Shown: positions 1-64,000 of the stretch, one piece after another | How the letters are laid out: the number at the start of each line of letters is the position of its first letter | Position numbering within the stretch: position 1 is the stretch's first letter | Assembly: GCA_964433215.1 (NCBI GenBank) | Contig: CAYSQI010000002.1 | Span: 66,496 to 130,495, forward strand | Direction of reading: 5' to 3' | Length of the DNA: 64,000 nucleotides | Source: an uncultured Bacteroides sp. | Lineage (GTDB): Bacteria > Bacteroidota > Bacteroidia > Bacteroidales > Muribaculaceae | Notes under the pieces: model-generated | Seen by the model: the letters and a program-made list of their open reading frames with translations, nothing else | What the model was told of the DNA's origin: nothing | The model's database searches: none | Translations under genes and position numbers: made by a program

Positions 1-564
1 AACGTGCAGGTGGTGTCGACGCCACCGGCGCAGCCTACGAAAATTTCGGCGTCGTCCTCGGAGTCGAGGTTGATGAGGTACTTGCCTGAAATCATGCCGT
101 CGCCGAGGTTGTTAGCGCCTGTGAGGCCGGTCTCTTCATCGACGGTGAATAAGCATTCGATGGGGCCGTGAACGAGCGACTCGTCGACCAGGGCGGCCAG
201 CGCGGCTGCCATGCCGATGCCGTTGTCGGCGCCGAGGGTGGTGCCGTCGGCGCGGAGCCATTCGCCATCGACGATGGTAGTGATGGGCGAGTTATCGAAG
301 TCGAAGTTTTTGTCGTTCGATTCGCAAACCATGTCCATGTGGGCCTGTAGAATAACGACCGGAGCTTGTTCGTGGCCGGCGGAGGCGGGTTTGGTCATGA
401 CGACGTTGCCGATAGCGTCGGTCTTTGCGGCGATGCCGTGCTTGGCAGCGAAGTCAAGCAGGAATTGGCGTATCTTGCCTTCTTTTTTCGAAGGGCGGGG
501 AACCTTGGTGATCTGGTCGAAAATATCGAAAACCAGAGCGGGCTTGAGATCTTTGATTGTCATA
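1..564 (-). CDS. pepD: Aminoacyl-histidine dipeptidase (M20 family), N-terminal part; runs off the window start
   Basis: My translation from ATG at 564: MTIKDLKPALVFDIFDQITKVPRPSKKE...LQAHMDMV...TTLGADNGIG...LFTVDEETGLTGA...INLDSED, the typical PepD metal-binding motifs. Confidence 0.93.
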
Positions 565-743
565 TTCGGTTAATATTTTTTGAGTTTGCCAAAAGTCGTG
601 AATTAAACTTTAAGAACGGTTAATGAATGTGGCAGAATGTTAAATTTATTTATTTCAGCGCTCTAAGTTACAAAATAAAATTGAGAAATCGCCAAAATTT
701 AACGAACGTTTCTTATATTTGCACAGAAATTAGAAATGAGGAG

Positions 744-908
744 ATGAAATTGCTGCTTTTGACGATATTCATACTAGCCTTGGCCGTTGTGCTTTTGGGC
801 GTAAAGGTGTTTTTTGTCAAGGGTGGAAAATTTCCAAGTATGCACGCACACTCGTCGGCCGAGCTTCGACGCCGCGGTGTGGGATGCGCCACCTCGGATC
901 GCGATTGA
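744..908 (+). CDS. Small membrane-anchored hypothetical protein (54 aa)
   Basis: MKLLLLTIFILALAVVLLGVKVFFVKGGKFPSMHAH...: hydrophobic N-terminus and GKFP motif resembling small proteins upstream of ompH in Bacteroidales; start chosen downstream of TATATTTG promoter motif rather than the track start 627. Confidence 0.65.
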   Translation: MKLLLLTIFILALAVVLLGVKVFFVKGGKFPSMHAHSSAELRRRGVGCATSDRD

Positions 909-955
909 AATAATTAATAAGAACCCATATAAATCAAGAACCATCACAGTTCATT

Positions 956-1567
956 ATGAAGAAATTTACAATTGCAGTAGCTGCATTCATGGCTGTTTGT
1001 GCTATGACTATGGCCAGTTGTTCGAATGGCAGTGGCAAGGCTGAAGTGCCGGTGTTAGGCGACTCGACCGCAACCGCCATCAACATCCGCTATGTCAACA
1101 TGAACCGCATCGGTCAAAACTATACCCTGGCCCAGGAGCTCTTTGCCGAGCGCCAAAAGATGATGCTCGACTTCCAGAACCAGGCGGCAGCCAAGGATAA
1201 TCAGTTGCAGCGCCTTTATCAGACTATTCAGCAAAAAATCAACAATAACGTATATCTGTCGCAGCAGAGCGCCGAAAGCGACCAGCGCGAATTCCTCAAC
1301 ATGCAGAATCAAGCCCAGCAGTGGAGCAGCCAACGTCTCGAAGAGATGGATCGCTATGCAGCCCTTCAGACACAGCGTCTGAACGACTCGATTCGTAGCG
1401 TCATTCGTGATATCTGCGTAGGTAACAATATCGATGCTGTCCTTGACGACACTGTTACTTATTTCGCAAATCCGCGTCTTGATATCACCGACGTTGTGAT
1501 CGAAGAACTCAATCGTCGCTATGGCTCGGTAGCTCCCGTTGCTGCAGATAGCACCAAGGTTAAGTAA
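956..1567 (+). CDS. OmpH/Skp-family periplasmic chaperone, lipoprotein-type signal
   Basis: Signal with ASC lipobox; IRYVNMNRI N-terminal strand, long Gln-rich coiled coil, C-terminal LDITDVVIEELN typical of Skp/OmpH. Confidence 0.85.
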   Translation: MKKFTIAVAAFMAVCAMTMASCSNGSGKAEVPVLGDSTATAINIRYVNMNRIGQNYTLAQELFAERQKMMLDFQNQAAAKDNQLQRLYQTIQQKINNNVYLSQQSAESDQREFLNMQNQAQQWSSQRLEEMDRYAALQTQRLNDSIRSVIRDICVGNNIDAVLDDTVTYFANPRLDITDVVIEELNRRYGSVAPVAADSTKVK

Positions 1568-1591
1568 AAAATTCGTACTTTATATACTTTC

Positions 1592-1623
1592 AAAGGGGGT
1601 CGACGTGAAGTCGGCCCCCTTTG
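1592..1623. terminator. Bidirectional intrinsic terminator between convergent genes
   Basis: AAAGGGGGTCGAC-GTGAA-GTCGGCCCCCTTT hairpin with A and T tracts. Confidence 0.8.
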
Positions 1624-1643
1624 TCGGTATGACGGGGTTTGTT

Positions 1644-3176
1644 TTATTGAAAGATTTGTTTAGTGGCGGAGTTGGCGGTGCGGCGGATGACGATTTGGCC
1701 CGGCTCGGGCGTCGCGATTGGCATTCCTTGCAGGTTGTAGAAGGTGGCGGGGGTGTCGGTGGGGTCGACGGTGGGGTCGTCGATGCCGAGGACTTCGGTG
1801 AGGTCGAGGTACATCGGTCCCGAGGTGTAGGAACCCTGTAGGTCGGTGAAGTTGACGTTCATCCAGTAGTCGGCGCCTTCGGTGATGAAGCCGACGTAGA
1901 TGTGGGCGACGTATGGGAAAGTGATGCGGCCGTTTTTGAGGAAGCCGCCGTAGCTAAGGTCTCGGATTTCTGCCTTCGTTTTACCTTGCGCCAAGAGTTG
2001 CGAAGCACGCGAAGCGATGCGGACGTCGCCGTCTTCTTCGGTGCGGTAACCCACGGGGCCTTCTTCGACGATCACGCAGTCGGGGTCGGAAGCGTCGAAG
2101 TATATGTAGTGGTCGTGCGAGCCGTGAGTGGCGGTCGACAGCACGTTGCCTTCGAAGTCCTTGAACGGGTTGACGATGCGGTAGCGCCCCGGGGTGTTGA
2201 CATCTTCCTGAACGTCAACCTCGATTTCGCCGAGTGTGAGGTCATAGGCATGAGTGACGGTGAAATCGTAAAACTGTGCTTTGCCCGGGAGGTCGCGCCA
2301 GCCGGTCGTGGCATCGGGCGCGTAGACTATGGTGTAATCGAATTCTTGAGTGTTGCCGTCGGCGTCGAAGGTGAAGGCCACGATGTAGACCGGTTGGCAA
2401 GGCTTGATGTCTGACGGGAGGACGATGAGGGTCTCTTGTCGTGGGGCCAAGCGTGCGTGATTTTTCAACACTGCGGCAATTTGTTCCGGGTCGTTCAAGT
2501 CCGTGACAGTGCCGACGATGATGTCGGCAACGTCGTCGCCGGCTTGTGCGGAGACGAGAGCTTTGCCATCGACCGCGCACCACGAGCTGCTGCTGAGTTC
2601 GATTGAGTAATCTTTTGCGTCGGGCAGCTCAAGTCGCCAAGCGCCGTTGGGGTTGCCACCGTAGCCTTGGCCGTTCTTATCGAGTGATGGTTGTGTTATC
2701 CAGAGCGCCCCCGGGGTGGGGAATGAAATAATGCCGTCCTTCAGCGTGCCTGTGAAGCCGAGGTTTTCGATGACGGCTTTCGACAGGTTGCCGTTTTTTG
2801 TCAGCCACGAGTAAGAGTACATGAAGTATTCTTCCTCGTGATATATAATTCCGAGGTTTGTCGGCTCGATGATTACAAAGTTGGGGTCAGTGGCGTCGAT
2901 GACCATGTATCGGGTAGCCTCGTCGTGGCTGACGTAGTAATCGTATTTTTCAATGTCGGGGTTGGATCGGATTGGCTCTACGATGCGATAGTAGCCTTCG
3001 TTGGCTACGTCTTTTTCGACTTCGACTCTATAAGAGGCGGGTTGAGTGTCGAAGATTATCGACAAAATGTCATCGGTGTACATTGCTGTTCCGAGCGACT
3101 GCCACTGATGTGGCGTTTGAGCGGCAGAAACAAAACCGAGTAAGGCTACGAGAGTGATTGTGTAGATTCTTTTCAT
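1644..3176 (-). CDS. Secreted hypothetical protein with an internally duplicated domain and a T9SS-like C-terminal sorting domain
   Basis: Signal peptide; two copies of W..L.G.A..D...V.V..D....G.YRIV.P...Y...DA.DP..V; C-terminus ATFYNLQGMPIATPEPGQIVIRRTANSATKQIF. Confidence 0.75.
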   Translation of the reverse strand: MKRIYTITLVALLGFVSAAQTPHQWQSLGTAMYTDDILSIIFDTQPASYRVEVEKDVANEGYYRIVEPIRSNPDIEKYDYYVSHDEATRYMVIDATDPNFVIIEPTNLGIIYHEEEYFMYSYSWLTKNGNLSKAVIENLGFTGTLKDGIISFPTPGALWITQPSLDKNGQGYGGNPNGAWRLELPDAKDYSIELSSSSWCAVDGKALVSAQAGDDVADIIVGTVTDLNDPEQIAAVLKNHARLAPRQETLIVLPSDIKPCQPVYIVAFTFDADGNTQEFDYTIVYAPDATTGWRDLPGKAQFYDFTVTHAYDLTLGEIEVDVQEDVNTPGRYRIVNPFKDFEGNVLSTATHGSHDHYIYFDASDPDCVIVEEGPVGYRTEEDGDVRIASRASQLLAQGKTKAEIRDLSYGGFLKNGRITFPYVAHIYVGFITEGADYWMNVNFTDLQGSYTSGPMYLDLTEVLGIDDPTVDPTDTPATFYNLQGMPIATPEPGQIVIRRTANSATKQIFQ

Positions 3177-3286
3177 AAGAAAAACACGATTGGAAAACGA
3201 ACTGTGGCAAAGGTAAGTATTTTGATAAAAAGCACAAAGGTTTTTTTGTGTTTTTGTAGAGAGTTCGCTAAGCGAGTGCTGAATAT

Positions 3287-3326
3287 AAAAAGAGCAATCC
3301 CGCTCCGAAGTGGGGGCGGGATTGCT
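3287..3326 (-). terminator. Intrinsic terminator of the OmpA gene
   Basis: AGCAATCCCGC...GCGGGATTGCT stem with A tract on the plus strand (U tract on the minus strand). Confidence 0.8.
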
Positions 3327-3348
3327 TAAGCTGTATGGTTAAAGATGC

Positions 3349-4560
3349 TTATTCAGCTTCTTCGATGGTGACAGCGCGGTCGAGCGAAACGTACTTTTCG
3401 CCGTCAACGGTGATGTTGCAGAGGCTGCCATTGTTGGTGGTAGCGGTGAGCTGCGATTCCGAAACGCCGAGTTTAACGAGCTGGTTGTAAACGCCGTTTA
3501 CGCGGTTGTGACGGAGGGTTTCGTTGTATTCGGGAGTACCGGTGTAGTTGTCGGCCCAGCCGGTGAGGACATACTTGGTGTTGGGGTTCTGCTTCATAAC
3601 GTTAGCAATAGCGCCAATCACGTTCTTGTCCGAGCGGGTGAGGCTGTAGACGTTGATGGGATAGTAGATAGTGGCAAGGGGAGCCTTTTCTTCAACAGTC
3701 TGCACGGTAGCGGGGCGGTTGAGGCATTCGCGGAGCGAGTTCTCGAGGTCGTTAACACGAGCTTCCGAGGTCGAGAGGCGAGCAACAACAGCGTCGCAGT
3801 TCTGAGCGGGCGGGCAAACGGGAACGACGGGAGCGTTCCATTCGGTCTTACCGAAGAGGTAGGTGAAGCCGAGGTAAGCCTGAACGTCGAGGAAAGTGGG
3901 GTTGCCTGTAGTAGCAGCACCGCCTTCGAAAGTGCCGTCGTAAGCCGAAGCACGGAGGTCGAGCGACAGAGCGAAGTTCTTGCAAAGGTTGAACGAGTTG
4001 ATGATACCGGCGCGGAAGGTGAGCACCTTGTCCGAGTTATCCCATCCATCAGCATCGCCCTTTGTGTCGAGCGAGCGGCCGAGCATCCAGTAGCCACCGG
4101 CACCGCCGTAGAGGCTGAGGTTGTATACGCGACCGGGCTTGTAGCCGCAGAAGAGGTTGGTCAGGTTAACCATGAGGTCGAAGGTAGGACCAACAGCCAT
4201 TTGGCGAGTCTTGTAGTGACCTTCGGTCATGTGTTCTTGGGGCAGATAGCCGAATGCGTTATCTTCGCCCATACCTTTGAGGTACATCCAGTCAACACCG
4301 AGGCGGCCACCGAAAACGGGTGTAAACCACTTGCCGACATAGAGAGCGGCGTTGGGAGCAAAACGGTCGCCGAAGTCGCGAACGACGTCGTGACGCGAGA
4401 AGTTAACGTTTACACCACCCTGTGCGGTGATAAACCAGTTGTCCTTGAAAGAGTTCATCAGGTAGCCCTGTGAGGGATCGGCCTGAGTCTGTGTTTCCTG
4501 GGCAGCCATAGGAGCAACGGCCAGGGCACATGCAGCAGCGATTAAAGTAATCTTCTTCAT
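3349..4560 (-). CDS. OmpA-family outer membrane protein (Bacteroidales OmpA/Pgm6-like)
   Basis: Signal peptide, NWFITAQGG beta-barrel start, C-terminal OmpA peptidoglycan-binding domain (IYYPIN...LTGWAD..TGT..YN..L...R). Confidence 0.92.
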   Translation of the reverse strand: MKKITLIAAACALAVAPMAAQETQTQADPSQGYLMNSFKDNWFITAQGGVNVNFSRHDVVRDFGDRFAPNAALYVGKWFTPVFGGRLGVDWMYLKGMGEDNAFGYLPQEHMTEGHYKTRQMAVGPTFDLMVNLTNLFCGYKPGRVYNLSLYGGAGGYWMLGRSLDTKGDADGWDNSDKVLTFRAGIINSFNLCKNFALSLDLRASAYDGTFEGGAATTGNPTFLDVQAYLGFTYLFGKTEWNAPVVPVCPPAQNCDAVVARLSTSEARVNDLENSLRECLNRPATVQTVEEKAPLATIYYPINVYSLTRSDKNVIGAIANVMKQNPNTKYVLTGWADNYTGTPEYNETLRHNRVNGVYNQLVKLGVSESQLTATTNNGSLCNITVDGEKYVSLDRAVTIEEAE

Positions 4561-4750
4561 AGGAGAATTAAGTTAGTTATGTTGATTAAATAAATTTTCG
4601 TCGCAAAGCCTATGATGACTTTTAGACCGCTAAGTTACGAAGTTTTATTGATATTACGACTAAAAAAGTTAAAAAAATGTTGATTTTGGCTGAATTTTTA
4701 ACTTTTGGGGTCAAATTTCGCCAAAAATTCCTTTTTTTGGCGAAATTGCT

Positions 4751-6778
4751 TTATTTCAGTAAGGCGCGAACTTGTTCGTAAATGTTTTGCGGAGTGAAGC
4801 CGAATTTTTCGTCGAGGACCTTGTAAGGAGCCGATGCACCGAAGCGCGACAGGCCGTAGACTGCGCCGTCGAAGCCTCGAATGGCGCGGAGCGTCGAGGG
4901 CAGGCCGGCAGTGAGGCCGAAGTGGGGCACGCCGGGAGTCAGCACGCTGTTGCGATACGAGGCGGCTTGTTCGTTGAACAGGCCGACAGATGGCATCGAC
5001 ACGACGCTGGCGGCGATGCCGTCGGCAGCGAGCATTTCGGCAACGGTGCTGAGGAGCGACACTTCCGAGCCGTTGGCCACGAGGATTACTTTGGGGTCTT
5101 CAGCGGCGACGACTGTGTAGCCGCCACGGCGTACGCCGGCAGCGTCGGCGAGGCGGTTGCCGGTGGTCGATGGCAGGTCGTTGATGTCCTGGCGGGTGAG
5201 GATGAGAGCGGTGGGGGTTGCATCGTTCTGCATGGCCATATCCCAGCAAATCATGGTCTCGGCGGTGTCGGCCGGGCGAAGTACGAGCAGTGACGGGCGG
5301 CCTTCGAAGTTGCGAACTTCTTCGAGCAGACGAATCTGGGCTTCCTGTTCGATGGGCTCGTGTGTGGGTCCGTCTTCGCCGACGCGGAATGAGTCGTGTG
5401 TCCAGACGTATTTGACGGGGAGCCGTTGCAGGGCGGCCATGCGCACGGCGGGCTTCATGTAGTCGGAGAATACGAAGAATGTGCCGCAAGCGGTCTGGAT
5501 GCCGCCGTGTAGTGCGATGCCGTTCATGATGGAGGCCATGGTGAGCTCGGCTACGCCGGCGTGGAGGAAAGCACCGTCGAATTTGCCGGGTTCGAATGCT
5601 CCGCGCACTTTCTGGAATGCTTCGGTTTTGTCGGAGTTGGCAAGGTCGGCCGAAGACACAATCATGTTGGGCACGTGGCGGGCGAGCCAGTCGAGCACGT
5701 TGGCCGATGCGGTGCGAGTGGCGATGTTGGGCTTGTTGACGATTTCGCAGAAGTCAACAGCGGGCATACGGCCGCTCATCCACTGCTCGAATTCGGCAGC
5801 GAGTTCGGGGTTGGCAGCAGCCCAGGCAGCGATTTCGGCACGGCGTTTGCCGACAATCTCGCGCAGCTCGGCTTCGCGAGCGGCGTACAGCGCCTTGGTG
5901 TCGTCGAAGATCTGCCACGGATTTTCGGGGTCGCCTCCGAGGTTTGCGACAGTGGCGGCGAAGTCGGCTCCGCTCTTGCTCAGCGGCTGGCCGTGGGTCG
6001 AGCATTGGCCTTCAAAGTTGGAGCCGTCGGCTTTGACGCAGCCTTTGCCCATGATGGTGCGGCCGATGATGAGGGTGGGGCGCTTGTCTTCGTTCTGAGC
6101 TTCGATGATGGCTTTTTCGATTTGCGCGGGGTCGTTGCCGTCGATGTCGATGACATTCCAGCCCCAAGCCTTGTACTTGGCGGCATAGTCTTCTTCGTCG
6201 ACAGCGTCGACGTCGGTCGACAGCTGCACACCGTTGCAGTCGTAGAACATGATGAGGTTGGCTAGGCCGAGGTATCCGGCGATGCGGCCGGCGCCTTGCG
6301 AGATTTCTTCTTGGATGCCGCCGTCGGAGATGAAAGCGTAGGTCTTGTGGGCGTATGCTTCGCCGAAGTGAGCGGCGATGAATCGTTCGGCCAGCGCAGC
6401 GCCGACGGCCATGGTGTGTCCTTGTCCGAGGGGGCCGCTGGTGTTTTCGATGCCACGTCGCGGGTCGACTTCGGGGTGTCCGGGTGTGACGCTACCCCAC
6501 TGGCGGAACTGCTGCAACTCATCGATAGAGTACTTACCCGTCAATGCCAATACGGCATAAAGCATCGGCGACATGTGGCCGGGGTCGAGGAAGAAACGGT
6601 CGCGGGCGGGCCAGGTGGGGTCGTCGGGATCGGTAATCAGGAAGCGCGAATAGAGCGTGTTGACAAAGTCGGCGCCACCCATGGCTCCGCCGGGGTGTCC
6701 TGATTTTGCTTTTTCGACCATTGCAGCGGCGATGATACGGATGTTGTCGGCCGCGTGATTCATGACGTTTGTGTCCAT
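4751..6778 (-). CDS. tkt: Transketolase
   Basis: KSGHPGGAMG, RDRFFLDPGH, SGPLGQG, SDGGIQE (TPP binding), THDSFRVGEDGPTHEP. Confidence 0.97.
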   Translation of the reverse strand: MDTNVMNHAADNIRIIAAAMVEKAKSGHPGGAMGGADFVNTLYSRFLITDPDDPTWPARDRFFLDPGHMSPMLYAVLALTGKYSIDELQQFRQWGSVTPGHPEVDPRRGIENTSGPLGQGHTMAVGAALAERFIAAHFGEAYAHKTYAFISDGGIQEEISQGAGRIAGYLGLANLIMFYDCNGVQLSTDVDAVDEEDYAAKYKAWGWNVIDIDGNDPAQIEKAIIEAQNEDKRPTLIIGRTIMGKGCVKADGSNFEGQCSTHGQPLSKSGADFAATVANLGGDPENPWQIFDDTKALYAAREAELREIVGKRRAEIAAWAAANPELAAEFEQWMSGRMPAVDFCEIVNKPNIATRTASANVLDWLARHVPNMIVSSADLANSDKTEAFQKVRGAFEPGKFDGAFLHAGVAELTMASIMNGIALHGGIQTACGTFFVFSDYMKPAVRMAALQRLPVKYVWTHDSFRVGEDGPTHEPIEQEAQIRLLEEVRNFEGRPSLLVLRPADTAETMICWDMAMQNDATPTALILTRQDINDLPSTTGNRLADAAGVRRGGYTVVAAEDPKVILVANGSEVSLLSTVAEMLAADGIAASVVSMPSVGLFNEQAASYRNSVLTPGVPHFGLTAGLPSTLRAIRGFDGAVYGLSRFGASAPYKVLDEKFGFTPQNIYEQVRALLK

Positions 6779-6875
6779 TGTGCGTGTAAGTTTGCAGATA
6801 GTTTTCTAATAAAGTTTGAAGCGCCCCGGTGGTCGGATAGTCGGCCGGCCGGGATGCTGAAGTAGATTGATGTCC

Positions 6876-6920
6876 ACGCCGGAAGCCTCGCGCGATTTGG
6901 TAACGAGAGGCTTTCGGCGT
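6876..6920 (-). terminator. Hairpin downstream of the MFS gene (probable terminator)
   Basis: ACGCCGGAAGCCTC...GAGGCTTTCGGCGT inverted repeat; no strong U tract. Confidence 0.55.
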
Positions 6921-6990
6921 GGTTATAGTATCGGGTATGACAATGTTGCGGTTGTCAAATTATAAACGTTGTCGAGTCGTAAAGGGTTTA

Positions 6991-8295
6991 TTATTCTACG
7001 GGAATGTCTTTGTTGACATTTTTGTAGCCAACGAGCGAGTACACGAAGATGTAGGCGAGCATGGCGAATACGAGCCAGTAGCTGGCCACGTAGCCGACGG
7101 TGCGGCCGATGTAGTCCTGGATGAAAGGCATGATGCCGCCACCGACAACCATGGTCATGAACAGACCGGAAGCTTTGGCGGTGTACTTGCCGAGGCCTTC
7201 AGTAGCGAGGTTGAAAATGCCACCCCACATTACAGAGGTGCACAGACCGCAAAGGATGAGGAACAGACACTTCATGGGAACTTCGCCTGAGGTGATGTTG
7301 AGGAACTTGATTTCGGGGAGAGTGAAAGTGTACTTTTCGGGGAGCAGGATGGCGGTGAGCACCAGCAGGAGAGCCACAGTCGACACTGTGAGAATCTGGG
7401 CGCGCGACGACACCTTGCCACTGATAATTGAGCTGCAGAAGCGGCCTACGAGCATCAGAAGCCAGTAGATGGCGGCGAGCGAGCCGGCCACGGCAGCAGC
7501 GCCTACGAAGTTCTCGCGGCTAATCCAGATGTTGAGCTCGCCGGGGATGCCGACTTCGATACCTACATAGAAGAAGATGGCGATGATGCCGAGGGTGCAG
7601 TGGCGGAAAGCCAGCGGGCTGCGTTCGTAGGTAACTTTGTTGAGGTTGGCCTGAGGTTCAACAATCTTGATGAACGAGATGATGATGAAGGCGAGGACGA
7701 AGATGACGATACCGGTCACGACCAGCGGGGTGACGGCGGTCATCGAGGTTTCTTTGGTGAGGGTGCCAACCAGAACGCCGACAAACATCGGGGTGAGCGT
7801 GGCCGACAGCGAGTTGAGAGTGCCGCCTACCTGGATGAGCTGGTTGCCTTTGTTGCCGCCGCCGCCCAGGAGGTTGAGCATGGGGTTAACTACGGTGTTG
7901 AGCATGCAGACGCAGAAGCCGCAGACCAAAGCGCCGAGCAGGTAGATGAACAGGTTGAGAGTGGTGGGAATAGCGCCGTTGATGACGATGACGTCGGCAC
8001 CGACCACGCTCGACAGAAGCTGAATGCCAAGGCCGATAGCGCCGACAGCCAGGGCGATAAGCGCGGTTTTCTTGTATCCGTAGCGGATAAGCATGTTGCC
8101 AGCGGGAATACCCATGAAGAGGTATGCTGCAAAGTTCATTAAGTTGCCGGCCATGCCTGCCCATTCGTATTTAAATCCCCAAATATTGCCGAAAGGTGCG
8201 GCCATATTTGTAACAAATGAGATCATTGCGAAGATGAAGAACATCGTAATAATCGCAATCAGACGACCATTTGATTTTTGATTAGTTTGACTCAT
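6991..8295 (-). CDS. MFS sugar transporter, FucP/GluP family
   Basis: About 12 hydrophobic segments; FFIFAMISFVTN, NTVVNPML, FFYVGIEVG, MVVGGGIMP motifs. Confidence 0.9.
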   Translation of the reverse strand: MSQTNQKSNGRLIAIITMFFIFAMISFVTNMAAPFGNIWGFKYEWAGMAGNLMNFAAYLFMGIPAGNMLIRYGYKKTALIALAVGAIGLGIQLLSSVVGADVIVINGAIPTTLNLFIYLLGALVCGFCVCMLNTVVNPMLNLLGGGGNKGNQLIQVGGTLNSLSATLTPMFVGVLVGTLTKETSMTAVTPLVVTGIVIFVLAFIIISFIKIVEPQANLNKVTYERSPLAFRHCTLGIIAIFFYVGIEVGIPGELNIWISRENFVGAAAVAGSLAAIYWLLMLVGRFCSSIISGKVSSRAQILTVSTVALLLVLTAILLPEKYTFTLPEIKFLNITSGEVPMKCLFLILCGLCTSVMWGGIFNLATEGLGKYTAKASGLFMTMVVGGGIMPFIQDYIGRTVGYVASYWLVFAMLAYIFVYSLVGYKNVNKDIPVE

Positions 8296-8471
8296 AGCGG
8301 TCTTTTAATTGAGGTTTAAGGTGTTGTTATTTTAAAGGTGGATATGTTTATTCGTTTAGCCAGTGCAAATATACGTATTAATTTGCTTAAAAAGAATAGA
8401 TTTTTAGTTTTATTATTTTGAAGGCGTATGATTATGACCTGAATTTTGTAGTGTATGGTCGGTTATGAGGT

Positions 8472-9137
8472 TCAGTATTCGCGTTCGCCGAAGATGACTG
8501 TGCCGACGCGCACCATCGTGGAGCCGGCCTCGATGGCCAGCGGGTAGTCGCCGCTCATGCCCATCGACACGGTGTCGAAGCCTTGCAGGTCGGGGCATAG
8601 CTCGCGGATGCGGCGGTGCAGCGCAGCGATTGCTTCGAAATCGGCTCGCACGCGCGCCATGTCGTCGGTGTTGGTGGCCATGCCCATAATGCCGCATAGG
8701 CGAGTGGCTCGCAGCGATTCGAAGCGGCGGGCGGTGAAGTAGTCGAGCAATTCGTCGGGAGCAAAGCCGGTCTTGGTCTCCTCGGCGGCTACGTGCACTT
8801 GCAGCAGTACGCGCTGGCAGATGCCTCGGGCGGCGGCGATGCTGTCGACCAGGTCGAGTAGGCGCTGCGAGTCGATGCTTTCAATCAGCTCGGCGTTGCC
8901 CACGAGTGCCTTGGCCTTGTTGGTCTGCAAGTGGCCGATGAAGTGCCAGTGTATGTCGTCGGGTAGCGTAGCGCGCTTGTTGAGCAATTCGCGCACGCGG
9001 CTTTCGCCGAAGACGCGCTGGCCGGCGGCGTAGGCTTCGGCGATGACGTCGGCCGGGTGAAATTTCGACACGGCGACGAGCGTCACACCTTCGGGCAACG
9101 TTTTGCGAATTGCTGATATGCGCTCGGCAATCGACAT
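8472..9137 (-). CDS. yggS: PLP homeostasis protein (YggS/PLPBP family)
   Basis: LVAVSKFHP, FGESRVRE, WHFIGHLQTNK, SMGMSGDY..AIEAGSTMVRVG. Confidence 0.95.
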   Translation of the reverse strand: MSIAERISAIRKTLPEGVTLVAVSKFHPADVIAEAYAAGQRVFGESRVRELLNKRATLPDDIHWHFIGHLQTNKAKALVGNAELIESIDSQRLLDLVDSIAAARGICQRVLLQVHVAAEETKTGFAPDELLDYFTARRFESLRATRLCGIMGMATNTDDMARVRADFEAIAALHRRIRELCPDLQGFDTVSMGMSGDYPLAIEAGSTMVRVGTVIFGEREY

Positions 9138-9571
9138 CAGTCTTTCACTTTCATGCGATAGACATCCATCAACTTAGTTTCGCTGATAGATACGATATCG
9201 TAGTCGGAGGCTGTGCCTTTCATGTAGTCGAGAAAATTGTCGTAGGCCGACTTGAAGTCAGAAGCCTGAATCAGTATCTGCGACACCGAGCGCTTATCTG
9301 CGCCTGTCTTTTCGTCGATGGTGATAAAGCCGACTTTTACGAGGTACCAACGGTCGTAGCCGTCGTAGAATCCGATTTCACCGATTTGCGAGCGCTTCAC
9401 GGCTGCTACGGTGAATGAGCCGGAGATGAACGGGCGCTGCTCTTCGGTGATGCGGGCTTCGGCCTCGGTGAAGGAAAGGGCGTCGACCAGGTAAGGTTCG
9501 GTTACCTTTTTGGCGGCGCCATTCTCTTGGATTTTATCGAATGTTACTTTACATTCAAACCAGTTTGCCAT
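9137..9571 (-). CDS. DUF4494-family Bacteroidetes conserved protein
   Basis: MANWFECKV...EPYLVDALSFTEAEARI...ETKLMDVY; start of yggS overlaps its stop codon. Confidence 0.85.
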   Translation of the reverse strand: MANWFECKVTFDKIQENGAAKKVTEPYLVDALSFTEAEARITEEQRPFISGSFTVAAVKRSQIGEIGFYDGYDRWYLVKVGFITIDEKTGADKRSVSQILIQASDFKSAYDNFLDYMKGTASDYDIVSISETKLMDVYRMKVKD

Positions 9572-10006
9572 ATTATATATAATTAATGTGTAAATGCGGC
9601 TTACGCCTCACACGGCAAAGTTACGAAAAAAAAGCGGCGTCCGGCATAAAAAACAGAAAAAAACTGCAATCGCCTGCGCAATCGGCTCGCGGTATAGCCG
9701 GAGGTGTAGTCGGTGTGATGATTATGGTTTATAAGTGTGAGTTTGTCGTTTTTTTTCGGACCTTCGCGGCAGTTGGTCGATAGAAAAAGCGGGTTTGTTG
9801 CAGATGTGTCGAACGATAATGTTGAGAAAATGTGTTTTTTGACATAAAAAATCGCACTTTTTGGCATAACACATAATGTGCTAAAAATCAATCAAATAGA
9901 AATTTAAGTTATGAAAACTGAAAGCAAAATCGATAAAAAAATGACGTTTTAAGTGTTAAAATCGAAAAATTCTGCCGATTTTTTGCTAAAAATTGTTGAA
10001 AAGTGA

Positions 10007-10016
10007 TTATCTTTGC
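10007..10016 (+). promoter_or_regulatory. Bacteroidetes -7 promoter element upstream of susC
   Basis: TTATCTTTGC matches the TAnnTTTG consensus about 90 bp before the susC start. Confidence 0.65.
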
Positions 10017-10105
10017 AGACATAACTTTTCGCGCAATGACGCGAAATGCTTCAAAAACTTGGAAAAATATCACTTTATTTATTCTATGTCTAACTATTTT
10101 TTAGT

Positions 10106-13100
10106 ATGAAAAAGCTGTTTCTTTTACTCGTGGCAGTGCTGTCCATCGGCTTGTGTGCGTCGGCTCAGACGCGTACGGTCAAAGGTACAGTGCTCGACGC
10201 CGAAAATGACGAGCCGCTGATTGGCGTGTCAGTGACAGCGGGAAATGACGCAATGGGCGTCACTACCGATGTTGACGGCGACTTTACCATCGTAGTTCCT
10301 GAGTCGGCCAAGCACTTGACAATCTCGTACATTGGCTACCAGACTCAGACAGTAAAAATCTCAGACTCTAAACTGGTCATTAAACTCCAGTCGAGCACAA
10401 TGGGCCTCGACGAAGTGATTGCCGTAGCTTACGGTACAGTTAAGAAGGCTGAGTACACTGGTTCTGCTTCGGTTGTGAAAGCAGACCAACTCCAAGATGT
10501 TCTCGTATCAAACGTTACAAACGCCCTGTCGGGTAAGATGTCGGGTGTGATCACTCAGAGCTCTAACGGCCAGCCCGGTAGCTCTGCTTCGGTCCTCATT
10601 CGCGGTATTGGTTCTATCAATACTTCGAGCTCGCCTCTTTATGTAGTCGACGGTATGCCTTACAATGGCGATATCGCTGCTATCCCGACTACCGATATCG
10701 AAGCAATCACCGTTCTGAAGGATGCTGCTTCGACTGCTCTGTATGGCGAACGTGGTGCCAACGGCGTAATTCAGATTACCACCAAGCGTGGCCGTGAGGG
10801 TTCCGCACGCGTGACTATTGACATGCGTTGGGGCCAGAACTCGCGCATGCTTCCCAACTATGACGTAATTTCTGATACTCGTCAGTATCTTGAAACCTAC
10901 TACCAAGCTATCTATAACACACAGTACTACTATAACGGTCGTACAAAAGAAGCAGCTGCTGCTTACGCTGCAAACGCTGTATTCCCCAACCTCGGTTATA
11001 CAACCTTTACCGTTCCCGAAGGTCAAAACTACTTCGGTGCTGACGGTAAGTTCAACCCCAACGCTACCGAAGGCTATAGCAATGGTCGCTACTTCTTCAA
11101 GGTCGACGATTGGGAAAAATATGCACTTACCAAGGGCCTCCGTCAGGAATACAATATGTCGGTGACCGGTGGTACTGATCGTATCAACTACTACCTCTCG
11201 GGTACCTACCTGGGCGACGAAGGTATTATCTATGCTTCAGACTTCAAGCGTTTCAGCACTCGCGCCGCTGTTGACTTCAAGGTTAACAATTGGTTGATGC
11301 TGAACTCCTCGATCATGTACACTTACTATGACACCGGTAGCCCCGACAACCAGACCAATGGCGGTGCTTCGACTGTCAACACCTTCTACTTTGTCAATGG
11401 TATCGCTCCTGTTTACCCGATGTTCGTCCGCGGCGTCGATGGCCAGGTAATGCGCGATGTAGCTCTCGGCAACAAGCCTGTCTATGACTACGGCGACGGC
11501 CACGACTATGGCAACGGCCTCATTGGCGCTATGCGTTCGCAGAGCGGTAACCCGACCGGTAACCTCATCTACGACACCAACCGCTACTACTGTGACATCT
11601 TCGACGGCAAGTGGTCAGCTCGTCTGACTCCCCTGGCAGGTCTGACTATCACCGGTTCTGCCGGCTTGTTCATTGACAACACTCGCTATAGCAGCCTCGC
11701 TAACCCCTTCTATGGTCAGAACTCAACTGCCGGTGGCTCAGTATACCAGGCAACTGATCGTCTGCGCACTCTGACATTCCAGGCCATCGCTGAATACACC
11801 AAGACATTCAATGATGTTCACAACTTCACCATCATGGCCGGTTACGAAAACGAAGACTACCACTCGGAAGGCATCCAGGCTATTGGTTACAACCTCTACC
11901 AGCCCTTCGTACCCGTTGTAAACAACACCAGCGATGACCGTCGTGGTTATGGCTCAGCCGCTAACCTTGTTCACCGTGCTATCATCGGTCGTATCCGCTA
12001 TAACTTCAACGACCGCTACTTCGTTTCGGGTTCGGTTCGTCGCGGTGCTTCTTCGCGTTTCGCTGAAGACAAGCGTTGGGGTACCTTCTTCTCGGCCAGC
12101 GCCGGTTGGGATATCGCCAAGGAACATTTCATGGAAGACTTCACTAACGTCGACCAGTTGAAATTCAAGGCTTCGTTCGGTCAGAACGGTAATGACCTTA
12201 TCGGTAGCAACTACATCGCATACGCTGACCAGTATAAGATTTCCGGTTCAGACGGCGTCTGGTCAGATGGTGTGCTCACTTACAAAGGTAACCCCGATGT
12301 AACCTGGGAAAAATCTAACGCATTCAACATCGGTTTCGACTTCAGCTTCTTCAAAGGCAAGCTGAGTGGTACTGCCGAATACTACAACCGTCAGACTTCT
12401 GACATGCTCTTCAACATCCCCGTTTCGCCCTCACTTGGCTATTCGTCGATGCCTAAGAACGTTGGTTCGATGCGTAACAATGGTTTCGAAATCGAACTCA
12501 ACTACCGTCCCGTTAACACTAAGGACGTGACTGTTGACATCTTCGCAAATGCTACCTTCCAGGGCAACAAGATTCTGGAACTTGCTCCCGAAATCATGAC
12601 CTACAACGAACAGTTCGACTGCGACTTCTGGCGCTACTCGAATACCCACTGGTTCAAGGAAGGTGAATCGATGTATCAGTACTACCTCGTAGAAGATGCC
12701 GGCATCGTTCACAACCAGGCCGAACTCGACGAAGTTGTTGCCGCCGGTGGCGTTGGCGAACTTGGTGGCCGTCTCTTCTGGGCCAAGGATCCCGAAACCG
12801 GTGAAATGTACCGTACCGGTGAATATCAGACCGCTCTCGACACTCACCGCAAGTGCACCGGCAACCTCCTGCCCAAGGTATATGGTGGTTTTGGCTTCAA
12901 TGTTAACGCCTATGGTTTCGACCTCTCCGCTACCTTCTCTTATCAGCTCGGCGGCCGCCTGGTCGACTACGGTTATCAGAACGTGATGCAGCCCGGTACC
13001 AATGTTGGTATGAACATGCACAAGGACCTGCTCAATGCGTGGACTGAAGACAATCAGAACACCAATATTCCGAAGCTCTATACCACTACCGGTTATCAGT

Positions 13101-13363
13101 ACGCTACTGCAATCACCGAAGAGACATTCCTCACCTCGAGCAACTATCTGTCGCTCAACAACGTGACTTTCGGTTACACTCTGCCCCAGAGCCTCACATC
13201 GAAGCTCCAGCTCGGCTCGGTTCGCGTATACTTCTCGGGTGAAAACCTCGCTCTGTGGTCGCGTCGCAAGGGTCTTGACCCCCGCCAAGGCTTCGGCTCG
13301 TCTGAGAACTACACCTACTCTCCTATTCGCACCCTTTCGGGCGGTATCAACATCTCGTTCTAA
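10106..13363 (+). CDS. SusC/RagA-family TonB-dependent outer membrane transporter
   Basis: N-terminal carboxypeptidase-like domain (VKGTVLDAENDEPLIGVSV), plug motif IEAITVLKDAASTALYGERGANGVIQITTK, C-terminal SGGINISF. Confidence 0.97.
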   Translation: MKKLFLLLVAVLSIGLCASAQTRTVKGTVLDAENDEPLIGVSVTAGNDAMGVTTDVDGDFTIVVPESAKHLTISYIGYQTQTVKISDSKLVIKLQSSTMGLDEVIAVAYGTVKKAEYTGSASVVKADQLQDVLVSNVTNALSGKMSGVITQSSNGQPGSSASVLIRGIGSINTSSSPLYVVDGMPYNGDIAAIPTTDIEAITVLKDAASTALYGERGANGVIQITTKRGREGSARVTIDMRWGQNSRMLPNYDVISDTRQYLETYYQAIYNTQYYYNGRTKEAAAAYAANAVFPNLGYTTFTVPEGQNYFGADGKFNPNATEGYSNGRYFFKVDDWEKYALTKGLRQEYNMSVTGGTDRINYYLSGTYLGDEGIIYASDFKRFSTRAAVDFKVNNWLMLNSSIMYTYYDTGSPDNQTNGGASTVNTFYFVNGIAPVYPMFVRGVDGQVMRDVALGNKPVYDYGDGHDYGNGLIGAMRSQSGNPTGNLIYDTNRYYCDIFDGKWSARLTPLAGLTITGSAGLFIDNTRYSSLANPFYGQNSTAGGSVYQATDRLRTLTFQAIAEYTKTFNDVHNFTIMAGYENEDYHSEGIQAIGYNLYQPFVPVVNNTSDDRRGYGSAANLVHRAIIGRIRYNFNDRYFVSGSVRRGASSRFAEDKRWGTFFSASAGWDIAKEHFMEDFTNVDQLKFKASFGQNGNDLIGSNYIAYADQYKISGSDGVWSDGVLTYKGNPDVTWEKSNAFNIGFDFSFFKGKLSGTAEYYNRQTSDMLFNIPVSPSLGYSSMPKNVGSMRNNGFEIELNYRPVNTKDVTVDIFANATFQGNKILELAPEIMTYNEQFDCDFWRYSNTHWFKEGESMYQYYLVEDAGIVHNQAELDEVVAAGGVGELGGRLFWAKDPETGEMYRTGEYQTALDTHRKCTGNLLPKVYGGFGFNVNAYGFDLSATFSYQLGGRLVDYGYQNVMQPGTNVGMNMHKDLLNAWTEDNQNTNIPKLYTTTGYQYATAITEETFLTSSNYLSLNNVTFGYTLPQSLTSKLQLGSVRVYFSGENLALWSRRKGLDPRQGFGSSENYTYSPIRTLSGGINISF

Positions 13364-13390
13364 TCTCTAACGAAGAAAATTTAGACTACA

Positions 13391-15034
13391 ATGAAAGCTA
13401 TAACAAAATATCTGTCACTTGCGCTTATTGCCTCGACAGTGGTGTCTTGCTCTGACCTCGACACTGAATACTGGGACGATAGTGTGACGACTGGTCAGAA
13501 GGAAAATACTCTGGCCCAGAACCCCGATATGGCTTCCGCTGCTGTTAATGCTGTGTCGTCGCAGTTTGGTAGCTACTTTGGCCAGGTTTATGGTGGTCAG
13601 CACTGGGAATATGGTTATCCTTCGATTATGAGCGGTCTCGACAGCCAGACCGACTCTTATCTGGCTAAGATTCCTTACACTTCGTCGCACGTTTATTGGT
13701 TCAGCTTCTATCAGCGCACCCCCAACGGCGTGTCTACCAACTATACTTGGTATCACATGTACAAGCAGATTTCGCTCTGCAACGCTCTCGCTGTTACTAT
13801 CCCTGCTGATACCGACAACGAAGAACTGAAGTTCTACCGCGCTCAGGCTCTTACTGTTCGCGCATTCGACTACTGGGTACTTGCTCAGCTCTATCAGTTC
13901 AACTATGCTCTGAATCCTCAGGCTCTCTGCGTACCTATCATCACCGATGAAAACGAAAAGGAAGCTGCTGAGAATGGTGCACCTCGCGCTACTTGCGAAG
14001 AAGTTTTCGATCAGATTCTCAAAGACATCAACGAAGCTATCGCTCTGTTCGAAGGTTCGTCGACTACTCGCGAACGTGTCATGAGTGTTAAGCCCAAACG
14101 TATGGCCAACCTCGCCGTTGCCTACGGTTTGCGCGCTCGTGCTTACCTGACCATGCATAAGTATCAGGAAGCTGCTAACGATGCAGCAAAGGCTATCGCT
14201 ATTCACGGTGGCGCTCCCTATTCAATCGCTGAAGTTTCGGTTCCCGGCGTTGACAATTCAGAAGCAAGCTCTTGGATGTGGGGTATCTACGTTGCTGAGA
14301 GCGACCGCCCTGTCACCACCGGCATCTGTAACTGGCCTTCGCAGATCGGTACATTCACCGATGGCTATGCTAACTTTGGTGGCTGGCGTTGGATCAATAA
14401 GAAACTCTATGAATCTATCCCCACAACCGACGTTCGTAAGGGTTGGTTCCTTGATGAGAACTATACTTCGCCCAACTTGAGCAAGGCTCAGCAGGAATAC
14501 CTCACTCAGTATATCGATGTTGATGGCAATAACCTCTATGGTGCGATGAGTCAGTACATCATGCCTTACACTCAGGTTAAATTTGGCGAATACGGCGACA
14601 TGGGTGGCTACTGCGGTGCATACGAAGTGCCTCTGATGCGTGTCGAAGAAATGTACTACATCCAGGCCGAAGGTACTGCTATGGCAGGTAACCCCGCCGA
14701 AGGTGCAGCTCAGCTTGTTAACTTCGTTAAGACTTATCGCGACCCCGCTTACTCATTCGCAGGTGCTTCGGCTGAAGAAGTTCAAAACGAAATCGTGCGT
14801 CAGCGTAGCATCGAATTGTGGGGCGAAGGTCTCGCTTGGTTCGACGTGATGCGTCTCAACCGTGGTATCGACCGCACCGGTGGTGCTGCTATGGACGACT
14901 GGAACTACAAACTCGATCCCGGTTTCCCAGGTTTCATCTATTGCATCCCGCAGAATGAAATCACTGCCAACCGCGCAATTTCTGAAAGCGACAATAACCC
15001 GTCGGCTTCTGCTCCCCAGGCTATTCCGCAATAA
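13391..15034 (+). CDS. SusD/RagB-family lipoprotein
   Basis: Lipobox VSC-SD; RAFDYWVLAQLY, GLRARAYL, LMRVEEMYYIQAE, ELWGEGLAWFDVMR motifs; directly after susC. Confidence 0.95.
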   Translation: MKAITKYLSLALIASTVVSCSDLDTEYWDDSVTTGQKENTLAQNPDMASAAVNAVSSQFGSYFGQVYGGQHWEYGYPSIMSGLDSQTDSYLAKIPYTSSHVYWFSFYQRTPNGVSTNYTWYHMYKQISLCNALAVTIPADTDNEELKFYRAQALTVRAFDYWVLAQLYQFNYALNPQALCVPIITDENEKEAAENGAPRATCEEVFDQILKDINEAIALFEGSSTTRERVMSVKPKRMANLAVAYGLRARAYLTMHKYQEAANDAAKAIAIHGGAPYSIAEVSVPGVDNSEASSWMWGIYVAESDRPVTTGICNWPSQIGTFTDGYANFGGWRWINKKLYESIPTTDVRKGWFLDENYTSPNLSKAQQEYLTQYIDVDGNNLYGAMSQYIMPYTQVKFGEYGDMGGYCGAYEVPLMRVEEMYYIQAEGTAMAGNPAEGAAQLVNFVKTYRDPAYSFAGASAEEVQNEIVRQRSIELWGEGLAWFDVMRLNRGIDRTGGAAMDDWNYKLDPGFPGFIYCIPQNEITANRAISESDNNPSASAPQAIPQ

Positions 15035-15064
15035 TTATTCATCAACTTCATTCAATAGTAAATT

Positions 15065-16987
15065 ATGAAATTCTTCAAATATACGTTGATTGCAGCTGCG
15101 ACAGCTATGTCGCTGGGCTTTACCGCCTGCGATGACGATGATGATTACACGCCCGGCGCACAAAGCAATGGCGTCCTCTTCCCGTCGCAAGCCACCACGG
15201 TTGAGCTGGAGACTGCTTCTACATCAATGACTGTGACCGTTTCGCGTTTCGGTCTGACTGATGCCGCCACTTATTCGTTGGCGTCAACCGTTTCGGTTGA
15301 TGGTGCGGTGCTGACTGCTGAAGAAAGCCCTATCCATGTACCTGCTCAGGTGACATTCGCAGCTAACGAATCGACCGTCGAACTCGTTATTCCCGTTGAT
15401 GCAGCTTCGATGCCTACCTCGGTTCCTTACACCGTTTCGCTGGCAGTAGGCGAAGGCTCTCCTGCCTTTAACTATGGCAATACTACCTTAACCCTCAGTG
15501 TAGTTCGCGCTGAAGCTTGGGGTGAATGGCAGGCCTACGACAAATCAGGTGTCGGTACCTGGACTTATGCCCTTGGTCTTGACTATTTTGCTACCGGTGA
15601 TGATCCTGACCTCCCTGTATGGGTTCGTTACAACAGCGAAAAGCCTGATCAGGCTCAGTTCCTGGTTGAACATTGGGGCTATGACTCGCCGTTGTATATC
15701 AATTGGAACACGAAGACAAATTATGTATCTATTCCTGCGCAGGGCACCGGACAAGTGCTTAATATCTCAGGATATGGCGAGTTTGAGCTTTATATCATGT
15801 CGTACGATGTCTATGCTGAGTTGAATGGCGCTGGTCCTGCAGATTATGCAGAGGCTCAGGCTGCATCAACTTTCGATAGCACGACCGGTCTGTTCGATAT
15901 TTTCGTGTGCTATGGTGTCTTTTTGACTAGTGATTATTTCGCTATGTTAAGTGGTAATGACCCCTACGGATACGAGCAATTGCAACTTGGCGAATATGCT
16001 GACTATAGCCTCCAAATGGCCTATAAAGGCGTCTTTACCGGCGCTGATGGAAGCATGTCGGCTGTGATTACTTCCAATATCGGCGCGAGCGCCACGAAGG
16101 CTGTATTCGCTGCTTCGAAGGATTACTCAAGTGCTAATGAACTTCTGTCTGCTGTGCTTTCAGGCGCTGTTGCTACTGTAGAAGCAGCTCCCGGTCAGGG
16201 CGTAGATGTAGAAATTCCTGTCACGGGTGCCGGTGATTACTACGCTGTCGGCGTTACTTACTCGGGCGATGAACCCATGAATGCCGAAGCTGTGAAGTTT
16301 ACAATTGCAGGTGGTGCTTCCGGATGGAAGGACTGCTGCCCTGTTGAAGTCATTGATGGTTGGGTAATTCCTGCATTCCTCGTAGAAGGTGCTACTAACG
16401 AAGAAGTAGCTTGGAGGTGCCAAGGCCAAGTCAATAGCGAAGACCCCAACGTATATCGTCTCTTGAATCCGTACACTGATGAGAACTGTCCTCTGTACGA
16501 CTATAATAGCAATACCGGCTCGGTTGGTATCGTCATCGACGCAACCAACGAAGAGTGTGTAAAGATTGCGCCTCAGTACTCAGGCTTCTCCTTTAATAAC
16601 AGTGGTACTATGCTCGATTTCTTCATTGCAAATGTTGCCGGTTACTACGCGGATAACGGTATGTCTGATGATGAAATCTTGCAAAGAGGTTATGGTCAGG
16701 ATTGGGCTGACGGTTTCCTTGAAATCGAACTACCTATCTTTGGCTATAACGGCGGTGCAGATTTTGAAGCCTACAGTTGGAAAAATCCTGAGCCGACGAT
16801 TCTGTACTTCGATTTCGAAAGCGGTGCAAGTGCTCCTGCAAAAGCAAAAGCTTCTTTCGCCGGCATTAGCGCTAATCGTCTGAATGCTTCGTTGAAGAGC
16901 GGTTTCCGTCTCCCGCTTGAACGTACTTACTCAGTTCGCCCGGAGAATACCATTGGCACTGAAAACGTATTCCACCTCGTGAAATAA
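15065..16987 (+). CDS. Surface-exposed lipoprotein of the SusC/D unit (putative ligand-binding)
   Basis: Lipobox FTAC followed by DDDDD (acidic export signal); Ig-like N-terminus plus two aromatic-rich domains. Confidence 0.8.
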   Translation: MKFFKYTLIAAATAMSLGFTACDDDDDYTPGAQSNGVLFPSQATTVELETASTSMTVTVSRFGLTDAATYSLASTVSVDGAVLTAEESPIHVPAQVTFAANESTVELVIPVDAASMPTSVPYTVSLAVGEGSPAFNYGNTTLTLSVVRAEAWGEWQAYDKSGVGTWTYALGLDYFATGDDPDLPVWVRYNSEKPDQAQFLVEHWGYDSPLYINWNTKTNYVSIPAQGTGQVLNISGYGEFELYIMSYDVYAELNGAGPADYAEAQAASTFDSTTGLFDIFVCYGVFLTSDYFAMLSGNDPYGYEQLQLGEYADYSLQMAYKGVFTGADGSMSAVITSNIGASATKAVFAASKDYSSANELLSAVLSGAVATVEAAPGQGVDVEIPVTGAGDYYAVGVTYSGDEPMNAEAVKFTIAGGASGWKDCCPVEVIDGWVIPAFLVEGATNEEVAWRCQGQVNSEDPNVYRLLNPYTDENCPLYDYNSNTGSVGIVIDATNEECVKIAPQYSGFSFNNSGTMLDFFIANVAGYYADNGMSDDEILQRGYGQDWADGFLEIELPIFGYNGGADFEAYSWKNPEPTILYFDFESGASAPAKAKASFAGISANRLNASLKSGFRLPLERTYSVRPENTIGTENVFHLVK

Positions 16988-17008
16988 TTAAAGCGATAAT
17001 ACCCTTCC

Positions 17009-17042
17009 AAAAAGCGCGACTCATATCCGGGTCGCGCTTTTT
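17009..17042 (+). terminator. Intrinsic terminator of the susCD operon
   Basis: AAAAAGCGCGAC-TCATATCCGG-GTCGCGCTTTTT. Confidence 0.88.
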
Positions 17043-17216
17043 ATGTTTGATTACTAAGTGTTCATCGTCGCCGGATGGGGGCCATTTGCAGGCCGGCTCC
17101 CCGTTTCGAATATTGCTTGTGTGTAGGTAATTTTTTTTGCGTTTGCGAATATGGTGTTCGGCCTTGTGTATTACCTTTGCAATGCAAAATAATTATTAAC
17201 CAATTTTGAAAACAAT

Positions 17217-17900
17217 ATGAAAACAAGTAATCATTCTCAAGCTGAAAGTGTATGCACCGCGTCGAAGTCGCAGGGTACAAAGATTTCGAAACGGACGCTG
17301 AAAGACGATGAAACGTGCCAAACTATTGAAGAGGCCTTGATTATGGCCGTCGGACATATCAAGTCAAATCCTCGCGATGCAGTACACATCTATCCTGTCG
17401 ACGATAATACTCCGCTACAGCCGTTTTTCGACGATCTCGGCATGGCTGTGGGAGGCTTGAGCTTGATAAGCAACCGGCCGGTGCTTTTCTCGGCATTGCA
17501 CGACAACATAGATATCACGTCGATTGAAGACTGCAAACGTATTGCAGCCGAGTTTAAATCATCGTTTGCCGAAAACGGGGTAGATAATGTTGACGTCGGT
17601 TATTGTTTTGTTTGCTCTGATTATACAGAGGCTTGGGATAACACTTGCGAGGTTGAATTATACCTTTCAGGCGACGTGGAATGCCTGTCGGCCGCGGTCG
17701 AGAGCTTCAACGATAAAGCCAAAGAGGCCGGAGGAAAACTAACCCTCGACTCCCGATTAAAAACCATTACCGGAACGGTAAAGACGCTTCCGGTCAAAGG
17801 TGGCATATTTGCAAAAGGACGAATTAAGAAGGCGAACAAAGCAATTGAGAATGCCTTGCAGGACCTTATCGTACAGGCAACGCCGTACCTTGAGGATTAA
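17217..17900 (+). CDS. Hypothetical protein, no recognisable family
   Basis: 227-codon ORF preceded by a TACCTTTG promoter motif and converging on the ArnT-like gene; no motif recognised. Confidence 0.6.
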   Translation: MKTSNHSQAESVCTASKSQGTKISKRTLKDDETCQTIEEALIMAVGHIKSNPRDAVHIYPVDDNTPLQPFFDDLGMAVGGLSLISNRPVLFSALHDNIDITSIEDCKRIAAEFKSSFAENGVDNVDVGYCFVCSDYTEAWDNTCEVELYLSGDVECLSAAVESFNDKAKEAGGKLTLDSRLKTITGTVKTLPVKGGIFAKGRIKKANKAIENALQDLIVQATPYLED

Positions 17901-17911
17901 TCAAGCCATTA

Positions 17912-19519
17912 TTACTTTACTTTGATAGCAATCCAGGCCGGGCGGCGCGTGTCGGCCAGGCGGCGTTTCAGTGTGTCGAGGCGATAGGTGTCGGGCAGGC
18001 CGACGGTGTCGGTTGCGTGTGGAATGATAAGGACTGTGCCGACGGGCTTCGATTTGGCCTCTGTGATGTCTGTCAGACGGCGCAAGCGGTCGCCGGTGTA
18101 GAAGTTGATGCAATAAGCATTTGCGACGATTTTATCGGGTCCTACGACGAAAATAGGATTATCACCGGCGATAGCTTCGATACGGGCGGCGTCGGCTTTG
18201 TCCGACAGTCGGTTGACGGCTGCGGGCATCAGTGCGCCACCATAGCAAGTAAGCAGCGCTGTCGTGATGACGCTTGCGCTCAAAATGCCGCTGTCGTCGC
18301 GATTTTTAAGCCACCAAATGATTGCTGCAGTAGGCGGCAAGAGAAGCAGAATGTACGCCCACCATGGCGCGCCGGCCATTGTGAACCCGGCCACCGGGCA
18401 GAATGTGGTGACGACGGCAAACAGAGGCGCTACGATGGCTATCGCACTTATTATGTAGGTGTAGATGCGGTTGATGCGCGTGGCTTTGAGGCCTTCGGCC
18501 AGCGAGGCTACGGCATAGGCCAAGAATGGATAGACGGGCAGCAGGTAGACACTGCGTTTGCTGGCAGGGATGCAGTAGAAGACTGTGACGACAACGATGA
18601 CAGTCAGCGCAAGGCGTCCGGCGGGCTTGAGTGATTGGCGTTTGAAGTGGCGCCGAGCGGCAATGGCCATCAGCGCGAGCAATGTCCACGGCAACATACC
18701 TACGATGATGGTCTGGAAATTGTACCAGAATGGGTTGACGTGCGATTCGTAGGGCATAGTGCCGGTGAGGCGCTGGAAGTTTTCTTCCCATACGAGTGCG
18801 AGGAACGAGTCGCCGCCGTCGAGCCATGCAAGATAGTACCACACGGCAGGTATGATGCAGGCAGCTATTGATAGGCCTAACATTCGCGCGAGTGTGCTGA
18901 GGAAGCGCTCGCCGCTCAGCAGGTAGTAGATGCCCATGACGAAGCATGGAAGTAGAGCTCCGACCGGCCCTTTTGTGAGCACGGCGCAGGTCAGCAGCGA
19001 CGTGGCCGCTATGTAGCGCCAAGCTGTGCCGCGGCCCGGGTCGGTCTGAATCCTGTATAGGAGGTAAATAGCCCCGACCATGCAGGCTGTCAGCACCATA
19101 TCGACGCGGCAAGCCACCGCAGCGCGGTAGACCTCGACCGAAGTGGCCAGCACGAGCGACATGACTAAGGCAAAGCGCTCGCCGCGCTCGCGGCGCGCCC
19201 AGAAGTAGCCGCCCATGACCATGGCAATAGCTGCGATGGCCGATGGCAGGCGCGAGATGAATTCGTTGACTACGCCGCCGTTGAATATCTTGGCGAAAAT
19301 GGCGATGAGCCAAGCCAGAAACGGGGGCTTGTATGGTATGTCGGTGCCATAGTTTACCGGCAAGATCCAGTCGCCCGACTGTAGCATCGATAGGGCGACG
19401 ATGGCTTCGCGAGGTTCGCCTTTTGAGTAAAACAATGTTTCGCCAAGCCAAGGAATCCACAGGATTGCGAGGCCGATGAAGAGCACGAGGCTCGGTCTGA
19501 GGTTAATCGGTCGTTTCAT
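17912..19519 (-). CDS. ArnT/PMT_2-like (GT83-type) membrane glycosyltransferase
   Basis: SKGEPREA...DWILP...YKPPFLAW, RLPSA, VDMVLT, LTKGPVG, SKRSVYLLP; start moved to MKRPINL (19519). Confidence 0.88.
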   Translation of the reverse strand: MKRPINLRPSLVLFIGLAILWIPWLGETLFYSKGEPREAIVALSMLQSGDWILPVNYGTDIPYKPPFLAWLIAIFAKIFNGGVVNEFISRLPSAIAAIAMVMGGYFWARRERGERFALVMSLVLATSVEVYRAAVACRVDMVLTACMVGAIYLLYRIQTDPGRGTAWRYIAATSLLTCAVLTKGPVGALLPCFVMGIYYLLSGERFLSTLARMLGLSIAACIIPAVWYYLAWLDGGDSFLALVWEENFQRLTGTMPYESHVNPFWYNFQTIIVGMLPWTLLALMAIAARRHFKRQSLKPAGRLALTVIVVVTVFYCIPASKRSVYLLPVYPFLAYAVASLAEGLKATRINRIYTYIISAIAIVAPLFAVVTTFCPVAGFTMAGAPWWAYILLLLPPTAAIIWWLKNRDDSGILSASVITTALLTCYGGALMPAAVNRLSDKADAARIEAIAGDNPIFVVGPDKIVANAYCINFYTGDRLRRLTDITEAKSKPVGTVLIIPHATDTVGLPDTYRLDTLKRRLADTRRPAWIAIKVK

Positions 19520-19614
19520 ATTTGGCAAAGATAGCCAATAATTCTGAATATTTTGCGAGTTATATCGACTTTTTTGCCGGTTTGTCAGACACATAAATAC
19601 GGCACATAAATACG

Positions 19615-19651
19615 GCGGCCCGACTGCAGGACGAGCTGCGAGTCGGGCCGC
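19615..19651 (-). terminator. Hairpin downstream of the malic enzyme gene
   Basis: GCGGCCCGACT...AGTCGGGCCGC 11-bp stem. Confidence 0.6.
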
Positions 19652-19678
19652 TATGATTTTGTGTGTTTGTAAGCGCGA

Positions 19679-21028
19679 TTATTGGCGTTGCTTAGGTGTG
19701 AAGCTACACTCGGATTGAGCCTTGATGAGGTAGCGTATCAGGGCGTCGTCGGTGCATTTGATGTATTCGAGGCTGCGAGCGTAGGCTTCGTAGTCGTCGA
19801 TGTGTCGACGCGCTACTCCCGAGGCCTCGGCGGCAGCGATGATGGCGGGCGCCACGGTGGTGAGCAGGCGGCGGTCGAAGGGCTTGGGCAAGATGTAGTG
19901 TCTGCCAAATCGCAGGTCGGGCTCGCCGTAGGCGGCTGCGAGGTCGTCGGGCACGGGCTCGTGAGCGAGCGCGGCGATGGCGATTGCGGCGGCTTTTTTC
20001 ATCTCTTCATTGATGCAAGTGGCGCGGCAGTCGAGGGCGGCGCGGAAGATGTAGGGGAAGCCGAGCACGTTGTTGATTTGGTTGGGATAGTCCGAACGGC
20101 CGGTGGCGAAAACGAGGTCGCTGCGCGAGCCTACGGCGGCCTCGTAGGCAATCTCGGGGTTGGGATTTGCCAGGGCGAAGACGATAGGTCGCTGAGCCAT
20201 CGATTTTATCATGTCGGGGGTAAGCACGTCGGCTACGGACAGGCCGAGGAACACGTCGGCATCGCGCATGGCATCGGCCAGGCTGTGCAGGTCGGTGCGG
20301 GTGGTGACAAATCGGCGTTTGAACTCGTTGAGGTCGGTGCGGCCGGTGTGAATCACGCCTTTCGAGTCGCACATGATGATGTTTTCGCGCTTCAGTCCGA
20401 GCGCGCAGTAGAGGTTGGTGCAGGCCATGGCGGCTGCGCCGGCGCCGTTGACAACGAGGCGAACCTTGCTGATGTCCTTTGCTTGGAGCTCGAGTGCGTT
20501 GAGCAGACCGGCGGCCGATATGATGGCTGTGCCGTGCTGGTCGTCGTGCATCACGGGGATTGAGCATTCGCGTTTGAGTGAATCTTCGATTTCGAAACAT
20601 TCAGGGGCTTTGATGTCCTCGAGGTTGATGCCACCGAAGGTCGGTGCGAGCGATTTGACGATTTCGACGAAGCGTTTGGGGTCTTTTTCGTTGATTTCGA
20701 TGTCGAATGCGTCGAGTCCGGCGAAAATTTTGAAGAGCAGCGCTTTACCTTCCATGACCGGCTTTGCGGCTTCAGCGCCTATGTCGCCGAGGCCGAGGAC
20801 GGCGGTGCCGTTGCTGATGACGGCTACGAGGTTGCCGCGCGATGTGTATTCGTAGGCAGCAGTGGGGTCGTCTTTGATGGCCAGGCAGGGGTACGCAACG
20901 CCCGGCGAGTAGGCCAAGGCTAAGTCGGCCGGAGTGTTATAGGGCTTGGTCGGCACGACTTCGATTTTGCCTGGTTTGGGCAGTCGATGGTAGTCGAGCG
21001 CCTCGCGTTCGGTAGTTTCTTTGTTCAT
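19679..21028 (-). CDS. NAD(P)-dependent malic enzyme, MaeB-type catalytic part without the PTA domain
   Basis: [78 protein letters not shown]. Confidence 0.95.
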
Positions 21029-21208
21029 AATGGGTCTTAATCAATTTATATATAAAAACAATCTAATCACCTGATTAGTTTGATGCGCTCAAGTGTACAC
21101 AGAGTCAAAAAGTCGGAGCGCTCTTTCTTGCAGAGTTCGGTGGCGATAGCCGTGCTATGGCTGAGTTTACGGCTATGATTACTACACTAATTTAGTATTT
21201 CAAGTATC

Positions 21209-22597
21209 TCAAAACGCATTGCTTTCGCCATGAATGGCGTTGATTACCGTGCGCACGATAATCTTCAGATCGAGCAGGAACGTCCAGTTTTCGATGTACC
21301 AGACGTCGTACTGCACTCGTTTTTCCATCTTCCAGACTTCGTCGGTGATGCCACGGTAGCCGTTGACTTGGGCCCAGCCGGTGATGCCGGGCTTGACGAG
21401 GTGTCGCACCATGTATTGGTCGACGATTTTGGAGTATTCTTCGGTGTGCTTCACCATGTGCGGGCGCGGCCCTACGACCGACATTTCGCCCTTCAGGACG
21501 TTGATAAACTGAGGGAGCTCGTCGAGCGAGGTGCGCCGCAGGAAGTCGCCCAGTCGAGTCTTACGCGGGTCGTCGCGAGTGGCTTGCGCTTTATCGGCGT
21601 CGATGTTGACGCGCATAGTTCGGAATTTCAGGCACCAAAAATCGGAGCCGCGGTAGCCGGTGCGCTTCTGCTTGAAGTAGACGGGGCCGGGCGAGCTAAT
21701 CTTGATAGCAATGGCTATCGGCAGGTAGATAAGCGGGTAGAAGCACAGGAATAACGATGAAAAGAGGATGTCGAAACCGCGTTTTACCAGTCGGTTGATA
21801 GTCTTTTTGAGAGGATTGCGACGGATTGACAGAACGGGCACAGCGCCGATGGTGTCCATCTGGAAGCTGCGCGATATGTACTGAGAAATTTGCGGCACGT
21901 AGAAGAAGTCGACCACGTTGTCGTCGGCAACCTTCACGACTTTCGTGAGTATCTCGGCGTGGCCGGGCATCGTGTAGTAGATTTGGTCGATAGCGTTGGC
22001 CTTCACGAAGGCGTCGAGTGAGTCGAGTGTGCCACAGTAGCGCCCAACGAAGTCGGGCCGCCACTCGCGGTCGAAAAATCCCATGATTTTGTAGCCGAAG
22101 CCGGGGTCGCTGAGCATCTGGTCGTAGAGCCGTCGAGCCGTGGCATTGGTGCCGACGATAACGACACGCTTGTAGTTGTAGCCACGTCGGCGATAGTTCT
22201 TGATGAGGCGTTGCGAGGCTAGCGACCACACTACGTGTGCTGCGATGAGCATGCCGTAGTAAGTGAAATAAAAGCGCGGCGGTAAATGGACGACGTCGGT
22301 CAGCGTTATCAGCGACATGAAGAACAGGGCGTAGAGCCCAACGGTGGCCAGCGAGTCGACGGCAACACGGTCGAGCTGTATGGCTCGGAGGTCGTCGCCT
22401 CGACGCCAGACGCGGATGATGACGGGGACGAAGCTAAGGTTGACGAAAAGCCACAAAAAGCCCGTAGACGTAGCGTCTCCGCTCATTCCGGGGTAGATGA
22501 GCTGAGTTATCAAGAAAAAGAAGTTGACCAGCGCCCAGTCGACAGCGGTGAGCGCAGGTCGTACATATCGTCCGTATCTTTGTCCTTTGTTCTTCAA
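21209..22597 (-). CDS. Undecaprenyl-phosphate glucose phosphotransferase (WcaJ-like initiating transferase)
   Basis: Four N-terminal TM segments, KRGFDI, FKQKRTG, KFRTM, DELPQFINVLKGEMSVVGPRP, KPGITGWAQVNG. Confidence 0.93.
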   Translation of the reverse strand: MKNKGQRYGRYVRPALTAVDWALVNFFFLITQLIYPGMSGDATSTGFLWLFVNLSFVPVIIRVWRRGDDLRAIQLDRVAVDSLATVGLYALFFMSLITLTDVVHLPPRFYFTYYGMLIAAHVVWSLASQRLIKNYRRRGYNYKRVVIVGTNATARRLYDQMLSDPGFGYKIMGFFDREWRPDFVGRYCGTLDSLDAFVKANAIDQIYYTMPGHAEILTKVVKVADDNVVDFFYVPQISQYISRSFQMDTIGAVPVLSIRRNPLKKTINRLVKRGFDILFSSLFLCFYPLIYLPIAIAIKISSPGPVYFKQKRTGYRGSDFWCLKFRTMRVNIDADKAQATRDDPRKTRLGDFLRRTSLDELPQFINVLKGEMSVVGPRPHMVKHTEEYSKIVDQYMVRHLVKPGITGWAQVNGYRGITDEVWKMEKRVQYDVWYIENWTFLLDLKIIVRTVINAIHGESNAF

Positions 22598-22674
22598 AGT
22601 CGAGTCGTATATCCACTATTAGTGGCCGCCTGCACCGATGTGGTGGTGCGGGCGGCCATAAGCGGTGAAGAATA

Positions 22675-24501
22675 TTAAAGTTTGGCGGTTACGACCTTGA
22701 TTTTTTCTTCGAGGTCGGCAATGTCGGCGCGCAGAGCATCGGCCTTGCGTTCGAATTCCTTGAGCATTGAGTTGCCCGATTTGCTCTTCGACGACAGGAA
22801 GCCGAGATTGTTTTCGTAAGTGCGTAGTTCCTGGCGTCGAGCTTCGAGTGCGCGAGTGAGTTTTTCGCGTTCGCGATAGAGTTTGTTGTCGTCGCCTTCG
22901 ATAGCGCTGACGGTCTGCTGGAAGCGTTCCATGCGGGCTTGAGAGCGGCGCAGGTTGAGCTGGTCGCGGATGGCGTCGAGCTGCTGGCGATAAGCGTCAT
23001 AGACTTTGTCTTTCTCGCGGAAAGGTACGTGGCCGATTTCTTTCCAGCGGTCTTGCAGCTGGCGCATACGTTCGATGGCTTCTTCGCGCGGGGTGTCGGC
23101 TGTGATTTCGGCCAGGGCGGCAATTACTTCGCGCTTGGCTTTGAGATTTTCGTTCTCTTCGCGTCGAGCGCCCGATGTTGCTTTCTTTTTCTGTTCGAAG
23201 AAGTGGTCGCAGGCGGCTAAGAAGCGTTTCCACACGGCGTCGCTATATTTTTTCGCAACGGTGCCGATGGTTTTCCATTCCTTCTGCATAGCTACGAATT
23301 CGTCGGTAGCAGCTTTCCAGTCGGTGCTGTCCTTGAGTGCTTCGGCACGTTCGGCCAGAGCAGTCTTGCGAGCCAGGTTATTGGCCAGCTCTTCGCGAGT
23401 GGTCTGGAAGTATTCAGCTTTGGCAGCGAAGAATTTGTCGCAGAGTTCGCGGAAACGGGCGAACAGGGCTTTGTTCATCTTCTTCGAAGCGAATCCGTAA
23501 GTACGCCATTTCTGCTGAAGCTCCATTACTTGCTTGGTGACTTCATCCCAAGCGGAGAAAGACTTGATAGCATCCAGGTCGATAGCTTCGAGCTCGGCAA
23601 TCAGTGCGCTCTTGCCGGCTTCGTTCTCGGCTTCGCGAGCTTTGCGAGCTTCGAAGTGAGCTTGGTAGCGCTTGTTGATTTCGGCAGATGCGGCCTTGAA
23701 TTTATCCCAGATTTCTTCGCGGAATTCTTTGGCAACCGGGCCGATGCGACGCCATTTGTTGTGCAGCTCTTGTAGGCGGCGGTATGCGGTGATGATATCG
23801 TCGTCGGTGAGGAGGCTTTCGGCTTCGTCGAGCAGCAGTTGCTTGCTATCGAGGTTTTTCTTGAAGTCGTAGTCGCGCAGCTCTTTGTTAATCTTGAGGT
23901 TGTCGGAGTAGCGTTCGCGAGCTTCCTGGAATTTTTTCCAAACGGCGGTGTCGTCGGTGGCGGGAACTTCGCCGATGGAGTTGAATTCTTCTTGCAGCTC
24001 GCGGTAGCGCGGGAATGTGCGGTTGACGTTGTCGGTATCTTCGGCTAGAGCGATGATTTCGGCGATGATAGCTTGCTTGCGTTCGAGGTTTGCAGCTTTG
24101 GCGGCTTCCTGCTCGGCGGTGTAAGCGGCTTTTTTATCGCGTATGGTGTTGAAGAGGTTTTTGAGCTCCTCTTCAGCTTCCGGCTCTGTTTTTAGGAAAG
24201 CGTTGATCTGTTGGCGAATTCGTCGCACGTCGTCGGCCGAGATGTCGGCAGCATCGCGGTCGGCAATTTCTTGGCAAACGGCGACAAGCTGGTCGTGCGT
24301 CATTTCGACAGCGACCTCGGCGTTTTCAGCATCGGTCATTTCGTCTTCGGCAACTTCTTCGGGGTCAACGCCGTCGACGAGGACCGGTTGCTCAGTTTCT
24401 TCGATAGTGGCACCGGCTTCGGCGGGTGCAGCTGTTGGGAGGGTTGTTTCTTCGGCTTTTACAGAAGCCAAATCGGGATCAAGCATTTCCATAGTTTTCA
24501 T
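22675..24501 (-). CDS. DUF349 repeat protein
   Basis: Repeated NL..K..L..EAE.L...W......LQ..W..IG.V..E..W..F helical units. Confidence 0.88.
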   Translation of the reverse strand: MKTMEMLDPDLASVKAEETTLPTAAPAEAGATIEETEQPVLVDGVDPEEVAEDEMTDAENAEVAVEMTHDQLVAVCQEIADRDAADISADDVRRIRQQINAFLKTEPEAEEELKNLFNTIRDKKAAYTAEQEAAKAANLERKQAIIAEIIALAEDTDNVNRTFPRYRELQEEFNSIGEVPATDDTAVWKKFQEARERYSDNLKINKELRDYDFKKNLDSKQLLLDEAESLLTDDDIITAYRRLQELHNKWRRIGPVAKEFREEIWDKFKAASAEINKRYQAHFEARKAREAENEAGKSALIAELEAIDLDAIKSFSAWDEVTKQVMELQQKWRTYGFASKKMNKALFARFRELCDKFFAAKAEYFQTTREELANNLARKTALAERAEALKDSTDWKAATDEFVAMQKEWKTIGTVAKKYSDAVWKRFLAACDHFFEQKKKATSGARREENENLKAKREVIAALAEITADTPREEAIERMRQLQDRWKEIGHVPFREKDKVYDAYRQQLDAIRDQLNLRRSQARMERFQQTVSAIEGDDNKLYREREKLTRALEARRQELRTYENNLGFLSSKSKSGNSMLKEFERKADALRADIADLEEKIKVVTAKL

Positions 24502-24635
24502 TTAGTTTTGCCCGCAGGCACGTTTGGGCTTCAAATTTACACATTTTTTTTACAACTGCAAAAAAAAGTTATTTTTTATGCTGTTTTTGTTGTTTGACGT
24601 AAAAGTATTAACTTTGCTAATATAAAATATATGTA

Positions 24636-26045
24636 ATGCCTCGACAGTCGCAAGCGCAAACTCAGCAACAGCAATTAGGACAGAAATTAAGTCCACAGCA
24701 GGTGGCCTTCGGTCGCGTGCTGGAGATGTCTGCTGCCGAATTTGAGGAAGAAACTCGTCGCACCATCGATGAAAATCCGGCCCTTGAGGTAGTCGAATCT
24801 CAGCCAGATGAAACGCCCGGCGCGGGCGAAGGTGATTTTAACGAGACGGCCGAGCAGCTGCAGCAGGGAGATTATGTCAGTGAGGATGATATGCCTACAT
24901 ACCCACAATCACGGCAGCAACGCTCGTCTTACGAGGATTATACTCATGGCTCCGGACAAGCCGACGACACTGCTTCGGGTTACGAACTGCTTGAACATCA
25001 GCTCGACATGGAGGATTTGGATGCTCTCGACCGCTCTATTGCTACTTATATTATCGGAAATATCGATGACAATGGCCGCCTGACGCGCTCTGTCGTGCAG
25101 ATTGCCGATGATATTGCCATCGCTGCCGGCCTCGACATCAGCGAGACAGATGTGGAACGCGTGCTGAGTGTAGTGCGTTCGCTTGAGCCGGCCGGAATTG
25201 CCGCATTCGATTTGCGCGACTGCTTGCTGCTACAGCTCGACCGAAAGGATACGACCCGGCAGGACGTAGCTGATGCCCGTATGATAATTGCCGACAAATT
25301 CGAGTTGTTTTCAAACCGGCATTTCGATCGCTTAGGCTTGTCGCGCGAGCGGGTAGATGCAGCTCGAAAGGTAATTCGAGGTTTGAACCCCAAGCCGGGT
25401 TCGTTGCTCCAACTTTCGGCAAGTGCTGACCGCACTCGCCAGATCTCGCCTGACTTTTTCGTAGATGTTGACCACAATGGGCGCGTGTCGGTGTCGCTTG
25501 CCGGAAATATCCCGGAGCTTGCCGTGGACCGCTCGTTTCAGATTGATGCCGGTCGTCCTGACGAAAAGGCATTTATAAAAGAACGTCGCGACCAGGCATT
25601 GGCCTTCATAGATATGTCGCGTCGTCGCACGCAGACGCTTCTTGACGTAATGGAGGCTATAGTGCGACTTCAGCCTGATTTTTTTAAAACATTCGACCGG
25701 AGCAGTCTCCGTCCGATGGTATTGAGAGATGTGAAGGCTTTGACGGGACACGATTTAAGTGTGATTTCTCGAGCGACTGCATCGAAATATGTATCTACTC
25801 CGCAAGGCAATTTCTTGCTAAAGTCGCTGTTTAGTGAAGCATCCGGCGACAATAATGAGATGTCGTCGCATGCAGTCCTTGATGCACTTAAGCAGATTGT
25901 GGAGAATGAGGATCCGGCTTCGCCGCTTTCGGATGATGCTATTAGCGAGGCTCTCGCTAATCAGGGTATCGCTATCGCTCGCCGTACCGTAGCTAAATAT
26001 CGCGAAAGGCTCGGCATACCGGTTGCGCGTTTGCGTCGTAACTAA
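24636..26045 (+). CDS. rpoN: RNA polymerase sigma-54 factor
   Basis: Q-rich region I, ENPALE, RpoN box ARRTVAKYRE. Confidence 0.96.
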   Translation: MPRQSQAQTQQQQLGQKLSPQQVAFGRVLEMSAAEFEEETRRTIDENPALEVVESQPDETPGAGEGDFNETAEQLQQGDYVSEDDMPTYPQSRQQRSSYEDYTHGSGQADDTASGYELLEHQLDMEDLDALDRSIATYIIGNIDDNGRLTRSVVQIADDIAIAAGLDISETDVERVLSVVRSLEPAGIAAFDLRDCLLLQLDRKDTTRQDVADARMIIADKFELFSNRHFDRLGLSRERVDAARKVIRGLNPKPGSLLQLSASADRTRQISPDFFVDVDHNGRVSVSLAGNIPELAVDRSFQIDAGRPDEKAFIKERRDQALAFIDMSRRRTQTLLDVMEAIVRLQPDFFKTFDRSSLRPMVLRDVKALTGHDLSVISRATASKYVSTPQGNFLLKSLFSEASGDNNEMSSHAVLDALKQIVENEDPASPLSDDAISEALANQGIAIARRTVAKYRERLGIPVARLRRN

Positions 26046-26060
26046 TTTCGGTAGGTATAT

Positions 26061-26194
26061 AAACAAACGGGGCCTCTCTCACGAGAAGCCTCCTGCATGA
26101 TAACCTTTAAAACCTTAAACCAAATTATAATCTTTTTTACCTTAAATTGTCCTTCGGGTTTGGTACCCTATTCGGTGTTGTTCCGAACTTTTGA
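26061..26194 (-). ncRNA. Candidate small noncoding RNA, divergent from the DUF6377 regulator
   Basis: TAATTTTG -7 motif (26207-26200), about 135 nt with no credible ORF, internal hairpins, four AAGG motifs, GTGA-tetraloop hairpin (26071-26090) followed by GTTTGTTT. Confidence 0.45.
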
Positions 26195-26373
26195 CAATGC
26201 AAAATTACTGCTTTAGCTCACCCTCGGCAAGTACGTATATGACCTTTGTGAGTCGATATAAATTGCATACATTATTTAATCATTGATAATCATCGATATA
26301 ACATACTTGAAATATAAATAGAAATTGAGAATTGTATAACTCGGTTTTCGGAAAATATTACTATATTTGCAGC

Positions 26374-27951
26374 ATGAAACCCCGTCGAATTCTTCAGCTT
26401 TTCTTTCTCTCGCTTGCTGTGATGGTGCAGACGATGGATTTGTCGGCCGTCGAACGTCCCAAGCGCCTTTGCGATGCAATCACGGACCTCGATGAAGCAA
26501 TAGTCAATCGCAATGTTTACCGAGAACGTTGCTATCGGTCGATTGACTCTTTGCGAGCGCAATATGTTGCTTCGTCCGATTTTGATATTTGTCGCCGGTT
26601 GAGTAAAGCTTTTGCCGATGTAAATGCCGATTCGGCCTTTTATTATTTGTATCAGGCTCATGATATTGCAGAATGCCGCGCCGATTTGCAGGCTCACAGT
26701 CGAGTCTTGCTCGATTATGCCAATATGTTGCATCGAGGTATGTTGTATGCTGATGCTCTTGATGTTATAGATTCTGTGAATGTCGCTTCGCTCTCGCGCG
26801 CAGACAGTATCGCATACTATTCTATTCTTAGTCGGACATGTATGAGCGCTTCTCAGCAGCAGATACTATTCAGCTCGCGAAGTGATTATTGTTCGCGAGC
26901 TTTAGCCGCTCTTGATTCGTTAGTAAGCTTTTTCCCGGATGGTACAATAGCTCGCCATATCACTCAGGCACAAATATATTATTTAGAAGGAGATATGACC
27001 CTCGGAGTCGGGGAGCTAAATGAAGCCTACGAAAGTATGGAGCCCGGTCACGAGGCAAATGCTGCCTTAACGAGTATGCTTGCTGCATATTATAAGACGA
27101 AGCCTTCGGCGCGAGAGGAGTATCTTTATTATTTGGCTCTTTCGGCGGCTTCCGATGTGCGTTCTGTCAATGGCGAGCCATTGTCGCTTGTAGCTTTGGC
27201 CTCCGAGTTGTTCAGCGATGGAGATGTCGACCGTGCATATAGCTATTTGAATGCGGCTGCTGAAACTCTAAATAGCTCGGGCTCAACCCTTCTCAGTACA
27301 GATATTATCAAGCCACTGACGGAAGTAAATAGCCATATACTCGCACGCGAAAGCAGAGCTCGCAATAAATATTTGGTAATTATTGGCATTTGTTGTGCTG
27401 TAGCGCTGCTGTTTGTGATACTCTATGTGGCGCGTCGGCGGAGTATTGCGCAGCGCGACAGACTTATTCAGACGCTGTCCGACACTGTGAGCAATCGCGA
27501 GCTTTATATCAGCCAATTGCTCAATATCTGCTCGGTGTATTTGGAAAGTATGGAGGACTTTAACCGACTTGTCGGTCGCAAACTTAAAGCGGGTCAAGCA
27601 AAAGATCTTTATTCTGATGTAGAATCCGGTAAGTGGCTTCATGAGTGCAATGAGCGTTTCTTTGAAGCGTTTGATGCTGCAGTGCTAAAGATTTACCCTG
27701 ACTTTGTGGCGCAGGTAAATCGGCTGCTTCAGTCTGATAAGCCTTTGGCGCAACCTGCTTCGGGTCGTTTGTCGCCCGAGTTGCGTATTATCGCATTTAT
27801 GCTTCTGGGAGTTGAAGATTCTACGCGCATATCGAAGTTTCTCGGACTATCGCTCACTACGATTTATACCTATCGCAATCGAGTGAAATCACGCGCTATC
27901 GATAAGGATAATTTTGATGCAGATATACTTAAGATTGGAAAAATCGCTTAA
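26374..27951 (+). CDS. SusR-like/DUF6377 membrane-spanning transcriptional regulator (periplasmic TPR-like region, one TM, C-terminal LuxR-type HTH)
   Basis: Signal peptide from MKPRRILQ (26374); TM YLVIIGICCAVALLFVILYVA; FDAAVLKIYPDFV...LSPELRIIAFMLLG...ISKFLGLSLTTIYTYRNRVK. Confidence 0.85.
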   Translation: MKPRRILQLFFLSLAVMVQTMDLSAVERPKRLCDAITDLDEAIVNRNVYRERCYRSIDSLRAQYVASSDFDICRRLSKAFADVNADSAFYYLYQAHDIAECRADLQAHSRVLLDYANMLHRGMLYADALDVIDSVNVASLSRADSIAYYSILSRTCMSASQQQILFSSRSDYCSRALAALDSLVSFFPDGTIARHITQAQIYYLEGDMTLGVGELNEAYESMEPGHEANAALTSMLAAYYKTKPSAREEYLYYLALSAASDVRSVNGEPLSLVALASELFSDGDVDRAYSYLNAAAETLNSSGSTLLSTDIIKPLTEVNSHILARESRARNKYLVIIGICCAVALLFVILYVARRRSIAQRDRLIQTLSDTVSNRELYISQLLNICSVYLESMEDFNRLVGRKLKAGQAKDLYSDVESGKWLHECNERFFEAFDAAVLKIYPDFVAQVNRLLQSDKPLAQPASGRLSPELRIIAFMLLGVEDSTRISKFLGLSLTTIYTYRNRVKSRAIDKDNFDADILKIGKIA

Positions 27952-28093
27952 GTATACACTTATATTTTTATTCTTTCAATATTTGTTAATACCTCTGAAT
28001 ATCAAGAATATAATTTTAGATTTTCCTTAAATCTATTTATATTGCATTTCGATAGGAGCATTTTTTGCTTGCATCGTTGCTAAATTTGCATTG

Positions 28094-28232
28094 TAAATAA
28101 TATTTAGGTCTAAGATTCAAGGATATTATTAAGGATTATTCAGAAGGAATTTACAAGGATTAAAAAAATGGTTTTAGGTATTTAGTGTTAGACCACACAC
28201 AGAAAAGTCGAACCGCGAGGTTCGACTTTTCT
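28094..28232 (+). ncRNA. Candidate small noncoding RNA downstream of the DUF6377 regulator
   Basis: TAAATTTG -7 motif (28081-28088), about 140 nt with no credible ORF, AAGGA at 28119/28131/28144/28155, ends in a strong GCGA-loop terminator. Confidence 0.5.
28201..28232. terminator. Bidirectional intrinsic terminator
   Basis: AGAAAAGTCGAACC-GCGA-GGTTCGACTTTTCT perfect 14-bp stem. Confidence 0.88.
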
Positions 28233-28255
28233 ACTTGTATGAGTATTCGTAATTC

Positions 28256-29095
28256 TTAGAATTTCTTTCGCGGAAACGCGTCGATGTAGCTGCCGGTCGT
28301 TGAGTTGTAGATATTTACACCTTTCTTTCGAGCAAATCGAGCTATCTGATGATAGCTGTTGAAGGCTATATAGAAGCTCTTGAGTATGTCGTGTAGGTGG
28401 TAGCCTTTGTATTCGGTGACGCTGCGCGTAGTCTCGGCTTCGGAGTCTTTGTAGAAATGAGGCTGTATGGATACTACATTGTTGTTGTCGTTGACGCGAA
28501 TAGTTTCGAGCCACGAGTGGTCGGCGCCGGCAATGTAAATATCTTTAAAACCGGCGTTTATGCCGAGCATTATCGAAGGAATCAGTACGTTGCGCGGACG
28601 CGGCATAGCGCGACCGGCAGCGAATGCGCGGTCTTCGAGCCATGCGAAAGCGTCGATACCTACGAAGTTGAATGTTGCGATTTCGACATTAGTTTTCGGG
28701 CCGAGCAGTTTCTTGGCTTGTTTGTATCGCGTGGTAGGAACGAATAACGTCATGGCGTGTTCGGAGTGGCTTATGTTGCTCCAAAGCGATTGTACGTTTT
28801 CATTGTTGAGCCCGGTGAAAAAATGCGGGTCGGCCAGCACGTAGAAGTCGGGTTGAATTATTTGAAATTCAGGGGTGTTGGCCATGAAGTTTACGCAGAG
28901 CGTCGTTGCGCTCTTGAGGTATTCTGTTCTCTCGGCCAGAGTTTGCTTCAACGACGGACCGTTGGCCAATATCACAAGCGGCTCATCAGCTTTGGGTGTG
29001 CGCGCAGTGTTGATAGTGCGTCGCGATGACACGATTATTTTGGCGAGAGCGAATAAAGACGAGCCTGTAAGTCTTAAAAAATCAGAGGCTTTCAT
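28256..29095 (-). CDS. DUF115/Maf-like or GT42 (Cst-II-like) putative nonulosonate transferase
   Basis: LVILANGPSL, LCVNF, YVLADP, IYIAGADHSW...HFY resemble the Rossmann-like GT42/Maf motifs; lies at the end of a glycan gene run. Confidence 0.6.
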   Translation of the reverse strand: MKASDFLRLTGSSLFALAKIIVSSRRTINTARTPKADEPLVILANGPSLKQTLAERTEYLKSATTLCVNFMANTPEFQIIQPDFYVLADPHFFTGLNNENVQSLWSNISHSEHAMTLFVPTTRYKQAKKLLGPKTNVEIATFNFVGIDAFAWLEDRAFAAGRAMPRPRNVLIPSIMLGINAGFKDIYIAGADHSWLETIRVNDNNNVVSIQPHFYKDSEAETTRSVTEYKGYHLHDILKSFYIAFNSYHQIARFARKKGVNIYNSTTGSYIDAFPRKKF

Positions 29096-29684
29096 CGTCG
29101 TAAACGTGAGTGGTGAGATATTCTGTTACGGGTGTCGGGCAGAAGTTGAACTGAGCCGCGAAATCGGCGCCGTCGGTCAAGTCGTCGGTGGTGATTAGGC
29201 TTATGAGTTCGCGTGTCATCAGCAGTCGAGTCCAGAAGCCTTTCAGCCGGTAGATTCGTCGGCCTTGGATGCGCGAGGCCAGCGCTTCGGCCAGTTGTTC
29301 GTAAGTAGGGTCGGCGAGATCGGTAATTGTGTGGTTGCCGGCTGAGTTGTATGCTAATGCTACGGCGCGAGCCACGTCGGATGCGTGTACTGTGGAAATG
29401 CGAGCCGCGTTGCCTGCGATGTGATAGAGGCGACCGCCGGCAATAGCTTTGGCAATCTCCATCGGCTTGCCGTTCATGCCGGTGCCGACGATGTTGGGGC
29501 AGAAAAAGCCGGCAGCGTCCGCAGGCTTTTCGGCCAATCGACTTTTATCCTGAGTGATGAAAACGGAGTAGTCGGCCTGTGTGTCGGTTCCGACAAGGTC
29601 GAAATCGGGCATTTCGCGAGCGATATATGGTGTTACGAATTCGCAGTCGTTGGCTATTACTCGCAGGGTGGGTTTATCGTTCAT
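29082..29684 (-). CDS. Degenerate extended-SDR (epimerase/dehydratase-fold) protein
   Basis: PNIVGTG and STVHASDVARAV..A match the SDR C-terminal part; no GxxGxxG or YxxxK visible. Confidence 0.6.
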   Translation of the reverse strand: MNDKPTLRVIANDCEFVTPYIAREMPDFDLVGTDTQADYSVFITQDKSRLAEKPADAAGFFCPNIVGTGMNGKPMEIAKAIAGGRLYHIAGNAARISTVHASDVARAVALAYNSAGNHTITDLADPTYEQLAEALASRIQGRRIYRLKGFWTRLLMTRELISLITTDDLTDGADFAAQFNFCPTPVTEYLTTHVYDDESL

Positions 29685-30432
29685 AAGTCGGACCGGTAAA
29701 AATGTTTTTGATGACCATGAAGTATTTGAAAAGTAAGCGTAGCGGATTGGCCGGTAGGCCGTTGAGGCGTAGCGCTTTCAGTTTTTCGCGGTTGTTGTAC
29801 CAAATTCGCGACACGAAGGCTGTAGATCGTCCACCGGTCGTCATTTCGGCTAACACCATCGGTAAATATTTGCCTTTGAGTGATTTATTAGTAAAAAGGC
29901 GGATCCAATAGTCGAAGTCGGCCGCGTTGGGCATATCTAGTCGGTAGTCGCCGACCCTTTTGTATGCGTCAGTGCGGATGTAGAGTGTCGGATGTGGTGG
30001 GACTACTCCGCCGCAGAGTTGGTCGGGGGAGAAGTTGCCGGAATAGTAAATGCGCACGTGTTTGCGAGAGGCCGGCTTCACGTAGCGCAAGTCGCCGTAG
30101 ATAAAGTCGAGCTCCGGGTCGGCTTCGAATTGTTGCCCGATAACTTCAAGGATGTTGCTATCGGGCATAAGGTCGTTGCCGTGGACAAAGCCCAGGATGT
30201 CGCCCTCGGCAATGCTGAAGCCGTAGTTGAGGGCATCGTAGACCCCTCTGCGCTGTCGACGGATATATTTCACGCCGGGGAATTCGCTGACGACCCGGGC
30301 GGTGTCGTCGGTCGACATGCCGTCGATGACGATATGCTCCAACTCGTCATAGTGCTGGTCGGCCACGCTTTGTAGGGCTCTGCGCAGGGCTTCGGCTTCG
30401 TTGAGTGTTGCTGTTATGATAGATATCTTCAT
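29674..30432 (-). CDS. GT2 glycosyltransferase (WcaE-like)
   Basis: From ATG 30432: MKISIITATLN...IVIDGMSTD...GVYDALNYG...GFVHGND...HPTLY...ADFD; ATGA overlap with the upstream gene. Confidence 0.92.
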   Translation of the reverse strand: MKISIITATLNEAEALRRALQSVADQHYDELEHIVIDGMSTDDTARVVSEFPGVKYIRRQRRGVYDALNYGFSIAEGDILGFVHGNDLMPDSNILEVIGQQFEADPELDFIYGDLRYVKPASRKHVRIYYSGNFSPDQLCGGVVPPHPTLYIRTDAYKRVGDYRLDMPNAADFDYWIRLFTNKSLKGKYLPMVLAEMTTGGRSTAFVSRIWYNNREKLKALRLNGLPANPLRLLFKYFMVIKNIFTGPTYER

Positions 30433-31811
30433 GACGGATGTTGCATTGAGTAGCAGATGATTAGGGCAGCTATCAGCAGAATTGCAAAGACGCTTAGCCA
30501 AATCCACAATGAGCGCTGTCGGCGACAGTCGGCCACCACCAACGCTGCGGCCGGTAGTAGCATAGGCAGGTATGGCAAGCAATAGCGAGCGATGCGCCCC
30601 GACGACATGTAGGCGGTGATTATGGTCAGTATGACGCCCCACGCGATGAGCAGTTGCAGGCTGCGAGGAGCTTTGCGCGCCCGGACAAATATCCAATACA
30701 AAATCAGCGCACCGGCCAGATACCAAAAGTAGCTGACGTGCGCCACAGCGACTCCGGGGCCGTAGCATACGTGGCGTTCGAAGCCCCAAGGGAAGGGTAG
30801 CAGAAATTGTATTGCAACCGATACGGGTAGCCACAGCAACTTTGTGTAGAATGGAAGTTGTGTGTAGTCGCCCACGATGTTGTCCCATGGGCGTGTGGTC
30901 TCGTCGTTGAGTATCATCAGTGCGCACTCATCAGCGCTGATAGTGTTCAGAATATTATCAGGCGAAGGCATGACAACGCGGTTGACGATCTGGCCGCCGA
31001 TAAGAGCGATCACAGCCAGTGCGATAAGGCTTAGCCGAGTGCGGGGCTTTGCTCCGATAAGGAACAGGGCGCAACCTACAGCAAGCATGAACGACATGTT
31101 GTGGCGCAAGATCAGCAATAACGCCAATGCTGGTGTTAGTAGCGCTATGTCTTTGATATTCAGGCTTCGCTGTTGCCGATATATGCACACGATGCGGTCG
31201 ACGACGATGGCAGTCATGCACGTCACCGGCAAGTCTTTGACCAAAACGGAGCTGTGGGCCAGTAAAAAGCACATCATGGCCCCCAAGGCCATCGCTATGG
31301 TGGCGACATCGCGGTGGTCGGTCAGTCGGTATGCAATCGAACCAATCATCACAATACCAACCGCGTAGCAGAGCGACACGAAGAAAATCGGGTATGCAAT
31401 CGAGCGTCCGAATAGCCACAAGATGCCGGCCGTCGGGTACGACATTCCGGATACGAATACGTCGGGTCGGGCATCGCCAAATGCCATGTGGCAAGCCCAT
31501 GACCAATCGCGCATGGCGTCGAAATTTTGCATTAGCGGGTCAGCAACTGTGTGCCCGGCAGCGACCGTGAAGTAGTTGACGTTGATTATGACTAAAATTG
31601 CCGACAGCGTTGACGATATAAGAGCAATGCTGCGTGTCGCCATAGAGTCAATGCCGCTTGCACGTAGCGCGGCCAGCGCGGCAGCTACGATTACGGCGTA
31701 GGCAGCGGCTGATACCCCGACACCCGCGCCGGGAAGGGCGTACGCCACCAGCGCTACCGCCATAAAGCAAGCAGCAACGGCTGTTGCAAAAACTACCGCT
31801 GTCTTTTTCAT
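30429..31811 (-). CDS. Polytopic membrane protein, possible Wzy-like polymerase or GT-C glycosyltransferase
   Basis: About 11-12 TM segments, periplasmic loop with NFDAMRD, LVKD motif, coupled to the GT2 gene. Confidence 0.55.
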   Translation of the reverse strand: MKKTAVVFATAVAACFMAVALVAYALPGAGVGVSAAAYAVIVAAALAALRASGIDSMATRSIALISSTLSAILVIINVNYFTVAAGHTVADPLMQNFDAMRDWSWACHMAFGDARPDVFVSGMSYPTAGILWLFGRSIAYPIFFVSLCYAVGIVMIGSIAYRLTDHRDVATIAMALGAMMCFLLAHSSVLVKDLPVTCMTAIVVDRIVCIYRQQRSLNIKDIALLTPALALLLILRHNMSFMLAVGCALFLIGAKPRTRLSLIALAVIALIGGQIVNRVVMPSPDNILNTISADECALMILNDETTRPWDNIVGDYTQLPFYTKLLWLPVSVAIQFLLPFPWGFERHVCYGPGVAVAHVSYFWYLAGALILYWIFVRARKAPRSLQLLIAWGVILTIITAYMSSGRIARYCLPYLPMLLPAAALVVADCRRQRSLWIWLSVFAILLIAALIICYSMQHPS

Positions 31812-32027
31812 GTCGCAAAGTTAGCTATTTTTTGTCTGATTTACTTGCATTTTCCGCACAAACTGCAGCAAAAACCACGGGCGCACAAACGAAAGCAGTC
31901 GTTACTCGTTCGCATCTTCAAGGCAAGTCCGGTCTTTAGTCTTAAATTTCTTTTCGAAATCAGCCAATTCGTCTGTCAGCCGTAGCCTCCTCGCCATCGT
32001 CGCCGCACATAATGTTGCTGAAAATTT

Positions 32028-33419
32028 TTAAGTTGTTAATGACGATAAATCTATGTCGGGAATAATAGCATTTGCTAATTTGTCTTTTATAAGAAAGCCC
32101 ATATAAAGAGGGATGGAAAGAATAGAACCTTCGCGTCCGACGTTGTATTGTCCAAGCTTAATAGCATTGTTGACGTGGTAGACAGGCTTGTTTTTGAGCA
32201 CGGTTGTCAAACTTTTGGCTTTGCCGGTTTTTGCTTTGACTTCAAGAACAATGCACTCGCCTTTGTAGCGTACCAAAAAGTCAAGTTCAAGTCCGCTATC
32301 TTTGTGAAAATAGTAGAGCTTTTGCTCTGATTTGCAGAGAAAGTCAGCTATGAGATTTTCGAATATAGCTCCTTTATATCCTAAAAGGTTGCCTTTTAAG
32401 ATGTCTGCTTGGGAGCCGTAATCGAGCATGGCTACAAGAAGGCCGATGTCAGATGTGTACACTTTGAAACAATCATTAATCGCATTACCTTCCAATGGCA
32501 ATTCTGTGATATGTACATTATAACAACGGCGCACAATTCCTGCATCTTCCAGCCATTGTAGGCTGCCGATATACAGAGAAGCCCTTCCTCCTTTTTTTAT
32601 AATTGAATATTGAAATTTTTTGTTCTCTTTGGCTAATTGTTTTGGTATGGATTCAAAACATTCACAAATATGCGGCTTGTCGGTGTCAGCGGCATATTTA
32701 ACCATATCAGCCTCGTACTGAGTAATCAGATTGCGTTGAGTCTTGTATATGAGTTCGATATTTTTGGTCTCTAAAAAGCAATTTACTACTTCGGGTAGTC
32801 CACCGACAATCACATATCTATATAGCAGCTCCATCATAGCGTTGTGAACACCTTCAGGAACCTTTTTTTCGTTCTCAAAACATGATTTAACGGAATTGAT
32901 GACCGACTCAGGAATACCGTTAGCCCACAAGAATTCCTCAAAATCCAAAGGATACATGTCGATAATAGTTTCATATCCAACAGGAACGGAATCTGCCGAG
33001 ATATTTTGTCCGAGCTTTTGAGTGCTGTTACCATATCCTTTAACGCCTAAAAGCGAGCCGGTCGCAATTACATCAAATCGGCCATCAAGTTTGAAGGATT
33101 TCAAAGCAGTTCGAGCCTCTTTACATTCTTGAATTTCGTCAAATATGATACAGGTCTTTCCGCTTATAAATCTACAATTTTTTATTAAGGCCGAAAGATT
33201 GAGAATTATTGTATCTACATCAATATTTCCTGAAAAAGCCGCTTTTTTATCAGGTTCAAGAATGAAGTTCATATAGACGACATTGTCGTAATTCTCTCTT
33301 GCGAATTTTTGAACAATGTAAGTCTTGCCGCATTGTCGTATTCCACGTATTACAAGCGGCTTTTTGTCTTTTGAGTCTTTCCACTGGGCTAAAAATGTCT
33401 CTATTTTTCTGTGAAGCAT
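32028..33419 (-). CDS. AAA_14 ATPase with DUF4143 / PD-(D/E)XK-like C-terminus
   Basis: Walker A IRGIRQCGKT, Walker B IIFDEIQ, ATGSLLG, C-terminal ELDFLV...LEVK; start set to MLHRKI because the track start overlaps the promoter; AT-rich relative to its flanks. Confidence 0.9.
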   Translation of the reverse strand: MLHRKIETFLAQWKDSKDKKPLVIRGIRQCGKTYIVQKFARENYDNVVYMNFILEPDKKAAFSGNIDVDTIILNLSALIKNCRFISGKTCIIFDEIQECKEARTALKSFKLDGRFDVIATGSLLGVKGYGNSTQKLGQNISADSVPVGYETIIDMYPLDFEEFLWANGIPESVINSVKSCFENEKKVPEGVHNAMMELLYRYVIVGGLPEVVNCFLETKNIELIYKTQRNLITQYEADMVKYAADTDKPHICECFESIPKQLAKENKKFQYSIIKKGGRASLYIGSLQWLEDAGIVRRCYNVHITELPLEGNAINDCFKVYTSDIGLLVAMLDYGSQADILKGNLLGYKGAIFENLIADFLCKSEQKLYYFHKDSGLELDFLVRYKGECIVLEVKAKTGKAKSLTTVLKNKPVYHVNNAIKLGQYNVGREGSILSIPLYMGFLIKDKLANAIIPDIDLSSLTT

Positions 33420-33449
33420 AGGCTTATTAGAATTATTCGTTTGCAAATT

Positions 33450-33567
33450 TACACTTTTTCGACCGAATAAACAATGCTTCGCTACACTTTTTCGACCGAA
33501 TAATCGGCGTGTTGCTACACTTTTTCAACCGAATAATTGGTGTGCTGCTACACTTTTTCGACCGAAT
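33450..33567. repeat. Four-copy array, period exactly 33 bp (19-bp core TACACTTTTTCGACCGAAT + 14-bp spacer)
   Basis: Cores start at 33450, 33483, 33516 (one G>A change) and 33549; the first overlaps the minus-strand TAAATTTG promoter motif (33444-33451). Confidence 0.95.
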
Positions 33568-33736
33568 CGGTGATACACTTAAGGCTTTAAGGCGGTGAGA
33601 GAAGTGTTAACACGTTTTAGTAACACTATTACTATCAAATTGCTATGCACACTTTCCGAAGCGATGTGCAGTGGGGCTATTCTGTGACTGTGTGCTATTT
33701 GCTTGCTCATAAAAATTTATTAATTTTGCACACAGA

Positions 33737-34567
33737 ATGGAAAACGCAGGAGTAAAATCGTCGGCCGGGCCGATAAAAATCGACCTGGGTGCAGTGCTAC
33801 GCGAGCGCAAAGCTACGCGTTGCGTGCCCGGCTTTGTCGTGAGTTGGCTCAAGCGGTTGATACGCCAAGACGAGCTCAACGCTATGCTCCAGGCGGCGTA
33901 TCCGGCTCGAGGAGCCGAGTTTTGCCATGCCGTCCTCGACCACCTTGGCGTGAGCGTGTCCGTTAGCCATGAGGAGCGTCTGCCCGCCGCAGAGCAGCGC
34001 CGCGTTATTTATGTTAGCAATCATCCGCTTGGCGGGCTCGACGGCATGGCTCTCATTGATTGGGTCACTCGTCGCCACGGTGTCGAACCTCGCTTCGTGG
34101 TCAATGATTTGCTGATGGCCATAGAGCCTCTGCGCGAAGTCTTTCTGCCAATCAACAAGCATGGAGGTCAGTCGCGCGATGCAATTGCAGCAATCGACCG
34201 AGCCTTGGCCGACGACCGCCCCGTCATTATATTTCCGGCCGGCTTGTGTTCGCGCCGGCGCGGCGGAGTCGTTGCCGACTTGGAGTGGAAAAAGATGTTC
34301 GTGCTGAAAGCGCGGCAGACAGGGCGTCCGATACTGCCTCTGCATTTCAAGGGCCGCAATAGTTCGCGCTTCTATCGACTGGCAAATTTACGCGAGCGCG
34401 TGGGCATCAAGCTCAACGTAGAGATGGCTCTCTTGCCGGGCGAGATTTTCAAGGCCCGAGGCAAGGCGTTTGAAATAGTGTGTGGCGACCCTATCGACGC
34501 GGAGGCGCTCGCCGGCGATGCACAGACGGTAGCCGCTCGTATCCGCCAATATGTATTGAATTTATAA
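33737..34567 (+). CDS. PlsC-like acyltransferase (GlsA-like O-acyltransferase candidate)
   Basis: SNHPLGGLDG (HX4D), IIFPAGLCSR, WKKMF motifs; upstream of a GNAT gene. Confidence 0.85.
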   Translation: MENAGVKSSAGPIKIDLGAVLRERKATRCVPGFVVSWLKRLIRQDELNAMLQAAYPARGAEFCHAVLDHLGVSVSVSHEERLPAAEQRRVIYVSNHPLGGLDGMALIDWVTRRHGVEPRFVVNDLLMAIEPLREVFLPINKHGGQSRDAIAAIDRALADDRPVIIFPAGLCSRRRGGVVADLEWKKMFVLKARQTGRPILPLHFKGRNSSRFYRLANLRERVGIKLNVEMALLPGEIFKARGKAFEIVCGDPIDAEALAGDAQTVAARIRQYVLNL

Positions 34568-34595
34568 GACCTTAAGTCATAGAATTAAAAAAACG

Positions 34596-35549
34596 ATGAA
34601 CCGGAAAATCATAAACCCCGTACCCACCGAGCTAATCGAGCGCGAACTCACAGCCGAGCGATTTCTGCGCGACACAAATAAGGGTGGCAATCAGATATAT
34701 GTCGTAGATGCCCACAATTCGCCGAATGTGATGCGCGAAATCGGACGTCTGCGCGAGATTGCTTTTCGCTTGGCCGGAGGTGGCACGGGCAAGGACTGCG
34801 ACATCGACGAGTTCGATACGATGCAGCCCGCTTGTCAGCAGTTGTTGGTTTGGGACCCGGTGGGCAAACAGATACTTGGAGGCTATCGCTACATTTGCGG
34901 CAAGGATATACGCACCGACGAGCATGGCCGTCCGCGCATCGCCACTGCTCACATGTTCAATTTTTCCGATAAGTTCATCAAAGATTATTTGCCATATACC
35001 ATCGAACTTGGTCGTTCGTTTGTGCGACCGGAATACCAGTCGTCGCAGGCCGGTGCGAAGGCCCTTTATGCCCTCGACAACTTGTGGGACGGGCTCGGCA
35101 GCCTCACCGTCATTCATCCCGACATTAAGTATCTCTTCGGTAAGGTGACCATGTATCCCAACTACACCGAGGAGTGCCGCGACATGATACTTTACTTTCT
35201 GCACAAGCATTTTCCCGACCCCGACCACTTGGTACGACCCATCACGCCGCTGCCGTTCGAGAGCGATCCGCGCGAGATGGAGAAGATTTTCACATCCGAT
35301 GATTTCAAGGAGGATTATCTGATACTGAATACCCATGTTCGCGCTCATGGCGACAACATCCCGCCGCTGGTCAACGCTTACATGAGTCTTTCGCCGACGA
35401 TGCGTATGTTCGGCACAGCTATCAACGATGAATTCGGCAACGTCGAGGAAAGTGGTATTTTCTTTGCCGTCGATGAAATTCTTGATGCCAAAAAGCGTCG
35501 ACACATCGACTCATACCATCCTACGCTGCCCCTTTCCTCAGATATGTAA
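34596..35549 (+). CDS. GNAT-family N-acyl amino acid synthase (GlsB/OlsB-like)
   Basis: EIGRLREIAFR..GGGTG...DIDEFD, ILGGYR, IELGRSFV, LWDGLG, PPLVNAYM. Confidence 0.85.
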   Translation: MNRKIINPVPTELIERELTAERFLRDTNKGGNQIYVVDAHNSPNVMREIGRLREIAFRLAGGGTGKDCDIDEFDTMQPACQQLLVWDPVGKQILGGYRYICGKDIRTDEHGRPRIATAHMFNFSDKFIKDYLPYTIELGRSFVRPEYQSSQAGAKALYALDNLWDGLGSLTVIHPDIKYLFGKVTMYPNYTEECRDMILYFLHKHFPDPDHLVRPITPLPFESDPREMEKIFTSDDFKEDYLILNTHVRAHGDNIPPLVNAYMSLSPTMRMFGTAINDEFGNVEESGIFFAVDEILDAKKRRHIDSYHPTLPLSSDM

Positions 35550-35564
35550 TCGGGGTTTGCGATT

Positions 35565-35855
35565 TTAGCTGAGGAGAACTGATTCGAGGGTGGACGCTTG
35601 TTGTACGCCGGAGGCGCGCCATACGGCTTCGCCTTTACGAAATACGATCAGCGTCGGTACGCTTTGCACGCTGTAGTGCGCCGCCAGGTCTTGGTTGGCG
35701 TCGATGTCGACCTTCAGAATGGTGGCGCGGTCGCCAACGTTTGCTTTGACTTGTTCGAGGATTGGCGCTTGCATCTTGCACGGCCCGCACCACGTGGCGA
35801 AGAAGTCGACCAAAGTCGGCTTATCGCTACTAATTATTTCCGAGAATTTACTCAT
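35565..35855 (-). CDS. trxA: Thioredoxin
   Basis: From ATG 35855: MSKFSEII...LVDFFATWCGPCK...VQSVPTL. Confidence 0.95.
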   Translation of the reverse strand: MSKFSEIISSDKPTLVDFFATWCGPCKMQAPILEQVKANVGDRATILKVDIDANQDLAAHYSVQSVPTLIVFRKGEAVWRASGVQQASTLESVLLS

Positions 35856-35907
35856 GCTTTCGATGTATTGTCGTTGGAAAAAACAACAACTGATGAGCCA
35901 TGTTTGT

Positions 35908-36927
35908 TCAGTTGGCAATAGCTTCGCGTAGCTCGCGGCGCAGGCGGTAGTGGTCGCGCAGGCTTTCGAAGTCGCATGGTGCATCGCGCAGCATATCGGT
36001 GTCGACCAGCGGGTTGTAGCCATTGAGAGCGACTCCGGGAGTGATTGAGGAGGGCACGGGCGGCACGCAGAGCCCGGTGTTGAGGCGCGGCAGGCCGAAG
36101 CAATCGGTCAGTGCGTCGATTACCATCTGTGAGGCGCGTTTTTTGCCGGCTTCGCTGTATCCGGCGATGTGTGGCGTGGCTATGTCGGCCATGTCGAGCA
36201 GTTCGAGGTCTATGTTGGGCTCGCCTTCCCAGCAGTCAACCACAGAGGCTCCGACTACGCCGGCTCTGATAGCTTCTTTCCACGCTTCGGTATCGGCCAC
36301 CGGTCCGCGAGCAGCGTTGATGACAATCGGTGCGCGGCGTAGCGAGTTGAAGAAGTGGCTGTCGGCCAGGTGGTACGACGGGTCTTGACCATCGTATGTG
36401 AGCGGGGTGTGGAAAGTGATGATGTCGGCTCGGTGCGCCAGCTCGTCGAGTGTCGACCAGCCGTCGCCGCCTTCGGCACGCTGCCGTGGCGGGTCGCACA
36501 GCAGCACGGGCATCTCCAGCGAGCGTGCCCAGCGCTCGACGATGCGTCCTACGTGGCCTACACCGACAATGCCCAGCGTGTATTGGCGCAGCGGGCGGTT
36601 GACCAGCTGCATCAGCGATGAGAATACGTACTGAGCCACGGCCGGCGCGTTGCACCCCGGGGCGTTGACAGCCGTGATGCCGTGGGCGGCACACCAAGCC
36701 TGGTCGATGTGGTCGAGGCCTATGGTGGCGGTGCCCACGAAGCGCACACGCGAGCCTTCGAGCAGGTCGGCGTTGCAGCGCGTGCGTGTGCGCACAATCA
36801 GGGCGTCGGCATCGGCTACTGCAGCGCGGTCGATGGCCGTCGGAGCCAATATGCGCAGGTCGGCTATTTCGTTGAGCGACTCCAGGTACGGGACGTGCGA
36901 GTCGGCTACTATGGTGAGGCGGTTCAT
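35908..36927 (-). CDS. pdxB: 4-phosphoerythronate dehydrogenase
   Basis: LIVRTRT, ATIGLDHID, NAPGCNAPAVAQY, GIVGVGHVG, INAARG, DCWEGEP, TPHIAGYS. Confidence 0.93.
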   Translation of the reverse strand: MNRLTIVADSHVPYLESLNEIADLRILAPTAIDRAAVADADALIVRTRTRCNADLLEGSRVRFVGTATIGLDHIDQAWCAAHGITAVNAPGCNAPAVAQYVFSSLMQLVNRPLRQYTLGIVGVGHVGRIVERWARSLEMPVLLCDPPRQRAEGGDGWSTLDELAHRADIITFHTPLTYDGQDPSYHLADSHFFNSLRRAPIVINAARGPVADTEAWKEAIRAGVVGASVVDCWEGEPNIDLELLDMADIATPHIAGYSEAGKKRASQMVIDALTDCFGLPRLNTGLCVPPVPSSITPGVALNGYNPLVDTDMLRDAPCDFESLRDHYRLRRELREAIAN

Positions 36928-37907
36928 AAGGTAATTCTCCAGAAGTAAAGTGCCAGGTAGACGCCGATGATGCCGATGACGGCTATGTATTGGCGCTCGT
37001 AGCGGTGATTTACGAAATAATGGGTAATCTGGTAGGCGGCGTTGAGGTTGAGCAGCGGCACGTAGGCCAGGCAGTTGTCGTAGTCGAACACCATGGCTAT
37101 GAGGGTCGTGAGCGACACCAGCAAAAAGGCTCCGTTGAAAGCGCGAGCTCGTGCGTTGTAGGCAAAAGCCTTCATGGCGTTAGCAGCGACCGAGGCGATG
37201 AGCATCAGCACCGTGATGCCCGTAATTGTCAGTAGATATAGAGCCGAGTGGCCGTCGGCCGATGCAAAAATGCTGCGAATATCGGGCAAGTGCAGGCTAT
37301 TGATATCAATGAGCCCGAAGCCGAGCATATTGATCCACACTGTGGCGATACCGAGCATCGAGGCTGTGAACGCACGCGGAGTCAGCACGCGCATCTGCAG
37401 GCAGATGACCCAGAATAGCGGTATGAAAAAGGCGAAACAATACTGCGTGGTTGAGCCTAACGCCATTAGCAAAAATGCGGTGAAGATGGTGCGATTCGAC
37501 GCCGGATTGTCGTACGTGCCGAACATCATGAACAGGCCTATGATTATCACCAGGCCTACGAGCGGGCCGGAATTGAGCGTGAGCAGCTGCTGTGGCATCG
37601 CTCCTTGCATGATTGCGAATAGCCCGACGGGTAGCCAAGTCACGGTTCGCAATAGGTTGTAGGTCTTGTTGATGAGTAGCAACATTAGCATTATCAACAA
37701 GTTGAGTCCGATGCTAATGGCTGTTGCGCCGGCTGGGTTGAGCGGCCAGGCCGATGGCGCCGGCAGTCCGAGCCCTTGCTCGTTCTGCGGGGGTAGGGGA
37801 TCGGAAACGTGCCCCGACACTACGACGTAAGCGGCGGCAATGACAAACATAGCCACAGCGGCGAATTTGCCATGAAACCAGCGCGATATAATGTCGGGCT
37901 TCAGCAT
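36924..37907 (-). CDS. DUF6427-like polytopic membrane protein
   Basis: About 9-10 TM segments, located between purD and pdxB as commonly seen in Bacteroidales. Confidence 0.7.
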   Translation of the reverse strand: MLKPDIISRWFHGKFAAVAMFVIAAAYVVVSGHVSDPLPPQNEQGLGLPAPSAWPLNPAGATAISIGLNLLIMLMLLLINKTYNLLRTVTWLPVGLFAIMQGAMPQQLLTLNSGPLVGLVIIIGLFMMFGTYDNPASNRTIFTAFLLMALGSTTQYCFAFFIPLFWVICLQMRVLTPRAFTASMLGIATVWINMLGFGLIDINSLHLPDIRSIFASADGHSALYLLTITGITVLMLIASVAANAMKAFAYNARARAFNGAFLLVSLTTLIAMVFDYDNCLAYVPLLNLNAAYQITHYFVNHRYERQYIAVIGIIGVYLALYFWRITL

Positions 37908-37959
37908 GATGCGGGTAGCGCTTTGTGCTTATGAAATTTTAGTAAGCAATGGTCGGCGT

Positions 37960-39228
37960 TCAGAGCACGTCGCGACCGATGTCGCGGCGGAAGTACATGC
38001 CGTCGAACTTTATATCTTTGAGCGAGTGGTAGCTCTTGGCAAGGGCCTCTTCGAGTGTGGGAGCCAGCGAGGTGATGGCCAATACGCGGCCACCGGCGGT
38101 GACGAGTTCGCCCTCGGCATTGCGGGCGGTGCCGGCGTGGAAGACGATGCTGTCGGCCGGCTGCAAGTTGCCGCTGATAGGCAGGCCTTTGGGATAAGAG
38201 CCGGGGTAGCCGCCCGACACAGCGATTACAGTCGTGGCCGCTTCGGGGCGGATTTCAGCCGGGATGTCGCCGAGGCAGCCGTTGGCTACGCCTTCGAGCA
38301 AGTCGACCAGGTCGGAAGCCAAGCGAGGCATCACGACTTCGGTCTCCGGGTCGCCCATGCGCACGTTGTATTCAATCACGCGCGGCTCGCCGTCGACGTT
38401 GATGAGGCCGAGGAAGATGAAGCCGCGATAGACGAGGCCTTCGTCGAGCAGGCCTTTGATAGTCGGCCGGATGATGCGCGTTTCGACCTTCTCCATGAAG
38501 GTGTTGTCGGCAAACGGGACGGGGCTGACAGCGCCCATGCCGCCGGTGTTGAGGCCTGTATCGCCTTCGCCTACGCGCTTATAGTCCTTAGCGACGGGCA
38601 GGATGCGGTAGCCGCCGCAGCCGTCGGTGAGCACGAATACCGAGCATTCGATGCCCGACATGAATTCTTCAATCACTACCTTTTGCGAGGCTTTGCCAAA
38701 CTGTCCGGCGAGCATTTCGTCGAGCGAACGATGAGCTTCGTCGAGCGTCGGCACGATGAGCACACCCTTGCCGGCAGCGAGGCCGTCGGCTTTGAGCACG
38801 TAGGGGGCTTTGAGGCTCTCGAGGTAGGCATATCCGGCTTCGATAGTCTCGGGTGTGACGGTCATGTGTCCGGCAGTCGGTATGCCGTGGCGACTCATGA
38901 AGTCCTTGGCGAAGTCCTTGCTGCCTTCGAGCTGAGCGGCAGCTTTCGAGGGGCCTACAACCTTGACACCGCGCTCGGCGAAGTAGTCGTAGATGCCGGC
39001 CACCAGCGGGTCTTCGTTGCCTACGACGATGAGGTCGATGGCCAGGTCTGTCACTGTCTGCTCCACGCTTTTGAAGTCGAGCGGGCTTATCTTCGGCAGA
39101 TTGATGCCGTAGGCGTCGGTGCCGCCGTTGCCGGGCGCAATCCATAGCTGCGAGCAGCGTGGGCTTTCAGAGATTTTGCGAGCCAGGGCCGATTCGCGGC
39201 CGCCTGAGCCAAGGAGCAGTATGTTCAT
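37960..39228 (-). CDS. purD: Phosphoribosylamine-glycine ligase
   Basis: LLGSGGRE, APGNGG, LEGSKDFAK, KADGLAAGKGV, NTGGMGA, EYNVRMGDPE, GGRVL, FRRDIG. Confidence 0.97.
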   Translation of the reverse strand: MNILLLGSGGRESALARKISESPRCSQLWIAPGNGGTDAYGINLPKISPLDFKSVEQTVTDLAIDLIVVGNEDPLVAGIYDYFAERGVKVVGPSKAAAQLEGSKDFAKDFMSRHGIPTAGHMTVTPETIEAGYAYLESLKAPYVLKADGLAAGKGVLIVPTLDEAHRSLDEMLAGQFGKASQKVVIEEFMSGIECSVFVLTDGCGGYRILPVAKDYKRVGEGDTGLNTGGMGAVSPVPFADNTFMEKVETRIIRPTIKGLLDEGLVYRGFIFLGLINVDGEPRVIEYNVRMGDPETEVVMPRLASDLVDLLEGVANGCLGDIPAEIRPEAATTVIAVSGGYPGSYPKGLPISGNLQPADSIVFHAGTARNAEGELVTAGGRVLAITSLAPTLEEALAKSYHSLKDIKFDGMYFRRDIGRDVL

Positions 39229-39270
39229 GATGTCGTTTGGTTAAGGTGATGATAAAAATATGAGGGGTGT

Positions 39271-40749
39271 TTATTCTGATTTCTTTTTCCAGCCGCGCGA
39301 GCGCATGATGGGGCCTTCCTGAGGCTTGAGCGAGGGCTGCTTGCCTACGAGCATTTTCAGCGCATGAGGGTTGCGTCGCTTAGCCAGCGGATTTTCGGGG
39401 TCGGCTTCTTGGATAGGCGCGTTCGCTGCACGGTCGTCGAAACGGCGGCCTTTGGTTCGCTCGGTGTAGCGGTCGTCGCCGGCGCGTTCGTTGAAACGGC
39501 CTTTGCGTTCGCCGGGTCGACGGCTTTTGCGTTCGTCGCGGCTGTCGCTCTTGGCGCGTTCGGCCGGGCCGTTGCCAATCTTGCCACCTGCGCGGACGAA
39601 GCTCTTGCGGTCGCCTTCGAAGATGACGTACTCGCGGAGCGAGCACTCCAGGGCGCCGTTGTAGAGCGGCAGCTTCTGACTGGGAGCGAGGCCTATGCGG
39701 GCGAAGTATTCGTCGCGGTAGCCGATAATCCAAGCGTGGTAGCCGGTGAATACGTGTTTGAGTTTCGAGCCGATGGTCTGGTACAAGGCGTCCATGTCGG
39801 GAGCGCTGATGCGTTCGCCGTAGGGCGGATTGGTCACCATGACGCCGGCGGGTTGCGGAGCTTCGGTCCAGGTGGAGATTGCGCGGCACTGCAGGTCGAT
39901 GTACTTGCCTACGCCGGCGCTTTTTATATTCTCAGATGCAATTTTTATAGCTTTCGGCGAGATGTCGGCGCCGAATATTTTGAAGTTGACTTCGCGTTCG
40001 CCGCTGTCGTCGTTGTAGAGGCGGTCGAAGAGGTCGGCGTCGAAGTCCTTCCAGCGTTCGAAGGCAAAGCCACGGCGGTAGATGCCGGGGTTGATGTTGG
40101 CGGCAATCAGAGCGGCTTCAATCAGGAAAGTGCCCGAACCGCACATGGGGTCGACCAAGGGACAATCGCCGCGCCAGCCGCTGAGCAATATGATGCCGGC
40201 GGCAAGCACCTCGTTGATAGGCGCTTCGGTTTGCGCTACGCGGTAGCCGCGCTTGTGCAGCGATTCGCCCGACGAGTCGAGCGACAGGGTCACGTTTGTG
40301 CCGTTGATGTGTACGTTGATCATCACGTCGGCATCGACCAAGCGTACACCGGGGCGCTTGTCTTCGCCGAAGCGATCCTTGAACCAATCGACGATGGCGT
40401 CCTTTACTTTATATGTGACAAATCGCGAGTGGCTGAATTCATCGCTGTTGGTCACTGTGTCGATGGCAAAAGTTTTGTCAATCGACAGCATTGACCCCCA
40501 GTCGAATTCTTTCACCATCTCGTACAGGCGCTCGGGGTCGCGCGCCTTGAATTTGTAGAATGGTTTGAGAATGCGCAGGGCGGTGCGGCATGAGAGGTTT
40601 GCCTTGTACAGGGTGGCAAGGTCGCCTTCAAATGACACCATGCGCCTGCCGGCCTGTATGTTCGTAGCGCCGAGTGCGCGGAGCTCTTCGGCCAGTACGC
40701 CTTCGAGTCCGGCGAAGGTTTTGGCCACCATTTCAAACTGATTGTCCAT
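39271..40749 (-). CDS. THUMP-domain class I SAM-dependent RNA methyltransferase (RlmL-like) with a charged low-complexity tail
   Basis: SLDSSGESLHKRGYR, APINEVLAAG, DPMCGSGT, NPPYGER. Confidence 0.9.
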   Translation of the reverse strand: MDNQFEMVAKTFAGLEGVLAEELRALGATNIQAGRRMVSFEGDLATLYKANLSCRTALRILKPFYKFKARDPERLYEMVKEFDWGSMLSIDKTFAIDTVTNSDEFSHSRFVTYKVKDAIVDWFKDRFGEDKRPGVRLVDADVMINVHINGTNVTLSLDSSGESLHKRGYRVAQTEAPINEVLAAGIILLSGWRGDCPLVDPMCGSGTFLIEAALIAANINPGIYRRGFAFERWKDFDADLFDRLYNDDSGEREVNFKIFGADISPKAIKIASENIKSAGVGKYIDLQCRAISTWTEAPQPAGVMVTNPPYGERISAPDMDALYQTIGSKLKHVFTGYHAWIIGYRDEYFARIGLAPSQKLPLYNGALECSLREYVIFEGDRKSFVRAGGKIGNGPAERAKSDSRDERKSRRPGERKGRFNERAGDDRYTERTKGRRFDDRAANAPIQEADPENPLAKRRNPHALKMLVGKQPSLKPQEGPIMRSRGWKKKSE

Positions 40750-40853
40750 ATCTGTCGATTTTCGCTTTCTTAATTATGTTGCAAAGGTAGCAATTTTAAT
40801 GCGATTATCGTGCGTCGTCGGCGCTTATTTGCGCATGCTCTGCCGAAAAACAT

Positions 40854-40893
40854 AAAAAAAAGAACGCGGCGACTCTCCCGAGCGGCCGCGTTC
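40854..40893 (-). terminator. Intrinsic terminator of the endonuclease gene
   Basis: GAACGCGGC...GCCGCGTTC stem with an 8-A tract on the plus strand. Confidence 0.78.
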
Positions 40894-40937
40894 CTACCTA
40901 TGATTCACTTATGTGATCTGAAATATCGTTTTCGACG

Positions 40938-43328
40938 TTATTTAACGAGTACTCGGCGCGCGAAGTCGTCGACCGACACTACGTATAGGCCGGGCGCCAG
41001 ATCCAAAGTCGTCTCGCCGACACCGACTTGAGCGGCGAATATGGTTGACCCGTCGAGACTGTAGACGCTGGCCATGACGGTCTCATCGGCTTCGATTACG
41101 AGCTTGCCGTCGCGGCAGAAGGCATCCCAGCGGTGGTAGTCGGCCACGGCGTCGGGTACGAGGTTTGAGTACTTGGTGGCGCTGATTTCGTCGACCAAGA
41201 AGCGCTTGCCCGAGGTCTGGCGCACGCGCAGACGTGCATTGCCGGCTACGTTGACTGTGAATTTCTGCTCGGTGTAGGTCGTCGAGCTGACGGTGCCGGT
41301 GCCGGCGCTCTGCCATGTCGTGCCGCCATCGGTCGAATATTCGAGCTCGTATTTAGCTTCGCCATCATTATTCCAGGCTGCGGTCCAGAGGCTTACGGTG
41401 CCGAAGCCGCTGTTGTGATCTTCAATTGCGGTGATTACTGATGAGGCTGACTTGCCCATGCGCACGGCTTGGTTGCCCATGTAGGCCTTGTCGTCCGGCC
41501 AGATGCCTGCGTCGTTCATTTCCCACTTGCAAGCTGAGCCTGTGTATGTGTGGTTATTATAAGTGCTGGCTGTGGCATTGACCGGTTCGAAATCTTCGTG
41601 GAAAGCAATGCCGGCCGATACTTCGGCTTCAGCTTCTGCATCGTCATTGAAATAATCACCGGCGGTTGCTACTATCGAGGTCTGGAAGTGTCCGACATTT
41701 GCCGAGTTGACGCGTAGGTACAGGCGGTCTTCTTCGGGGTCGAGGCTGATGCTGTCGCACCACGTCGACTTGTCGGTCGAGAGTTCGAAAGGCTTGGTTA
41801 CATTGACGTTCAATGCTTGGTCAATGTTTTCGATGAATACGAGTATCTCGGCTGCTTCCGAGGGTTCGCCCGGCTCGGCGGTGAAGTAGAGTTCGCCGTC
41901 GAAAAGGAATGTTACGCGAGGCTGCGGCTCGGCGGTGGTGACGGATACCACTTCCGATTGCAGGCGCTGCGAGCTGATGGTGTAGGTGTATGTGGTCTCG
42001 GCATCAAGGTCTTCAACCAGGAAAGCCTCGTCTGCTGCATCGACCGACATGGGATAGCCGTCGAGTGATTCGCCATTGAGGCATACGTTGAGCGTGTATT
42101 GTCCGTTAGTGTCGGCATCGCCTACGTTGCTCCATGTGGCTACGAACGAGCGGTCGTCGTAGGTGGTGACGGGGCCGACCGGTAGTGTGCTGATGGCTGT
42201 GCCTTTGAGGCTGACGCGCGAAGTCAGGCTGCCCGATGTCACGGTCAGCGTGGCGTTGTGGGTGCCGGCTACAGTCGGATTGTAAGTTATGGTGGCGGTG
42301 GCACCGCTATGAGCCGAGGCCTTGGTTATTGTCGTAGGTGATACGCTAAATGCAGCGTTGTCGACACTCAGTGTGACGTCGCTTTCGAGGGCAGCGCCGA
42401 GAACTTTTAGCGATACTGCGCGTGAATATCCGGCTACGGTAGTGCCTAAGTCAAGCGTCGATCCGTCGATTGGCTGGTTGAGGGTAGGCTCGCTGACGCC
42501 GCCGGGAGTCCATCCCATGCCTTGCTTGTCGCCCCAAATGTATTCGGCGAGTTCAGGATAGTCGATGAACGGGTTGCGGTTCGACTGATTTTTTGCTACG
42601 GCATCGTTGCGATTGATTTCTTTGTCGCTCACGGGGTCCTGACGGTGCCACTTGAGCAGCAGATTGATGGCCCAGGTCGTGAACGCCGGGTAGTTGTTTT
42701 TAGCCAACATCGGACTGCTCCACGAGCCGATTTGCGAGTAGTAGGCAGCAGCCATGTAGAAATATGAACGCGCGAAGTCGCCTTTGTATTCATCGTCGGG
42801 TTCGAAAACCTTGCCGGAATAGCCCGAGAAAGTAGAAGTGCCGAGCTTGCCAAGGGGCTTCACGCTGCCGTTGGCGGGCAGATATGTGCCGTTGGCGCAC
42901 TCGCCGAAGGGGTAGTTGCTGCGCTGGCCGTTGACTTTGCCGTCGGTCGGATATATATGATATGCGTCTGAGACCATCGGCGAAGCATCGTCAAACCAGC
43001 TTTTCGGGAAGGAGTGCTCGCGGTTGTAGCAGCTACCTACGTTCGTGTATGTGCCGCATTGGTCGGTCTTGTATTTATATTTGCTGGTCGAATACATGTC
43101 CCAGATGGTGCCGTCGGCGCGAGTGTCTGTTGTTTTATAGAGAGTCCACAGTCCTTTGTAGCTGAGTACCTTCGGATTACCTACGACGTTGTATAGGGCC
43201 GAAAGTAGCGCTTGTCCGCTTTTACCTTCGCAGTTACTGTAATAGCCTGCCGGGGCAGCTGCATACGCGGCGATGGCGCTGCACAATGTGGCGAGGAGGA
43301 GGAATGCACTTTTTTTTAGAAAGTTCAT
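40938..43328 (-). CDS. Secreted endonuclease I-family nuclease with Ig/Fn3-like accessory domains and a T9SS-like C-terminus
   Basis: Signal peptide; YNREHSFPKSW, SDAYHIYPTDGKVNGQRSNYPFG, FEPDDEYKGDFARSYFYM, WHRQDPV...RN; C-terminus VYSLDG...LAPGLYVV...RVLVK. Confidence 0.88.
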   Translation of the reverse strand: MNFLKKSAFLLLATLCSAIAAYAAAPAGYYSNCEGKSGQALLSALYNVVGNPKVLSYKGLWTLYKTTDTRADGTIWDMYSTSKYKYKTDQCGTYTNVGSCYNREHSFPKSWFDDASPMVSDAYHIYPTDGKVNGQRSNYPFGECANGTYLPANGSVKPLGKLGTSTFSGYSGKVFEPDDEYKGDFARSYFYMAAAYYSQIGSWSSPMLAKNNYPAFTTWAINLLLKWHRQDPVSDKEINRNDAVAKNQSNRNPFIDYPELAEYIWGDKQGMGWTPGGVSEPTLNQPIDGSTLDLGTTVAGYSRAVSLKVLGAALESDVTLSVDNAAFSVSPTTITKASAHSGATATITYNPTVAGTHNATLTVTSGSLTSRVSLKGTAISTLPVGPVTTYDDRSFVATWSNVGDADTNGQYTLNVCLNGESLDGYPMSVDAADEAFLVEDLDAETTYTYTISSQRLQSEVVSVTTAEPQPRVTFLFDGELYFTAEPGEPSEAAEILVFIENIDQALNVNVTKPFELSTDKSTWCDSISLDPEEDRLYLRVNSANVGHFQTSIVATAGDYFNDDAEAEAEVSAGIAFHEDFEPVNATASTYNNHTYTGSACKWEMNDAGIWPDDKAYMGNQAVRMGKSASSVITAIEDHNSGFGTVSLWTAAWNNDGEAKYELEYSTDGGTTWQSAGTGTVSSTTYTEQKFTVNVAGNARLRVRQTSGKRFLVDEISATKYSNLVPDAVADYHRWDAFCRDGKLVIEADETVMASVYSLDGSTIFAAQVGVGETTLDLAPGLYVVSVDDFARRVLVK

Positions 43329-43532
43329 GTCGCTGGGTTTAAAGTATTTTTTCAGGATTTTCGAAAACGGATGTCAAAATTACTGCAAAAATCCCATTTA
43401 TCAAATATGTACATTCCTTTTTTATGAGGAATTTGTCGTTTTTGGCGAATTATTGATAAAAGTTGATAAAGTTTCGATAAAAAATTTGTGGAATTAGAAA
43501 TCTTTGCGTACCTTTGCAGTCGCTAAACCCAG

Positions 43533-43603
43533 GGTTCCTTGGCCGAGTGGTTAGGCAACGGTCTGCAAAACCGTGCACAGCAGTTCGATTCTGCTAGGAA
43601 CCT
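43533..43603 (+). tRNA. tRNA-Cys (GCA)
   Basis: Acceptor stem GGTTCCT/AGGAACC with U discriminator, D-loop GAGTGG, anticodon arm ACGGT-CTGCAAA-ACCGT, T-loop TTCGATT; CCA not encoded; upstream TACCTTTG promoter motif. Confidence 0.95.
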
Positions 43604-43611
43604 CAACAACG

Positions 43612-43646
43612 AAGCGCATCAGTCATCCGGCCGATGCGCTTTTTTT
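43612..43646 (+). terminator. Intrinsic terminator after tRNA-Cys
   Basis: AAGCGCATC...GATGCGCTT followed by a T run. Confidence 0.85.
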
Positions 43647-43710
43647 GGGTCGGTTGCGTAAAACAGAGGTGCTTCAGGGTCAGCGGATGCGTGAACCCCA
43701 CAGTGGTTGG

Positions 43711-44709
43711 TTATGATTTTATGCTTTCGAGACGCTTCCTTTCTGCTTCGAAGGCTTCGAGGAAGTGAAATTCGACCGGGGATAGCTGGTGTTGGGCGCG
43801 TTCACGGAATTTGTCGTATTCATCATTGGCTTTCAGTTTGGCAACTTCGGCTGACACGCTTCCCGCATGGTTCAATAATTCCTTTCCCGACAGCTTCAAG
43901 AAATCGTCGAGCTTCTGAATCCAGTCTTTCATATACATCGGAATATGACTTTTAGCTTGGAGTTCGGCAAAATCGAGGTATAGATTGACAATACGGTTCA
44001 GCATATCGACTTCCTCTTCCGAAAGGTAGTTCTTGGCAATCTCAGCTTCTTGTTTTGAAGGCATGGCTCCTCGCCACGAAGTTAAACCCATAAAATCTTT
44101 TTCGGCATTGGCTCGATCATAGATTACCTCTGCGGCTGTATGTCCGTGAGCGGCAAAGTGCATCTTGTTCTGAACCGTTTTGAAGAACTGTTGGGTTATG
44201 GATGTGCGAGGGTCATAGTCTATGCTGAGGGCGTATATTTCCAATACCTTGCGGTAGAACACCTTTTCAGAACTGCGTATGTCTCGGATGCGAGCCAACA
44301 ATTCGTCAAAATAATTTCCTTGTCCGGCGTTTTTAAGTAAATCGTCATTGAGAACGAACCCCTTAATCATGTACTCTTTCAGTACCTGAGTGGCCCACTG
44401 ACGGAACTGCACGCCACGATGAGAATTGACACGATACCCCACGCTGATAATCATGTCAAGGTTATAATATGAGACTATATAGGTTTTTCCATCAGAGGCA
44501 GTTGTTGCATTTTCTGCAACAACTGAATTTCGCTGTAATTCACCACTTTTAATTACGTTTTTAATATGTCGTGAAATGGTTGATTTGTCGCGCTGAAACA
44601 ATTCAGCCATCTGGTCAGCCGTGAGCCACACAGTCTCATTAGAGAGCCGAACTTCAATCTTCGTCTCTCCGTCTTGTGTCTTAAATAATATAATCTGTCC
44701 GTTATCCAT
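43711..44709 (-). CDS. RhuM-family (virulence RhuM-like) protein
   Basis: ETVWLTADQMAELF, YYNLDMIISVGYRVNS.RG.QFRQWAT, IRDIRSSEKVFY, VQNKMH.A..G.TAAE. Confidence 0.9.
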   Translation of the reverse strand: MDNGQIILFKTQDGETKIEVRLSNETVWLTADQMAELFQRDKSTISRHIKNVIKSGELQRNSVVAENATTASDGKTYIVSYYNLDMIISVGYRVNSHRGVQFRQWATQVLKEYMIKGFVLNDDLLKNAGQGNYFDELLARIRDIRSSEKVFYRKVLEIYALSIDYDPRTSITQQFFKTVQNKMHFAAHGHTAAEVIYDRANAEKDFMGLTSWRGAMPSKQEAEIAKNYLSEEEVDMLNRIVNLYLDFAELQAKSHIPMYMKDWIQKLDDFLKLSGKELLNHAGSVSAEVAKLKANDEYDKFRERAQHQLSPVEFHFLEAFEAERKRLESIKS

Positions 44710-44778
44710 TTACAAATCGTATAATCTATTATTGTGAGAATCCGACCGTTAATCGTAAATAAATTAAACGTATGAAAG

Positions 44779-44908
44779 AAACTATGTTTTTGAAATCAGT
44801 GTAGCAAAGTTACTGATTATTACACTAATCCCCAAATTTTAATCAGCATAGTCGGTTCACATTTTCATTGGTCGAGAAATATTATTTATCGTAGTATGGA
44901 ATTTTTTT
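44779..44908 (-). repeat. Duplicated promoter/leader block (second copy at 46539-46769)
   Basis: AAACTATGTTTTTGAAA.CAGTGT.GCAAAGTTACTGA...CACTAATCCCCAAATTTTAATCAGCATAGTCGGTTC...GGTCGAGAAAT...GTATGGAATTTTTTT occurs at both sites and includes the TAACTTTG promoter motif. Confidence 0.9.
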
Positions 44909-44938
44909 GCACTTTTTTGAGGCTTTTTTCCTAAAGTC

Positions 44939-45082
44939 AAAGTCGAAACGCAATTAACCCAAGAGGGAAACCGTATCTCAAAGCAGACTATCTACAACTA
45001 CATACATGCCGATACAAGTAGAAAATTACTTGCAAACACCCGACACAAAGGCAAGTATAATCGCAAACATAGAACCAAGTAA
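44939..45082 (+). pseudogene. IS30-family transposase remnant
   Basis: My translation: KVETQLTQEGNRISKQTIYNYIHADTSRKLLANTRHKGKYNRKHRTK*, resembling the IS30 (I/V)S.ETIY.YI..D...L...LRH segment; no start codon, no DDE domain. Confidence 0.6.
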
Positions 45083-45203
45083 ATGTATCAAGACACATCA
45101 GATGCGAGAGCCGGAGAGTAGTAATCGGCGCTTGGTGTGACCGCAATAGCCTGATATGCGCTGATGCCAACTCGAGAGGGTAAAGCCGTTCACCTGAATG
45201 CCC

Positions 45204-46538
45204 TTATCTCAAAAATATGGACATGTATGCCGGTAAGTAAACGATATTCTCATCCTTACGAAGGTCTTTGGTATAAATTAAGTATCGACTGCTAATGCGA
45301 GATGAAAATTTTTCGCAGAAAGCGTCAAGGGATGCGTGAGTCTTGTATCCTGAAGACTTTACCTCAATGGGGATAATCTTTGCTCCATCAGAAAGCAGAA
45401 AATCTATTTCGTATAGATGATTGCTTCTAGGCGAAGGAAATGTGTAATAATAAAGTTCATGTCCGGCAGCCTTCAGCATTTGCGCAATGATATTTTCAAA
45501 AACGTAGCCAAGATCCGCGCTCAATTTATCAGACAACAATTTTTCGTATATGAGATTGTCTGTGAACTTTTTATCCCAAAACGCAAGAGTTACAAACAAC
45601 CCTGTGTCACAGATGAACATTTTGTAACGGTCCGAATCGCGATGAAGTGCCATTCCGACATTTGGGTCATTTGCATGATATGCAAGATTAACAACCATCG
45701 AATCGCTCATATCAAAAATGGTTTCGGCTAATCGAGATTGGCGTCCACCATCAGAGGCCGCTTTAACTGTGTATCGAGAGGCATTTCGTGTTAATTCAGA
45801 CGGAATGGCATGAAACAAACGCGAGGCATTTCCGGACGGATCAATCTTCATAAAGTCATTTTCGTAAAGACGAATAATTTGACGCTTTACAGTATCAACC
45901 TTATTCATGTTATTTGTTTCCAAATATGTGTTTACAGCCTGTGGCATTCCGCCAATGAGCATATACAATCTGAACTGACGCATAAGATTACGATTCGCCT
46001 CATCTCCAAGACTACGTTTGCGATCAAAGAAAAATTTAAGGTTGGGAATAGTCGTTTCATCTCCGGTAGCCCATAGGAATTCTTCGTAATCAAGAGGGTT
46101 AAGGGTTACTTCGTGCTCTTCACTTGGGATAATAATTCCTTTTACATTTTGTCTGATAGACAATAAAGAGCCGGTTTCGATATAATCATATCGGCCATCT
46201 TCAATTAGATATTTTATGGCTTGACGAGCATTCGGACATTTTTGAACTTCATCAAAAACTATAACAGATTTGCGCACATTAAGGTCGCATTTGAATATCA
46301 TTTGCAAGCGCATAAATATGTAGTCAAGGTCGGAAATATCGTCAAAAAGATCACGAACCTCTTTTTTACACTTAGCAAAATCTATAATAATGGCTGATTC
46401 ATACTCCTGTTCAGCAAATAGCTTGGCAATGGTTGACTTACCAACACGTCTCGCGCCTTTTATAAGCAAAGCTGTCGCTCCATTGCTTTCAGACTTCCAT
46501 TGAAGCATTTCTGAATAGATTTTTCTCTTGAATACCAT
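45204..46538 (-). CDS. Second AAA_14 ATPase with DUF4143 / PD-(D/E)XK-like C-terminus
   Basis: Walker A IKGARRVGKST, Walker B VFDEVQ, ETGSLL, C-terminal EIDFLL...PIEVKS. Confidence 0.9.
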   Translation of the reverse strand: MVFKRKIYSEMLQWKSESNGATALLIKGARRVGKSTIAKLFAEQEYESAIIIDFAKCKKEVRDLFDDISDLDYIFMRLQMIFKCDLNVRKSVIVFDEVQKCPNARQAIKYLIEDGRYDYIETGSLLSIRQNVKGIIIPSEEHEVTLNPLDYEEFLWATGDETTIPNLKFFFDRKRSLGDEANRNLMRQFRLYMLIGGMPQAVNTYLETNNMNKVDTVKRQIIRLYENDFMKIDPSGNASRLFHAIPSELTRNASRYTVKAASDGGRQSRLAETIFDMSDSMVVNLAYHANDPNVGMALHRDSDRYKMFICDTGLFVTLAFWDKKFTDNLIYEKLLSDKLSADLGYVFENIIAQMLKAAGHELYYYTFPSPRSNHLYEIDFLLSDGAKIIPIEVKSSGYKTHASLDAFCEKFSSRISSRYLIYTKDLRKDENIVYLPAYMSIFLR

Positions 46539-46581
46539 AAACTATGTTTTTTGAAACCAGTGTGGCAAAGTTACTGAGTAT

Positions 46582-46700
46582 AACGCTGATTTCCAAATTT
46601 ATGATGAGGTTTTTTGGCACTAATCCCCAAATTTATAATATGGTTTTTGGCACTAATCCCCAAATTTTAGATGAGATATCTGGCACTAATCCCCAAATTT
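46582..46700. repeat. Array with 33-bp period (19-bp core GGCACTAATCCCCAAATTT + 14-bp spacer); three exact cores and one degenerate
   Basis: Cores at 46616, 46649, 46682; degenerate AACGCTGATTTCCAAATTT at 46582 next to the minus-strand TAACTTTG promoter motif (46566-46573). Confidence 0.93.
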
Positions 46701-46840
46701 TAATCAGCATAGTCGGTTCGCATTTTTATCGGTCGAGAAATTTTTGCTATCAGTGGTATGGAATTTTTTTAGCGTCGGTTGTTTATATGTTGGTAATTAT
46801 TTTCAACCGTTTTTTTTACGTTGGACTAAAAAAATCAGTA

Positions 46841-47084
46841 AATTTGCGGACGGATCAATTGCCTTCGGCACCGTGCACCGGTCTTCGACCGACGTTCACT
46901 ATTGACCGACACGCTAATTAGAGAATTTGCGGTCGGATCAATTGCCTACGGCACCGTGCACCGGTCTACGACCGACGTTCACTATTGACCGACGCGCTAA
47001 TTAGAGAATTTGCGGACGGATCAATTGCCTACGGCATCGTGCACCGGTCTTCGACCGACGTTCGCTATTGACAGACACGCTAAT
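46841..47084 (+). repeat. Three tandem copies of an 83-bp palindrome-rich unit
   Basis: Units start at 46841, 46924 and 47007; copies 1 and 2 differ at 4 positions; internal hairpins TGCC-T(T/A)C-GGCA and CGGTC-T(T/A)C-GACCG. Confidence 0.97.
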
Positions 47085-47114
47085 AAAATTATTCAGATCT
47101 AAATACAGACGGAA

Positions 47115-48119
47115 ATGATACCACCGATTTATTCACCTGCTGAAAACCGCTATGAAAATGGTATGCACTATCGCCGTAGCGGCCGTAGCGGCATACTTTT
47201 GCCCGAAATTTCGCTCGGGTTGTGGCACAACTTTGGCGACGTAGACTTGCTGTCGAACTCGCTCAAAAAAGCTCACTACGCCTTCGACCATGGCATTACA
47301 CACTTCGATTTAGCCAACAACTATGGCCCCAGCTACGGCTCGGCCGAGGAAACGTTTGGCTTGATTATGGAGAAATCGTTCCGTCCCTATCGCGACGAAT
47401 TGTTCATCTCCACGAAAGCCGGACACGATATGTGGCCCGGCCCCTACGGAGAGTGGGGCTCGCGTAAGTATCTCTTTGCGAGCCTCGAACAGAGTCTGAA
47501 GCGTATGAAACTCGACTATGTCGATATCTTCTATTCGCACCGCTACGACCCCGACACGCCGCTCGAAGAGACGCTGCAGGCTCTTGTCGACATTGTGCGC
47601 CAAGGCAAGGCTCTATATGTAGGCATCTCGAAATATCCTAAGGATGCAGCAGAGTTTGCGTATAAATATCTGGCCGATAGTAAAGTGCCGTGTCTGTTAT
47701 ATCAGGGACGCTATAATATCTTAAATCGCGATCCTGAAGAGGAAGGTATCTTGGCCGGTGCGAAAGCTGCCGGTTCCGGTTTTATAGCTTTCTCGCCGTT
47801 GGCCCAAGGATTGCTCACCGACCGCTATCTCAACGGCATTCCGGCTGACTCGCGTGTGGCTCGCGGCGGTTACTTGAAAAAAGAACAACTCACAGAAGAA
47901 ACGCTCAGCAAGGTTCGTCGACTCGACGAGGTGGCTCGCCGCCGTGGGCAGACGCTGGCCGAAATGGCTCTCGCCTGGCTGCTCAAGGACGACCTCGTCA
48001 CGAGTGTAATTGTCGGCGCCAGCTCTGTCGAGCAAATCGAACGCAACCTCAAGGCTGTCAAAAATACGACTTTCTCAGCCGAGGAGTTGGCTGAAATCGA
48101 CAGCATCAGCAAGTCCTGA
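47115..48119 (+). CDS. Aldo/keto reductase (YghZ/MgrA-like)
   Basis: ISLGLWHNFG, HFDLANNYGP..GSAE, ISTKAG, DYVDIFYSHR, GKALYVGIS, FSPLAQGLLT. Confidence 0.93.
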   Translation: MIPPIYSPAENRYENGMHYRRSGRSGILLPEISLGLWHNFGDVDLLSNSLKKAHYAFDHGITHFDLANNYGPSYGSAEETFGLIMEKSFRPYRDELFISTKAGHDMWPGPYGEWGSRKYLFASLEQSLKRMKLDYVDIFYSHRYDPDTPLEETLQALVDIVRQGKALYVGISKYPKDAAEFAYKYLADSKVPCLLYQGRYNILNRDPEEEGILAGAKAAGSGFIAFSPLAQGLLTDRYLNGIPADSRVARGGYLKKEQLTEETLSKVRRLDEVARRRGQTLAEMALAWLLKDDLVTSVIVGASSVEQIERNLKAVKNTTFSAEELAEIDSISKS

Positions 48120-48141
48120 TTTCTGCAATCGTCAAAAGAAA

Positions 48142-48185
48142 ACCGGGCTGACGCCAATGAATTCTTGAGTCAGCCCGGTCGTTTT
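48142..48185. terminator. Bidirectional terminator between convergent operons
   Basis: ACCGGGCTGAC...GTCAGCCCGGT stem with flanking A and T tracts. Confidence 0.8.
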
Positions 48186-48197
48186 ATTTGTGTCGGG

Positions 48198-48527
48198 TTA
48201 CGATTGTTTTGGGGGATATTCGGAGGCGCGGCGCGGGTTCATCGGGAACCAGCCTTTGATTACACGCTGGCGCTGTTCGAAAATTTCGAGGATACTCCAG
48301 AACGACGAGAAGCCGACGACGCCGGCCAGTGTCGACCACATGATGTCGTCGACCCATAGCGACAGGGCGCACATGGCCGCACCCAGCAAGGCAAACCACC
48401 ACCAGCAGCGCGTGCCGAAGTAGTATTCACTTTTAATCACGATGGGGTGGAATAGTCCGATTATCAGGAAGGTGCCGAGGCCTATTACGAGCCCCGACAG
48501 ATGGTATTGGGCTAAGAGTTCGCTCAT
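48198..48527 (-). CDS. DUF4491-family small membrane protein
   Basis: FLIIGLFHPIVIKSEYYFG...WSILEIFEQ..RV.KGWFP.NP. Confidence 0.85.
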   Translation of the reverse strand: MSELLAQYHLSGLVIGLGTFLIIGLFHPIVIKSEYYFGTRCWWWFALLGAAMCALSLWVDDIMWSTLAGVVGFSSFWSILEIFEQRQRVIKGWFPMNPRRASEYPPKQS

Positions 48528-48558
48528 GTTTCTATTGTTGAGTGTTAGTGATTTGGTC

Positions 48559-49683
48559 TTATTTTCGGCGGCTGAGCCAGCGGCGCACCGGTTGGTCGTA
48601 GAGTCGTAGAGCGGCGTATGCTACCAGTATGTTCAGCGCCATGACGCCCAGAGCTACGGGCCATGTTTCGGCCAAGGTGTACTGCTTGGTGTCCATGAGC
48701 CATTTGTAGAAGAGGTACATCACCGGATAGTGAGTGATGTAGAGCGGGAACGAAATGTCGCCCAGGAACTTGCACACTCGGTTGGAGAAGGCGTCGCGGG
48801 TCTGGCCCGAAGCGCCGAGCCATACGAGGATGGGGAAGGCTACGATGATGCAGGCCGATTCGTACACGCCGTTGAGGCAGATGGCACCGTCGGTCGGAAG
48901 TACCGGCACGATGAACAGGGCCAGTAGGATGGCTGAGCAAATCCAGAATGCGCCCTTGATGGCTACGGGCTTGAAGATGCGCGACAGGAAGATACCGCAG
49001 GTGAACGGGAACAGCATGCGCAGCGAGCCTGTCAGGATGCCGTAGTCGGCCATGGTCCAGCCCACGCTGAGCGAGCCGGCGCCTGATGCGTCGGTCCAGG
49101 TGTAGACGGCGAGGCACAGGCCGAGTACTACGGCCAGCGCGCCGACCACGCGAGTGCGGCAGCGACTGATGACGAGCGCGTAGATTATGTTGCCGATGTA
49201 TTCGAAGAAAAGCGACCATGCCGGGCCGTTGAGCGGGAATGCTTCGCCATTGCCGCGCACTTCGTAGGAGCAACCGGGGATGGCCGGAATGAAGAGCATG
49301 GCGCACAGCAGGGCCAGCATGATTGAGGTCCAACTAACCTGGGTGCCGTCCCACTGCGTGCAGCCTTGGATGGCGAAGCAGATGGTGCCGACGATAGCAC
49401 CGAATATCACCATGGGGTGGAGACGGATGAGTCGGCGGCGGGCGAAGTCGGCCAGCGACATCGAGCGGTGCAGGCGGTCGTCGTAGGCATAGCCGATGAC
49501 GAAGCCCGAGAGCATGAAGAAGAAGTCGACGGCGAGGTAGCCGTGGTTGATAGTGCCGATGACGGGCGCGCCCGACGCGAAGGCAAATCCTTCGTGTATG
49601 TGGTAAAATACAACAAGGAGTGCTGCGACGCCGCGAAGGCCGTCGAGGAGCGCGTAGTGAGGTTTGGTATCTGAGAATGACAT
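48559..49683 (-). CDS. Acyltransferase_3 (OafA-like) membrane O-acyltransferase
   Basis: LDGLRGVAA..VV..H, AVDFFFMLSGFV, RRLIRLHP, WSLFFEY, LGDISFPLYITH. Confidence 0.9.
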   Translation of the reverse strand: MSFSDTKPHYALLDGLRGVAALLVVFYHIHEGFAFASGAPVIGTINHGYLAVDFFFMLSGFVIGYAYDDRLHRSMSLADFARRRLIRLHPMVIFGAIVGTICFAIQGCTQWDGTQVSWTSIMLALLCAMLFIPAIPGCSYEVRGNGEAFPLNGPAWSLFFEYIGNIIYALVISRCRTRVVGALAVVLGLCLAVYTWTDASGAGSLSVGWTMADYGILTGSLRMLFPFTCGIFLSRIFKPVAIKGAFWICSAILLALFIVPVLPTDGAICLNGVYESACIIVAFPILVWLGASGQTRDAFSNRVCKFLGDISFPLYITHYPVMYLFYKWLMDTKQYTLAETWPVALGVMALNILVAYAALRLYDQPVRRWLSRRK

Positions 49684-49718
49684 AATTATGGCTTTAGGTT
49701 GTACGATGGGATACGCGT

Positions 49719-50228
49719 TTACTTCTTTTGTGCTTGGCTGAAAAGGTTTTCGAGAGCGTCGGTGAGCAAGTCGAGCACGAGTTCGAAGCCTTCGGCGCCT
49801 TCGTAGTAGGGATCGGGTACATGGTCGTAGCGAGTGGCTATGTTGCCCATCCAGTCGCTCATCGGGTGGATTTTAGCCAGGGCTTCGGGCGAAGGAGCCA
49901 GCTCGCGCAGGTCGGATATGTTGCTCGAATCCATGCCGATGATGAGGTCGAAGTCGTCGAAGTCGGTGGAGCGCACCTGGCGCGCGCGATGGGTTAGTTC
50001 GAATCCGCGGCGGCGCGCGTGGATGCGCATGCGGTTGTCGGGCAGCTGGCCGGTGTGCCAGGCGCCGATGCCGGCCGAGTCAATCACCCACCGGTCAGCG
50101 GCGCCTTCGCGCTCGACTATGGCGCGGAAGATGCCTTCGGCGGCCGGCGAGCGGCAGATATTGCCAAGGCACACGAAGAGGACGCGCAGCGGACGCTGCT
50201 CGGGAAGTTCGGGATATTTATTTTTCAT
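49719..50228 (-). CDS. Low-molecular-weight protein tyrosine phosphatase
   Basis: P-loop VCLGNICRS, DSAG, DPYY. Confidence 0.93.
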   Translation of the reverse strand: MKNKYPELPEQRPLRVLFVCLGNICRSPAAEGIFRAIVEREGAADRWVIDSAGIGAWHTGQLPDNRMRIHARRRGFELTHRARQVRSTDFDDFDLIIGMDSSNISDLRELAPSPEALAKIHPMSDWMGNIATRYDHVPDPYYEGAEGFELVLDLLTDALENLFSQAQKK

Positions 50229-51354
50229 TGCGTAAGTCGTTGACGATTAGGGATGCTGCGCGCGCCGATGCACCCGCCGGGCCGAGGATGTCGCGCATCT
50301 GTCGGTAGCCTTCGAGCTGAGCGGCGCGTGCCGGCGAGTTGTTGGGCGTGAGTTGCTGCAGGCGCTCGGTCACGGCTTGTGGTGTGCAGTAGTGGAGCAG
50401 CATCTCGGGTATGATTTCGCGGTCGGCGATTAGGTTGGGTAGCGACACGAAGCGCACTTTTAGCAGGCGTTTCATCAGGTTGTAGGCCAGCTTGGAGCCG
50501 TTCGAGCGGTACATGACTACTTGTGGCACGCCGGCCAGGGCTGCCTCGAGGGTGGCGGTGCCCGATGTGACCAAGGCGGCATGGGCGTGAGCCAGCAATT
50601 CGTGGGTGGCGCTGCGCACGATTTTGAATTTGGTCAGTCCGCTGTAGACACTGTCGTCGATGGCCGGAGCACCGGCTACGACGATGGTGTAGCCCGGGAA
50701 TTGGCGCGCTACGGCATCCATCACCGGCAGGTTGCAGCGGATTTCGCCGCGGCGGCTGCCGGGCAGCAGGGCTATGAACGGGCGGTTGGCTCGCAGGCCG
50801 TGAGTGGTGGCGAATTCTTCGCGCGAGGGAGTAGCGGCCAGCGCGCGCTCGATTTCTTCGACCGACGGATTGCCCACGTAGGTGGCTTGGTCGTAGTCGT
50901 GAGCGCGGTAAAAGTCGGGCTCGAAGGGCAGGATGCACAGCACACGGCGCATCAGTCGGCGTATGGCCTTTACGCGCCACTGCTTCCAGGCCCAAATTTT
51001 GGGCGATATATAATAATATGTAGGAATCGAGGCCTTGGCGGCAGTTTCTGCGACTTTGAGGTTGAAGCTCGGGTAGTCAATCAGAATCAGCGCGTCGGGT
51101 TTTGAGTCGACGACGGCTTTGCGTGCCGTGGCGAGGTTCTTGCGCACCTTGCCCAAGTTGCGGAGCACTTCGCTGAAGCCCATGTAGGCCATTTCGCGAT
51201 AGTGAATGAGGGGCGCGTGCCCGGCCACGTCGGCCATGAGGTCGCCACCGAGGAAGGTAAAGCGAGCTTGTGGGTCGGCAGCGGCCAGTTGCTGCATCAG
51301 CTGCGAGGCGTGCAAGTCGCCCGAGGCTTCGCCGGCTATGAGAAAGTAGTGCAT
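50218..51354 (-). CDS. lpxB: Lipid-A-disaccharide synthase
   Basis: IAGEASGDLH, IDYPSFN, PKIWAW, LLPGSR, TSGTATLE, SLPNLI. Confidence 0.95.
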   Translation of the reverse strand: MHYFLIAGEASGDLHASQLMQQLAAADPQARFTFLGGDLMADVAGHAPLIHYREMAYMGFSEVLRNLGKVRKNLATARKAVVDSKPDALILIDYPSFNLKVAETAAKASIPTYYYISPKIWAWKQWRVKAIRRLMRRVLCILPFEPDFYRAHDYDQATYVGNPSVEEIERALAATPSREEFATTHGLRANRPFIALLPGSRRGEIRCNLPVMDAVARQFPGYTIVVAGAPAIDDSVYSGLTKFKIVRSATHELLAHAHAALVTSGTATLEAALAGVPQVVMYRSNGSKLAYNLMKRLLKVRFVSLPNLIADREIIPEMLLHYCTPQAVTERLQQLTPNNSPARAAQLEGYRQMRDILGPAGASARAASLIVNDLRNEK

Positions 51355-51797
51355 CAGCGTCGTTTTTTGAAGAAGTCAACAATCAGTGCGGCGCATTCGT
51401 CGGCCATGACGCCCCATTCGACTTCGGCCTTGGGGTGGAAGGGTGAGGCCGATGTGAGCGACCGATATCCGCGACGTTCGTCGCCGGCGCCGATGACGAT
51501 GCGGCGAATTTGGCTCCAGCCTATGGCGCCGGCGCACATCAGGCATGGCTCCAGGGTGACGTAGAGCGTGGCATCGTCGAGGTATTTGCCTCCGCGTTCG
51601 TTGGCAGCAGCGGTGATAGCCTGCATTTCGGCGTGAGCGGTGACGTCGCGGAGGGTCTCCGTGAGGTTGTGGCCGCGGCCTACGATGCGTCCACCGGCCA
51701 CTACGATGGCTCCGACGGGAATTTCGTCGTCGGCCATGGCTTGGCGAGCTTCGCCGAGCGCCATCTTCATGTAATATATATCGTCGGGGGTAATCAT
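51354..51797 (-). CDS. tadA: tRNA-specific adenosine deaminase
   Basis: EIPVGA, TAHAE, YVTLEPCLMC.GA. Confidence 0.88.
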   Translation of the reverse strand: MITPDDIYYMKMALGEARQAMADDEIPVGAIVVAGGRIVGRGHNLTETLRDVTAHAEMQAITAAANERGGKYLDDATLYVTLEPCLMCAGAIGWSQIRRIVIGAGDERRGYRSLTSASPFHPKAEVEWGVMADECAALIVDFFKKRR

Positions 51798-51810
51798 TCG
51801 GTTAGATGCG

Positions 51811-52725
51811 TCAGAGGTTGAGTGTGAGACCTTCGTTGGCGGCTACGATTTCGCCACTGAAGGTGTTGGCGGCTTCGCGAGCAAACTGGTTGATGTCGCG
51901 GTAGACCTTAGAGTAGTGGCCGAGCACGAGGCGGCGAGCGCCGGCGGCCGTGGCAATGAGTCCGGCTTGCGAGGCGGTGGAGTGTCCGCGTGTCTTGGCC
52001 TTGGCCAAGCAGTCGTCGCAGTAAGTTGCTTCGTGATATAGCGTGTCGACGCCGCGCACCCACTCGGCGATGTCCGGCTTGTAGGCTGTGTCGCTGCAGT
52101 AGGCATAGCTGCGAGCCGGGGTGGGGTCGGTGGTGAGCATGGCGTTGGGGATGACTCGGCCGTCGGGGCGGACGAAGTCGGCACCATTCTTTATGTCGTT
52201 CATGCGGCTGACGGGCACTTCGTGGTAGCGTACCATGTCGCCGATGATGTGTCGTTGGCCGGGTTTTTCTTTGAACAGAAAGCCGACGGCTGGCACGCGA
52301 TGGTCGAGCGGGAAGGTCTCGACGGTGAGCGCCTTGTCGTCGACGATGGTTGCACGGCCCGGCTCGAGGATGTCGTATTCGATGGTGTAGGGGCGTTCGC
52401 GGCAGAAGACGCGGAGTATGCGGTCGAGCACGTCGGCGCCTTCGGCAAAGGTGTGTATGGTGATGGTGCCGCTGATGTCGTGCAGTGCCATGGTCGATAG
52501 CAGGCCCGGTAGGCCCAGGAAGTGGTCGCCGTGGAGGTGTGATATGAATATGTGGGTGAGGCGGTTGAGCTTCAGGCGCATGCGCTTGAATTGCAACTGC
52601 GCACCTTCGCCGCAGTCGATCATCATTAGTTGGCCGCGAAAGTCGATGACTTGGCACGACGGCAAGTGGTGTGCCGTGGGCGTGGCTGAACCGCAGCCGA
52701 GGTAGTTGATGTCGAATGCAGGCAT
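51811..52725 (-). CDS. rnz: Ribonuclease Z
   Basis: LGCGSATP, DCGEG.Q, SHLHGDH, YCSDT, HEAT, GHYS. Confidence 0.93.
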   Translation of the reverse strand: MPAFDINYLGCGSATPTAHHLPSCQVIDFRGQLMMIDCGEGAQLQFKRMRLKLNRLTHIFISHLHGDHFLGLPGLLSTMALHDISGTITIHTFAEGADVLDRILRVFCRERPYTIEYDILEPGRATIVDDKALTVETFPLDHRVPAVGFLFKEKPGQRHIIGDMVRYHEVPVSRMNDIKNGADFVRPDGRVIPNAMLTTDPTPARSYAYCSDTAYKPDIAEWVRGVDTLYHEATYCDDCLAKAKTRGHSTASQAGLIATAAGARRLVLGHYSKVYRDINQFAREAANTFSGEIVAANEGLTLNL

Positions 52726-52737
52726 TTGATTGGTGTT

Positions 52738-53457
52738 TTAGGTGTTGAAATTCCGGGGAGTGAGGGTGGTGATAGGAGTCAGACCGGTGTGTGTGCCGGT
52801 AATGGGCGCCAACTGATAATCGGGACGCATCAGCAGGAAGTGGCACAGCCCGATGCCGCAGTCGAGCAGTAGCATCGAATCCTTAGGGTCGCCGAATATG
52901 TCGACTGAGCCTGACGGATTGAACGCAAAGCGCCAGGGCTGGCGATTGCAGGCGCTGGGAGCCAGGCGAATGGCTTCGACGGCCTCGGCCAAGTGCTCGG
53001 GAAGGGAGCCGGCGATAATCAGTTCGGAAATGGGGTGACGGCTGCGTGCGTGTACGGCGCTGCGCATCACACGCTCGATCAGTCCGGCGCGTGGTGCGGC
53101 ATATCCTACGGCGATGACGGCGGCGATGTCGCGTCCGGCAGTGCGGCGAGTCAATGAGCGATTGAACGTGCCGCTAATCCAGCAGGTGGCCAAGCCGCGG
53201 CGAGTGAGTTCGACGACGAGGCGCTCGCCTTCGATGCCGGCTTGCAGCAAGTCGTCGGCAGCTACGGCTACGTAGCGTGGCCGGCCCTTGATGATGCCGT
53301 ACGTACCCACGCGCCCCGAGCCGAGTGCGGCCGGGTCGAGCACGGTGAGTGTCGGGCTATCGGCACACAATTCCTCAAGCAACCCGTCGGGTACCGCTTG
53401 GTCGGTGAACGTGCGTGTCGAAATGCGTCGGTTGATTGCTTCGGAAATTGTCAACAT
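52738..53457 (-). CDS. Nitroreductase-family protein (two-lobed)
   Basis: AINRRISTRTF, GLATCWI, APSACNRQPWRF, DCGI. Confidence 0.85.
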   Translation of the reverse strand: MLTISEAINRRISTRTFTDQAVPDGLLEELCADSPTLTVLDPAALGSGRVGTYGIIKGRPRYVAVAADDLLQAGIEGERLVVELTRRGLATCWISGTFNRSLTRRTAGRDIAAVIAVGYAAPRAGLIERVMRSAVHARSRHPISELIIAGSLPEHLAEAVEAIRLAPSACNRQPWRFAFNPSGSVDIFGDPKDSMLLLDCGIGLCHFLLMRPDYQLAPITGTHTGLTPITTLTPRNFNT

Positions 53458-53458
53458 A

Positions 53459-54199
53459 TCAGCCTTGGAGAGAGAGTTTTCGATTATTTAAAACGGCGAT
53501 TACTTCGTCTCTCATATATGGTATATCTATAACATAAGGCCGGCCGTTGTCAGGATGAAAAATAGCCAATTTGCTATTAGATACAATTATACCATAGTTC
53601 TTTTCAAGAATGTATCGATAGATACTTACTTGTAAAGCGTAGTGCCAGTAAGTGGTGTCATAAACATGGTCGATGGGGCTGAAAGCTCTCTTGTTCCATC
53701 TATTGCACTTTTCGGGCTCTCCGTTTACGATAATCTTGTTGCTTCGTTTCCAATCGTAGATTGTGAATTCGCCATTCTGAAAATTCAAGAAATCGAGAGT
53801 GCCGGCCGTCGCGGTTTCTTCGTCATAAATAGCCCACTCCGTACGGTATGGGGTTAATTTATGAGTTTCGGTGAACTGCTCAAAAAGTCGGTATGTAGCA
53901 TCACTGGTATTTGGAAGGCCCAAATAATGCCGTTCGATCTTATGATGTAATTGTGTGCCCAAGTTACGAGCTTCTTCTCCTTTCCGGGCCCACATATCCA
54001 GCACTTCTTGAGGAGTCATGCCTAAGCTTGGCGCCTTCTTTTTCGACCAATAATCAGCGTCAAATTGTTCGAAACATTCTTCGACAATGGTAGTTACGGA
54101 TTTGAATACTTGGCCATTGTGGGTATATGTGTGCGAGGCTTCGTCGAAAAAAATTCGAGAATCTCTGACATGGCTGTTATCGGAGTTGAAATTTTTCAT
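53459..54199 (-). CDS. PD-(D/E)XK nuclease-superfamily protein (RecB/YqaJ-like exonuclease)
   Basis: SVTT, GTQLH..IE, EWAIYD, AGTLD, IYDWK, HYALQVSIY; AT-richer than its neighbours. Confidence 0.82.
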   Translation of the reverse strand: MKNFNSDNSHVRDSRIFFDEASHTYTHNGQVFKSVTTIVEECFEQFDADYWSKKKAPSLGMTPQEVLDMWARKGEEARNLGTQLHHKIERHYLGLPNTSDATYRLFEQFTETHKLTPYRTEWAIYDEETATAGTLDFLNFQNGEFTIYDWKRSNKIIVNGEPEKCNRWNKRAFSPIDHVYDTTYWHYALQVSIYRYILEKNYGIIVSNSKLAIFHPDNGRPYVIDIPYMRDEVIAVLNNRKLSLQG

Positions 54200-54227
54200 G
54201 ACAGACTATTGAGGAAAGATTGAGCAC

Positions 54228-54569
54228 TTATATGATACGACATTTGAAGTCCATGTCGGAGAGGGCGCGGCTCACGGCTTGTGCACGGTCGCCTTGGATG
54301 AGAATTTCGCCGCCGCGGCATGAGCCTCCTACACCCAGAACTTTTTTCAAGCGGGAGGCTACGCTGTCGATTTCATCGTCGTCAATGGTGAAACCGGTGA
54401 TGATGGTAGCGACTTTGCCACCGCGACCTTTGCGTTCGACGATGATGTCGAGCCGGCCTTTTTGTGAGGCTTTCGGTTCGGTGGCAGGCTCGGCCTCGGC
54501 CGGGCTATCGGCTTCGGGCATCTCGGCTCGCAGCCCCATCAGTTTGTCGCGCCAATCGTCGGTCATCAT
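54228..54569 (-). CDS. SUI1/YciH-family translation initiation factor
   Basis: ERKGRGGKVATII.G, LK..LGVGGS...GEILIQGD. Confidence 0.9.
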   Translation of the reverse strand: MMTDDWRDKLMGLRAEMPEADSPAEAEPATEPKASQKGRLDIIVERKGRGGKVATIITGFTIDDDEIDSVASRLKKVLGVGGSCRGGEILIQGDRAQAVSRALSDMDFKCRII

Positions 54570-55033
54570 TCGAGTTCGGTGTGATGCAAGTGGGTGGAGT
54601 CGTCGTGGCTGTTCTCGATGTATGGCTCGTCTTCGGCGCCGACGAGTGAGTCGCGGGGAATTTCAAGGTACGAGCCTACGGAGTAGAGGGTTGTCAGTTG
54701 CGAAGCACCTTCGGACGAGCACGAATTCAGGAAGCTATCGACAGAGTCGGTGCTGAGTGAGCGAGCGCGATTGAGGCAGCGGACTGCCGCACCATCGTTG
54801 GCTCCGGGCTCGCCTGAGAGTAGCACATACAACTCGGCCATGCGGCAGAGTTGTGTAGCCGAAAGGTCGTTGAACGCCGCAGTGTCGGCCAGCAGAGCGT
54901 CGCAGGCTTTTTGACAAGCTTTTTCGTTGCCGGCAGCCAAGGCAGCGGCGGCTTTAGCCACCGGGTCGTCGTTGGCCGACGAGCCGCACGACATTGCCGC
55001 AAGGGCAATCATGATGAAGAGGAGATATTTCAT
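54566..55033 (-). CDS. Hypothetical lipoprotein
   Basis: Lipobox AMSC-GSS; coupled by overlap to ribH and the SUI1 gene. Confidence 0.7.
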   Translation of the reverse strand: MKYLLFIMIALAAMSCGSSANDDPVAKAAAALAAGNEKACQKACDALLADTAAFNDLSATQLCRMAELYVLLSGEPGANDGAAVRCLNRARSLSTDSVDSFLNSCSSEGASQLTTLYSVGSYLEIPRDSLVGAEDEPYIENSHDDSTHLHHTELE

Positions 55034-55524
55034 ATATTCTTAACTTTCTGAGCGAAAGTGTGCATTTTGAGGGCTGCTTCGGCGGCTTCCGAGCCCTTGT
55101 TGCCGAGGCAACCGCCGGCGCGGTCGAGTGCGTCTTGCTCGCAGTCGACGGTGAGAACGCCGAAGATTACGGGTATGTCGCAGTCGGTATTCAGCGACGT
55201 GATGCCTTGTGTGACGCTTTGGCATACATAGTCGAAGTGGGGAGTGCCGCCGCGAATGACACATCCGAAGACGATGACTACATCGTAGGCGCCCGTTTCG
55301 ATGAGCGAGGATGCTGCGAAAGTGAGCTCCACGGCTCCGGGCACGGTGTAGCAGTCGATCATATCATCGTCGACGCCGTGTTCGTGGAGGGTGGCAATAC
55401 AACCCTCGGTGAGTGCGTTGGTAATATGGCCATTCCATTCGGCGGTGACGATGGCTACGCGTACGTCGCCTTCGATTTGCGCGTTGAACGGATTGGGTAG
55501 GCTATTGTTTAATCCGGTTGACAT
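55030..55524 (-). CDS. ribH: 6,7-dimethyl-8-ribityllumazine synthase
   Basis: AEWNG.IT, VPGAVEL, GCVIRG.TPHFDYVC, PVIFGVLT, GNKG.EAA. Confidence 0.96.
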   Translation of the reverse strand: MSTGLNNSLPNPFNAQIEGDVRVAIVTAEWNGHITNALTEGCIATLHEHGVDDDMIDCYTVPGAVELTFAASSLIETGAYDVVIVFGCVIRGGTPHFDYVCQSVTQGITSLNTDCDIPVIFGVLTVDCEQDALDRAGGCLGNKGSEAAEAALKMHTFAQKVKNI

Positions 55525-55660
55525 AAGGTTAAATTTTTAGTATCTGTGTTTGTGGCGCGATGCGCGGACTCTGCGTTTGCCGAGATTGAGCTGCAAAGTG
55601 CTGAGTATGTGCGCAAAGTGCTGAGTGCGCTCGCTCGTGCCGATGATTTTGCTATCGGGT

Positions 55661-56281
55661 CTACTTCTTTTCGGCTGAGTGTTCGCCTCGTGCGGCTTGT
55701 CCGAGATAGCCGCCATGGTGGCGCCGAGCATAATCAGCGCGGCTGAAACCGATAGCTTTCATGACGTTCACTACCAGCACGTCGCCGATGACGGTCATCA
55801 TCGTGGTCGATGTGGTAGGAGTCAGTCCGAGCGGACAGACTTCGGGCTCCGGACCGGTGACAAGCGTTACGTCGGCCATGGCAGCCAGGGGGCTGTCGGC
55901 TTTGCCGGTGATAACGATTAGCGGCACGTCGCTATACAAGCCGCGGGCCAGGTTCACAAGTTCGACGATTTCGCTGGTCTTGCCTGAATTGGAAATCAGC
56001 AGCATCACGTCGTGAGGCTGCATCACGCCTAAATCGCCGTGCTGGGCTTCGGCCGGGTGCAGGTTCACTGCCGGTGTGCCTGTCGACGAGAATGTCGTGG
56101 CGATATTCATGGCAATTTGGCCGGCTTTGCCCATGCCTGAGGTTATGAGCTTGCCACCAAGTCGGTGTACGTGCTCCACGATAAGTTCCACGGCGCGTTC
56201 GTATCCATCAGTGACAGGAATCGACATGATGGCGCGGCTCTCGGCTTCGAGTATCTCTCGCATTGATTCTTTGACGTTCAT
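55661..56281 (-). CDS. SIS-domain sugar-phosphate isomerase (KpsF/GutQ/KdsD-like, no CBS domains)
   Basis: SGMGKAG, FSSTGTP, EAQHGDLG, ISNSGKT, PTTSTT, HHGGYLG; start set at MNVKES. Confidence 0.88.
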   Translation of the reverse strand: MNVKESMREILEAESRAIMSIPVTDGYERAVELIVEHVHRLGGKLITSGMGKAGQIAMNIATTFSSTGTPAVNLHPAEAQHGDLGVMQPHDVMLLISNSGKTSEIVELVNLARGLYSDVPLIVITGKADSPLAAMADVTLVTGPEPEVCPLGLTPTTSTTMMTVIGDVLVVNVMKAIGFSRADYARRHHGGYLGQAARGEHSAEKK

Positions 56282-56654
56282 CTCTGTAAGTTTGAAATGC
56301 AAAATTAACAAATATCAGTCGTACTTGCAAGCGAAAAACGCCGGACGCTGCCGTGCAAATGTGGCTTGGCTACACCAAAAGTGGTGTATTTTGCCGGCGC
56401 AGAGGTCTTAGAGTCTGTTTTAGGGGTGGCAAGTTGCTGAATATTCTTTGTGAACAATCCGTCGATGGCGTCGAGCTGCGCGTCGGAATACTGCCTTGCC
56501 ATGCGTCTACGATGTGGCTTCGGAAAGTCAGGGCGTATGTCTTTTAGTTGAAAACCTTCTACAAAAAAATGATGTAGCCGGGGAGCGCCCGGAGAGAGCG
56601 CTCCTCGGCCGGAGGAGGGAGGAGAATGGAGGAGTGAGAGGAGAATGGAGGGGG

Positions 56655-57464
56655 TTAATGATCGTAGCTGTCGCGCGCCTTCTTATACGAGCAGAGTATT
56701 TCTGAAGCTTCGGCGTCGTCGTGGAAATCTTCGCACATTTTGTCGAAATGAATACGACCTTTCATAGAGCCGCGAGCCGATATGGAGGCTTCGACAAGGA
56801 TTGACGTCTTGCCGCTGCTCGAGAATGGTACGCTCAGTCCATCAGTGATTTCCGATAGTTGCTTGAGCCACGGCTGATTGCAGATTGTCACGGTGTCGAA
56901 TTTGATGCCCTTGGCAGCGGCCTTGCCTGCTTCGCGTACCCAGCTAATTTGGTTATTGACAATGTAATTTTCGCAGCTATAACCTATCGGATGCGGTTCG
57001 GCGTCGGCGATTAGCAGTACCGAGCGGGTGGAGTCGTCGCGCCAAGGAGTTTCTTCAACGATTCGCTTGATGACAAGTTCGTAGAATTCGTCACTGTCGC
57101 CACCGAATGTGTTCTTTGATTCGTGGACGAACTTAATTAGTGCGTTGGCGTCGTTTGTCGGTTGGATGCACTGGTAGGCATCGCCAAAGTCCTGTGCGTT
57201 GCGCATGTCGCAGTAGTCGCCGAAAGCTACGATGCCCAGGCGCAGGTCCTCGTTATTCTTGAACAGGCGCGGAATTAAGTTGGTGACTTGTTGGCGTACA
57301 TCCTCGATGTACGCGGCCATCGAGCCGGTGGTGTCGAAGGCGATGACCATGTCGAGCTTGCCGATGTTTTCGGGCGCGATTGATTCCATCGACGATTTTT
57401 CGGTTGATTGTGGGTCGTTTGAGGGAGAGGCTGCCGTGGCAGATTTAGGAGAAGAGGATTTCAT
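56655..57464 (-). CDS. von Willebrand factor A domain protein
   Basis: MIDAS-like FDTTGSM, VAFGDYCD, GGDSDE, LLIADAEPH; low-complexity S/P-rich N-terminus. Confidence 0.82.
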   Translation of the reverse strand: MKSSSPKSATAASPSNDPQSTEKSSMESIAPENIGKLDMVIAFDTTGSMAAYIEDVRQQVTNLIPRLFKNNEDLRLGIVAFGDYCDMRNAQDFGDAYQCIQPTNDANALIKFVHESKNTFGGDSDEFYELVIKRIVEETPWRDDSTRSVLLIADAEPHPIGYSCENYIVNNQISWVREAGKAAAKGIKFDTVTICNQPWLKQLSEITDGLSVPFSSSGKTSILVEASISARGSMKGRIHFDKMCEDFHDDAEASEILCSYKKARDSYDH

Positions 57465-57663
57465 AGTTTTTGTTTGGTTTTTGAGGTTAGAGTTCACAAA
57501 TGTTAAAGCAAAGAGCGTGCCAAAGTGCGAAATCTATCATATAATTGAGAGAAAAATCGGGCTTGGTACTCGGAAATTGAAAAAATCAGAGGAAAAGGCG
57601 GCTTTTGTCGAATTTTTTAGTTAAGTTTGTATTCAGATTATAGACTAACCAATATCCAAAACA

Positions 57664-59757
57664 ATGGCTAAGAAAACATCCGACGAGAGCCCGCGCAAAC
57701 GTGCGTCGCGCCGCCCGAAAGTTTTACCGATAATCAAGAATGATCCATGGCTTGAGCCGTATGCAGCCGCTATTACCGGCCGCCATGACGAGGCTTTGGC
57801 AGTCGAAAAGCGCCTTACGAGCGCTGCCGGCAGCCTGAGCGACTTTGCCAACGCACATAAATATTTTGGTCTTCACCGCACGGCCGACGGTGGCTGGGTG
57901 TTCCGCGAATGGGCACCAAATGCTACGTCGATTACATTGGTGGGTGACTTCTCTGACTGGAAAGTTGATAAAAAATACGAACTTACACGCCTCGAAGGTG
58001 GCGTATGGGAAGGCGTATTCGACGCCGATGCGCTCAGCCACGGCCAGCTTTTCAAGATGCTGGTGAAGTGGCCCGGCGGCGAGGGCGAACGCATCCCGGC
58101 CTATGCTACACGCGTGGTGCAAGATGAAGTGACTCATATCTTCTCGGCCCAAGTGTGGTCGCCGGCTAAGGCCTACAAATGGAAGGTGAAGGATTTTCAC
58201 CCCGACACGCGTCCGCTGCTTATCTACGAATGCCACATCGGCATGGCTCAGGAGCGCGAGGGCGTCGGTTCGTACGACGAATTCCGCGAAAAGGTGCTGC
58301 CGCGCATCGCTCGCGACGGGTACAATGCCATCCAAATTATGGCAATCCAGGAGCATCCCTACTATGGCTCGTTCGGCTACCATGTGTCGAATTTCTTTGC
58401 TGCTTCGAGTCGCTTCGGTACCCCCGAGGAGCTCAAACGCCTCATCGACGCTGCCCACGCCGAGGGTATCGCAGTCATCATGGATATCGTGCACTCGCAC
58501 GCCGTGAAGAACGAGAACGAGGGACTCGGTCGCCTCGACGGCTCCTACGACCTCTACTTCTACGGCGACTCGCGACGCGAACATCCGGCGTGGGACTCGC
58601 TTTGCTTCGACTATGGCAAGGACGAGGTGATGCACTTCCTGCTTTCGAATTGCAAATATTGGCTTGAGGAATACCGCTTCGACGGCTTCCGCTTCGATGG
58701 CGTCACCTCGATGCTCTATTATAATCATGGCCTAGGACAGGCGTTCGGCGGATACGGCGACTACTACAATGGTGGTCAAGATACAAACGCCATCACCTAT
58801 CTGACGCTGGCCAACAAGCTCATCCACGAAGTCGCTCCCGAGGCTATTACCATTGCCGAGGAGATGAGTGGTATGCCTGGCTTAGCAATGCCGGTAGCCG
58901 ATGGCGGCATGGGCTTTGACTATCGCATGGCTATGGGTATCCCTGACTATTGGATTAAGACTCTGAAAGAAAAGAAGGACGAAGATTGGCATCCGACTTC
59001 GATTTTCTGGGAGTTGACCAATCGTCGCGCCGACGAGAAGACTATCTCGTACGTCGAAAGCCACGACCAAGCCCTCGTAGGCGACAAGACGGTGATATTC
59101 CGCCTCATAGATGCTGCGATGTACTGGCACATGATGGATGGCGACAACGACATGACCGTGGCTCGCGGCATGGCTCTCCACAAGATGATTCGCCTCGTCA
59201 CACTTGCTTCAATCAATGGTGGCTACCTCAACTTTATGGGCAATGAATTCGGCCATCCCGAGTGGATTGACTTCCCTCGCGAAGGCAACGGCTGGAGCTA
59301 TAAGTATGCCCGTCGTCAGTGGGACCTTGTCGACCGCGAGGATCTTAAGTATAAGTATCTCAATGCGTTCGATAACGCAATGATTGAACTCGTGTCGAGC
59401 GTTCACAACTTCCAGTCGAAGCCTATCCGCAAGCTGTGGGAGAAGGACGACGACCAAGTGTTGGCCTTCATGCGTGGCGACCTTGTGTTTGTCTTCAACT
59501 TCAGCCCTTCGAAGTCGTACGACGGCTATGGCATTCTTGCACCCGGCGGCGTTTACGATGTAGTGCTGACGACCGACAATCCCGAATTCGGAGGTTACGG
59601 CAATATCGACGAGCATGTAGAGCACTTTACTCGCCCCGACGAACTGTATGCGCCGGCCGGCGTCGAGTGGTTGCCGCTCTATCTGCCCGCTCGCTCGGCA
59701 ATGGTGCTTCGTCGCCACTCGCAGCGCCGCTCATCGACTCGCAAAAAAGCTAAGTAA
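57664..59757 (+). CDS. glgB: 1,4-alpha-glucan branching enzyme (GH13)
   Basis: REWAPNA, IYECHIGM, HPYYGSFGY, FDGFRFDGVTSM, IAEEMSG, YVESHDQ, NFMGNEFGHPEWIDFPR. Confidence 0.96.
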   Translation: MAKKTSDESPRKRASRRPKVLPIIKNDPWLEPYAAAITGRHDEALAVEKRLTSAAGSLSDFANAHKYFGLHRTADGGWVFREWAPNATSITLVGDFSDWKVDKKYELTRLEGGVWEGVFDADALSHGQLFKMLVKWPGGEGERIPAYATRVVQDEVTHIFSAQVWSPAKAYKWKVKDFHPDTRPLLIYECHIGMAQEREGVGSYDEFREKVLPRIARDGYNAIQIMAIQEHPYYGSFGYHVSNFFAASSRFGTPEELKRLIDAAHAEGIAVIMDIVHSHAVKNENEGLGRLDGSYDLYFYGDSRREHPAWDSLCFDYGKDEVMHFLLSNCKYWLEEYRFDGFRFDGVTSMLYYNHGLGQAFGGYGDYYNGGQDTNAITYLTLANKLIHEVAPEAITIAEEMSGMPGLAMPVADGGMGFDYRMAMGIPDYWIKTLKEKKDEDWHPTSIFWELTNRRADEKTISYVESHDQALVGDKTVIFRLIDAAMYWHMMDGDNDMTVARGMALHKMIRLVTLASINGGYLNFMGNEFGHPEWIDFPREGNGWSYKYARRQWDLVDREDLKYKYLNAFDNAMIELVSSVHNFQSKPIRKLWEKDDDQVLAFMRGDLVFVFNFSPSKSYDGYGILAPGGVYDVVLTTDNPEFGGYGNIDEHVEHFTRPDELYAPAGVEWLPLYLPARSAMVLRRHSQRRSSTRKKAK

Positions 59758-60410
59758 TGAATCCGCTCCCCTTTTTGAACCAACTGGCGGTCAATAACGA
59801 CCGCCGGTGGTTTGCTGCACACCGCGACGAATACGAGCAGATGCGCCGCGGCTGGATTGCCGATGTCGATCGCTTCATCGCTGCCTGCACGCAGTGGGAG
59901 CCGGCCTATGGGCATCTGAGCGCTGTCGATTGCATTTATCGCATATATCGCGACACGCGCTTTTCGCCCGACAAGACGCCGTACAAGACTCACATGGGCG
60001 CTTATTTGTCGCCTCGCGGCCGACGAATCAACATGGCCGGGGTCTACATTCAGGCCGGTGGCGATATGAATGGCCTCTACTCGGGTCTATGGATGCCACA
60101 GAGCGACGAACTGCGCAAGTTGCGCCATGCTATCGTGGACAATATCGAGGAGTTTGAGGCTATTATCAACGAACCGACGTTCAAAAGCCGGTTTCCCGAG
60201 TGGTCGGGTCCGCAGTTGAAGACTATACCGAAAGGCTGGCCGCGCGAGCATCCGCAAGCACACTTGCTGCGCTTGCTCAGCTATGGCGTGCAACTTGAAG
60301 TCGATGATAGCTTTTGGGACGACCCGGCGTGGCCCGAGCGAGCCGCCGACCTCCTCGCTCCGACCAAGCCTCTTCTCGACTTCCTCAATTATTCCCTCTT
60401 TGAAGAGTAA
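59757..60410 (+). CDS. DUF2461-family protein
   Basis: NNDRRWF..HR..Y, RIYRDTRFSPDKTPYK, LKTIPKG. Confidence 0.9.
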   Translation: MNPLPFLNQLAVNNDRRWFAAHRDEYEQMRRGWIADVDRFIAACTQWEPAYGHLSAVDCIYRIYRDTRFSPDKTPYKTHMGAYLSPRGRRINMAGVYIQAGGDMNGLYSGLWMPQSDELRKLRHAIVDNIEEFEAIINEPTFKSRFPEWSGPQLKTIPKGWPREHPQAHLLRLLSYGVQLEVDDSFWDDPAWPERAADLLAPTKPLLDFLNYSLFEE

Positions 60411-60485
60411 AAATAGTCTCGGCGCTCTAAGAGGTAATCAAAAAATATGTGTAAAACCTTTGGTCGTATCAGATTATTTTAATAC

Positions 60486-60523
60486 TTTTGCATCGTTTTA
60501 GTGTGGATTAAAACGATGCAAAA
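60486..60523. promoter_or_regulatory. Perfect 15-bp inverted repeat overlapping the -7 promoter motif (operator candidate)
   Basis: TTTTGCATCGTTTTA-(8 nt)-TAAAACGATGCAAAA; TACTTTTG promoter motif at 60483-60490; ATG at 60533. Confidence 0.75.
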
Positions 60524-60532
60524 TCGATTAAA

Positions 60533-61495
60533 ATGAAGGACGTAGTCATATTAGGAAGGCCCATACAGCTGCAAGAACGAAGCAAGGTGCAGATGAAGGG
60601 TGTCGCCATCGGTGACGCGCTGACATACAAGTTTTATGATGGAGAGTTTCATGGTATACCCTTACTTTTCGCAGAACCGAAAGGCAAGGTGGCGACCCCA
60701 CTAAGTCTGTCTGTCACAGCCAATAACCTCGCTTCACTTTTCCAGCGTCCAATAGTATTCTTACTTCCAACTTGTCCTGCTTATGAACGACAAAGGCTTA
60801 TTGATAAGGATGTTTATTTCGTTGTCAATGACAAATACGTTCATTTGCCAATGCTTCTGGCCAACGAGCGCATACGTAAGAGCAAAAAGGCTAAGTCATT
60901 GACTCCCGTTGCCCAATACTTGTTGCTCTATCACTTGCAGATAGACAGCCTTGAAGGGCGCGCCGCTCGTGACATTGAGAACAAGGTGCCGTATTCATAC
61001 GCAAGTATTACGCTTGGAATTACTTGCCTTGAAGACCTGGGACTATGCCATAAAGTGGCAGATGGTTCCAAACGGAAAGTTATCCACTTCGACAAGAAGG
61101 GAAAGGATTTGTGGAAACAGGCACAACCGCTTCTTATCAATCCAGTAGAAGAGCGCCTTTTTTGCGATGAGTTGCAGTGTGAAGGGCATTTTCCAACATG
61201 TGGCATCAACGCCTTAGCACATTACACTATGCTAAATCCTGACCCGGAAAGGATTATAATGATGACGGCAAGACAGCTTCGTGACCTTCGTGCATCAGGT
61301 GTTTTAGTGCGCCCTAATGAATACGATGGCAACATCATCATTGAAGCTTGGAAATACCCATGCGTCACCTGCATGGGTGATAAGATCGAATGGGTTGATA
61401 GGCTATCATTGGCCATTTCACTCCGTGATGATGCAGACCCACGAGTGGAAGGAGAAGTAGAACGTTTGATAAATGATATACAATGGAAGGATTAG
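60533..61495 (+). CDS. Winged-HTH protein resembling AbiEi-type (type IV TA) antitoxin/regulators
   Basis: Central wHTH-like LTPVAQYLLLYHL...SYASIT..ITCLEDLGL; C-terminal CGINALAHYTML...VDRLSLAISLR.D.DPRV; stop overlaps the next gene. Confidence 0.62.
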   Translation: MKDVVILGRPIQLQERSKVQMKGVAIGDALTYKFYDGEFHGIPLLFAEPKGKVATPLSLSVTANNLASLFQRPIVFLLPTCPAYERQRLIDKDVYFVVNDKYVHLPMLLANERIRKSKKAKSLTPVAQYLLLYHLQIDSLEGRAARDIENKVPYSYASITLGITCLEDLGLCHKVADGSKRKVIHFDKKGKDLWKQAQPLLINPVEERLFCDELQCEGHFPTCGINALAHYTMLNPDPERIIMMTARQLRDLRASGVLVRPNEYDGNIIIEAWKYPCVTCMGDKIEWVDRLSLAISLRDDADPRVEGEVERLINDIQWKD

Positions 61496-62268
61496 AGCGA
61501 TTTCGTGAAGCTTTTGAAGATTATTCCGAGAACTACGTTATCATTGGCGGCACAGCATGTAGCATCGCTATGACCGGGACAACAGTACGCCCACGCGCCA
61601 CACACGACATCGACATGATTGTTATTGTCGAGAAGATGACTACTAATTTTACAGAACATTTCTGGCAATTTGTGCGAGAAGGCGGGTATCGTCCCGAAAA
61701 ACGCAAGCAATCAGAGGATGTGACTCCGAAGTACGAGTTGTACCGCTTTGTAAATGGTAAACCGGACTATCCGGAAATGATTGAATTGCTGTCGCGCCAT
61801 CCTGATATTCTTGGCATCCCCAAAGGTCTGACCATCGAGCCTCTACCTGTCGACGAGAATACGTCAAGTCTGAGTGCAATCATAATGGATGATGATTTCT
61901 ATCACTTTACCATCGACCATAGTAAAATGACTAACGGGCTTCGTCATGCTGACTCGGCAGCTCTTATCGCCCTAAAAACACGTGCCTACCTCAACCTCTT
62001 GCAAGACAAAGCTAACGGCAAGCGTGTCAACAGTAAAGATATCAAGAAACATCGTTCTGACGTACTAAAGAATGTGGTCATCATGGAAGACGTTAAGATT
62101 GCGGCTCCGGAGCCAATCGTATGCTGCATCAAAGAGTTTGTCGCCTCAATCAGGAACGACTGGGAAACGCTTTCTGAACCTCTTGCCAAGGCTCTTGACC
62201 AGGATCCTTCGTTCATCGAGGCTCTGCTTGAACAATTAGATGGATTATTTGCCATAGAACAGTCATGA
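61483..62268 (+). CDS. AbiEii-like nucleotidyltransferase
   Basis: YVIIGGTA...RATHDIDMIV (GG.A and D.D of the Pol-beta NTase fold), IALKTRAY, KKHRSDV. Confidence 0.78.
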   Translation: MEGLERFREAFEDYSENYVIIGGTACSIAMTGTTVRPRATHDIDMIVIVEKMTTNFTEHFWQFVREGGYRPEKRKQSEDVTPKYELYRFVNGKPDYPEMIELLSRHPDILGIPKGLTIEPLPVDENTSSLSAIIMDDDFYHFTIDHSKMTNGLRHADSAALIALKTRAYLNLLQDKANGKRVNSKDIKKHRSDVLKNVVIMEDVKIAAPEPIVCCIKEFVASIRNDWETLSEPLAKALDQDPSFIEALLEQLDGLFAIEQS

Positions 62269-63026
62269 AGATACAGTATGCGTCTGACCTCCATCTGGAG
62301 TTTGCCGACAACTGGCGATACCTGAAGGAGAATCCCCTGCAAGTGACAGGGAACATTCTCGTTCTGGCTGGCGACATCGGCTACTTGGGGGATGACAACT
62401 ATACCAAACATCCTTTCTGGGACTGGGCATCGGAGAACTACCAGCAGGTAATAGCCTGTATGGGCAATCATGAGTTCTACAAGTTCTACGACATCGCCAA
62501 ACTGAATGACGGCTATTGTCTTGAAATACGTTCCAATGTTCACAGCTATTACAACGCTGTGGTGCATATTGATGACGTTGATTTCATCATCACTACACTA
62601 TGGTCCATAATTCCTCTGAAAGACGCATACTATACGGAGCGAGTGGTAAGCGACTTTCGGCGCATCGTCTTCAATAGCGAAATGCTTACGTTTGCCGACT
62701 TCAACCGTGAACATGAAAAATGTCTGGCATTTCTGAAAAATGCTGTTTCAAGCAGCAAGGCCGCCAAAAAGATTGTCATAACCCATCATGTTCCATCCTT
62801 CCGAATGCAATGCCCGAAGTTTGCCGACAGCCAAGCCAACGGAGCCTTCATAGTGGAACTAGAAGACTTCATAGAGGACAGCGGCATCAACTATTGGATA
62901 TATGGCCACTCGCACTACAATGTGGATGTCGAGATAGGCAAAACCAAATGTGTGTCGAATCAGTTGGGATACGTCTTTCATAGAGAGCATGAATCATTCA
63001 ATCAAAGTAAACATATCGAAGTATAA
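62265..63026 (+). CDS. Calcineurin-like metallophosphoesterase
   Basis: SDLHLE, LAGDIG, GNHEFY, THHVP, GHSH; ATGA overlap with the NTase gene. Confidence 0.92.
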   Translation: MKIQYASDLHLEFADNWRYLKENPLQVTGNILVLAGDIGYLGDDNYTKHPFWDWASENYQQVIACMGNHEFYKFYDIAKLNDGYCLEIRSNVHSYYNAVVHIDDVDFIITTLWSIIPLKDAYYTERVVSDFRRIVFNSEMLTFADFNREHEKCLAFLKNAVSSSKAAKKIVITHHVPSFRMQCPKFADSQANGAFIVELEDFIEDSGINYWIYGHSHYNVDVEIGKTKCVSNQLGYVFHREHESFNQSKHIEV

Positions 63027-63129
63027 TCACTAATTCTATCGGGGCATATTTGTTGCTTAAGTTGGATTGTTCGAGCTATTCGCTTAAATTATAATAACTT
63101 TGCAGTGCAAACAGACGGATAAAAATTAA

Positions 63130-63156
63130 AGTGCCGAGACTTTTTGCCTCGGCACT
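63130..63156. terminator. Intrinsic terminator between the island and pyrC
   Basis: AGTGCCGAG-ACTTTTTGC-CTCGGCACT hairpin. Confidence 0.72.
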
Positions 63157-63190
63157 CTAAAATTTAGGTATATCTTTGGTATGTAATGCT

Positions 63191-64000
63191 TTAGCGGAAG
63201 CGTAGTGGTTCGGGTGCGAGGCCGCCGTTGACCCATGTGGCTACGACGCTGTGGCGCGTAGCGTAGCCGGCCAGGGGGGTCCAGCCGCATTTCGAGATTA
63301 CGTCGCTATCGGTGATGGTGTGCGGTTCGGCGAGACGCTCGACGAGTACCAGGTCGGCGTGGTAGCCGGACTCGAGGAGGCCTCGGCGGTCGATGCCGTA
63401 GAGTGCGGCCGGAGCGTCGGACATGCGCAGCGACACGGTCTGTGGGTCGTAGAGGTCGAGCATCACGGGCAGCGAGAACTGCACCAGCGGCGCACCGGAG
63501 GCGGCATGGAATATGTCGCCTTGCTTGTCGGAGAGAAGGTGGGGTGCGTGGTCGGTGGCTACGATGTCGAGTCGGCCGGTGGCGAGGCCTTTGCGCAGCG
63601 CGGCACGGTCGGCTGCGGTCTTGACAGCCGGATTCATCTTGATGCGTGAGCCCAGTCGGGCGTAGTCGTCGACGGTCCACAACAGGTGGTGGGGCGACAC
63701 TTCGGCTGTGTATTGCTTGCAAGCAGGCCAGTCGGCCGGGTCGAAGAGGCTACATTCGCTGGCGGTAGTGACGTGGGCCACGTGTAGGCGAGTGCCGTAG
63801 CTGGCAGCCAGTTCGAGGGCGCGTTCCGTAGCACGTACGCAGGCATCGGCCGAGCGTACAGCCGTGTGCAGGCGCATATCGTTGAGGTCGGCGTCGGCGG
63901 GTAGCGAGGCAGCGTTGGCGTCGATTATGTTCTGATCCTCAGCATGCACCACTATTCGCGCGCCTTGCTCGGCGAATACTGCGGCGAGCGGCTTTTCGTC
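63191..64000 (-). CDS. pyrC: Dihydroorotase, C-terminal part; runs off the window end
   Basis: VHAED, LHVAHVT, EVSPHHL, KMNPAVK, ATDHAPH, GYHADLVLV, KCGWTP; frame is open to base 64000. Confidence 0.9.
   Translation of the reverse strand, partial: DEKPLAAVFAEQGARIVVHAEDQNIIDANAASLPADADLNDMRLHTAVRSADACVRATERALELAASYGTRLHVAHVTTASECSLFDPADWPACKQYTAEVSPHHLLWTVDDYARLGSRIKMNPAVKTAADRAALRKGLATGRLDIVATDHAPHLLSDKQGDIFHAASGAPLVQFSLPVMLDLYDPQTVSLRMSDAPAALYGIDRRGLLESGYHADLVLVERLAEPHTITDSDVISKCGWTPLAGYATRHSVVATWVNGGLAPEPLRFR

Follow-up and report, generated by a model that had tools for sequence, protein, structure and literature searches.

Within the window, by which we mean the whole 64-kb stretch of DNA that was analysed, from a gut bacterium of the Muribaculaceae, a gene encoding a DUF6377/SusR-like transmembrane regulator is adjoined on both sides by short promoter-to-terminator units of ~135-140 nt, unit A on the minus strand, divergent from the regulator gene, and unit B downstream of the regulator gene on the plus strand (Table 1). 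The rpoN gene borders the side of unit A, and a gene for an MptE-like protein converges with unit B; this gene, considered here as context only, belongs to the MptE-like/GT2 operon that flanks the module, and in some other lineages it converges with unit A instead of unit B. Neither susC/D nor a CAZyme gene adjoins the regulator gene according to the Pfam and NCBIfam annotation of the window. The sole susC/susD pair of the 64 kb (10106-15034) is 13 kb away, and no susC/susD or glycoside-hydrolase gene was found within 13 kb of the module in the window or within ±4 kb in three related loci (L001-L003). The original prediction had drawn attention to a regulator devoid of adjacent susC/D or CAZyme genes and flanked by one promoter-to-terminator unit of ~135-140 nt on each side, and this observation is confirmed, the actual neighbors being rpoN and the MptE-like/GT2 operon. 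A Crp-like gene is a frequent neighbor of the module, and one related locus (L107) has both types of regulator; no Crp-like gene was found in the 64-kb window or near the module in the clade to which the window belongs (WIN, L001, L002, L087).

Table 1. Features of the regulator locus and its flanking units, with positions counted from the first nucleotide of the window
Feature	Position	Strand	Basis and remarks
rpoN	24636-26045		Borders the regulator/unit A side
Unit A, predicted sRNA of ~135 nt	26061..26195	-	Sequence and fold; approximate ends; divergent from regulator gene
Unit A terminator hairpin, 8-bp stem, GTGA loop, then CCGTTTGTTT	26071..26090	-	Terminator scan
Unit A -7 promoter box TAATTTTG	26200..26207	-	Conserved in every A-type locus
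Unit A proximal half-site TTATAT	26256..26261	-	54 nt upstream of first -7 base; at -54 in 8 of 10 loci
Unit A distal half-site TTATAT	26312..26317	-	At -110; -110 or -109 in 8 of 10 loci
Regulator gene -7 box TATATTTG	26362..26369	+	Sequence; same layout in L001, L002
SusR-like transmembrane sensor-regulator, 525 aa	26374..27951	+	Pfam, NCBIfam, hydropathy profile
Unit B distal half-site TTATAT	27960..27965	+	At -121, 9 nt past regulator stop codon; ±1 in 30 of 32 loci
Unit B proximal half-site TTATAT, within TTTATTTATAT	28037..28042	+	At -44; -44 or -45 in 31 of 32 loci
Unit B -7 promoter box TAAATTTG	28081..28088	+	Sequence, homologue family
Unit B, predicted sRNA of ~140 nt	28093..28235	+	Homologue family; approximate ends; unstructured A/U-rich body, six WAGGW
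Unit B conserved 5' block TAGGTCTAAGATTCAAGG	28105..28122	+	Columns conserved at >=90% in 31-sequence alignment
Unit B core block TGGTTTTAGGTATTTAGTGTTAGA	28169..28192	+	Partly common with unit A, 26107-26122 (-)
Unit B terminator hairpin, 13-bp stem, GCGA loop	28201..28230	+	Fold and family alignment
MptE-like (PF01973) gene	28256..29095	-	Pfam and synteny table; kept neighbor, convergent with unit B

The regulator and the sequences of the units

The product of the regulator gene matches Pfam DUF6377 (E = 6e-50, 170.5 bits) and, over its full length, the NCBIfam family SusR_regulator (NF058541) with 295.2 bits. Since this score does not reach the equivalog cutoff of 480, the protein is classified by these profiles as a relative within the SusR family and not as an equivalog of SusR. 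The hydropathy profile reveals a signal-like N-terminus and one internal hydrophobic helix (~333-352), and the predicted architecture, in which a transmembrane helix joins a periplasmic N-terminal domain to a cytoplasmic DUF6377 region with a C-terminal HTH, is that of the SusR family. Of the earlier description of the protein as a membrane-spanning DUF6377/LuxR regulator, the transmembrane helix and the DUF6377 region stand and the LuxR assignment is at most putative, the Pfam GerE/LuxR profiles giving no match and HTH_29 only a weak one at the C-terminus. The -7 box of the regulator gene ends only 4 nt ahead of the ATG, so the mRNA is predicted to be leaderless or nearly so. In a neighbor-joining tree, all sRNA-linked regulators, that of the window included, form their own clade apart from the susC-linked ones.

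Both units were expected to begin with a common string, to carry four AAGG motifs and to end in a GNRA-loop hairpin, and all three features were recovered. The string is present as TAATTTTGCATTGT at 26194-26207 (-) and as TAAATTTGCATTGT at 28081-28094 (+); the 64 kb contain no further exact match to TANNTTTGCATTGT, and 0.32 matches with at most one mismatch are expected by chance. The shared TTTGCATTGT consists mostly of the -7 box (TAnnTTTG) and the start region, and hence is a marker of the promoter and not of the RNA body. Each unit has exactly four AAGG, a count that is reached by 0.34% of the 137-nt windows of the 64 kb and is the maximum among them; the six WAGGW of unit B are likewise the maximum in the 64 kb. 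The terminal hairpins carry a GTGA loop in unit A and a GCGA loop in unit B. In addition, a block of 16-22 nt, TGGTTTWAGGTWTTWA, is common to the two units, with two matches in the window compared to 0.12 expected. The likeness of the units thus extends to the promoter, this block and the type of terminator, and the rest of the bodies has no part in it.

Unit A is predicted to fold into a hairpin at the 5' end, followed by an A/U-rich stretch that is single-stranded and holds the four AAGG, and by the terminator, and unit B as a whole folds at z = -5.8 compared with shuffled sequences. The terminator of unit B is separated by 25 nt from the end of the MptE-like reading frame (stop codon), which converges with it, and may, therefore, terminate transcription in both directions. 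Metatranscriptome assemblies that contain the locus show flat, DNA-like coverage, or a depth averaged over each contig, for assembled contigs that carry no strand information, and one such contig ends ~30 nt upstream of the predicted start of unit A.

Conservation of the units among relatives

Unit B has 33 distinct homologues (nhmmer E-values from 1e-15 to 1e-34) and is kept in about 30 distinct related loci; in ~24 of these, a SusR-like gene ends ~130 nt upstream on the same strand. The search for DUF6377 genes accompanied by such units, which had been proposed as a check, thus found the arrangement conserved across many Muribaculaceae-type loci. The body of unit B is 94-96% identical to those of its closest counterparts (L001, L087, L002), compared with 64-67% for the regulator coding sequence and 65-68% for the promoter spacer, and the unit is recognizable even where the amino-acid identity of the regulators drops to ~27-40%. 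Judging from these comparisons, purifying selection on unit B is very strong. The invariance of the core block, which resembles the seed region of FopS/BTnc231, is partly forced in the metagenome set, since the search pattern itself fell within it; the conserved 5' block lay outside the pattern that was used to collect the homologues. The -7 box is present in all unit homologues and, in the family alignment, compensatory changes affect 10 of the 11 pairs of the terminator stem, with the loop always being C-GNGA-G. A conserved promoter and terminator with a covarying stem are the attributes of a trans-encoded sRNA gene, and by its sequence unit B qualifies as a member of a widespread conserved RNA family.

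The body of unit B, by contrast with its terminator, yields no conserved structure by RNAalifold, and only the terminator hairpin covaries. The pairing of 5' GGUCUAA with 3' UUAGACC that appears in the single-sequence fold of unit B was rejected, as it shows no covariation and receives no support from RNAalifold. A small peptide, MVLGI*, that could start at an ATG in the core block was also rejected: the reading frame is broken in two homologues by TAA at codon 3 (L057, L063) as well as in unit A, and the ATG is missing in another (L115).

For unit A, what is conserved is the position. A unit of this type occurs at the divergent position, in the same orientation, in 10 distinct loci (WIN, L001, L002, L087, L003/L117, L049, L051/L084, L057, L063, L080), each with a GNRA-loop hairpin equivalent to that of unit A, and the sequence differs widely between lineages. 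A common alignment of the A-type units was attempted and rejected, the sequences being too divergent and alifold giving no consensus. At short range, unit A shows at most one difference from its counterpart in a ~96%-identical strain, compared to 28 differences in the neighboring 660 nt of rpoN. The notion of a conserved pair of look-alike units therefore fails: A-type units diverge with the lineage, and only within the clade of the window do A and B look alike.

Paired repeats upstream of the units

Two TTATAT half-sites precede each unit at nearly fixed positions (Table 1), 77 bp apart in 24 of the 30 unit B loci and 56 bp apart at unit A. The composite patterns of A and B are each unique in the window, with 0.00 occurrences expected by chance, and the B pattern is found upstream of every B unit. 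In the A-type loci, the -7 box of the regulator gene keeps a constant position, -159 to -162; the distal half-site of unit A lies ~45 nt upstream of this box, on the other strand, which makes it a possible autoregulatory site. A third family of non-coding RNAs in relatives, denoted C, is located beside a paralogous SusR-like gene and shares the same half-site and promoter architecture, so one half-site serves either more than one regulator paralogue or neither. Furthermore, in five B loci (L039, L041, L059, L109, L118) a Crp/Fnr-like gene replaces the SusR-like one and the same two TTATAT sites are kept; the binding protein could, accordingly, be encoded elsewhere or differ.

Operators of SusR-like regulators have been predicted to consist of direct repeats 67 or 77 bp apart (Ravcheev et al. 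2013, PMC3878776). Among 32 distant loci, susC is found near the DUF6377 gene in 26, and in 22 of these it starts 290-430 nt downstream on the same strand; in 15 of these 22 canonical susC loci there is a pair of ACTAC repeats spaced by 75-76 bp, of which the proximal copy is placed at -44. Unit B occupies exactly the canonical position of susC, and its proximal TTATAT has the same position as the proximal ACTAC repeat. The fixed, paired TTATAT repeats ahead of units A and B are thus arranged in the manner of SusR-family operators and are predicted to be such, and the comparison provides independent support for the operator architecture that was predicted for SusR-like proteins. SusR and the SusR-like PUL regulators (BT3705; PMC3878776) have the same protein architecture, two direct repeats and a target promoter just downstream. 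The differences are that their regulons comprise susC/D and glycoside hydrolases whereas the candidate regulated units here are non-coding RNAs, and that the SusR-type half-site is ACTACA whereas here it is TTATAT. An orphan SusR-like gene, BT4069, is also found in B. thetaiotaomicron, with its regulon unreported (PMC3878776).

On balance, we favor the reading that the region comprises an orphan SusR-type sensor-regulator and two independently transcribed sRNA genes that are most likely activated by it. The regulator would sense a periplasmic (oligo)saccharide, and its C-terminal HTH would bind the paired repeats and switch on A and B, possibly together with its own leaderless gene. Because the sensor sits between two sRNA genes with a SusR-type operator, glycan sensing probably feeds RNA-based regulation here. 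The proposed module of a sensor, a transcription factor and paired sRNAs, therefore, holds up with respect to the layout conserved in Muribaculaceae-type loci, the purifying selection on unit B and the geometry of the operator, and has to be abandoned with respect to the look-alike pair. We consider the sensor-to-sRNA module real and, with a mechanism that we infer, apparently undescribed: no prior description was found in the literature on DUF6377, Muribaculaceae sRNAs or SusR-like motifs.

In Proteobacteria, the chain from a sensor through a transcription factor to paralogous sRNAs is represented by GacS/GacA-RsmX/Y/Z, BarA/UvrY-CsrB/C, LuxO-Qrr1-4 and EnvZ/OmpR-OmrA/B. The logic is the same, with a few sRNA genes preceded by activator sites as the direct regulon; the proteins are unrelated, two-component systems there as opposed to a one-component transmembrane regulator here.

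Possible kinship with known sRNAs and alternative readings

At the Rfam gathering threshold, a single tRNA is the only match in the 64-kb window, and for at least two of the RNA families, B and C, no Rfam model reaches its threshold. The gathering score of FopS (RF04319) is 56 bits, compared to 19.3 bits (E = 8.4) for unit A and no match at E <= 10 for unit B; when searched with the B-family HMM (nhmmer), the FopS consensus reaches 4.8 bits. Local alignment with dinucleotide shuffles gives p = 0.004 for unit A and 0.05 for unit B against FopS, and the 3' third of unit B is collinear with the whole FopS model, the core matching at about 20 of 23 positions. BTnc231 (RF04180), with a gathering score of 80.4, is the best-scoring Rfam family for several homologous units (L003, L049, L051 and L053, 18-29 bits), namely, the B units of L003 (29 bits) and L051 (24.9), the A units of L051 (22) and L049 (20.2), and a C unit (18.4); the window's own units do not match it at E <= 10. 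The similarity to FopS/BTnc231 is thus suggestive but below threshold. Of the suspected kinship with paralogous sRNAs bound by RbpB, what remains is this sub-threshold resemblance and the collinear arrangement of seed and terminator, none of the matches being significant.

Several general features point in the same direction. Like FopS/GibS (RF04319; PMC11697453, PMC7366714), the units are short, A/U-rich, largely unstructured and trans-encoded, with a canonical -7 promoter, a GNGA-loop terminator and several related copies per genome; the U-rich seed of FopS/GibS contains a UGGUAUUAGAUUUAAGGUUA-like sequence with which the core of B is collinear, and A shares AUUUAAGGUAAAAAAGAUU. FopS, however, is ~65-70 nt long and begins with the R1' seed, whereas the units are twice as long (~135-140 nt) and their seed-like block is internal or 3'-proximal, ~75 nt in. 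Moreover, FopS/GibS are found in Bacteroidaceae and lack a known transcription factor, whereas the units described here occur in Muribaculaceae and come with a sensor-regulator gene and an operator of their own. BTnc231, a validated intergenic sRNA of B. thetaiotaomicron bound by RbpB, has a 5' U-rich/UUAG motif and a GUGA-loop terminator that are also found in the units; its internal hairpins are skipped by the unit alignments. Orthology to GibS was rejected given its context (pab and glycogen operons) and 5' seed, and SrcF of Segatella was considered and rejected as the identity of the units.

FopS represses translation-initiation regions of susC and is bound by RbpB (PMC11697453). By analogy, A and B may act in trans like FopS/GibS, with single-stranded (A/U)AGG(A/U)U-rich seeds that would pair with CCUU/CCUA in translation-initiation regions of transporter or susC-type mRNAs, and an RRM-type protein may modulate this pairing, such that the sensing of one glycan would re-prioritize the use of others. 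Many susC leaders of canonical SusR-like loci contain, just upstream of the AUG, AACCUUAAAU, which is complementary to the AUUUAAGGUU-type motif. The target searches yielded no convincing candidate. In the window, a seed-restricted duplex scan gave as the top candidate the leader of an MFS sugar transporter with unit A (-23.1 kcal/mol, z = -3.4), a site that is absent from three orthologous leaders (82-88% protein identity), and the window's own susC leader has only a 7-nt match to unit B. Scans of all B loci for complementary k-mers returned only scattered matches inside coding sequences, no site stood out clearly in a Smith-Waterman scan for complementarity, and duplexfold with whole bodies produced meaningless long loops.

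The ranking of glycans by gut Bacteroidota is an open question, and the sRNAs FopS and GibS together with the RRM protein RbpB take part in it in Bacteroides. We know of no signal or transcription factor that switches on sRNAs of the FopS/GibS type. The locus offers a testable link, with a sensor of an understood type, a recognizable operator and two sRNA genes as the apparent only local regulon, in Muribaculaceae, a dominant and genetically little-studied gut family. Only tentatively, as a broader scenario that we regard as possible although not probable, we suggest that in Muribaculaceae SusR-type sensors have been rewired from PUL activators to dedicated activators of trans-acting sRNAs. 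At least three families of non-coding RNA (A, which varies, B, which is nearly invariant, and C, found in relatives) would then share one operator architecture in a small island with a Crp-like gene, and B would be a family-wide global riboregulator involved in glycan-priority hierarchies or in the titration of an RRM protein. Such an arrangement would be the Bacteroidota counterpart of circuits of the Gac/Rsm or Spot42 type, headed by a known sensor.

With the same SusR-like wiring, A and especially B might instead be sponge RNAs in which five or six single-stranded (A/U)AGG(A/U)U motifs ~13-14 nt apart titrate an RRM protein of the RbpB type, similarly to the titration of CsrA by CsrB/RsmY. 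This explanation draws on the density of AAGG/WAGGW, which is at the window maximum in both units, on the recurrence of the motifs in all B homologues within an otherwise variable middle part, and on an unstructured body with a near-invariant block of ~40 nt, longer than a typical seed; in B. thetaiotaomicron, furthermore, FopS, GibS and BTnc231 are each bound by RbpB where they are single-stranded (PMC11697453). We nevertheless consider it unlikely, given that no gene for an RNA-binding protein is linked to the module and that the number of motifs varies from 3 to 6 among the homologues. CsrA-type sites normally sit in hairpin loops; the GGA-containing repeats of the units recall those of the Rsm/Csr sponges but are in unstructured RNA, the numerous AGG(A/U) of the body being free of conserved hairpins. 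To our knowledge, no binding motif of a Bacteroidota RRM protein matches WAGGW.

The sRNA genes could also be real and not controlled by the SusR-like protein, the sensor gene being only a syntenic neighbor and another factor, Crp/Fnr-like or a nucleoid protein, binding TTATAT. The frequent Crp-like neighbor, its replacement of the SusR-like gene upstream of B in five loci with the operator unchanged, the same half-site ahead of the unrelated C RNA, and the resemblance of the A/T-rich half-site to generic UP-like or bendable DNA all agree with this possibility. Crp/Fnr proteins, however, bind short palindromes and not direct repeats 56-77 bp apart, whereas the two-site geometry, with 75-77 bp between the sites and the proximal one at -44, is that of the canonical susC promoters and of the published SusR-like prediction; the window clade, moreover, lacks a nearby Crp-like gene, and L107 has both types. 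We therefore hold control by such a factor to be quite improbable.

Relatives with a susCD PUL at this position had been named as a finding that would speak against the module, and susC in distant relatives does occupy the place of B; B is, however, far too conserved for a deletion scar, so the idea of the module survives. That the units have no function, being what was left of a susC promoter and leader, now decayed, and of terminators after PUL deletion, can hardly be maintained even though the distant susC genes start exactly in B's place, 290-430 nt downstream on the same strand, and the promoter geometry of B equals that of susC, since neutral decay would be expected of a relic, whereas the body of B far exceeds the neighboring coding sequence in identity and is known even from loci with ~27-40% regulator identity, its terminator stem covaries, and it shows no detectable similarity to susC leaders. 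Under the favored reading of a sensor that activates sRNA genes, unit B would have come to stand in place of a susC promoter and leader, a plausible evolutionary route from a regulated susC promoter to an sRNA gene.

The sensor gene and its flanking units

The sensor gene and the two units flanking it form a real feature that exceeds chance. The order of genes (see the table) agrees with the original prediction of a membrane-spanning DUF6377 regulator between two short units. The regulator matches the Pfam family DUF6377 (E = 6e-50) and, over its full length, the NCBIfam model SusR_regulator (295 bits, short of the 480 bits that define an equivalog), and combines a signal-like N-terminus with a single internal transmembrane helix (residues ~333-352). 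The domain search gives no GerE/LuxR domain in support of its previous LuxR label. As had been claimed, no susC/D or CAZyme gene adjoins the regulator gene, the sole susC/susD pair of the window being located at 10106-15034. The region of this pair (10106-16987) encodes SusC (1085 aa), SusD (547 aa) and a 640-aa unknown protein, and has no adjoining regulator gene. The -7 box of the regulator gene, TATATTTG, stops 4 nt short of the ATG (box to ATG, 26362-26376), so that the mRNA would be leaderless or nearly so; the same arrangement is found in the related loci L001 and L002 and not in L003.

The two units had been described as look-alikes. The string TAnnTTTGCATTGT occurs without mismatch in both and nowhere else in the 64 kb; each unit carries four AAGG motifs, a density attained by only 0.34% of equal-sized windows; and the G+C-rich hairpin at the end of either unit has a GNRA loop. 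The shared decamer largely consists of the Bacteroidota -7 box TAnnTTTG, and for this reason marks promoters rather than RNA 5' ends. The canonical Bacteroidota promoter has been described (PMC7366714). Beyond promoter and terminator, the units have one block in common, TGGTTTWAGGTWTTWA (two matches in the window vs 0.12 expected). The likeness of the pair stands within the window clade (the window locus, L001, L002 and L087) and is lost for the module as a whole, because A-type units of other lineages diverge widely.

Positions of the locus components in the window and of C units and Crp/Fnr-like genes in related loci
Locus	Feature	Position	Strand
Window	rpoN	24636-26045	plus
Window	Unit A, short unit	between rpoN and regulator gene	minus
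Window	DUF6377 protein, 525 aa	26374-27951	plus
Window	Unit B, short unit	after regulator gene	plus
Window	MptE-like/GT2 operon	beyond unit B	convergent
L004	C unit	5530-5850	
L053	C unit	136-380	
L062	C unit	7827-8055	
L107	C unit	5150-5388	minus
L074	C unit	~172-204	
L118	Crp/Fnr-like gene	10951-11718	minus
L041	Crp/Fnr-like gene	4385-5242	
L109	Crp/Fnr-like gene	3033-3743	
L039	Crp/Fnr-like gene	3259-3948	minus
L003	Crp/Fnr-like gene	2879-3586	

Conservation of the units and a third ncRNA family

A scan with the regulator protein, taking one genome per species, yielded 37 loci. The closest homologs, in L001, L002 and L003 (62, 64 and 40% amino-acid identity), come from Muribaculaceae-type MAGs or isolates in which both units occupy the same positions and orientations as in the window. 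A metagenome scan with the block common to A and B retrieved 86 stretches, approximately 45 of which, from rodent and human gut assemblies, are true unit-B homologs; 33 distinct B units were left after duplicate removal. All share a layout that starts with the -7 box, GTAAATAAT and (A)GGTCTAAGATTCAAGG, continues with a variable 30-60-nt stretch containing more (A/T)AGG(A/T)T motifs, and ends with AAAAGGATTTTTAAATGGTTTTAGGTATTTAGTGTTAGA and a hairpin whose loop is invariably C-GNGA-G. The search pattern in part dictates that the 22-nt core is invariant, but places no such constraint on the 5' block and the remainder. RNAalifold backs a single structure, the terminator, with compensatory changes in 10 of the 11 pairs, and predicts no conserved structure for the B body on the family alignment. 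The B body is 96.4% (L001), 94.6% (L087) and 93.7% (L002) identical to that of the window, compared to 64-67% for the regulator gene (its final 1500 nt) and 65-68% for the promoter spacer, which amounts to strong purifying selection on this non-coding sequence. Unit B is almost certainly a functional sRNA gene.

In the chromosome of Muribaculaceae sp. Strain X (L003, 5687-6840), an insertion sequence of ~1.15 kb interrupts unit B; it contains a transposase ORF (5737-6729), has ACGCGAGTTCGGGATAAG as its terminal inverted repeats and has duplicated the target TGAATA, which makes this isolate a natural B knockout; L117 is the same locus with unit B uninterrupted. At L117 4551-4609 (run X30), mouse-gut assembly contigs break within the invariant B core and their loose ends match terminators of other B variants, so that a single sample contains several species of Muribaculaceae with a B unit of their own.

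A divergent unit with its own -7 box and terminator lies upstream of the regulator gene in 10 distinct loci. These A-type units vary widely in sequence, comprising a lineage-specific 5' hairpin, 1-4 AAGG/TAGG motifs and a GNRA-loop terminator, and are only weakly detected by the B-family HMM (E = 0.01-0.2). Compared with a ~96%-identical strain, unit A has at most one substitution vs 28 in the adjoining 660 nt of rpoN. We regard the A-type unit, a predicted sRNA gene, as a conserved positional partner. Public runs cover the locus in assembled contigs whose depth is flat or averaged per contig, compatible with transcription and with its absence.

The relatives additionally contain ncRNAs of a third conserved family, C (~230-290 nt), which is absent from the window and combines the 5' block ACACGATTATTCAGTTTTAGGGTTAGTATAGAT with the 3' block GTGTTTTATGTTAGTTATGTAATTGTTTTAAGT and a terminator with a GNRA loop. 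Its promoter, TTATAT-N71-TTATAT-N38-TAnnTTTG, is built as in unit B. In L004 and L107, C immediately follows a paralogous SusR-like gene; these two regulators are sisters in the neighbor-joining (NJ) tree.

Genomic context and promoter architecture

In ~24 of the ~30 distinct B loci, a SusR-like gene on the strand of B ends ~130 nt upstream of the B -7 box. An MptE-like gene is a recurrent neighbor, convergent with B, but with A in L049 and L057. Another is a gene for a ~236-aa Crp/Fnr-like regulator (cNMP_binding and HTH_Crp_2 domains), found in further loci besides those tabulated. It replaces the SusR-like gene beside or upstream of B in five loci and accompanies it in L107; the window clade has rpoN in its place, and there is none in the window's 64 kb. 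Among 32 distant DUF6377 loci (24-30% identity; Paludibacter, Lentimicrobiaceae, Prevotella and rumen Bacteroidales), 26 have a susC homolog nearby, and in 22 the susC start lies 290-430 nt downstream, on the strand of the regulator gene, exactly the place of unit B here. In the NJ tree (midpoint-rooted, without bootstrap values), all sRNA-linked regulators form one clade and the susC-linked ones another.

When upstream regions were aligned on the -7 box, with positions counted from its first base, those of B and A showed rigid spacing without insertions or deletions. In unit B promoters, TTATAT is found at -44 or -45 (31 of 32 loci) and at -121 ±1 (30 of 32), with a spacing of 77 bp in 24 of 30; in unit A promoters, it is found at -54 and at -110 or -109 (8 of 10 loci each), 55-56 bp apart. 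Canonical susC promoters carry ACTAC at -44, once at -45 (15 of 22 loci), with a second repeat at a spacing of 75-76 bp. The -7 box of the regulator gene itself, on the opposite strand, keeps a fixed distance of -159 to -162 from that of unit A. Composite patterns of operator plus box have no match in the window outside 27960-28088 and 26200-26317, with 0.00 expected by chance for each. SusR-like operators have been predicted independently by Ravcheev et al. to be direct repeats with centers 67 or 77 bp apart (PMC3878776). The promoter of unit B therefore matches SusR-controlled susC promoters in geometry and differs from them in half-site sequence.

This SusR-type geometry is the main argument, along with synteny and clade structure, for the adjoining orphan SusR-like sensor as the most likely activator of both A and B. 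Two caveats are that the loci with the Crp-like gene nevertheless retain the TTATAT sites and that the composite TTATAT pattern also precedes C. We found no prior description of such a module in the literature; SusR-type sensors and Bacteroidota sRNAs are familiar, whereas a sensor wired to sRNAs instead of a PUL would be new.

Two tandem-repeat arrays (46593-46700, 33-nt unit, 3.2 copies; 46841-47084, 83-nt unit, 2.9 copies, 93% matches) precede a gene at 47115. Every 83-nt unit opens with AATTTGCGG, resembling the last part of a -7 box, and one TTTATAT-N50-TAAATTTG match (46782-46846) lies before the second array.

Resemblance to known sRNAs and candidate targets

At threshold, no Rfam family matches the units, and the unit B family is matched by no Rfam model. 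In permissive searches, unit A of the window scored 19.3 bits with FopS (gathering score 56), and units of all three kinds (A, B and C) in relatives reached 18-29 bits with BTnc231 (gathering score 80.4), the latter being the sole match of C, at 18 bits. The last ~70 nt of B are collinear with the FopS consensus (a seed-like block, a short spacer and a GUGA-loop terminator), with a score of only 4.8 bits; shuffle tests against FopS gave p = 0.004 for A and p = 0.05 for B. The Bacteroides sRNAs FopS and GibS are unstructured and base-pair at translation-initiation regions, chiefly those of susC mRNAs; the RRM protein RbpB binds both (PMC11697453, PMC7366714). BTnc231 is a validated, RbpB-bound sRNA without known function. 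Although A and B miss every threshold tested for membership in the FopS/GibS/BTnc231 group, they plausibly work like it, and their downstream action would, by analogy, be FopS-type base-pairing or the titration of a protein.

Several susC leaders of canonical loci carry AACCUUAAAU just 5' of the AUG, which complements the AUUUAAGGUU-type motif. Where susC follows a canonical SusR-like regulator gene, its leader is ~180 nt long and has a conserved CCAAAUCUAAUCAAA-AUG or AACCUUAAAUAAnAAA-AUG at its end (L006, L009, L011, L012, L016 and L022; also L007, L008, L017, L021, L031 and L036), and both endings complement FopS-type seed motifs. Among the fetched loci, no recurrent site complementary to unit B was found. 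In the susC leader of the window, GUCUAAC at about -22 complements GUUAGAC at the 3' end of the unit B core, over only 7 nt.

When 52 translation-initiation regions of the window were scanned for seed-restricted duplexes, unit A ranked highest with the leader of a gene for a GluP/FucP-like MFS sugar transporter (6991-8295, minus strand; -23.1 kcal/mol, z = -3.4), through one helix of 10 bp and another of 9 bp. In this leader (8296-8345, minus strand), ACCUUUAAAA and CCUUAAACC, 8 nt apart, jointly complement GGUUUAAGGUUUUAAAGGU of unit A. The candidate is not relied on, as the site is missing in three orthologous leaders (L124-L126; 82-88% protein identity). Elsewhere in the window, at 33737-35549, glsA and glsB for glycine-lipid synthesis were identified, both above the cutoffs of their NCBIfam equivalogs.

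Follow-up and report, generated by a model that had tools for sequence, protein, structure and literature searches.

An obvious question raised by this stretch of DNA (64 kb, here called the window) is what purpose is served by the phased repeats that precede each of its two genes for ATPase-nucleases, and whether these repeats are read by the very proteins encoded next to them (table 1).

Two ATPase-nuclease genes and their upstream repeats

Both proteins belong to the AAA_14/DUF4143 family (the same family as COG1373), as had been predicted: the two Pfam domains follow each other in the expected order with E-values of 1e-28/1e-23 in ATPase 1 and 5e-22/3e-15 in ATPase 2, and all bit scores (84.2/100.6 and 78.8/56.7) exceed the gathering cut-offs of 27 (AAA_14, PF13173) and 28.1 (DUF4143, PF13635). 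Over nearly their entire length they also match the PADLOC model PDC-S01 (ATPase 1, E 1e-154, residues 1-446; ATPase 2, E 2e-99, residues 1-442). At only 30% protein identity to each other, both have kept Walker A/B and the D..ExK nuclease motif (sought with the patterns GxxGxGK[ST], hhhhDE and D..E.K), and residues G33 K34, D96 E97 and D379 E392 K394 are invariant in both subfamilies. ATPase 1 consists of an AAA+ ATPase, a winged-helix-like middle part and a PD-(D/E)XK end. Each gene sits on a low-GC single-gene or small island, that of ATPase 1 being a one-gene island of 37-41% GC in a genome of 53-60% GC; exact matches to the flanking acyltransferase came only from contigs already carrying ATPase 1, and an exact look-up of the flanking aldo-keto reductase found no record.

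A sequence search of the PDB gave no match. The AF2 model of ATPase 2 (pLDDT 80), when compared with PDB structures by Foldseek, found the A. pernix Orc1-DNA complex 2v1u as its top match (E 2.5e-5, with a global TM of only 0.26-0.29), followed by clamp loaders, MuB, DnaA and TnsC. The most variable segment of the protein, residues 261-280, is a predicted helix preceding a beta-hairpin and aligns weakly to a MarR/HTH_27-like helix-turn-helix in a paralogue (MarR, E 0.098; HTH_27, E 0.15). A model of the C-terminal fragment reached a pLDDT of 38, which is too low for a domain-level fold comparison. The modelled fold may be that of an ORC/DnaA-like AAA+ protein with a putative winged-helix-like DNA-binding module.

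Table 1. Features of the window, with positions counted from its first nucleotide.
Feature	Position	Strand	Description	Basis
ATPase 1	32028..33419	(-)	463 aa; AAA_14 + DUF4143	Pfam, PADLOC PDC-S01
ATPase 1 -7 box	33444-33451	(-)	TAAATTTG	read from sequence
Array 1	33450..33567	(-)	four 33-bp units; core in gene orientation ATTCGGTCGAAAAAGTGTA	core search, TRF
RhuM-family gene	43711..44709	(-)	PADLOC PDC-S05; Pfam E 5e-113	Pfam, PADLOC
Copy of the ATPase 2 promoter segment before RhuM	44787..44908	(-)	85-90% identity to 46548-46770	repeat families D4, D7
ATPase 2	45204..46538	(-)	444 aa; AAA_14 + DUF4143	Pfam, PADLOC PDC-S01
ATPase 2 promoter	46566..46597	(-)	-7 box TAACTTTG 46566-46573; -33 TTTG 46594-46597	read from sequence
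Array 2	46582..46700	(-)	degenerate proximal unit + three exact units; core in gene orientation AAATTTGGGGATTAGTGCC	

That an array of a ~19-bp core with 33-bp period lies upstream of both genes and touches the promoter was confirmed, the repeats being found again by core search and TRF; these are the sole 33-bp-period arrays of the window according to TRF. Array 1 contains the four units expected, i.e. plus-strand copies of TACACTTTTTCGACCGAAT at 33450-33468, 33483-33501, 33516-33534 and 33549-33567 (0, 0, 1 and 0 mismatches; spacing exactly 33 bp; TRF period 33, 3.6 copies, score 153), where 0.04 matches would be expected by chance in the entire 64 kb, and the last 2 nt of its promoter-proximal core (minus strand) overlap the -7 box. 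In array 2, by contrast, the count of four has to be qualified: three exact copies of GGCACTAATCCCCAAATTT (46616-46634, 46649-46667 and 46682-46700; TRF period 33, score 144) are joined by a degenerate one at 46582-46600, which matches at 13/19 positions and is offset by 34 bp. The TTTG of the ATPase 2 promoter falls within this degenerate core and, separated by 20 nt from the -7 box downstream, stands where a Bacteroidetes -33 element belongs. The array 2 core is kept in relatives at 78-97% protein identity. The two cores had been thought to share only CACT, which understates their likeness, because in a common register both fit the family-wide pattern GrrAwwwnGTGy.

A duplicated segment of the ATPase 2 promoter stands in front of the RhuM gene. 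It comprises a single core (TACACTAATCCCCAAATTT, 44821-44839; 17/19 matches to the array 2 core) and a -7 box (44805-44812), together with some 70 bp from the flank distal to the array, and is also present in a related contig (L084). This fifth copy of the array 2 core had been overlooked in the original prediction. By way of this one promoter core, the RhuM gene is likely to be a second target of ATPase 2, with which it would then be co-regulated.

Could the repeats simply be coding? A period divisible by three (33 bp being 11 codons) would suit an 11-residue N-terminal repeat, and gene callers often push the open reading frame by 20-30 aa into the array (473 vs 444 aa); in the window, however, in-frame stops and the promoter separate the array from the start codon, and the period is 32 in many family members. 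A small RNA finds no match in an Rfam search. A CRISPR is characterized by identical repeats, cas genes or a leader, and mutually unrelated spacers that measure at least about 30 nt, whereas spacers here measure 14 nt and are homologous between units, with no cas genes among the open reading frames of the window. The coding, RNA and mini-CRISPR readings were thus rejected and appear extremely improbable, and open reading frames that extend into the array should be regarded as annotation artefacts.

Arrays, cores and promoters across the family

The layout is far more general than the two genes of the window and spans many bacterial phyla. Within 260 bp upstream, the best self-match lag is exactly 33 in 70 of 76 ATPase-2-type loci, which come from at least five phyla and include Bacteroidales, Clostridia, Treponema, Fibrobacter and Succinatimonas. 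For the ATPase-1 type it is 32 or 33 in 60/63 distinct loci, with the same core type, as against 2/69 downstream controls. Even among members at 22-30% identity, 8/10 have 32-33-bp arrays (Collinsella, Vescimonas, Fusobacterium, R. albus, Vibrio, Acinetobacter, Criblamydia and Segatella). The prediction that such arrays are enriched upstream of AAA_14+DUF4143 genes was met overwhelmingly, with a strong periodicity signal in 60/76 ATPase upstream regions vs 7/185 control upstream regions (Fisher p 7e-36); as six of the seven positive controls are shared or paralogue arrays, independent controls contribute one of about 179. TRF likewise found 44 arrays in the 18 kb of DNA upstream of the genes but just 3 in 404 kb of other DNA, and two of these three stand before further AAA_14+DUF4143 paralogues. 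The distance from core to core is exactly 33 bp in 122/143 cases, and the predicted combination of conserved geometry and diverged core holds across about 150 loci. A minority is without a clear array (L003, L030, L042, L073 and the second paralogue of L079), as is a copy on a B. fragilis plasmid, where two sites are separated by 66 bp. The array counts cover bacteria; archaea make up a quarter of the family, and no archaeal member was matched in the plasmid collection.

Within arrays, unit positions 3-14 are 0.90-0.99 identical and positions 24-29 only 0.65-0.70, and between orthologues at 10-20% protein divergence core identity is 0.76 vs 0.51 for the spacer. Since the core outlasts the spacer on both scales, it is the cores that are under selection. 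The type of core varies with the clade of the protein (Mantel r 0.45; 0/2000 permutations as high), which agrees with the co-evolution of protein and site that had been proposed but, because linkage alone would let core and protein diverge together, is equally what simple co-inheritance of a gene with its adjacent DNA would produce. Arrays are identical in all contigs that encode the same protein, and phase variation by copy number was rejected for this reason.

In each lineage the promoter read from the sequence is embedded in exactly one unit of the array, whichever type of promoter the host has. A Bacteroidales-type -7 box occupies unit positions 27-29 in 36/49 last units vs 0/87 inner units, and the promoter of ATPase 2 has the phase of these 36. 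ATPase-1-type -7 boxes overlap the end of the core, and relatives show this overlap as well (GTGTAAnTTTG). In Clostridial genes the first unit's core is bracketed by TTGACA-N16-17-TATAAT and the remaining units lie downstream of the start site, and in the Lachnospiraceae type the -35 element, TTGAAG, is inside the core. In Bacteroidales most units (2-4) are upstream of the promoter. This upstream position would suit activation as well.

These data also bear on whether the arrays are read by the adjacent protein at all, or rather represent promoter architecture as such (phased A-tracts or UP-like elements, curved DNA, remnants of tandem promoters) or sites for host factors. The unit consensus AAATTTTG does begin with an A/T tract and resembles Bacteroidetes -33/-7 motifs, just as TTGAAG resembles a -35 element. 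Yet the arrays follow the gene across phyla despite differing promoter types and array positions, the positions most conserved within arrays are clade-specific ones rather than the A-tract, paralogues sharing one genome always have different cores, and independent control promoters are virtually free of such arrays. With no in-phase -7 box in any inner unit, tandem promoters were rejected, and promoter architecture in general, or binding of a host factor, is a very unlikely explanation.

A candidate autoregulatory mechanism and its competitors

The interpretation we favour, at slightly better than even confidence, is that the arrays are iteron-like operators to which the adjacent AAA+ winged-helix nuclease binds cooperatively and thereby represses its own gene. 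Each array would offer two to five operator sites to the protein encoded immediately downstream, i.e. a putative initiator-clade (ORC/DnaA-like) AAA+ ATPase equipped with a winged-helix-like DNA reader and a C-terminal PD-(D/E)XK nuclease. One core of about 19 bp would be read by one protomer, or by one dimer in subfamilies with palindromic cores, and a core spacing of 32-33 bp, which is three helical turns, would align neighbouring protomers along the same face of the helix, where they could touch one another and bind cooperatively. As the promoter is built into one unit, occupancy would block RNA polymerase, and the outcome would be steep negative autoregulation of a potentially toxic and horizontally mobile nuclease gene. 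With a core of its own, each paralogue would avoid cross-talk, and ATPase 2 would repress the adjoining RhuM gene too.

Autoregulation, oligomer loading and a guard-like role had all been put forward for these arrays; it is autoregulation that gains specific support, because every lineage has its promoter within one unit of the array, with the adjacent protein as the presumed binder. A plain repressor, however, needs neither an ATPase nor an intact nuclease site, and autoregulation would therefore not be the whole function of the protein.

The intact ATPase and nuclease motifs may instead point to a sensor or assembly platform, on which an oligomer is parked or primed and then released, activated or up-regulated when phage perturbs the DNA or titrates the protein, a scenario that includes positive autoregulation. 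PDC-S01 is a defence candidate embedded in RM, BREX and DISARM loci, phased multi-site arrays are suited to nucleating oligomers, as with ORC or DnaA, and the Bacteroidales units upstream of the promoter would be compatible with it. Plain autorepression fits the sequence data equally well, however; the Clostridial units, mostly downstream of the start site, do not fit activation; and the one PDC-S01 representative that has been tested failed to protect E. coli from T4, T5 or T7 (bioRxiv 10.1101/2024.09.26.614923). We thus regard a sensor platform as unlikely.

Alternatively, the array could act in cis in a DNA transaction that the ATPase-nuclease performs, such as replication from an iteron origin, site-specific cleavage or recombination, or homing or transposition of the gene, with gene and array forming a selfish mobile unit. 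Location on low-GC islands, near-identical genes across phyla and contexts, an intact nuclease site, the origin-like combination of iterons with an initiator-like AAA+ protein, the presence of COG1373 among horizontally shared genes of gut bacteria (PMC10782964) and many gene copies per genome (PMC13356809) all speak for mobility of this kind. Neither in the window nor in the 76 loci, however, is there a second or inverted copy of the core flanking the genes, the sole extra copy being the RhuM promoter duplicate. Without a core on the other side of the gene this is not a two-ended transposon, and transposon or IS ends were rejected. Moreover, the context begins to vary at junctions some 330 bp before the start codon, away from the array; strains with the same protein do not differ in their arrays; a chromosome would be harmed by having several active origins; and a promoter locked into one unit would be left unexplained. 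A role in such transactions seems quite unlikely.

A more far-reaching extension of cooperative operator binding, possible but doubtful, would see PDC-S01 proteins as pan-bacterial, sequence-specific ORC/DnaA-like nucleases that form ATP-dependent oligomers on promoter iterons phased at 32-33 bp. Besides being a repressor site, the array of the protein's own gene would then serve an immune sensor as its platform at rest; invading DNA, or phage factors disturbing the complex, would set free or induce the nuclease and, in the window, de-repress the RhuM effector, and diversified pairs of recognition helix and core would constitute a programmable specificity code.

Relation to known systems

The system had been proposed to be undescribed, which is not true of the protein family, already a PADLOC candidate as PDC-S01, but seems to apply to the array, a description of which was not found in the literature searched; what is new here thus appears to be the array. 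PDC-S01 was proposed through 'guilt by embedding' and is defined by the protein alone. Surveys, which merely count it, are reported to place it fourth among the defence-type loci of prokaryotes by frequency and first among single loci in rumen genomes. The genes of the window resemble it in their end-to-end model match, the same domain pair and small islands beside defence genes (RhuM/PDC-S05 in the window; AbiE, a methyltransferase and Prok-E2/ThiF/JAB in relatives), and differ in the upstream array, which is absent from the descriptions found. The phased cis-element is a first concrete molecular handle on the PDC-S01 family, as it predicts a DNA ligand for every protein, lends itself to a simple reporter assay and supplies a natural panel of matched proteins and sites for studying specificity. 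Where the native upstream region is left out or misread, heterologous tests of PDC-S01 might give a misleading result.

In their architecture the arrays come close to the iterons of plasmid initiators. P1 RepA, pSC101 RepA and R6K pi have tandem sites of about 19-22 bp beside the gene of the binder, with a promoter inside, which results in autorepression; specificity diverges between replicons, and the iterons flank an origin with its AT-rich unwinding element and DnaA box. Here, too, tandem direct repeats overlap the promoter of the gene, with the adjacent protein as the putative binder. Rep proteins, however, are winged-helix-only, without AAA+ or nuclease, and have iterons with a period of about 22 bp, whereas the present proteins combine AAA+ with PD-(D/E)XK, are not of the Rep-type WH1-WH2 class and have arrays with a period of 32-33 bp, and their genes are chromosomal and present in several copies per genome, with no sign of an adjacent origin.

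With archaeal Orc1/Cdc6 and its ORB sites, or DnaA and its boxes, they may share an initiator-clade AAA+ module with a (winged) HTH that reads repeated sites, in line with the best fold match. Like the genes discussed here under our preferred reading, dnaA is autoregulated via DnaA boxes in its own promoter. In contrast to these initiators, the ATPase-nucleases add a PD-(D/E)XK domain, and the low global TM sets them apart as well; their sites are direct repeats of fixed 33-bp period without an unwinding element, and their genes are non-essential, mobile and multi-paralogue. If oligomers do assemble on the phased iterons, a nuclease-bearing branch would be added to ORC/DnaA-style DNA recognition.

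Finally, the C-proteins of restriction-modification systems provide a parallel in regulatory logic, in that operators in the gene's own promoter restrain a mobile nuclease gene and specificity classes avoid cross-talk. There, a separate small HTH protein acts on paired inverted C-boxes, whereas here the nuclease-bearing protein itself is the proposed binder of two to five direct repeats.

Arrays and surroundings of the two ATPase genes

The two AAA_14/DUF4143 genes of the window, ATPase 1 and ATPase 2, encode proteins of 30% identity, both of which retain Walker A (G33 K34), Walker B (D96 E97) and a PD-(D/E)XK motif (D379, E392, K394). In a genome of 53–64% GC, each gene lies within a patch of 35–44% GC. 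As originally observed, ATPase 1 is preceded by four units with a 33-bp period, i.e. four copies of TACACTTTTTCGACCGAAT (0.04 matches expected by chance) at exact 33-bp spacing and with one mismatch overall. For ATPase 2 the 33-bp periodicity originally observed stands, and the count of four units has to be corrected to three exact copies of GGCACTAATCCCCAAATTT and a degenerate fourth. TRF detected no other 33-bp-period array in the whole 64-kb window.

Coordinates of the ATPase genes, their arrays and neighbouring features
Feature	Position	Strand	Remarks
ATPase 1	32028–33419	-	AAA_14 then DUF4143 (Pfam)
Array 1, TACACTTTTTCGACCGAAT ×4	starts 33450, 33483, 33516, 33549		upstream of ATPase 1
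tRNA-Cys(GCA) gene	43533–43604	+	at border of low-GC island (about 43400–47100) with RhuM and ATPase 2
RhuM-family gene	43711–44709	-	in ATPase 2 low-GC patch; matches PADLOC PDC-S05
Copy of ATPase 2 promoter region, 122 bp	44787–44908		precedes RhuM gene
IS30-like transposase, C-terminal fragment (…QTIYNYIHADTSRKLLANTRHKGKYNRKHRTK, stop)	44930–45090	+	between RhuM and ATPase 2, low-GC patch
ATPase 2	45204–46538	-	AAA_14 then DUF4143 (Pfam)
Array 2, degenerate fourth copy	46582–46600		13/19 match to GGCACTAATCCCCAAATTT
Array 2, GGCACTAATCCCCAAATTT ×3, exact	starts 46616, 46649, 46682		upstream of ATPase 2
83-bp tandem repeat, 2.9 copies	46841–47084		93% identical; between array 2 and aldo-keto reductase gene (47115–48119)

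The position of the RhuM/ATPase 2 island beside tRNA-Cys is a layout typical of a tRNA-adjacent genomic islet. The same IS30-like fragment stretch was found in the closely related contig L084, which has one copy only of the 83-bp repeat in the stretch read. The promoter copy in front of RhuM includes about 70 bp of array-distal flank; its one core is well preserved (17/19) and sits in the -33 position, with the same 20-nt geometry as in ATPase 2; this suggests that ATPase 2 and RhuM form a two-gene regulon via a duplicated promoter. The arrangement recurs in the related contigs L084 and L085, with the ATPase of one related contig being 97% identical.

Periodicity across the family

Relatives 48–75% identical to ATPase 2 were collected with one genome per species, giving 80 loci from Bacteroidales, Clostridia, Treponema, Fibrobacter and Succinatimonas. 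Over the 260 bp upstream of the start codon, a lag of exactly 33 (range 15–60) gave the best self-match in 70/76 regions (both window genes included). With TRF, 44 arrays of period 32–34 were found in 18 kb of upstream DNA versus three in the remaining 404 kb; two of these three precede extra AAA_14+DUF4143 paralogues of the same loci and the third is an additional array in front of the same ATPase gene. A strong 32/33 signal was present in 60/76 ATPase upstream regions versus 7/185 upstream regions of other ORFs in the same loci (Fisher p 7e-36), and the seven positive controls consisted of five divergent neighbours sharing the ATPase array, one further paralogue and one unrelated case. Among 63 distinct upstream regions of ATPase-1-type genes from a metagenome scan, the best lag was 33 in 46 and 32 in 14 (downstream controls 2/69). 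Ten distant members (22–30% identity), taken from plasmids, have arrays of 33 bp (Collinsella, Vescimonas) or 32 bp (Fusobacterium, Ruminococcus albus, Vibrio, two Acinetobacter, Criblamydia, Segatella copri), the only deviant being a copy on a 98-kb Bacteroides plasmid with two sites 66 bp apart. Arrays contain 2–5 copies, most commonly three, and 122 of 143 successive core pairs are exactly 33 bp apart. Lag, TRF, control and distant-member results therefore bear out by a wide margin the predicted enrichment of such arrays upstream of this family: the 32–33-bp arrays are real and selected and, in at least seven bacterial phyla, a hallmark of the AAA_14+DUF4143 family.

Other identities of the arrays were ruled out. 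A coding repeat is incompatible with the stops, the promoter between array and start codon and the many period-32 arrays. Many database entries of the family (P0002, P0009–P0065 and similar) are 20–30 residues too long (473 versus 444 aa); these N-terminal extensions are gene-calling artefacts, with the start placed within the array and ahead of the promoter. The arrays match no known RNA; CRISPR is excluded by spacers of 14 nt that are homologous between units, and a contingency locus by arrays being identical among contigs with the same protein. Except for the RhuM promoter duplicate, no extra core copies flank the ATPase genes in the window or the 76 loci, which rules out a two-ended transposon end.

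Identical ATPase-plus-array modules occur in L087–L096 and L107–L112 with differing upstream neighbours (integrase with HTH_17, ArdC-type protein, CreD and others); on the downstream side, Prok-E2/ThiF/JAB genes are among the neighbours. The module of locus L114 has AbiEii on its upstream side and a methyltransferase on its downstream side. All junctions in L087–L096 are at …TTACTTGCCGATGCAATT…, some 330 bp ahead of the ATPase start, so what looks like an integration hot spot adjoins the module. L064 has an orphan 33-bp array at 2100–2220, made up of 3.7 copies with 97% identity between units and a different core. It is followed some 80 bp downstream by the ATPase's own array, lacks an associated gene and may be the remnant of a replaced paralogue.

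Cores, promoters and a putative recognition helix

With every array set in one common register, the family consensus of the unit starts AAATTTTGnGGA, and conservation within arrays drops from 0.90–0.99 at unit positions 3–14 to 0.65–0.70 at positions 24–29, in agreement with the proposed 19-bp core and 14-bp spacer. Core types are TTGAAGAAATGCAC in a Lachnospiraceae/spirochaete clade, GGTGGATAtTGACA, CGGGGTCAGAGTG and GAGAATTTCGGCA each in a separate Bacteroidales clade, and TGCGATTTTG in a Clostridial clade. They track the protein tree (Mantel r 0.45, reached in 0/2000 permutations), as had been predicted; co-divergence alone, however, does not prove the co-evolution also proposed, because a gene and the DNA just upstream of it are co-inherited. 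At protein distances of 0–0.1, 0.1–0.2, 0.2–0.3 and 0.3–0.4, between-locus identity is 0.89, 0.76, 0.68 and 0.50 for cores and 0.71, 0.51, 0.54 and 0.44 for spacers, i.e. core identity falls with protein distance, yet exceeds spacer identity throughout. Coexisting paralogues of one genome have different cores every time (the window; L035, L054, L080). The half-site GrAAAAGTGTa recurs across subfamilies (window array 1, Collinsella, Vescimonas, Acinetobacter, Vibrio; palindromic in the latter two), so the cores of arrays 1 and 2 are homologous rather than unrelated.

Array 1's last core (…GAAAAAGTGTA in gene orientation) shares two bases with the -7 box TAAATTTG, and in ATPase-1-type arrays generally the last core and this box overlap at the core's 3' end. 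In array 2, the TTTG of the degenerate proximal unit is 20 nt upstream of the -7 box TAACTTTG, i.e. at the Bacteroidetes -33 position. In ATPase-2-type Bacteroidales, the -7 box TAnnTTTG begins at unit position 27–29 in 36/49 last units, and thus the TTTG of the last core is the -33 element; with an in-phase box in 0/87 inner units, the arrays are not tandem promoters. In Clostridial TGCGATTTTG-type arrays, including those of cultured Ruminococcus flavefaciens and Eubacterium ruminantium, the first unit's core lies between the two hexamers of TTGACA-N16-17-TATAAT, and the other units are found between start site and ribosome-binding site; in TTGAAG-type arrays the -35 hexamer is within the core. 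Array position relative to the promoter thus varies by lineage, but one core overlapping the polymerase-binding region is constant, which fits repression by occlusion or roadblock and fits activation poorly.

The AlphaFold2 model of ATPase 2 (mean pLDDT 80) best matches the Aeropyrum pernix Orc1–DNA complex (2v1u), followed by clamp-loader subunits, MalT, MuB, Avs4, TnsC and DnaA; global TM-scores are low (0.26–0.29) because the protein is multi-domain. Residues 261–280 form one of the subfamily's two most variable stretches (mean pairwise identity 0.29 versus 0.65 for the ATPase core), and the aligned paralogue segment, NLGRVLEVNRTTVADMLAYIERAGLLR, has a classical helix-turn-helix-wing pattern, matching MarR and HTH_27 weakly (E 0.1–0.15). 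Residues 266–279, modelled as a helix followed by a beta-hairpin, are the likely recognition helix. In an alignment of 76 relatives (ATPase 2 residues 255–285), three separate clades (L040/42/80, L005/13, L015) combine K-x-D-R at the start of this helix with cores that end …TTTCGGCA, which hints at a readable specificity code.

Proposed autoregulation and known systems

Both ATPases match PADLOC PDC-S01, one of the PDC candidate defence systems, which were put forward on the strength of such genes being found within BREX, DISARM and type I RM loci. In surveys, PDC-S01 ranks fourth by frequency among defence-type loci in prokaryotes (bacteria contribute about 29,500 instances and archaea 10,000) and is the most frequent single locus of rumen genomes. 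A PDC-S01 representative gave E. coli B no protection against T4, T5 or T7, and a PDC-S05 protected (bioRxiv 10.1101/2024.09.26.614923). DUF4143/COG1373 was entered as ‘unknown’ in a PD-(D/E)XK census and is among the genes horizontally shared by gut bacteria (PMC10782964). In the literature searched, the coverage of which is incomplete, we found no mention of upstream arrays of this family.

As the best-supported mechanism, to which we give slightly better than even confidence, the adjacent AAA+/winged-helix/nuclease protein would bind the phased iteron-like operators cooperatively and, these containing the gene's own promoter, would exert negative autoregulation; in the window, regulation by ATPase 2 would extend to RhuM. 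To judge from the intact ATPase and nuclease sites, autoregulation cannot be the entire biology of the protein; the oligomer on the array may additionally act as a sensor or an assembly platform. Autoregulatory iteron arrays recognised by initiator-like proteins are already known as a kind of element; new here are the AAA_14+DUF4143 family, the 32–33-bp phasing and the fusion to a nuclease.

Follow-up and report, generated by a model that had tools for sequence, protein, structure and literature searches.

Directly upstream of an aldo/keto reductase gene of an uncultured Bacteroides sp., palindromic 83-bp units are repeated head to tail, and the question that this locus raises is whether they act as a structured RNA leader, as a promoter module on the DNA, as a substrate for recombination, or as a neutral local duplication. 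We addressed it within a stretch of 64,000 nucleotides, referred to here as the window, and in the strains and metagenomes that carry the same locus or relatives of the unit. To our knowledge, the cis-regulatory RNAs that have been well described in gut Bacteroidales are few, and well-described families of REP-like repeats are lacking there. Leader biology differs in these bacteria because they use no Shine-Dalgarno sequence.

Layout, setting and predicted fold of the array

Tandem Repeats Finder returned one array at 46841-47084 (period 83, 2.9 copies, 93% matches, score 439), and cutting it in register gave three 83-bp units with a mean column identity of 96% (units 93-96% alike), in agreement with the three tandem units of the preliminary description. 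The same description had the first unit opening in a promoter motif and the last ending about 30 bp before the ATG; both statements hold, with TAAATTTG at 46839-46846 and 27 nt between the end of the array at 47087 and the reductase ATG at 47115. Units 1 and 2 differ at positions 1, 2, 12, 27, 47 and 73, and positions 27 and 47 are loop centres, which confirms the T/A swaps described for the middles of the triloops. The features of the locus are as follows.

32028-33446, minus strand: second AAA_14/DUF4143 ATPase gene of the window
43533-43604: tRNA-Cys
43711-44709, minus strand: RhuM-family gene
45204-46538, minus strand: AAA_14/DUF4143 ATPase gene
46684-46838, plus strand: AT-rich region 5' of the box, with TTTTCAACCG at 46800-46809; common to strains with and without the islet
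46839-46846, plus strand: TAAATTTG, putative -7 promoter box, equal to unit 1 positions 1-8
46839-46921, plus strand: unit 1; outer stem with an A.A mismatch caused by A12; covariance model R1, 108.7 bits
46922-47004, plus strand: unit 2; best-paired outer stem; -28.6 kcal/mol, z = -3.3; covariance model, 108.8 bits
46922-46929, plus strand: AGAATTTG, box-like, re-formed at the junction of units 1 and 2 without the TA of TAnnTTTG; repeated at 47005-47012
46929-46942 with 46984-46997, plus strand: helix P1 of unit 2
46943-46953, plus strand: helix P2 of unit 2 (TGCC-TAC-GGCA)
46956-46982, plus strand: helix P3 of unit 2, including CGGTC-TAC-GACCG
47005-47087, plus strand: unit 3, adjoining the reductase gene; outer stem broken by A12 and C69A; z = -0.4
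47088-47114, plus strand: A-rich spacer from the array to the ATG (ATTATTCAGATCTAAATACAGACGGAA), kept in all strains
47115-48119, plus strand: aldo/keto reductase gene, YghZ-like, 334 aa (Pfam PF00248, E = 3.7e-71; homologues)

Probes of 19 and 21 nt taken from the unit matched the window only at the three places in the array, where 0.01-0.04 matches were expected. Seven unit variants were used to build a covariance model, which, run over the window with filters off, likewise recovered the three units (102-109 bits) and no fourth one, the next match scoring 13 bits with an E-value of about 1. An independent Logan contig of 871 nt from DNA run X3 is identical to window positions 46690-47560, with all three copies included, and the threefold repeat is therefore not an artefact of this assembly alone.

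Homologues of the reductase are called L-glyceraldehyde 3-phosphate reductase in some sources. The gene caller of a public collection starts the gene at an internal ATG (47163, 318 aa); homologues of 331-335 aa span the 16 N-terminal residues in question and support the 334-aa start at 47115. The G+C content of the window is about 58-63%, and an AT-richer stretch (35-45% G+C) runs from the tRNA-Cys to the array. Four strain states were found for the interval between the tRNA-Cys and the reductase gene, namely no islet gene, RhuM only, RhuM with the ATPase, and a RhuM fragment. The ATPase gene at 45204-46538 is a strain-variable insertion between direct repeats of about 130 bp that are 85-94% alike (44779-44908 and 46539-46770).

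Both ATPase genes of the window carry a 33-bp tandem repeat of 3-4 copies directly 5' of their start (46593-46700 and 33450-33567). Each of these repeats adjoins a minus-strand box of the TAAATTTG type, and the two differ in sequence. The repeat at 46593-46700 is present in 1 copy in L002 and L040 and in about 3 in the window and L035 (range 1 to 3.2). TTCGACCGA, the 3' strand of hairpin 2 (46884-46892, 47050-47058), recurs in the other 33-bp repeat at 33456-33565, and TTTTCAACCG, 39 nt 5' of the reductase box, is one variant of the repeat at 33450; from this match, spotted post hoc, TTCGACCGA/TTTTCAACCG may be a shared protein-binding motif. Two possible origins of the unit were rejected, since neither match extended: descent from the tRNA-Cys, with which it has ACCGTGCAC..TTCGA in common (short-word blastn, E = 14), and descent from the ATPase gene through an 18-mer at 45828 (short-word blastn, E = 0.05).

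For unit 1, RNAfold yields a structure of -23.1 kcal/mol (z = -2.3) in which an outer stem is closed around TGCC-TWC-GGCA and CGGTC-TWC-GACCG, and for unit 2 the same architecture at -28.6 kcal/mol (z = -3.3). The predicted outer helix P1 pairs positions 8-15 with 68-76 and 17-21 with 63-67, with bulges at 16 and 73; inside it are predicted P2, which pairs 22-25 with 29-32 around a T-W-C loop, and a longer P3 that ends in CGGTC-TWC-GACCG. Unit 3 has a different predicted fold (z = -0.4), because C69A and A12 break its outer stem, so that the multibranch fold ascribed earlier to each unit applies to units 1 and 2 and not to unit 3. The reverse strand of the units folds about equally well. When the whole presumed leader is folded (z = -2.1), the ensemble prefers to pair the 3' arm of one unit with the 5' arm of the next, and in these predicted inter-unit hairpins the junction box sits in the loop; two kinds of pairing, within and between units, would thus compete. 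Sequestration of the start codon was not seen in the predicted fold of the leader, and no intrinsic terminator was found in the array. In Rfam, the tRNA-Cys was the only match of the window at the gathering score, and the array gave no match up to E = 10.

Copy number among strains and relatives at other loci

The strain set consisted of contigs from many gut metagenomes whose encoded reductase is 96-99% identical. Among these strains the number of units, which the preliminary description had suggested comparing, varies from 1 to 3.

L040, L041: no islet gene; 1 unit
L002-L006: RhuM only; 2 units
L018-L021: contigs start 5' of the array, with the islet part outside the contig; 2 units
L035, L039: RhuM and ATPase; 2 units
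Window: RhuM and ATPase; 3 units
L001: RhuM fragment; at least 2 units, with an N gap

DNA contigs from single runs also show this range, with one unit in a 485-nt contig of run X11 and three in the 871-nt contig of run X3. The array is thus a variable-number tandem repeat, head to tail and present in 1, 2 or 3 copies depending on the strain. L001, the GTDB representative metagenome-assembled genome (MAG) of the species, has 100 N at 1530-1629, inside the array. Most of the remaining contigs, and many short-read contigs from other samples, stop within the array, as a repeat would be expected to cause. In L040, the single unit is of the first-unit type in its 5' part and of the last-unit type in its 3' part, and such a hybrid is, judged by its sequence, a signature of unequal crossing-over. 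In every lineage the gene-proximal unit has a mismatch in the 3' arm of P1, and this mismatch differs by lineage (C69A, G70T or A67C).

The element appears to be recent and lineage-restricted, since in an 87%-identical orthologue of the reductase gene (L012-L017) the sequence upstream is unrelated, lacks the repeat and has a TAATTTTG box of its own. The array had also been proposed to mark the edge of the islet; this idea fails, as L040 and L041, without islet genes, keep one unit in the same place. In a contig of run X7 that covers window positions 46816-46926, an unrelated upstream sequence (…ACATTCAACTAAATTTTATTTAAT) is joined exactly at unit positions 3-5, and the unit boundary may be a recombination breakpoint.

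A strict unit pattern matched, among GTDB representative genomes, only the orthologous locus of L001 ("uncultured Bacteroides sp."). Two patterns run against JGI metagenomes gave 0 matches and 2 chance matches inside coding sequence, three patterns run against viral contigs gave 0 matches, and blastn against plasmids and phages returned no match. By aligning Logan contigs of the source metagenomes to the array at 80% likeness, we found single unit-like copies in at least four other flanks within the same metagenomes, about 80-85% alike to the unit. Contigs of 2469 nt and 2206 nt from run X11 contain copies A and B, one of 2259 nt from X3 contains copy B, and one of 1590 nt from X4 contains copy C.

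Copy A: unit positions 1-82
Copy B: unit positions 7-80
Copy C: unit positions 37-80 only, the promoter-proximal half
Copy D: unit positions 7-56

The depth of copy B in three samples was 68, 37 and 17, compared with 67, 35 and 15 for this organism. Copies A and B have a common 5' boundary, in which a T-run is followed by GCTAAC and then by TGTGCGG. In copies A, B and C, a TAAATTTGCG box (TATATTTGCGG in one variant of A) always stands 33 nt after hairpin 2, and an ATTG at positions 63-66 precedes this box by 20 nt.

The sequences of these paralogues are incomplete, and they were partly reconstructed from 30-letter loose ends and central differences. For copy B, the arms were rebuilt with the N gap of L001 as break point, and consensus tie-breaking was checked against a reported agreement of 0.87; the reconstructed arms read GCGGTTAGTC-C on the 5' side and ATTGGCTGAC-T-CGC on the 3' side. 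In this copy, pair 14:69 changes from G:C to A:T and pair 17:67 from T:A to C:G, 13:70 becomes T.G, and the remaining P1 pairs are kept. In copy A, pair 44:50 changes from T:A to C:G, the G at 50 being common to copies B and C. With unknown letters entered as N, 94.6% of the cells of the alignment pair, compared with 16-45% when the partners are slid by 1-3 columns, and a count of three pairs with double changes, as seen here at 14:69, 17:67 and 44:50, was reached in 9 of 500 shuffles. Pairs are therefore kept through two-sided changes, all from one divergence, that between the array and the dispersed type. Single changes produce G.U on the plus strand four times and A.C three times; a strand call from these wobble pairs was dropped, as such symmetric counts favour neither strand.

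Support for selection on pairing thus appears real but thin, coming from one divergence and from partly reconstructed homologues. According to the preliminary description, a lack of other copies and of covariation, together with a start site downstream of the repeats, would speak for a neutral local duplication. Single copies do exist elsewhere, and three pairs are kept through changes on both sides; on these grounds the comparison supports the view that the element is more than such a duplication.

The putative promoter box and the readings of the element

The -7 consensus of the Bacteroides primary sigma factor, sigma-ABfr, is quoted as TAnnTTTG (PMC7366714). TAAATTTG matches it perfectly, and no other TAnnTTTG occurs from the divergent upstream gene to the reductase ATG; 20-21 nt 5' of it there is only TTTT/TTAC, as against the TTTG sought at about -33. 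Most likely the units would form the 5' leader of the transcript for the aldo/keto reductase, the one ground for this being that no other promoter-like box (TAnnTTTG) stands before the ATG.

Three runs that are labelled metatranscriptomic (X1, X2 and X23) contain the locus, with a flat depth of about 25-75 over 19 kb (37000-56000). Because this depth is flat across genes on both strands and across intergenic DNA, with contigs that extend 5' of the box, these runs behave like DNA libraries and are unfit for calls of expression or of start sites at this locus. Their contigs, from libraries labelled METATRANSCRIPTOMIC RNA-Seq, contain untrimmed adapters. Two candidate transcript ends were consequently rejected. 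A start site at 46850/46851, suggested by contig starts, was abandoned because at 80% likeness contigs of the same runs cross the box, and the breaks at 46850 are graph branches at the polymorphic position 12. An RNA 3' end at unit position 76, suggested by an adapter junction in run X1, was discarded because adapter junctions fall anywhere.

The reading that we tentatively prefer, as a possible one, is that of a lineage-restricted, promoter-linked structured module that is transcribed here as the leader of the reductase mRNA and has been expanded by unequal recombination. The 83-bp unit would then be one of a small family of such promoter-linked elements, in which the potential to pair P1 around P2 and P3 is conserved. 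The ancestral locus would have had one unit directly after its sole consensus sigma-ABfr -7 box, and unequal recombination or slippage between the box-containing boundaries (AATTTGCGG) would have produced two or three copies in some strains. In RNA, two alternatives would be open to each unit, namely the intra-unit three-way junction and a hairpin in which its 3' arm pairs with the 5' arm of the next unit. The structured leader might modulate expression of the reductase through transcript stability or elongation, and the number of copies might tune this effect. Several results count against a leader RNA. A start a few bases 3' of the box would remove the first 4 P1 pairs of the first unit, and for the single-unit leader of L040 without these 4 pairs P1 is not predicted (z = -1.2). 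The gene-proximal unit has its P1 mismatch in all lineages, the single changes favour neither strand, and in copies A-C the element stands 5' and not 3' of the box.

It is quite improbable, although conceivable, that the proposal extends further, and that the unit and its paralogues are an undescribed Bacteroidales cis-acting RNA or ssDNA module. Such a module would be physically coupled to sigma-ABfr boxes and would control a few genes, among them one for a methylglyoxal/glyceraldehyde-type reductase; the intra-unit junction and the inter-unit hairpin would be the two states of a switch, and copy number would be a heritable dial of expression.

A role at the level of DNA is a strong competitor, although somewhat unlikely in our estimate. 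The unit would then make up the 5' half of a sigma-ABfr promoter, with a platform for an activator or repressor, a -33-like ATTG and a spacer, as a module that a few promoters have in common; its palindromes would bind protein or form a cruciform that blocks the -33 region, and the array would be a set of tandemly duplicated promoter modules. A DNA-level promoter module fits copies A-C better, as there the element lies 5' of a perfect TAAATTTGCG or TATATTTGCGG box at the constant distance of 33 nt from hairpin 2, and the shortened copy C consists of the promoter-proximal half only. A TTTG-N19-21-TAnnTTTG spacing has reportedly been described by Bayley and colleagues in 2000, and the 20 nt between the ATTG and the box lie within it. 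Every junction of the array re-forms the box-like AGAATTTG, and the recurrence of TTCGACCGA in the promoter-adjacent repeat at 33450-33567, together with TTTTCAACCG upstream of the box, is also in line with a protein-binding role. At the reductase locus, however, the units sit after the only good box, and the junction boxes lack the TA and have a -33-like spacing of 17 nt. No regulator gene was seen among the annotated neighbours. Moreover, pairing predicts mirror-image double changes such as those in the arms 41 bp apart (14:69 and 17:67) and in the 5-3-5 palindrome (44:50), whereas one protein bound to both arms predicts no such changes, unless the regulator and its sites co-evolved.

We assign a comparably low probability to the other strong competitor, a neutral or selfish palindromic repeat, that is, a variable-number repeat in an AT-rich hotspot whose complementarity arose by template switching and gene conversion and whose effect on the reductase would be incidental. 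Copy number does vary freely among near-identical strains, and the same intergenic region varies in its 33-bp repeat (1 to 3.2 copies) and in two genes. The separate P1-breaking mutation of the gene-proximal unit in each lineage, the orthologue that does without the element and the absence of strand bias among wobble pairs point the same way. Replication template switching in quasi-palindromes can, in addition, yield paired double changes without selection. Neutrality is harder to reconcile with paralogues that have diverged by about 20% and keep the whole of P1 paired (13 of 13 pairs in copy B), the five changes at paired P1 positions being two double changes and one wobble, for which we estimate a chance of roughly 0.004. 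A promoter box that stays in constant register with the element at several loci also argues against it.

If the preferred reading of a transcribed structured module is true, a promoter-coupled module of this kind, with a copy number that differs among co-circulating strains, would offer a simple, testable way for strains to diverge in an aldehyde-detoxifying reductase. If the repeat is neutral, the locus would still illustrate clearly an intergenic hotspot of recombination next to a tRNA-Cys, the contents of which (the leader repeat, the 33-bp repeat and the two accessory genes for RhuM and the DUF4143 ATPase) vary independently.

Comparison with known systems

The remaining possibility, a single-stranded recombination substrate (REP/RAYT-, IS200/IS605-end- or attC-like) that a recombinase mobilises or once mobilised, is very improbable: it would account for the bulged imperfect palindrome, for dispersed copies in different flanks, for the run X7 strain with its exact join to other upstream sequence and for the CGTC with which hairpin 2 opens on the reverse strand, but the element is present without the islet, and neither an integrase, a transposase nor an HUH gene was seen among the nine annotated neighbouring genes. 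No integrase is found among the genes annotated for L002 within about 4 kb of the reductase gene in either direction. The families themselves differ from the unit, and a REP- or attC-like identity, as put forward in the preliminary description, is not upheld on size, tags, core sites or gene context, nor by the few copies seen.

REP elements measure 20-40 bp and have an unpaired GTAG/CGTC tag and one stem with a loop of 4-5 nt (CGTC type), and they occur in tens to thousands of copies and as head-to-head dimers (PMC3733652). Like REP and BIME sequences, the units are palindromic and extragenic, can cluster, and have been proposed to fold as single strands. Unlike these single hairpins, the unit is multibranched and 83 bp long, with loops of 3 nt; it has no GTAG, and its reverse-strand CGTC is paired within a stem and is not an unpaired tag. 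Neighbouring units follow one another head to tail, whereas REP dimers are head to head, and only a handful of copies were seen, with 0 further ones in the 64-kb window and about four other loci in whole metagenomes; no transposase is found among the annotated neighbours.

The core sites of integron attC elements are RYYYAAC and GTTRRRY. P1 of the unit ends in GCGG.../...CGC without such AAC/GTT cores, and the units lie 5' of the reductase gene, not 3' of cassette genes. As for a MITE, the P1 arms could pass as inverted repeats, but the right arm is followed by 14 nt before the next AATTTGCGG, copy B has no duplication adjoining its arms, and the copy number is low.

FopS/GibS is a multicopy family of RNAs of about 65-70 nt in Bacteroidaceae with canonical sigma-ABfr promoters; FopS begins with a single-stranded seed at its 5' end, ends in a terminator hairpin and was deposited in Rfam by its authors (PMC11697453). 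Identity with FopS was rejected, as the unit, a closed three-way junction by prediction, lacks a U-tract terminator and any Rfam match. Tandem riboswitch aptamers resemble the array in that structured domains recur on the way from promoter to start codon and neighbours can pair in alternative ways. Conserved tandem aptamers, however, are fixed in number and diverged, whereas the units are 93-96% identical and their number depends on the strain; in addition, the array has no Rfam match at E = 10 and neither a terminator nor start-codon sequestration, and an orthologue exists without the element.

The Correia repeats of Neisseria, the ERIC repeats of enterobacteria and the pneumococcal BOX/RUP repeats are small structured intergenic repeats that are co-transcribed with genes. 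The unit resembles them as a short, non-coding and self-pairing sequence that is found in several intergenic contexts, stands beside or carries promoter elements, varies between strains in presence or number, and is probably contained in mRNA leaders. It differs from them in that it occupies about five loci, is repeated head to tail, is predicted to form a three-way junction and not one long hairpin, has no recognised target-site duplication, and keeps a fixed register with a Bacteroides -7 box; its mobility would be purely hypothetical. Placed outside every family tested, the unit seems by analogy to work most like the Correia, ERIC and BOX repeats that end up in mRNA leaders.
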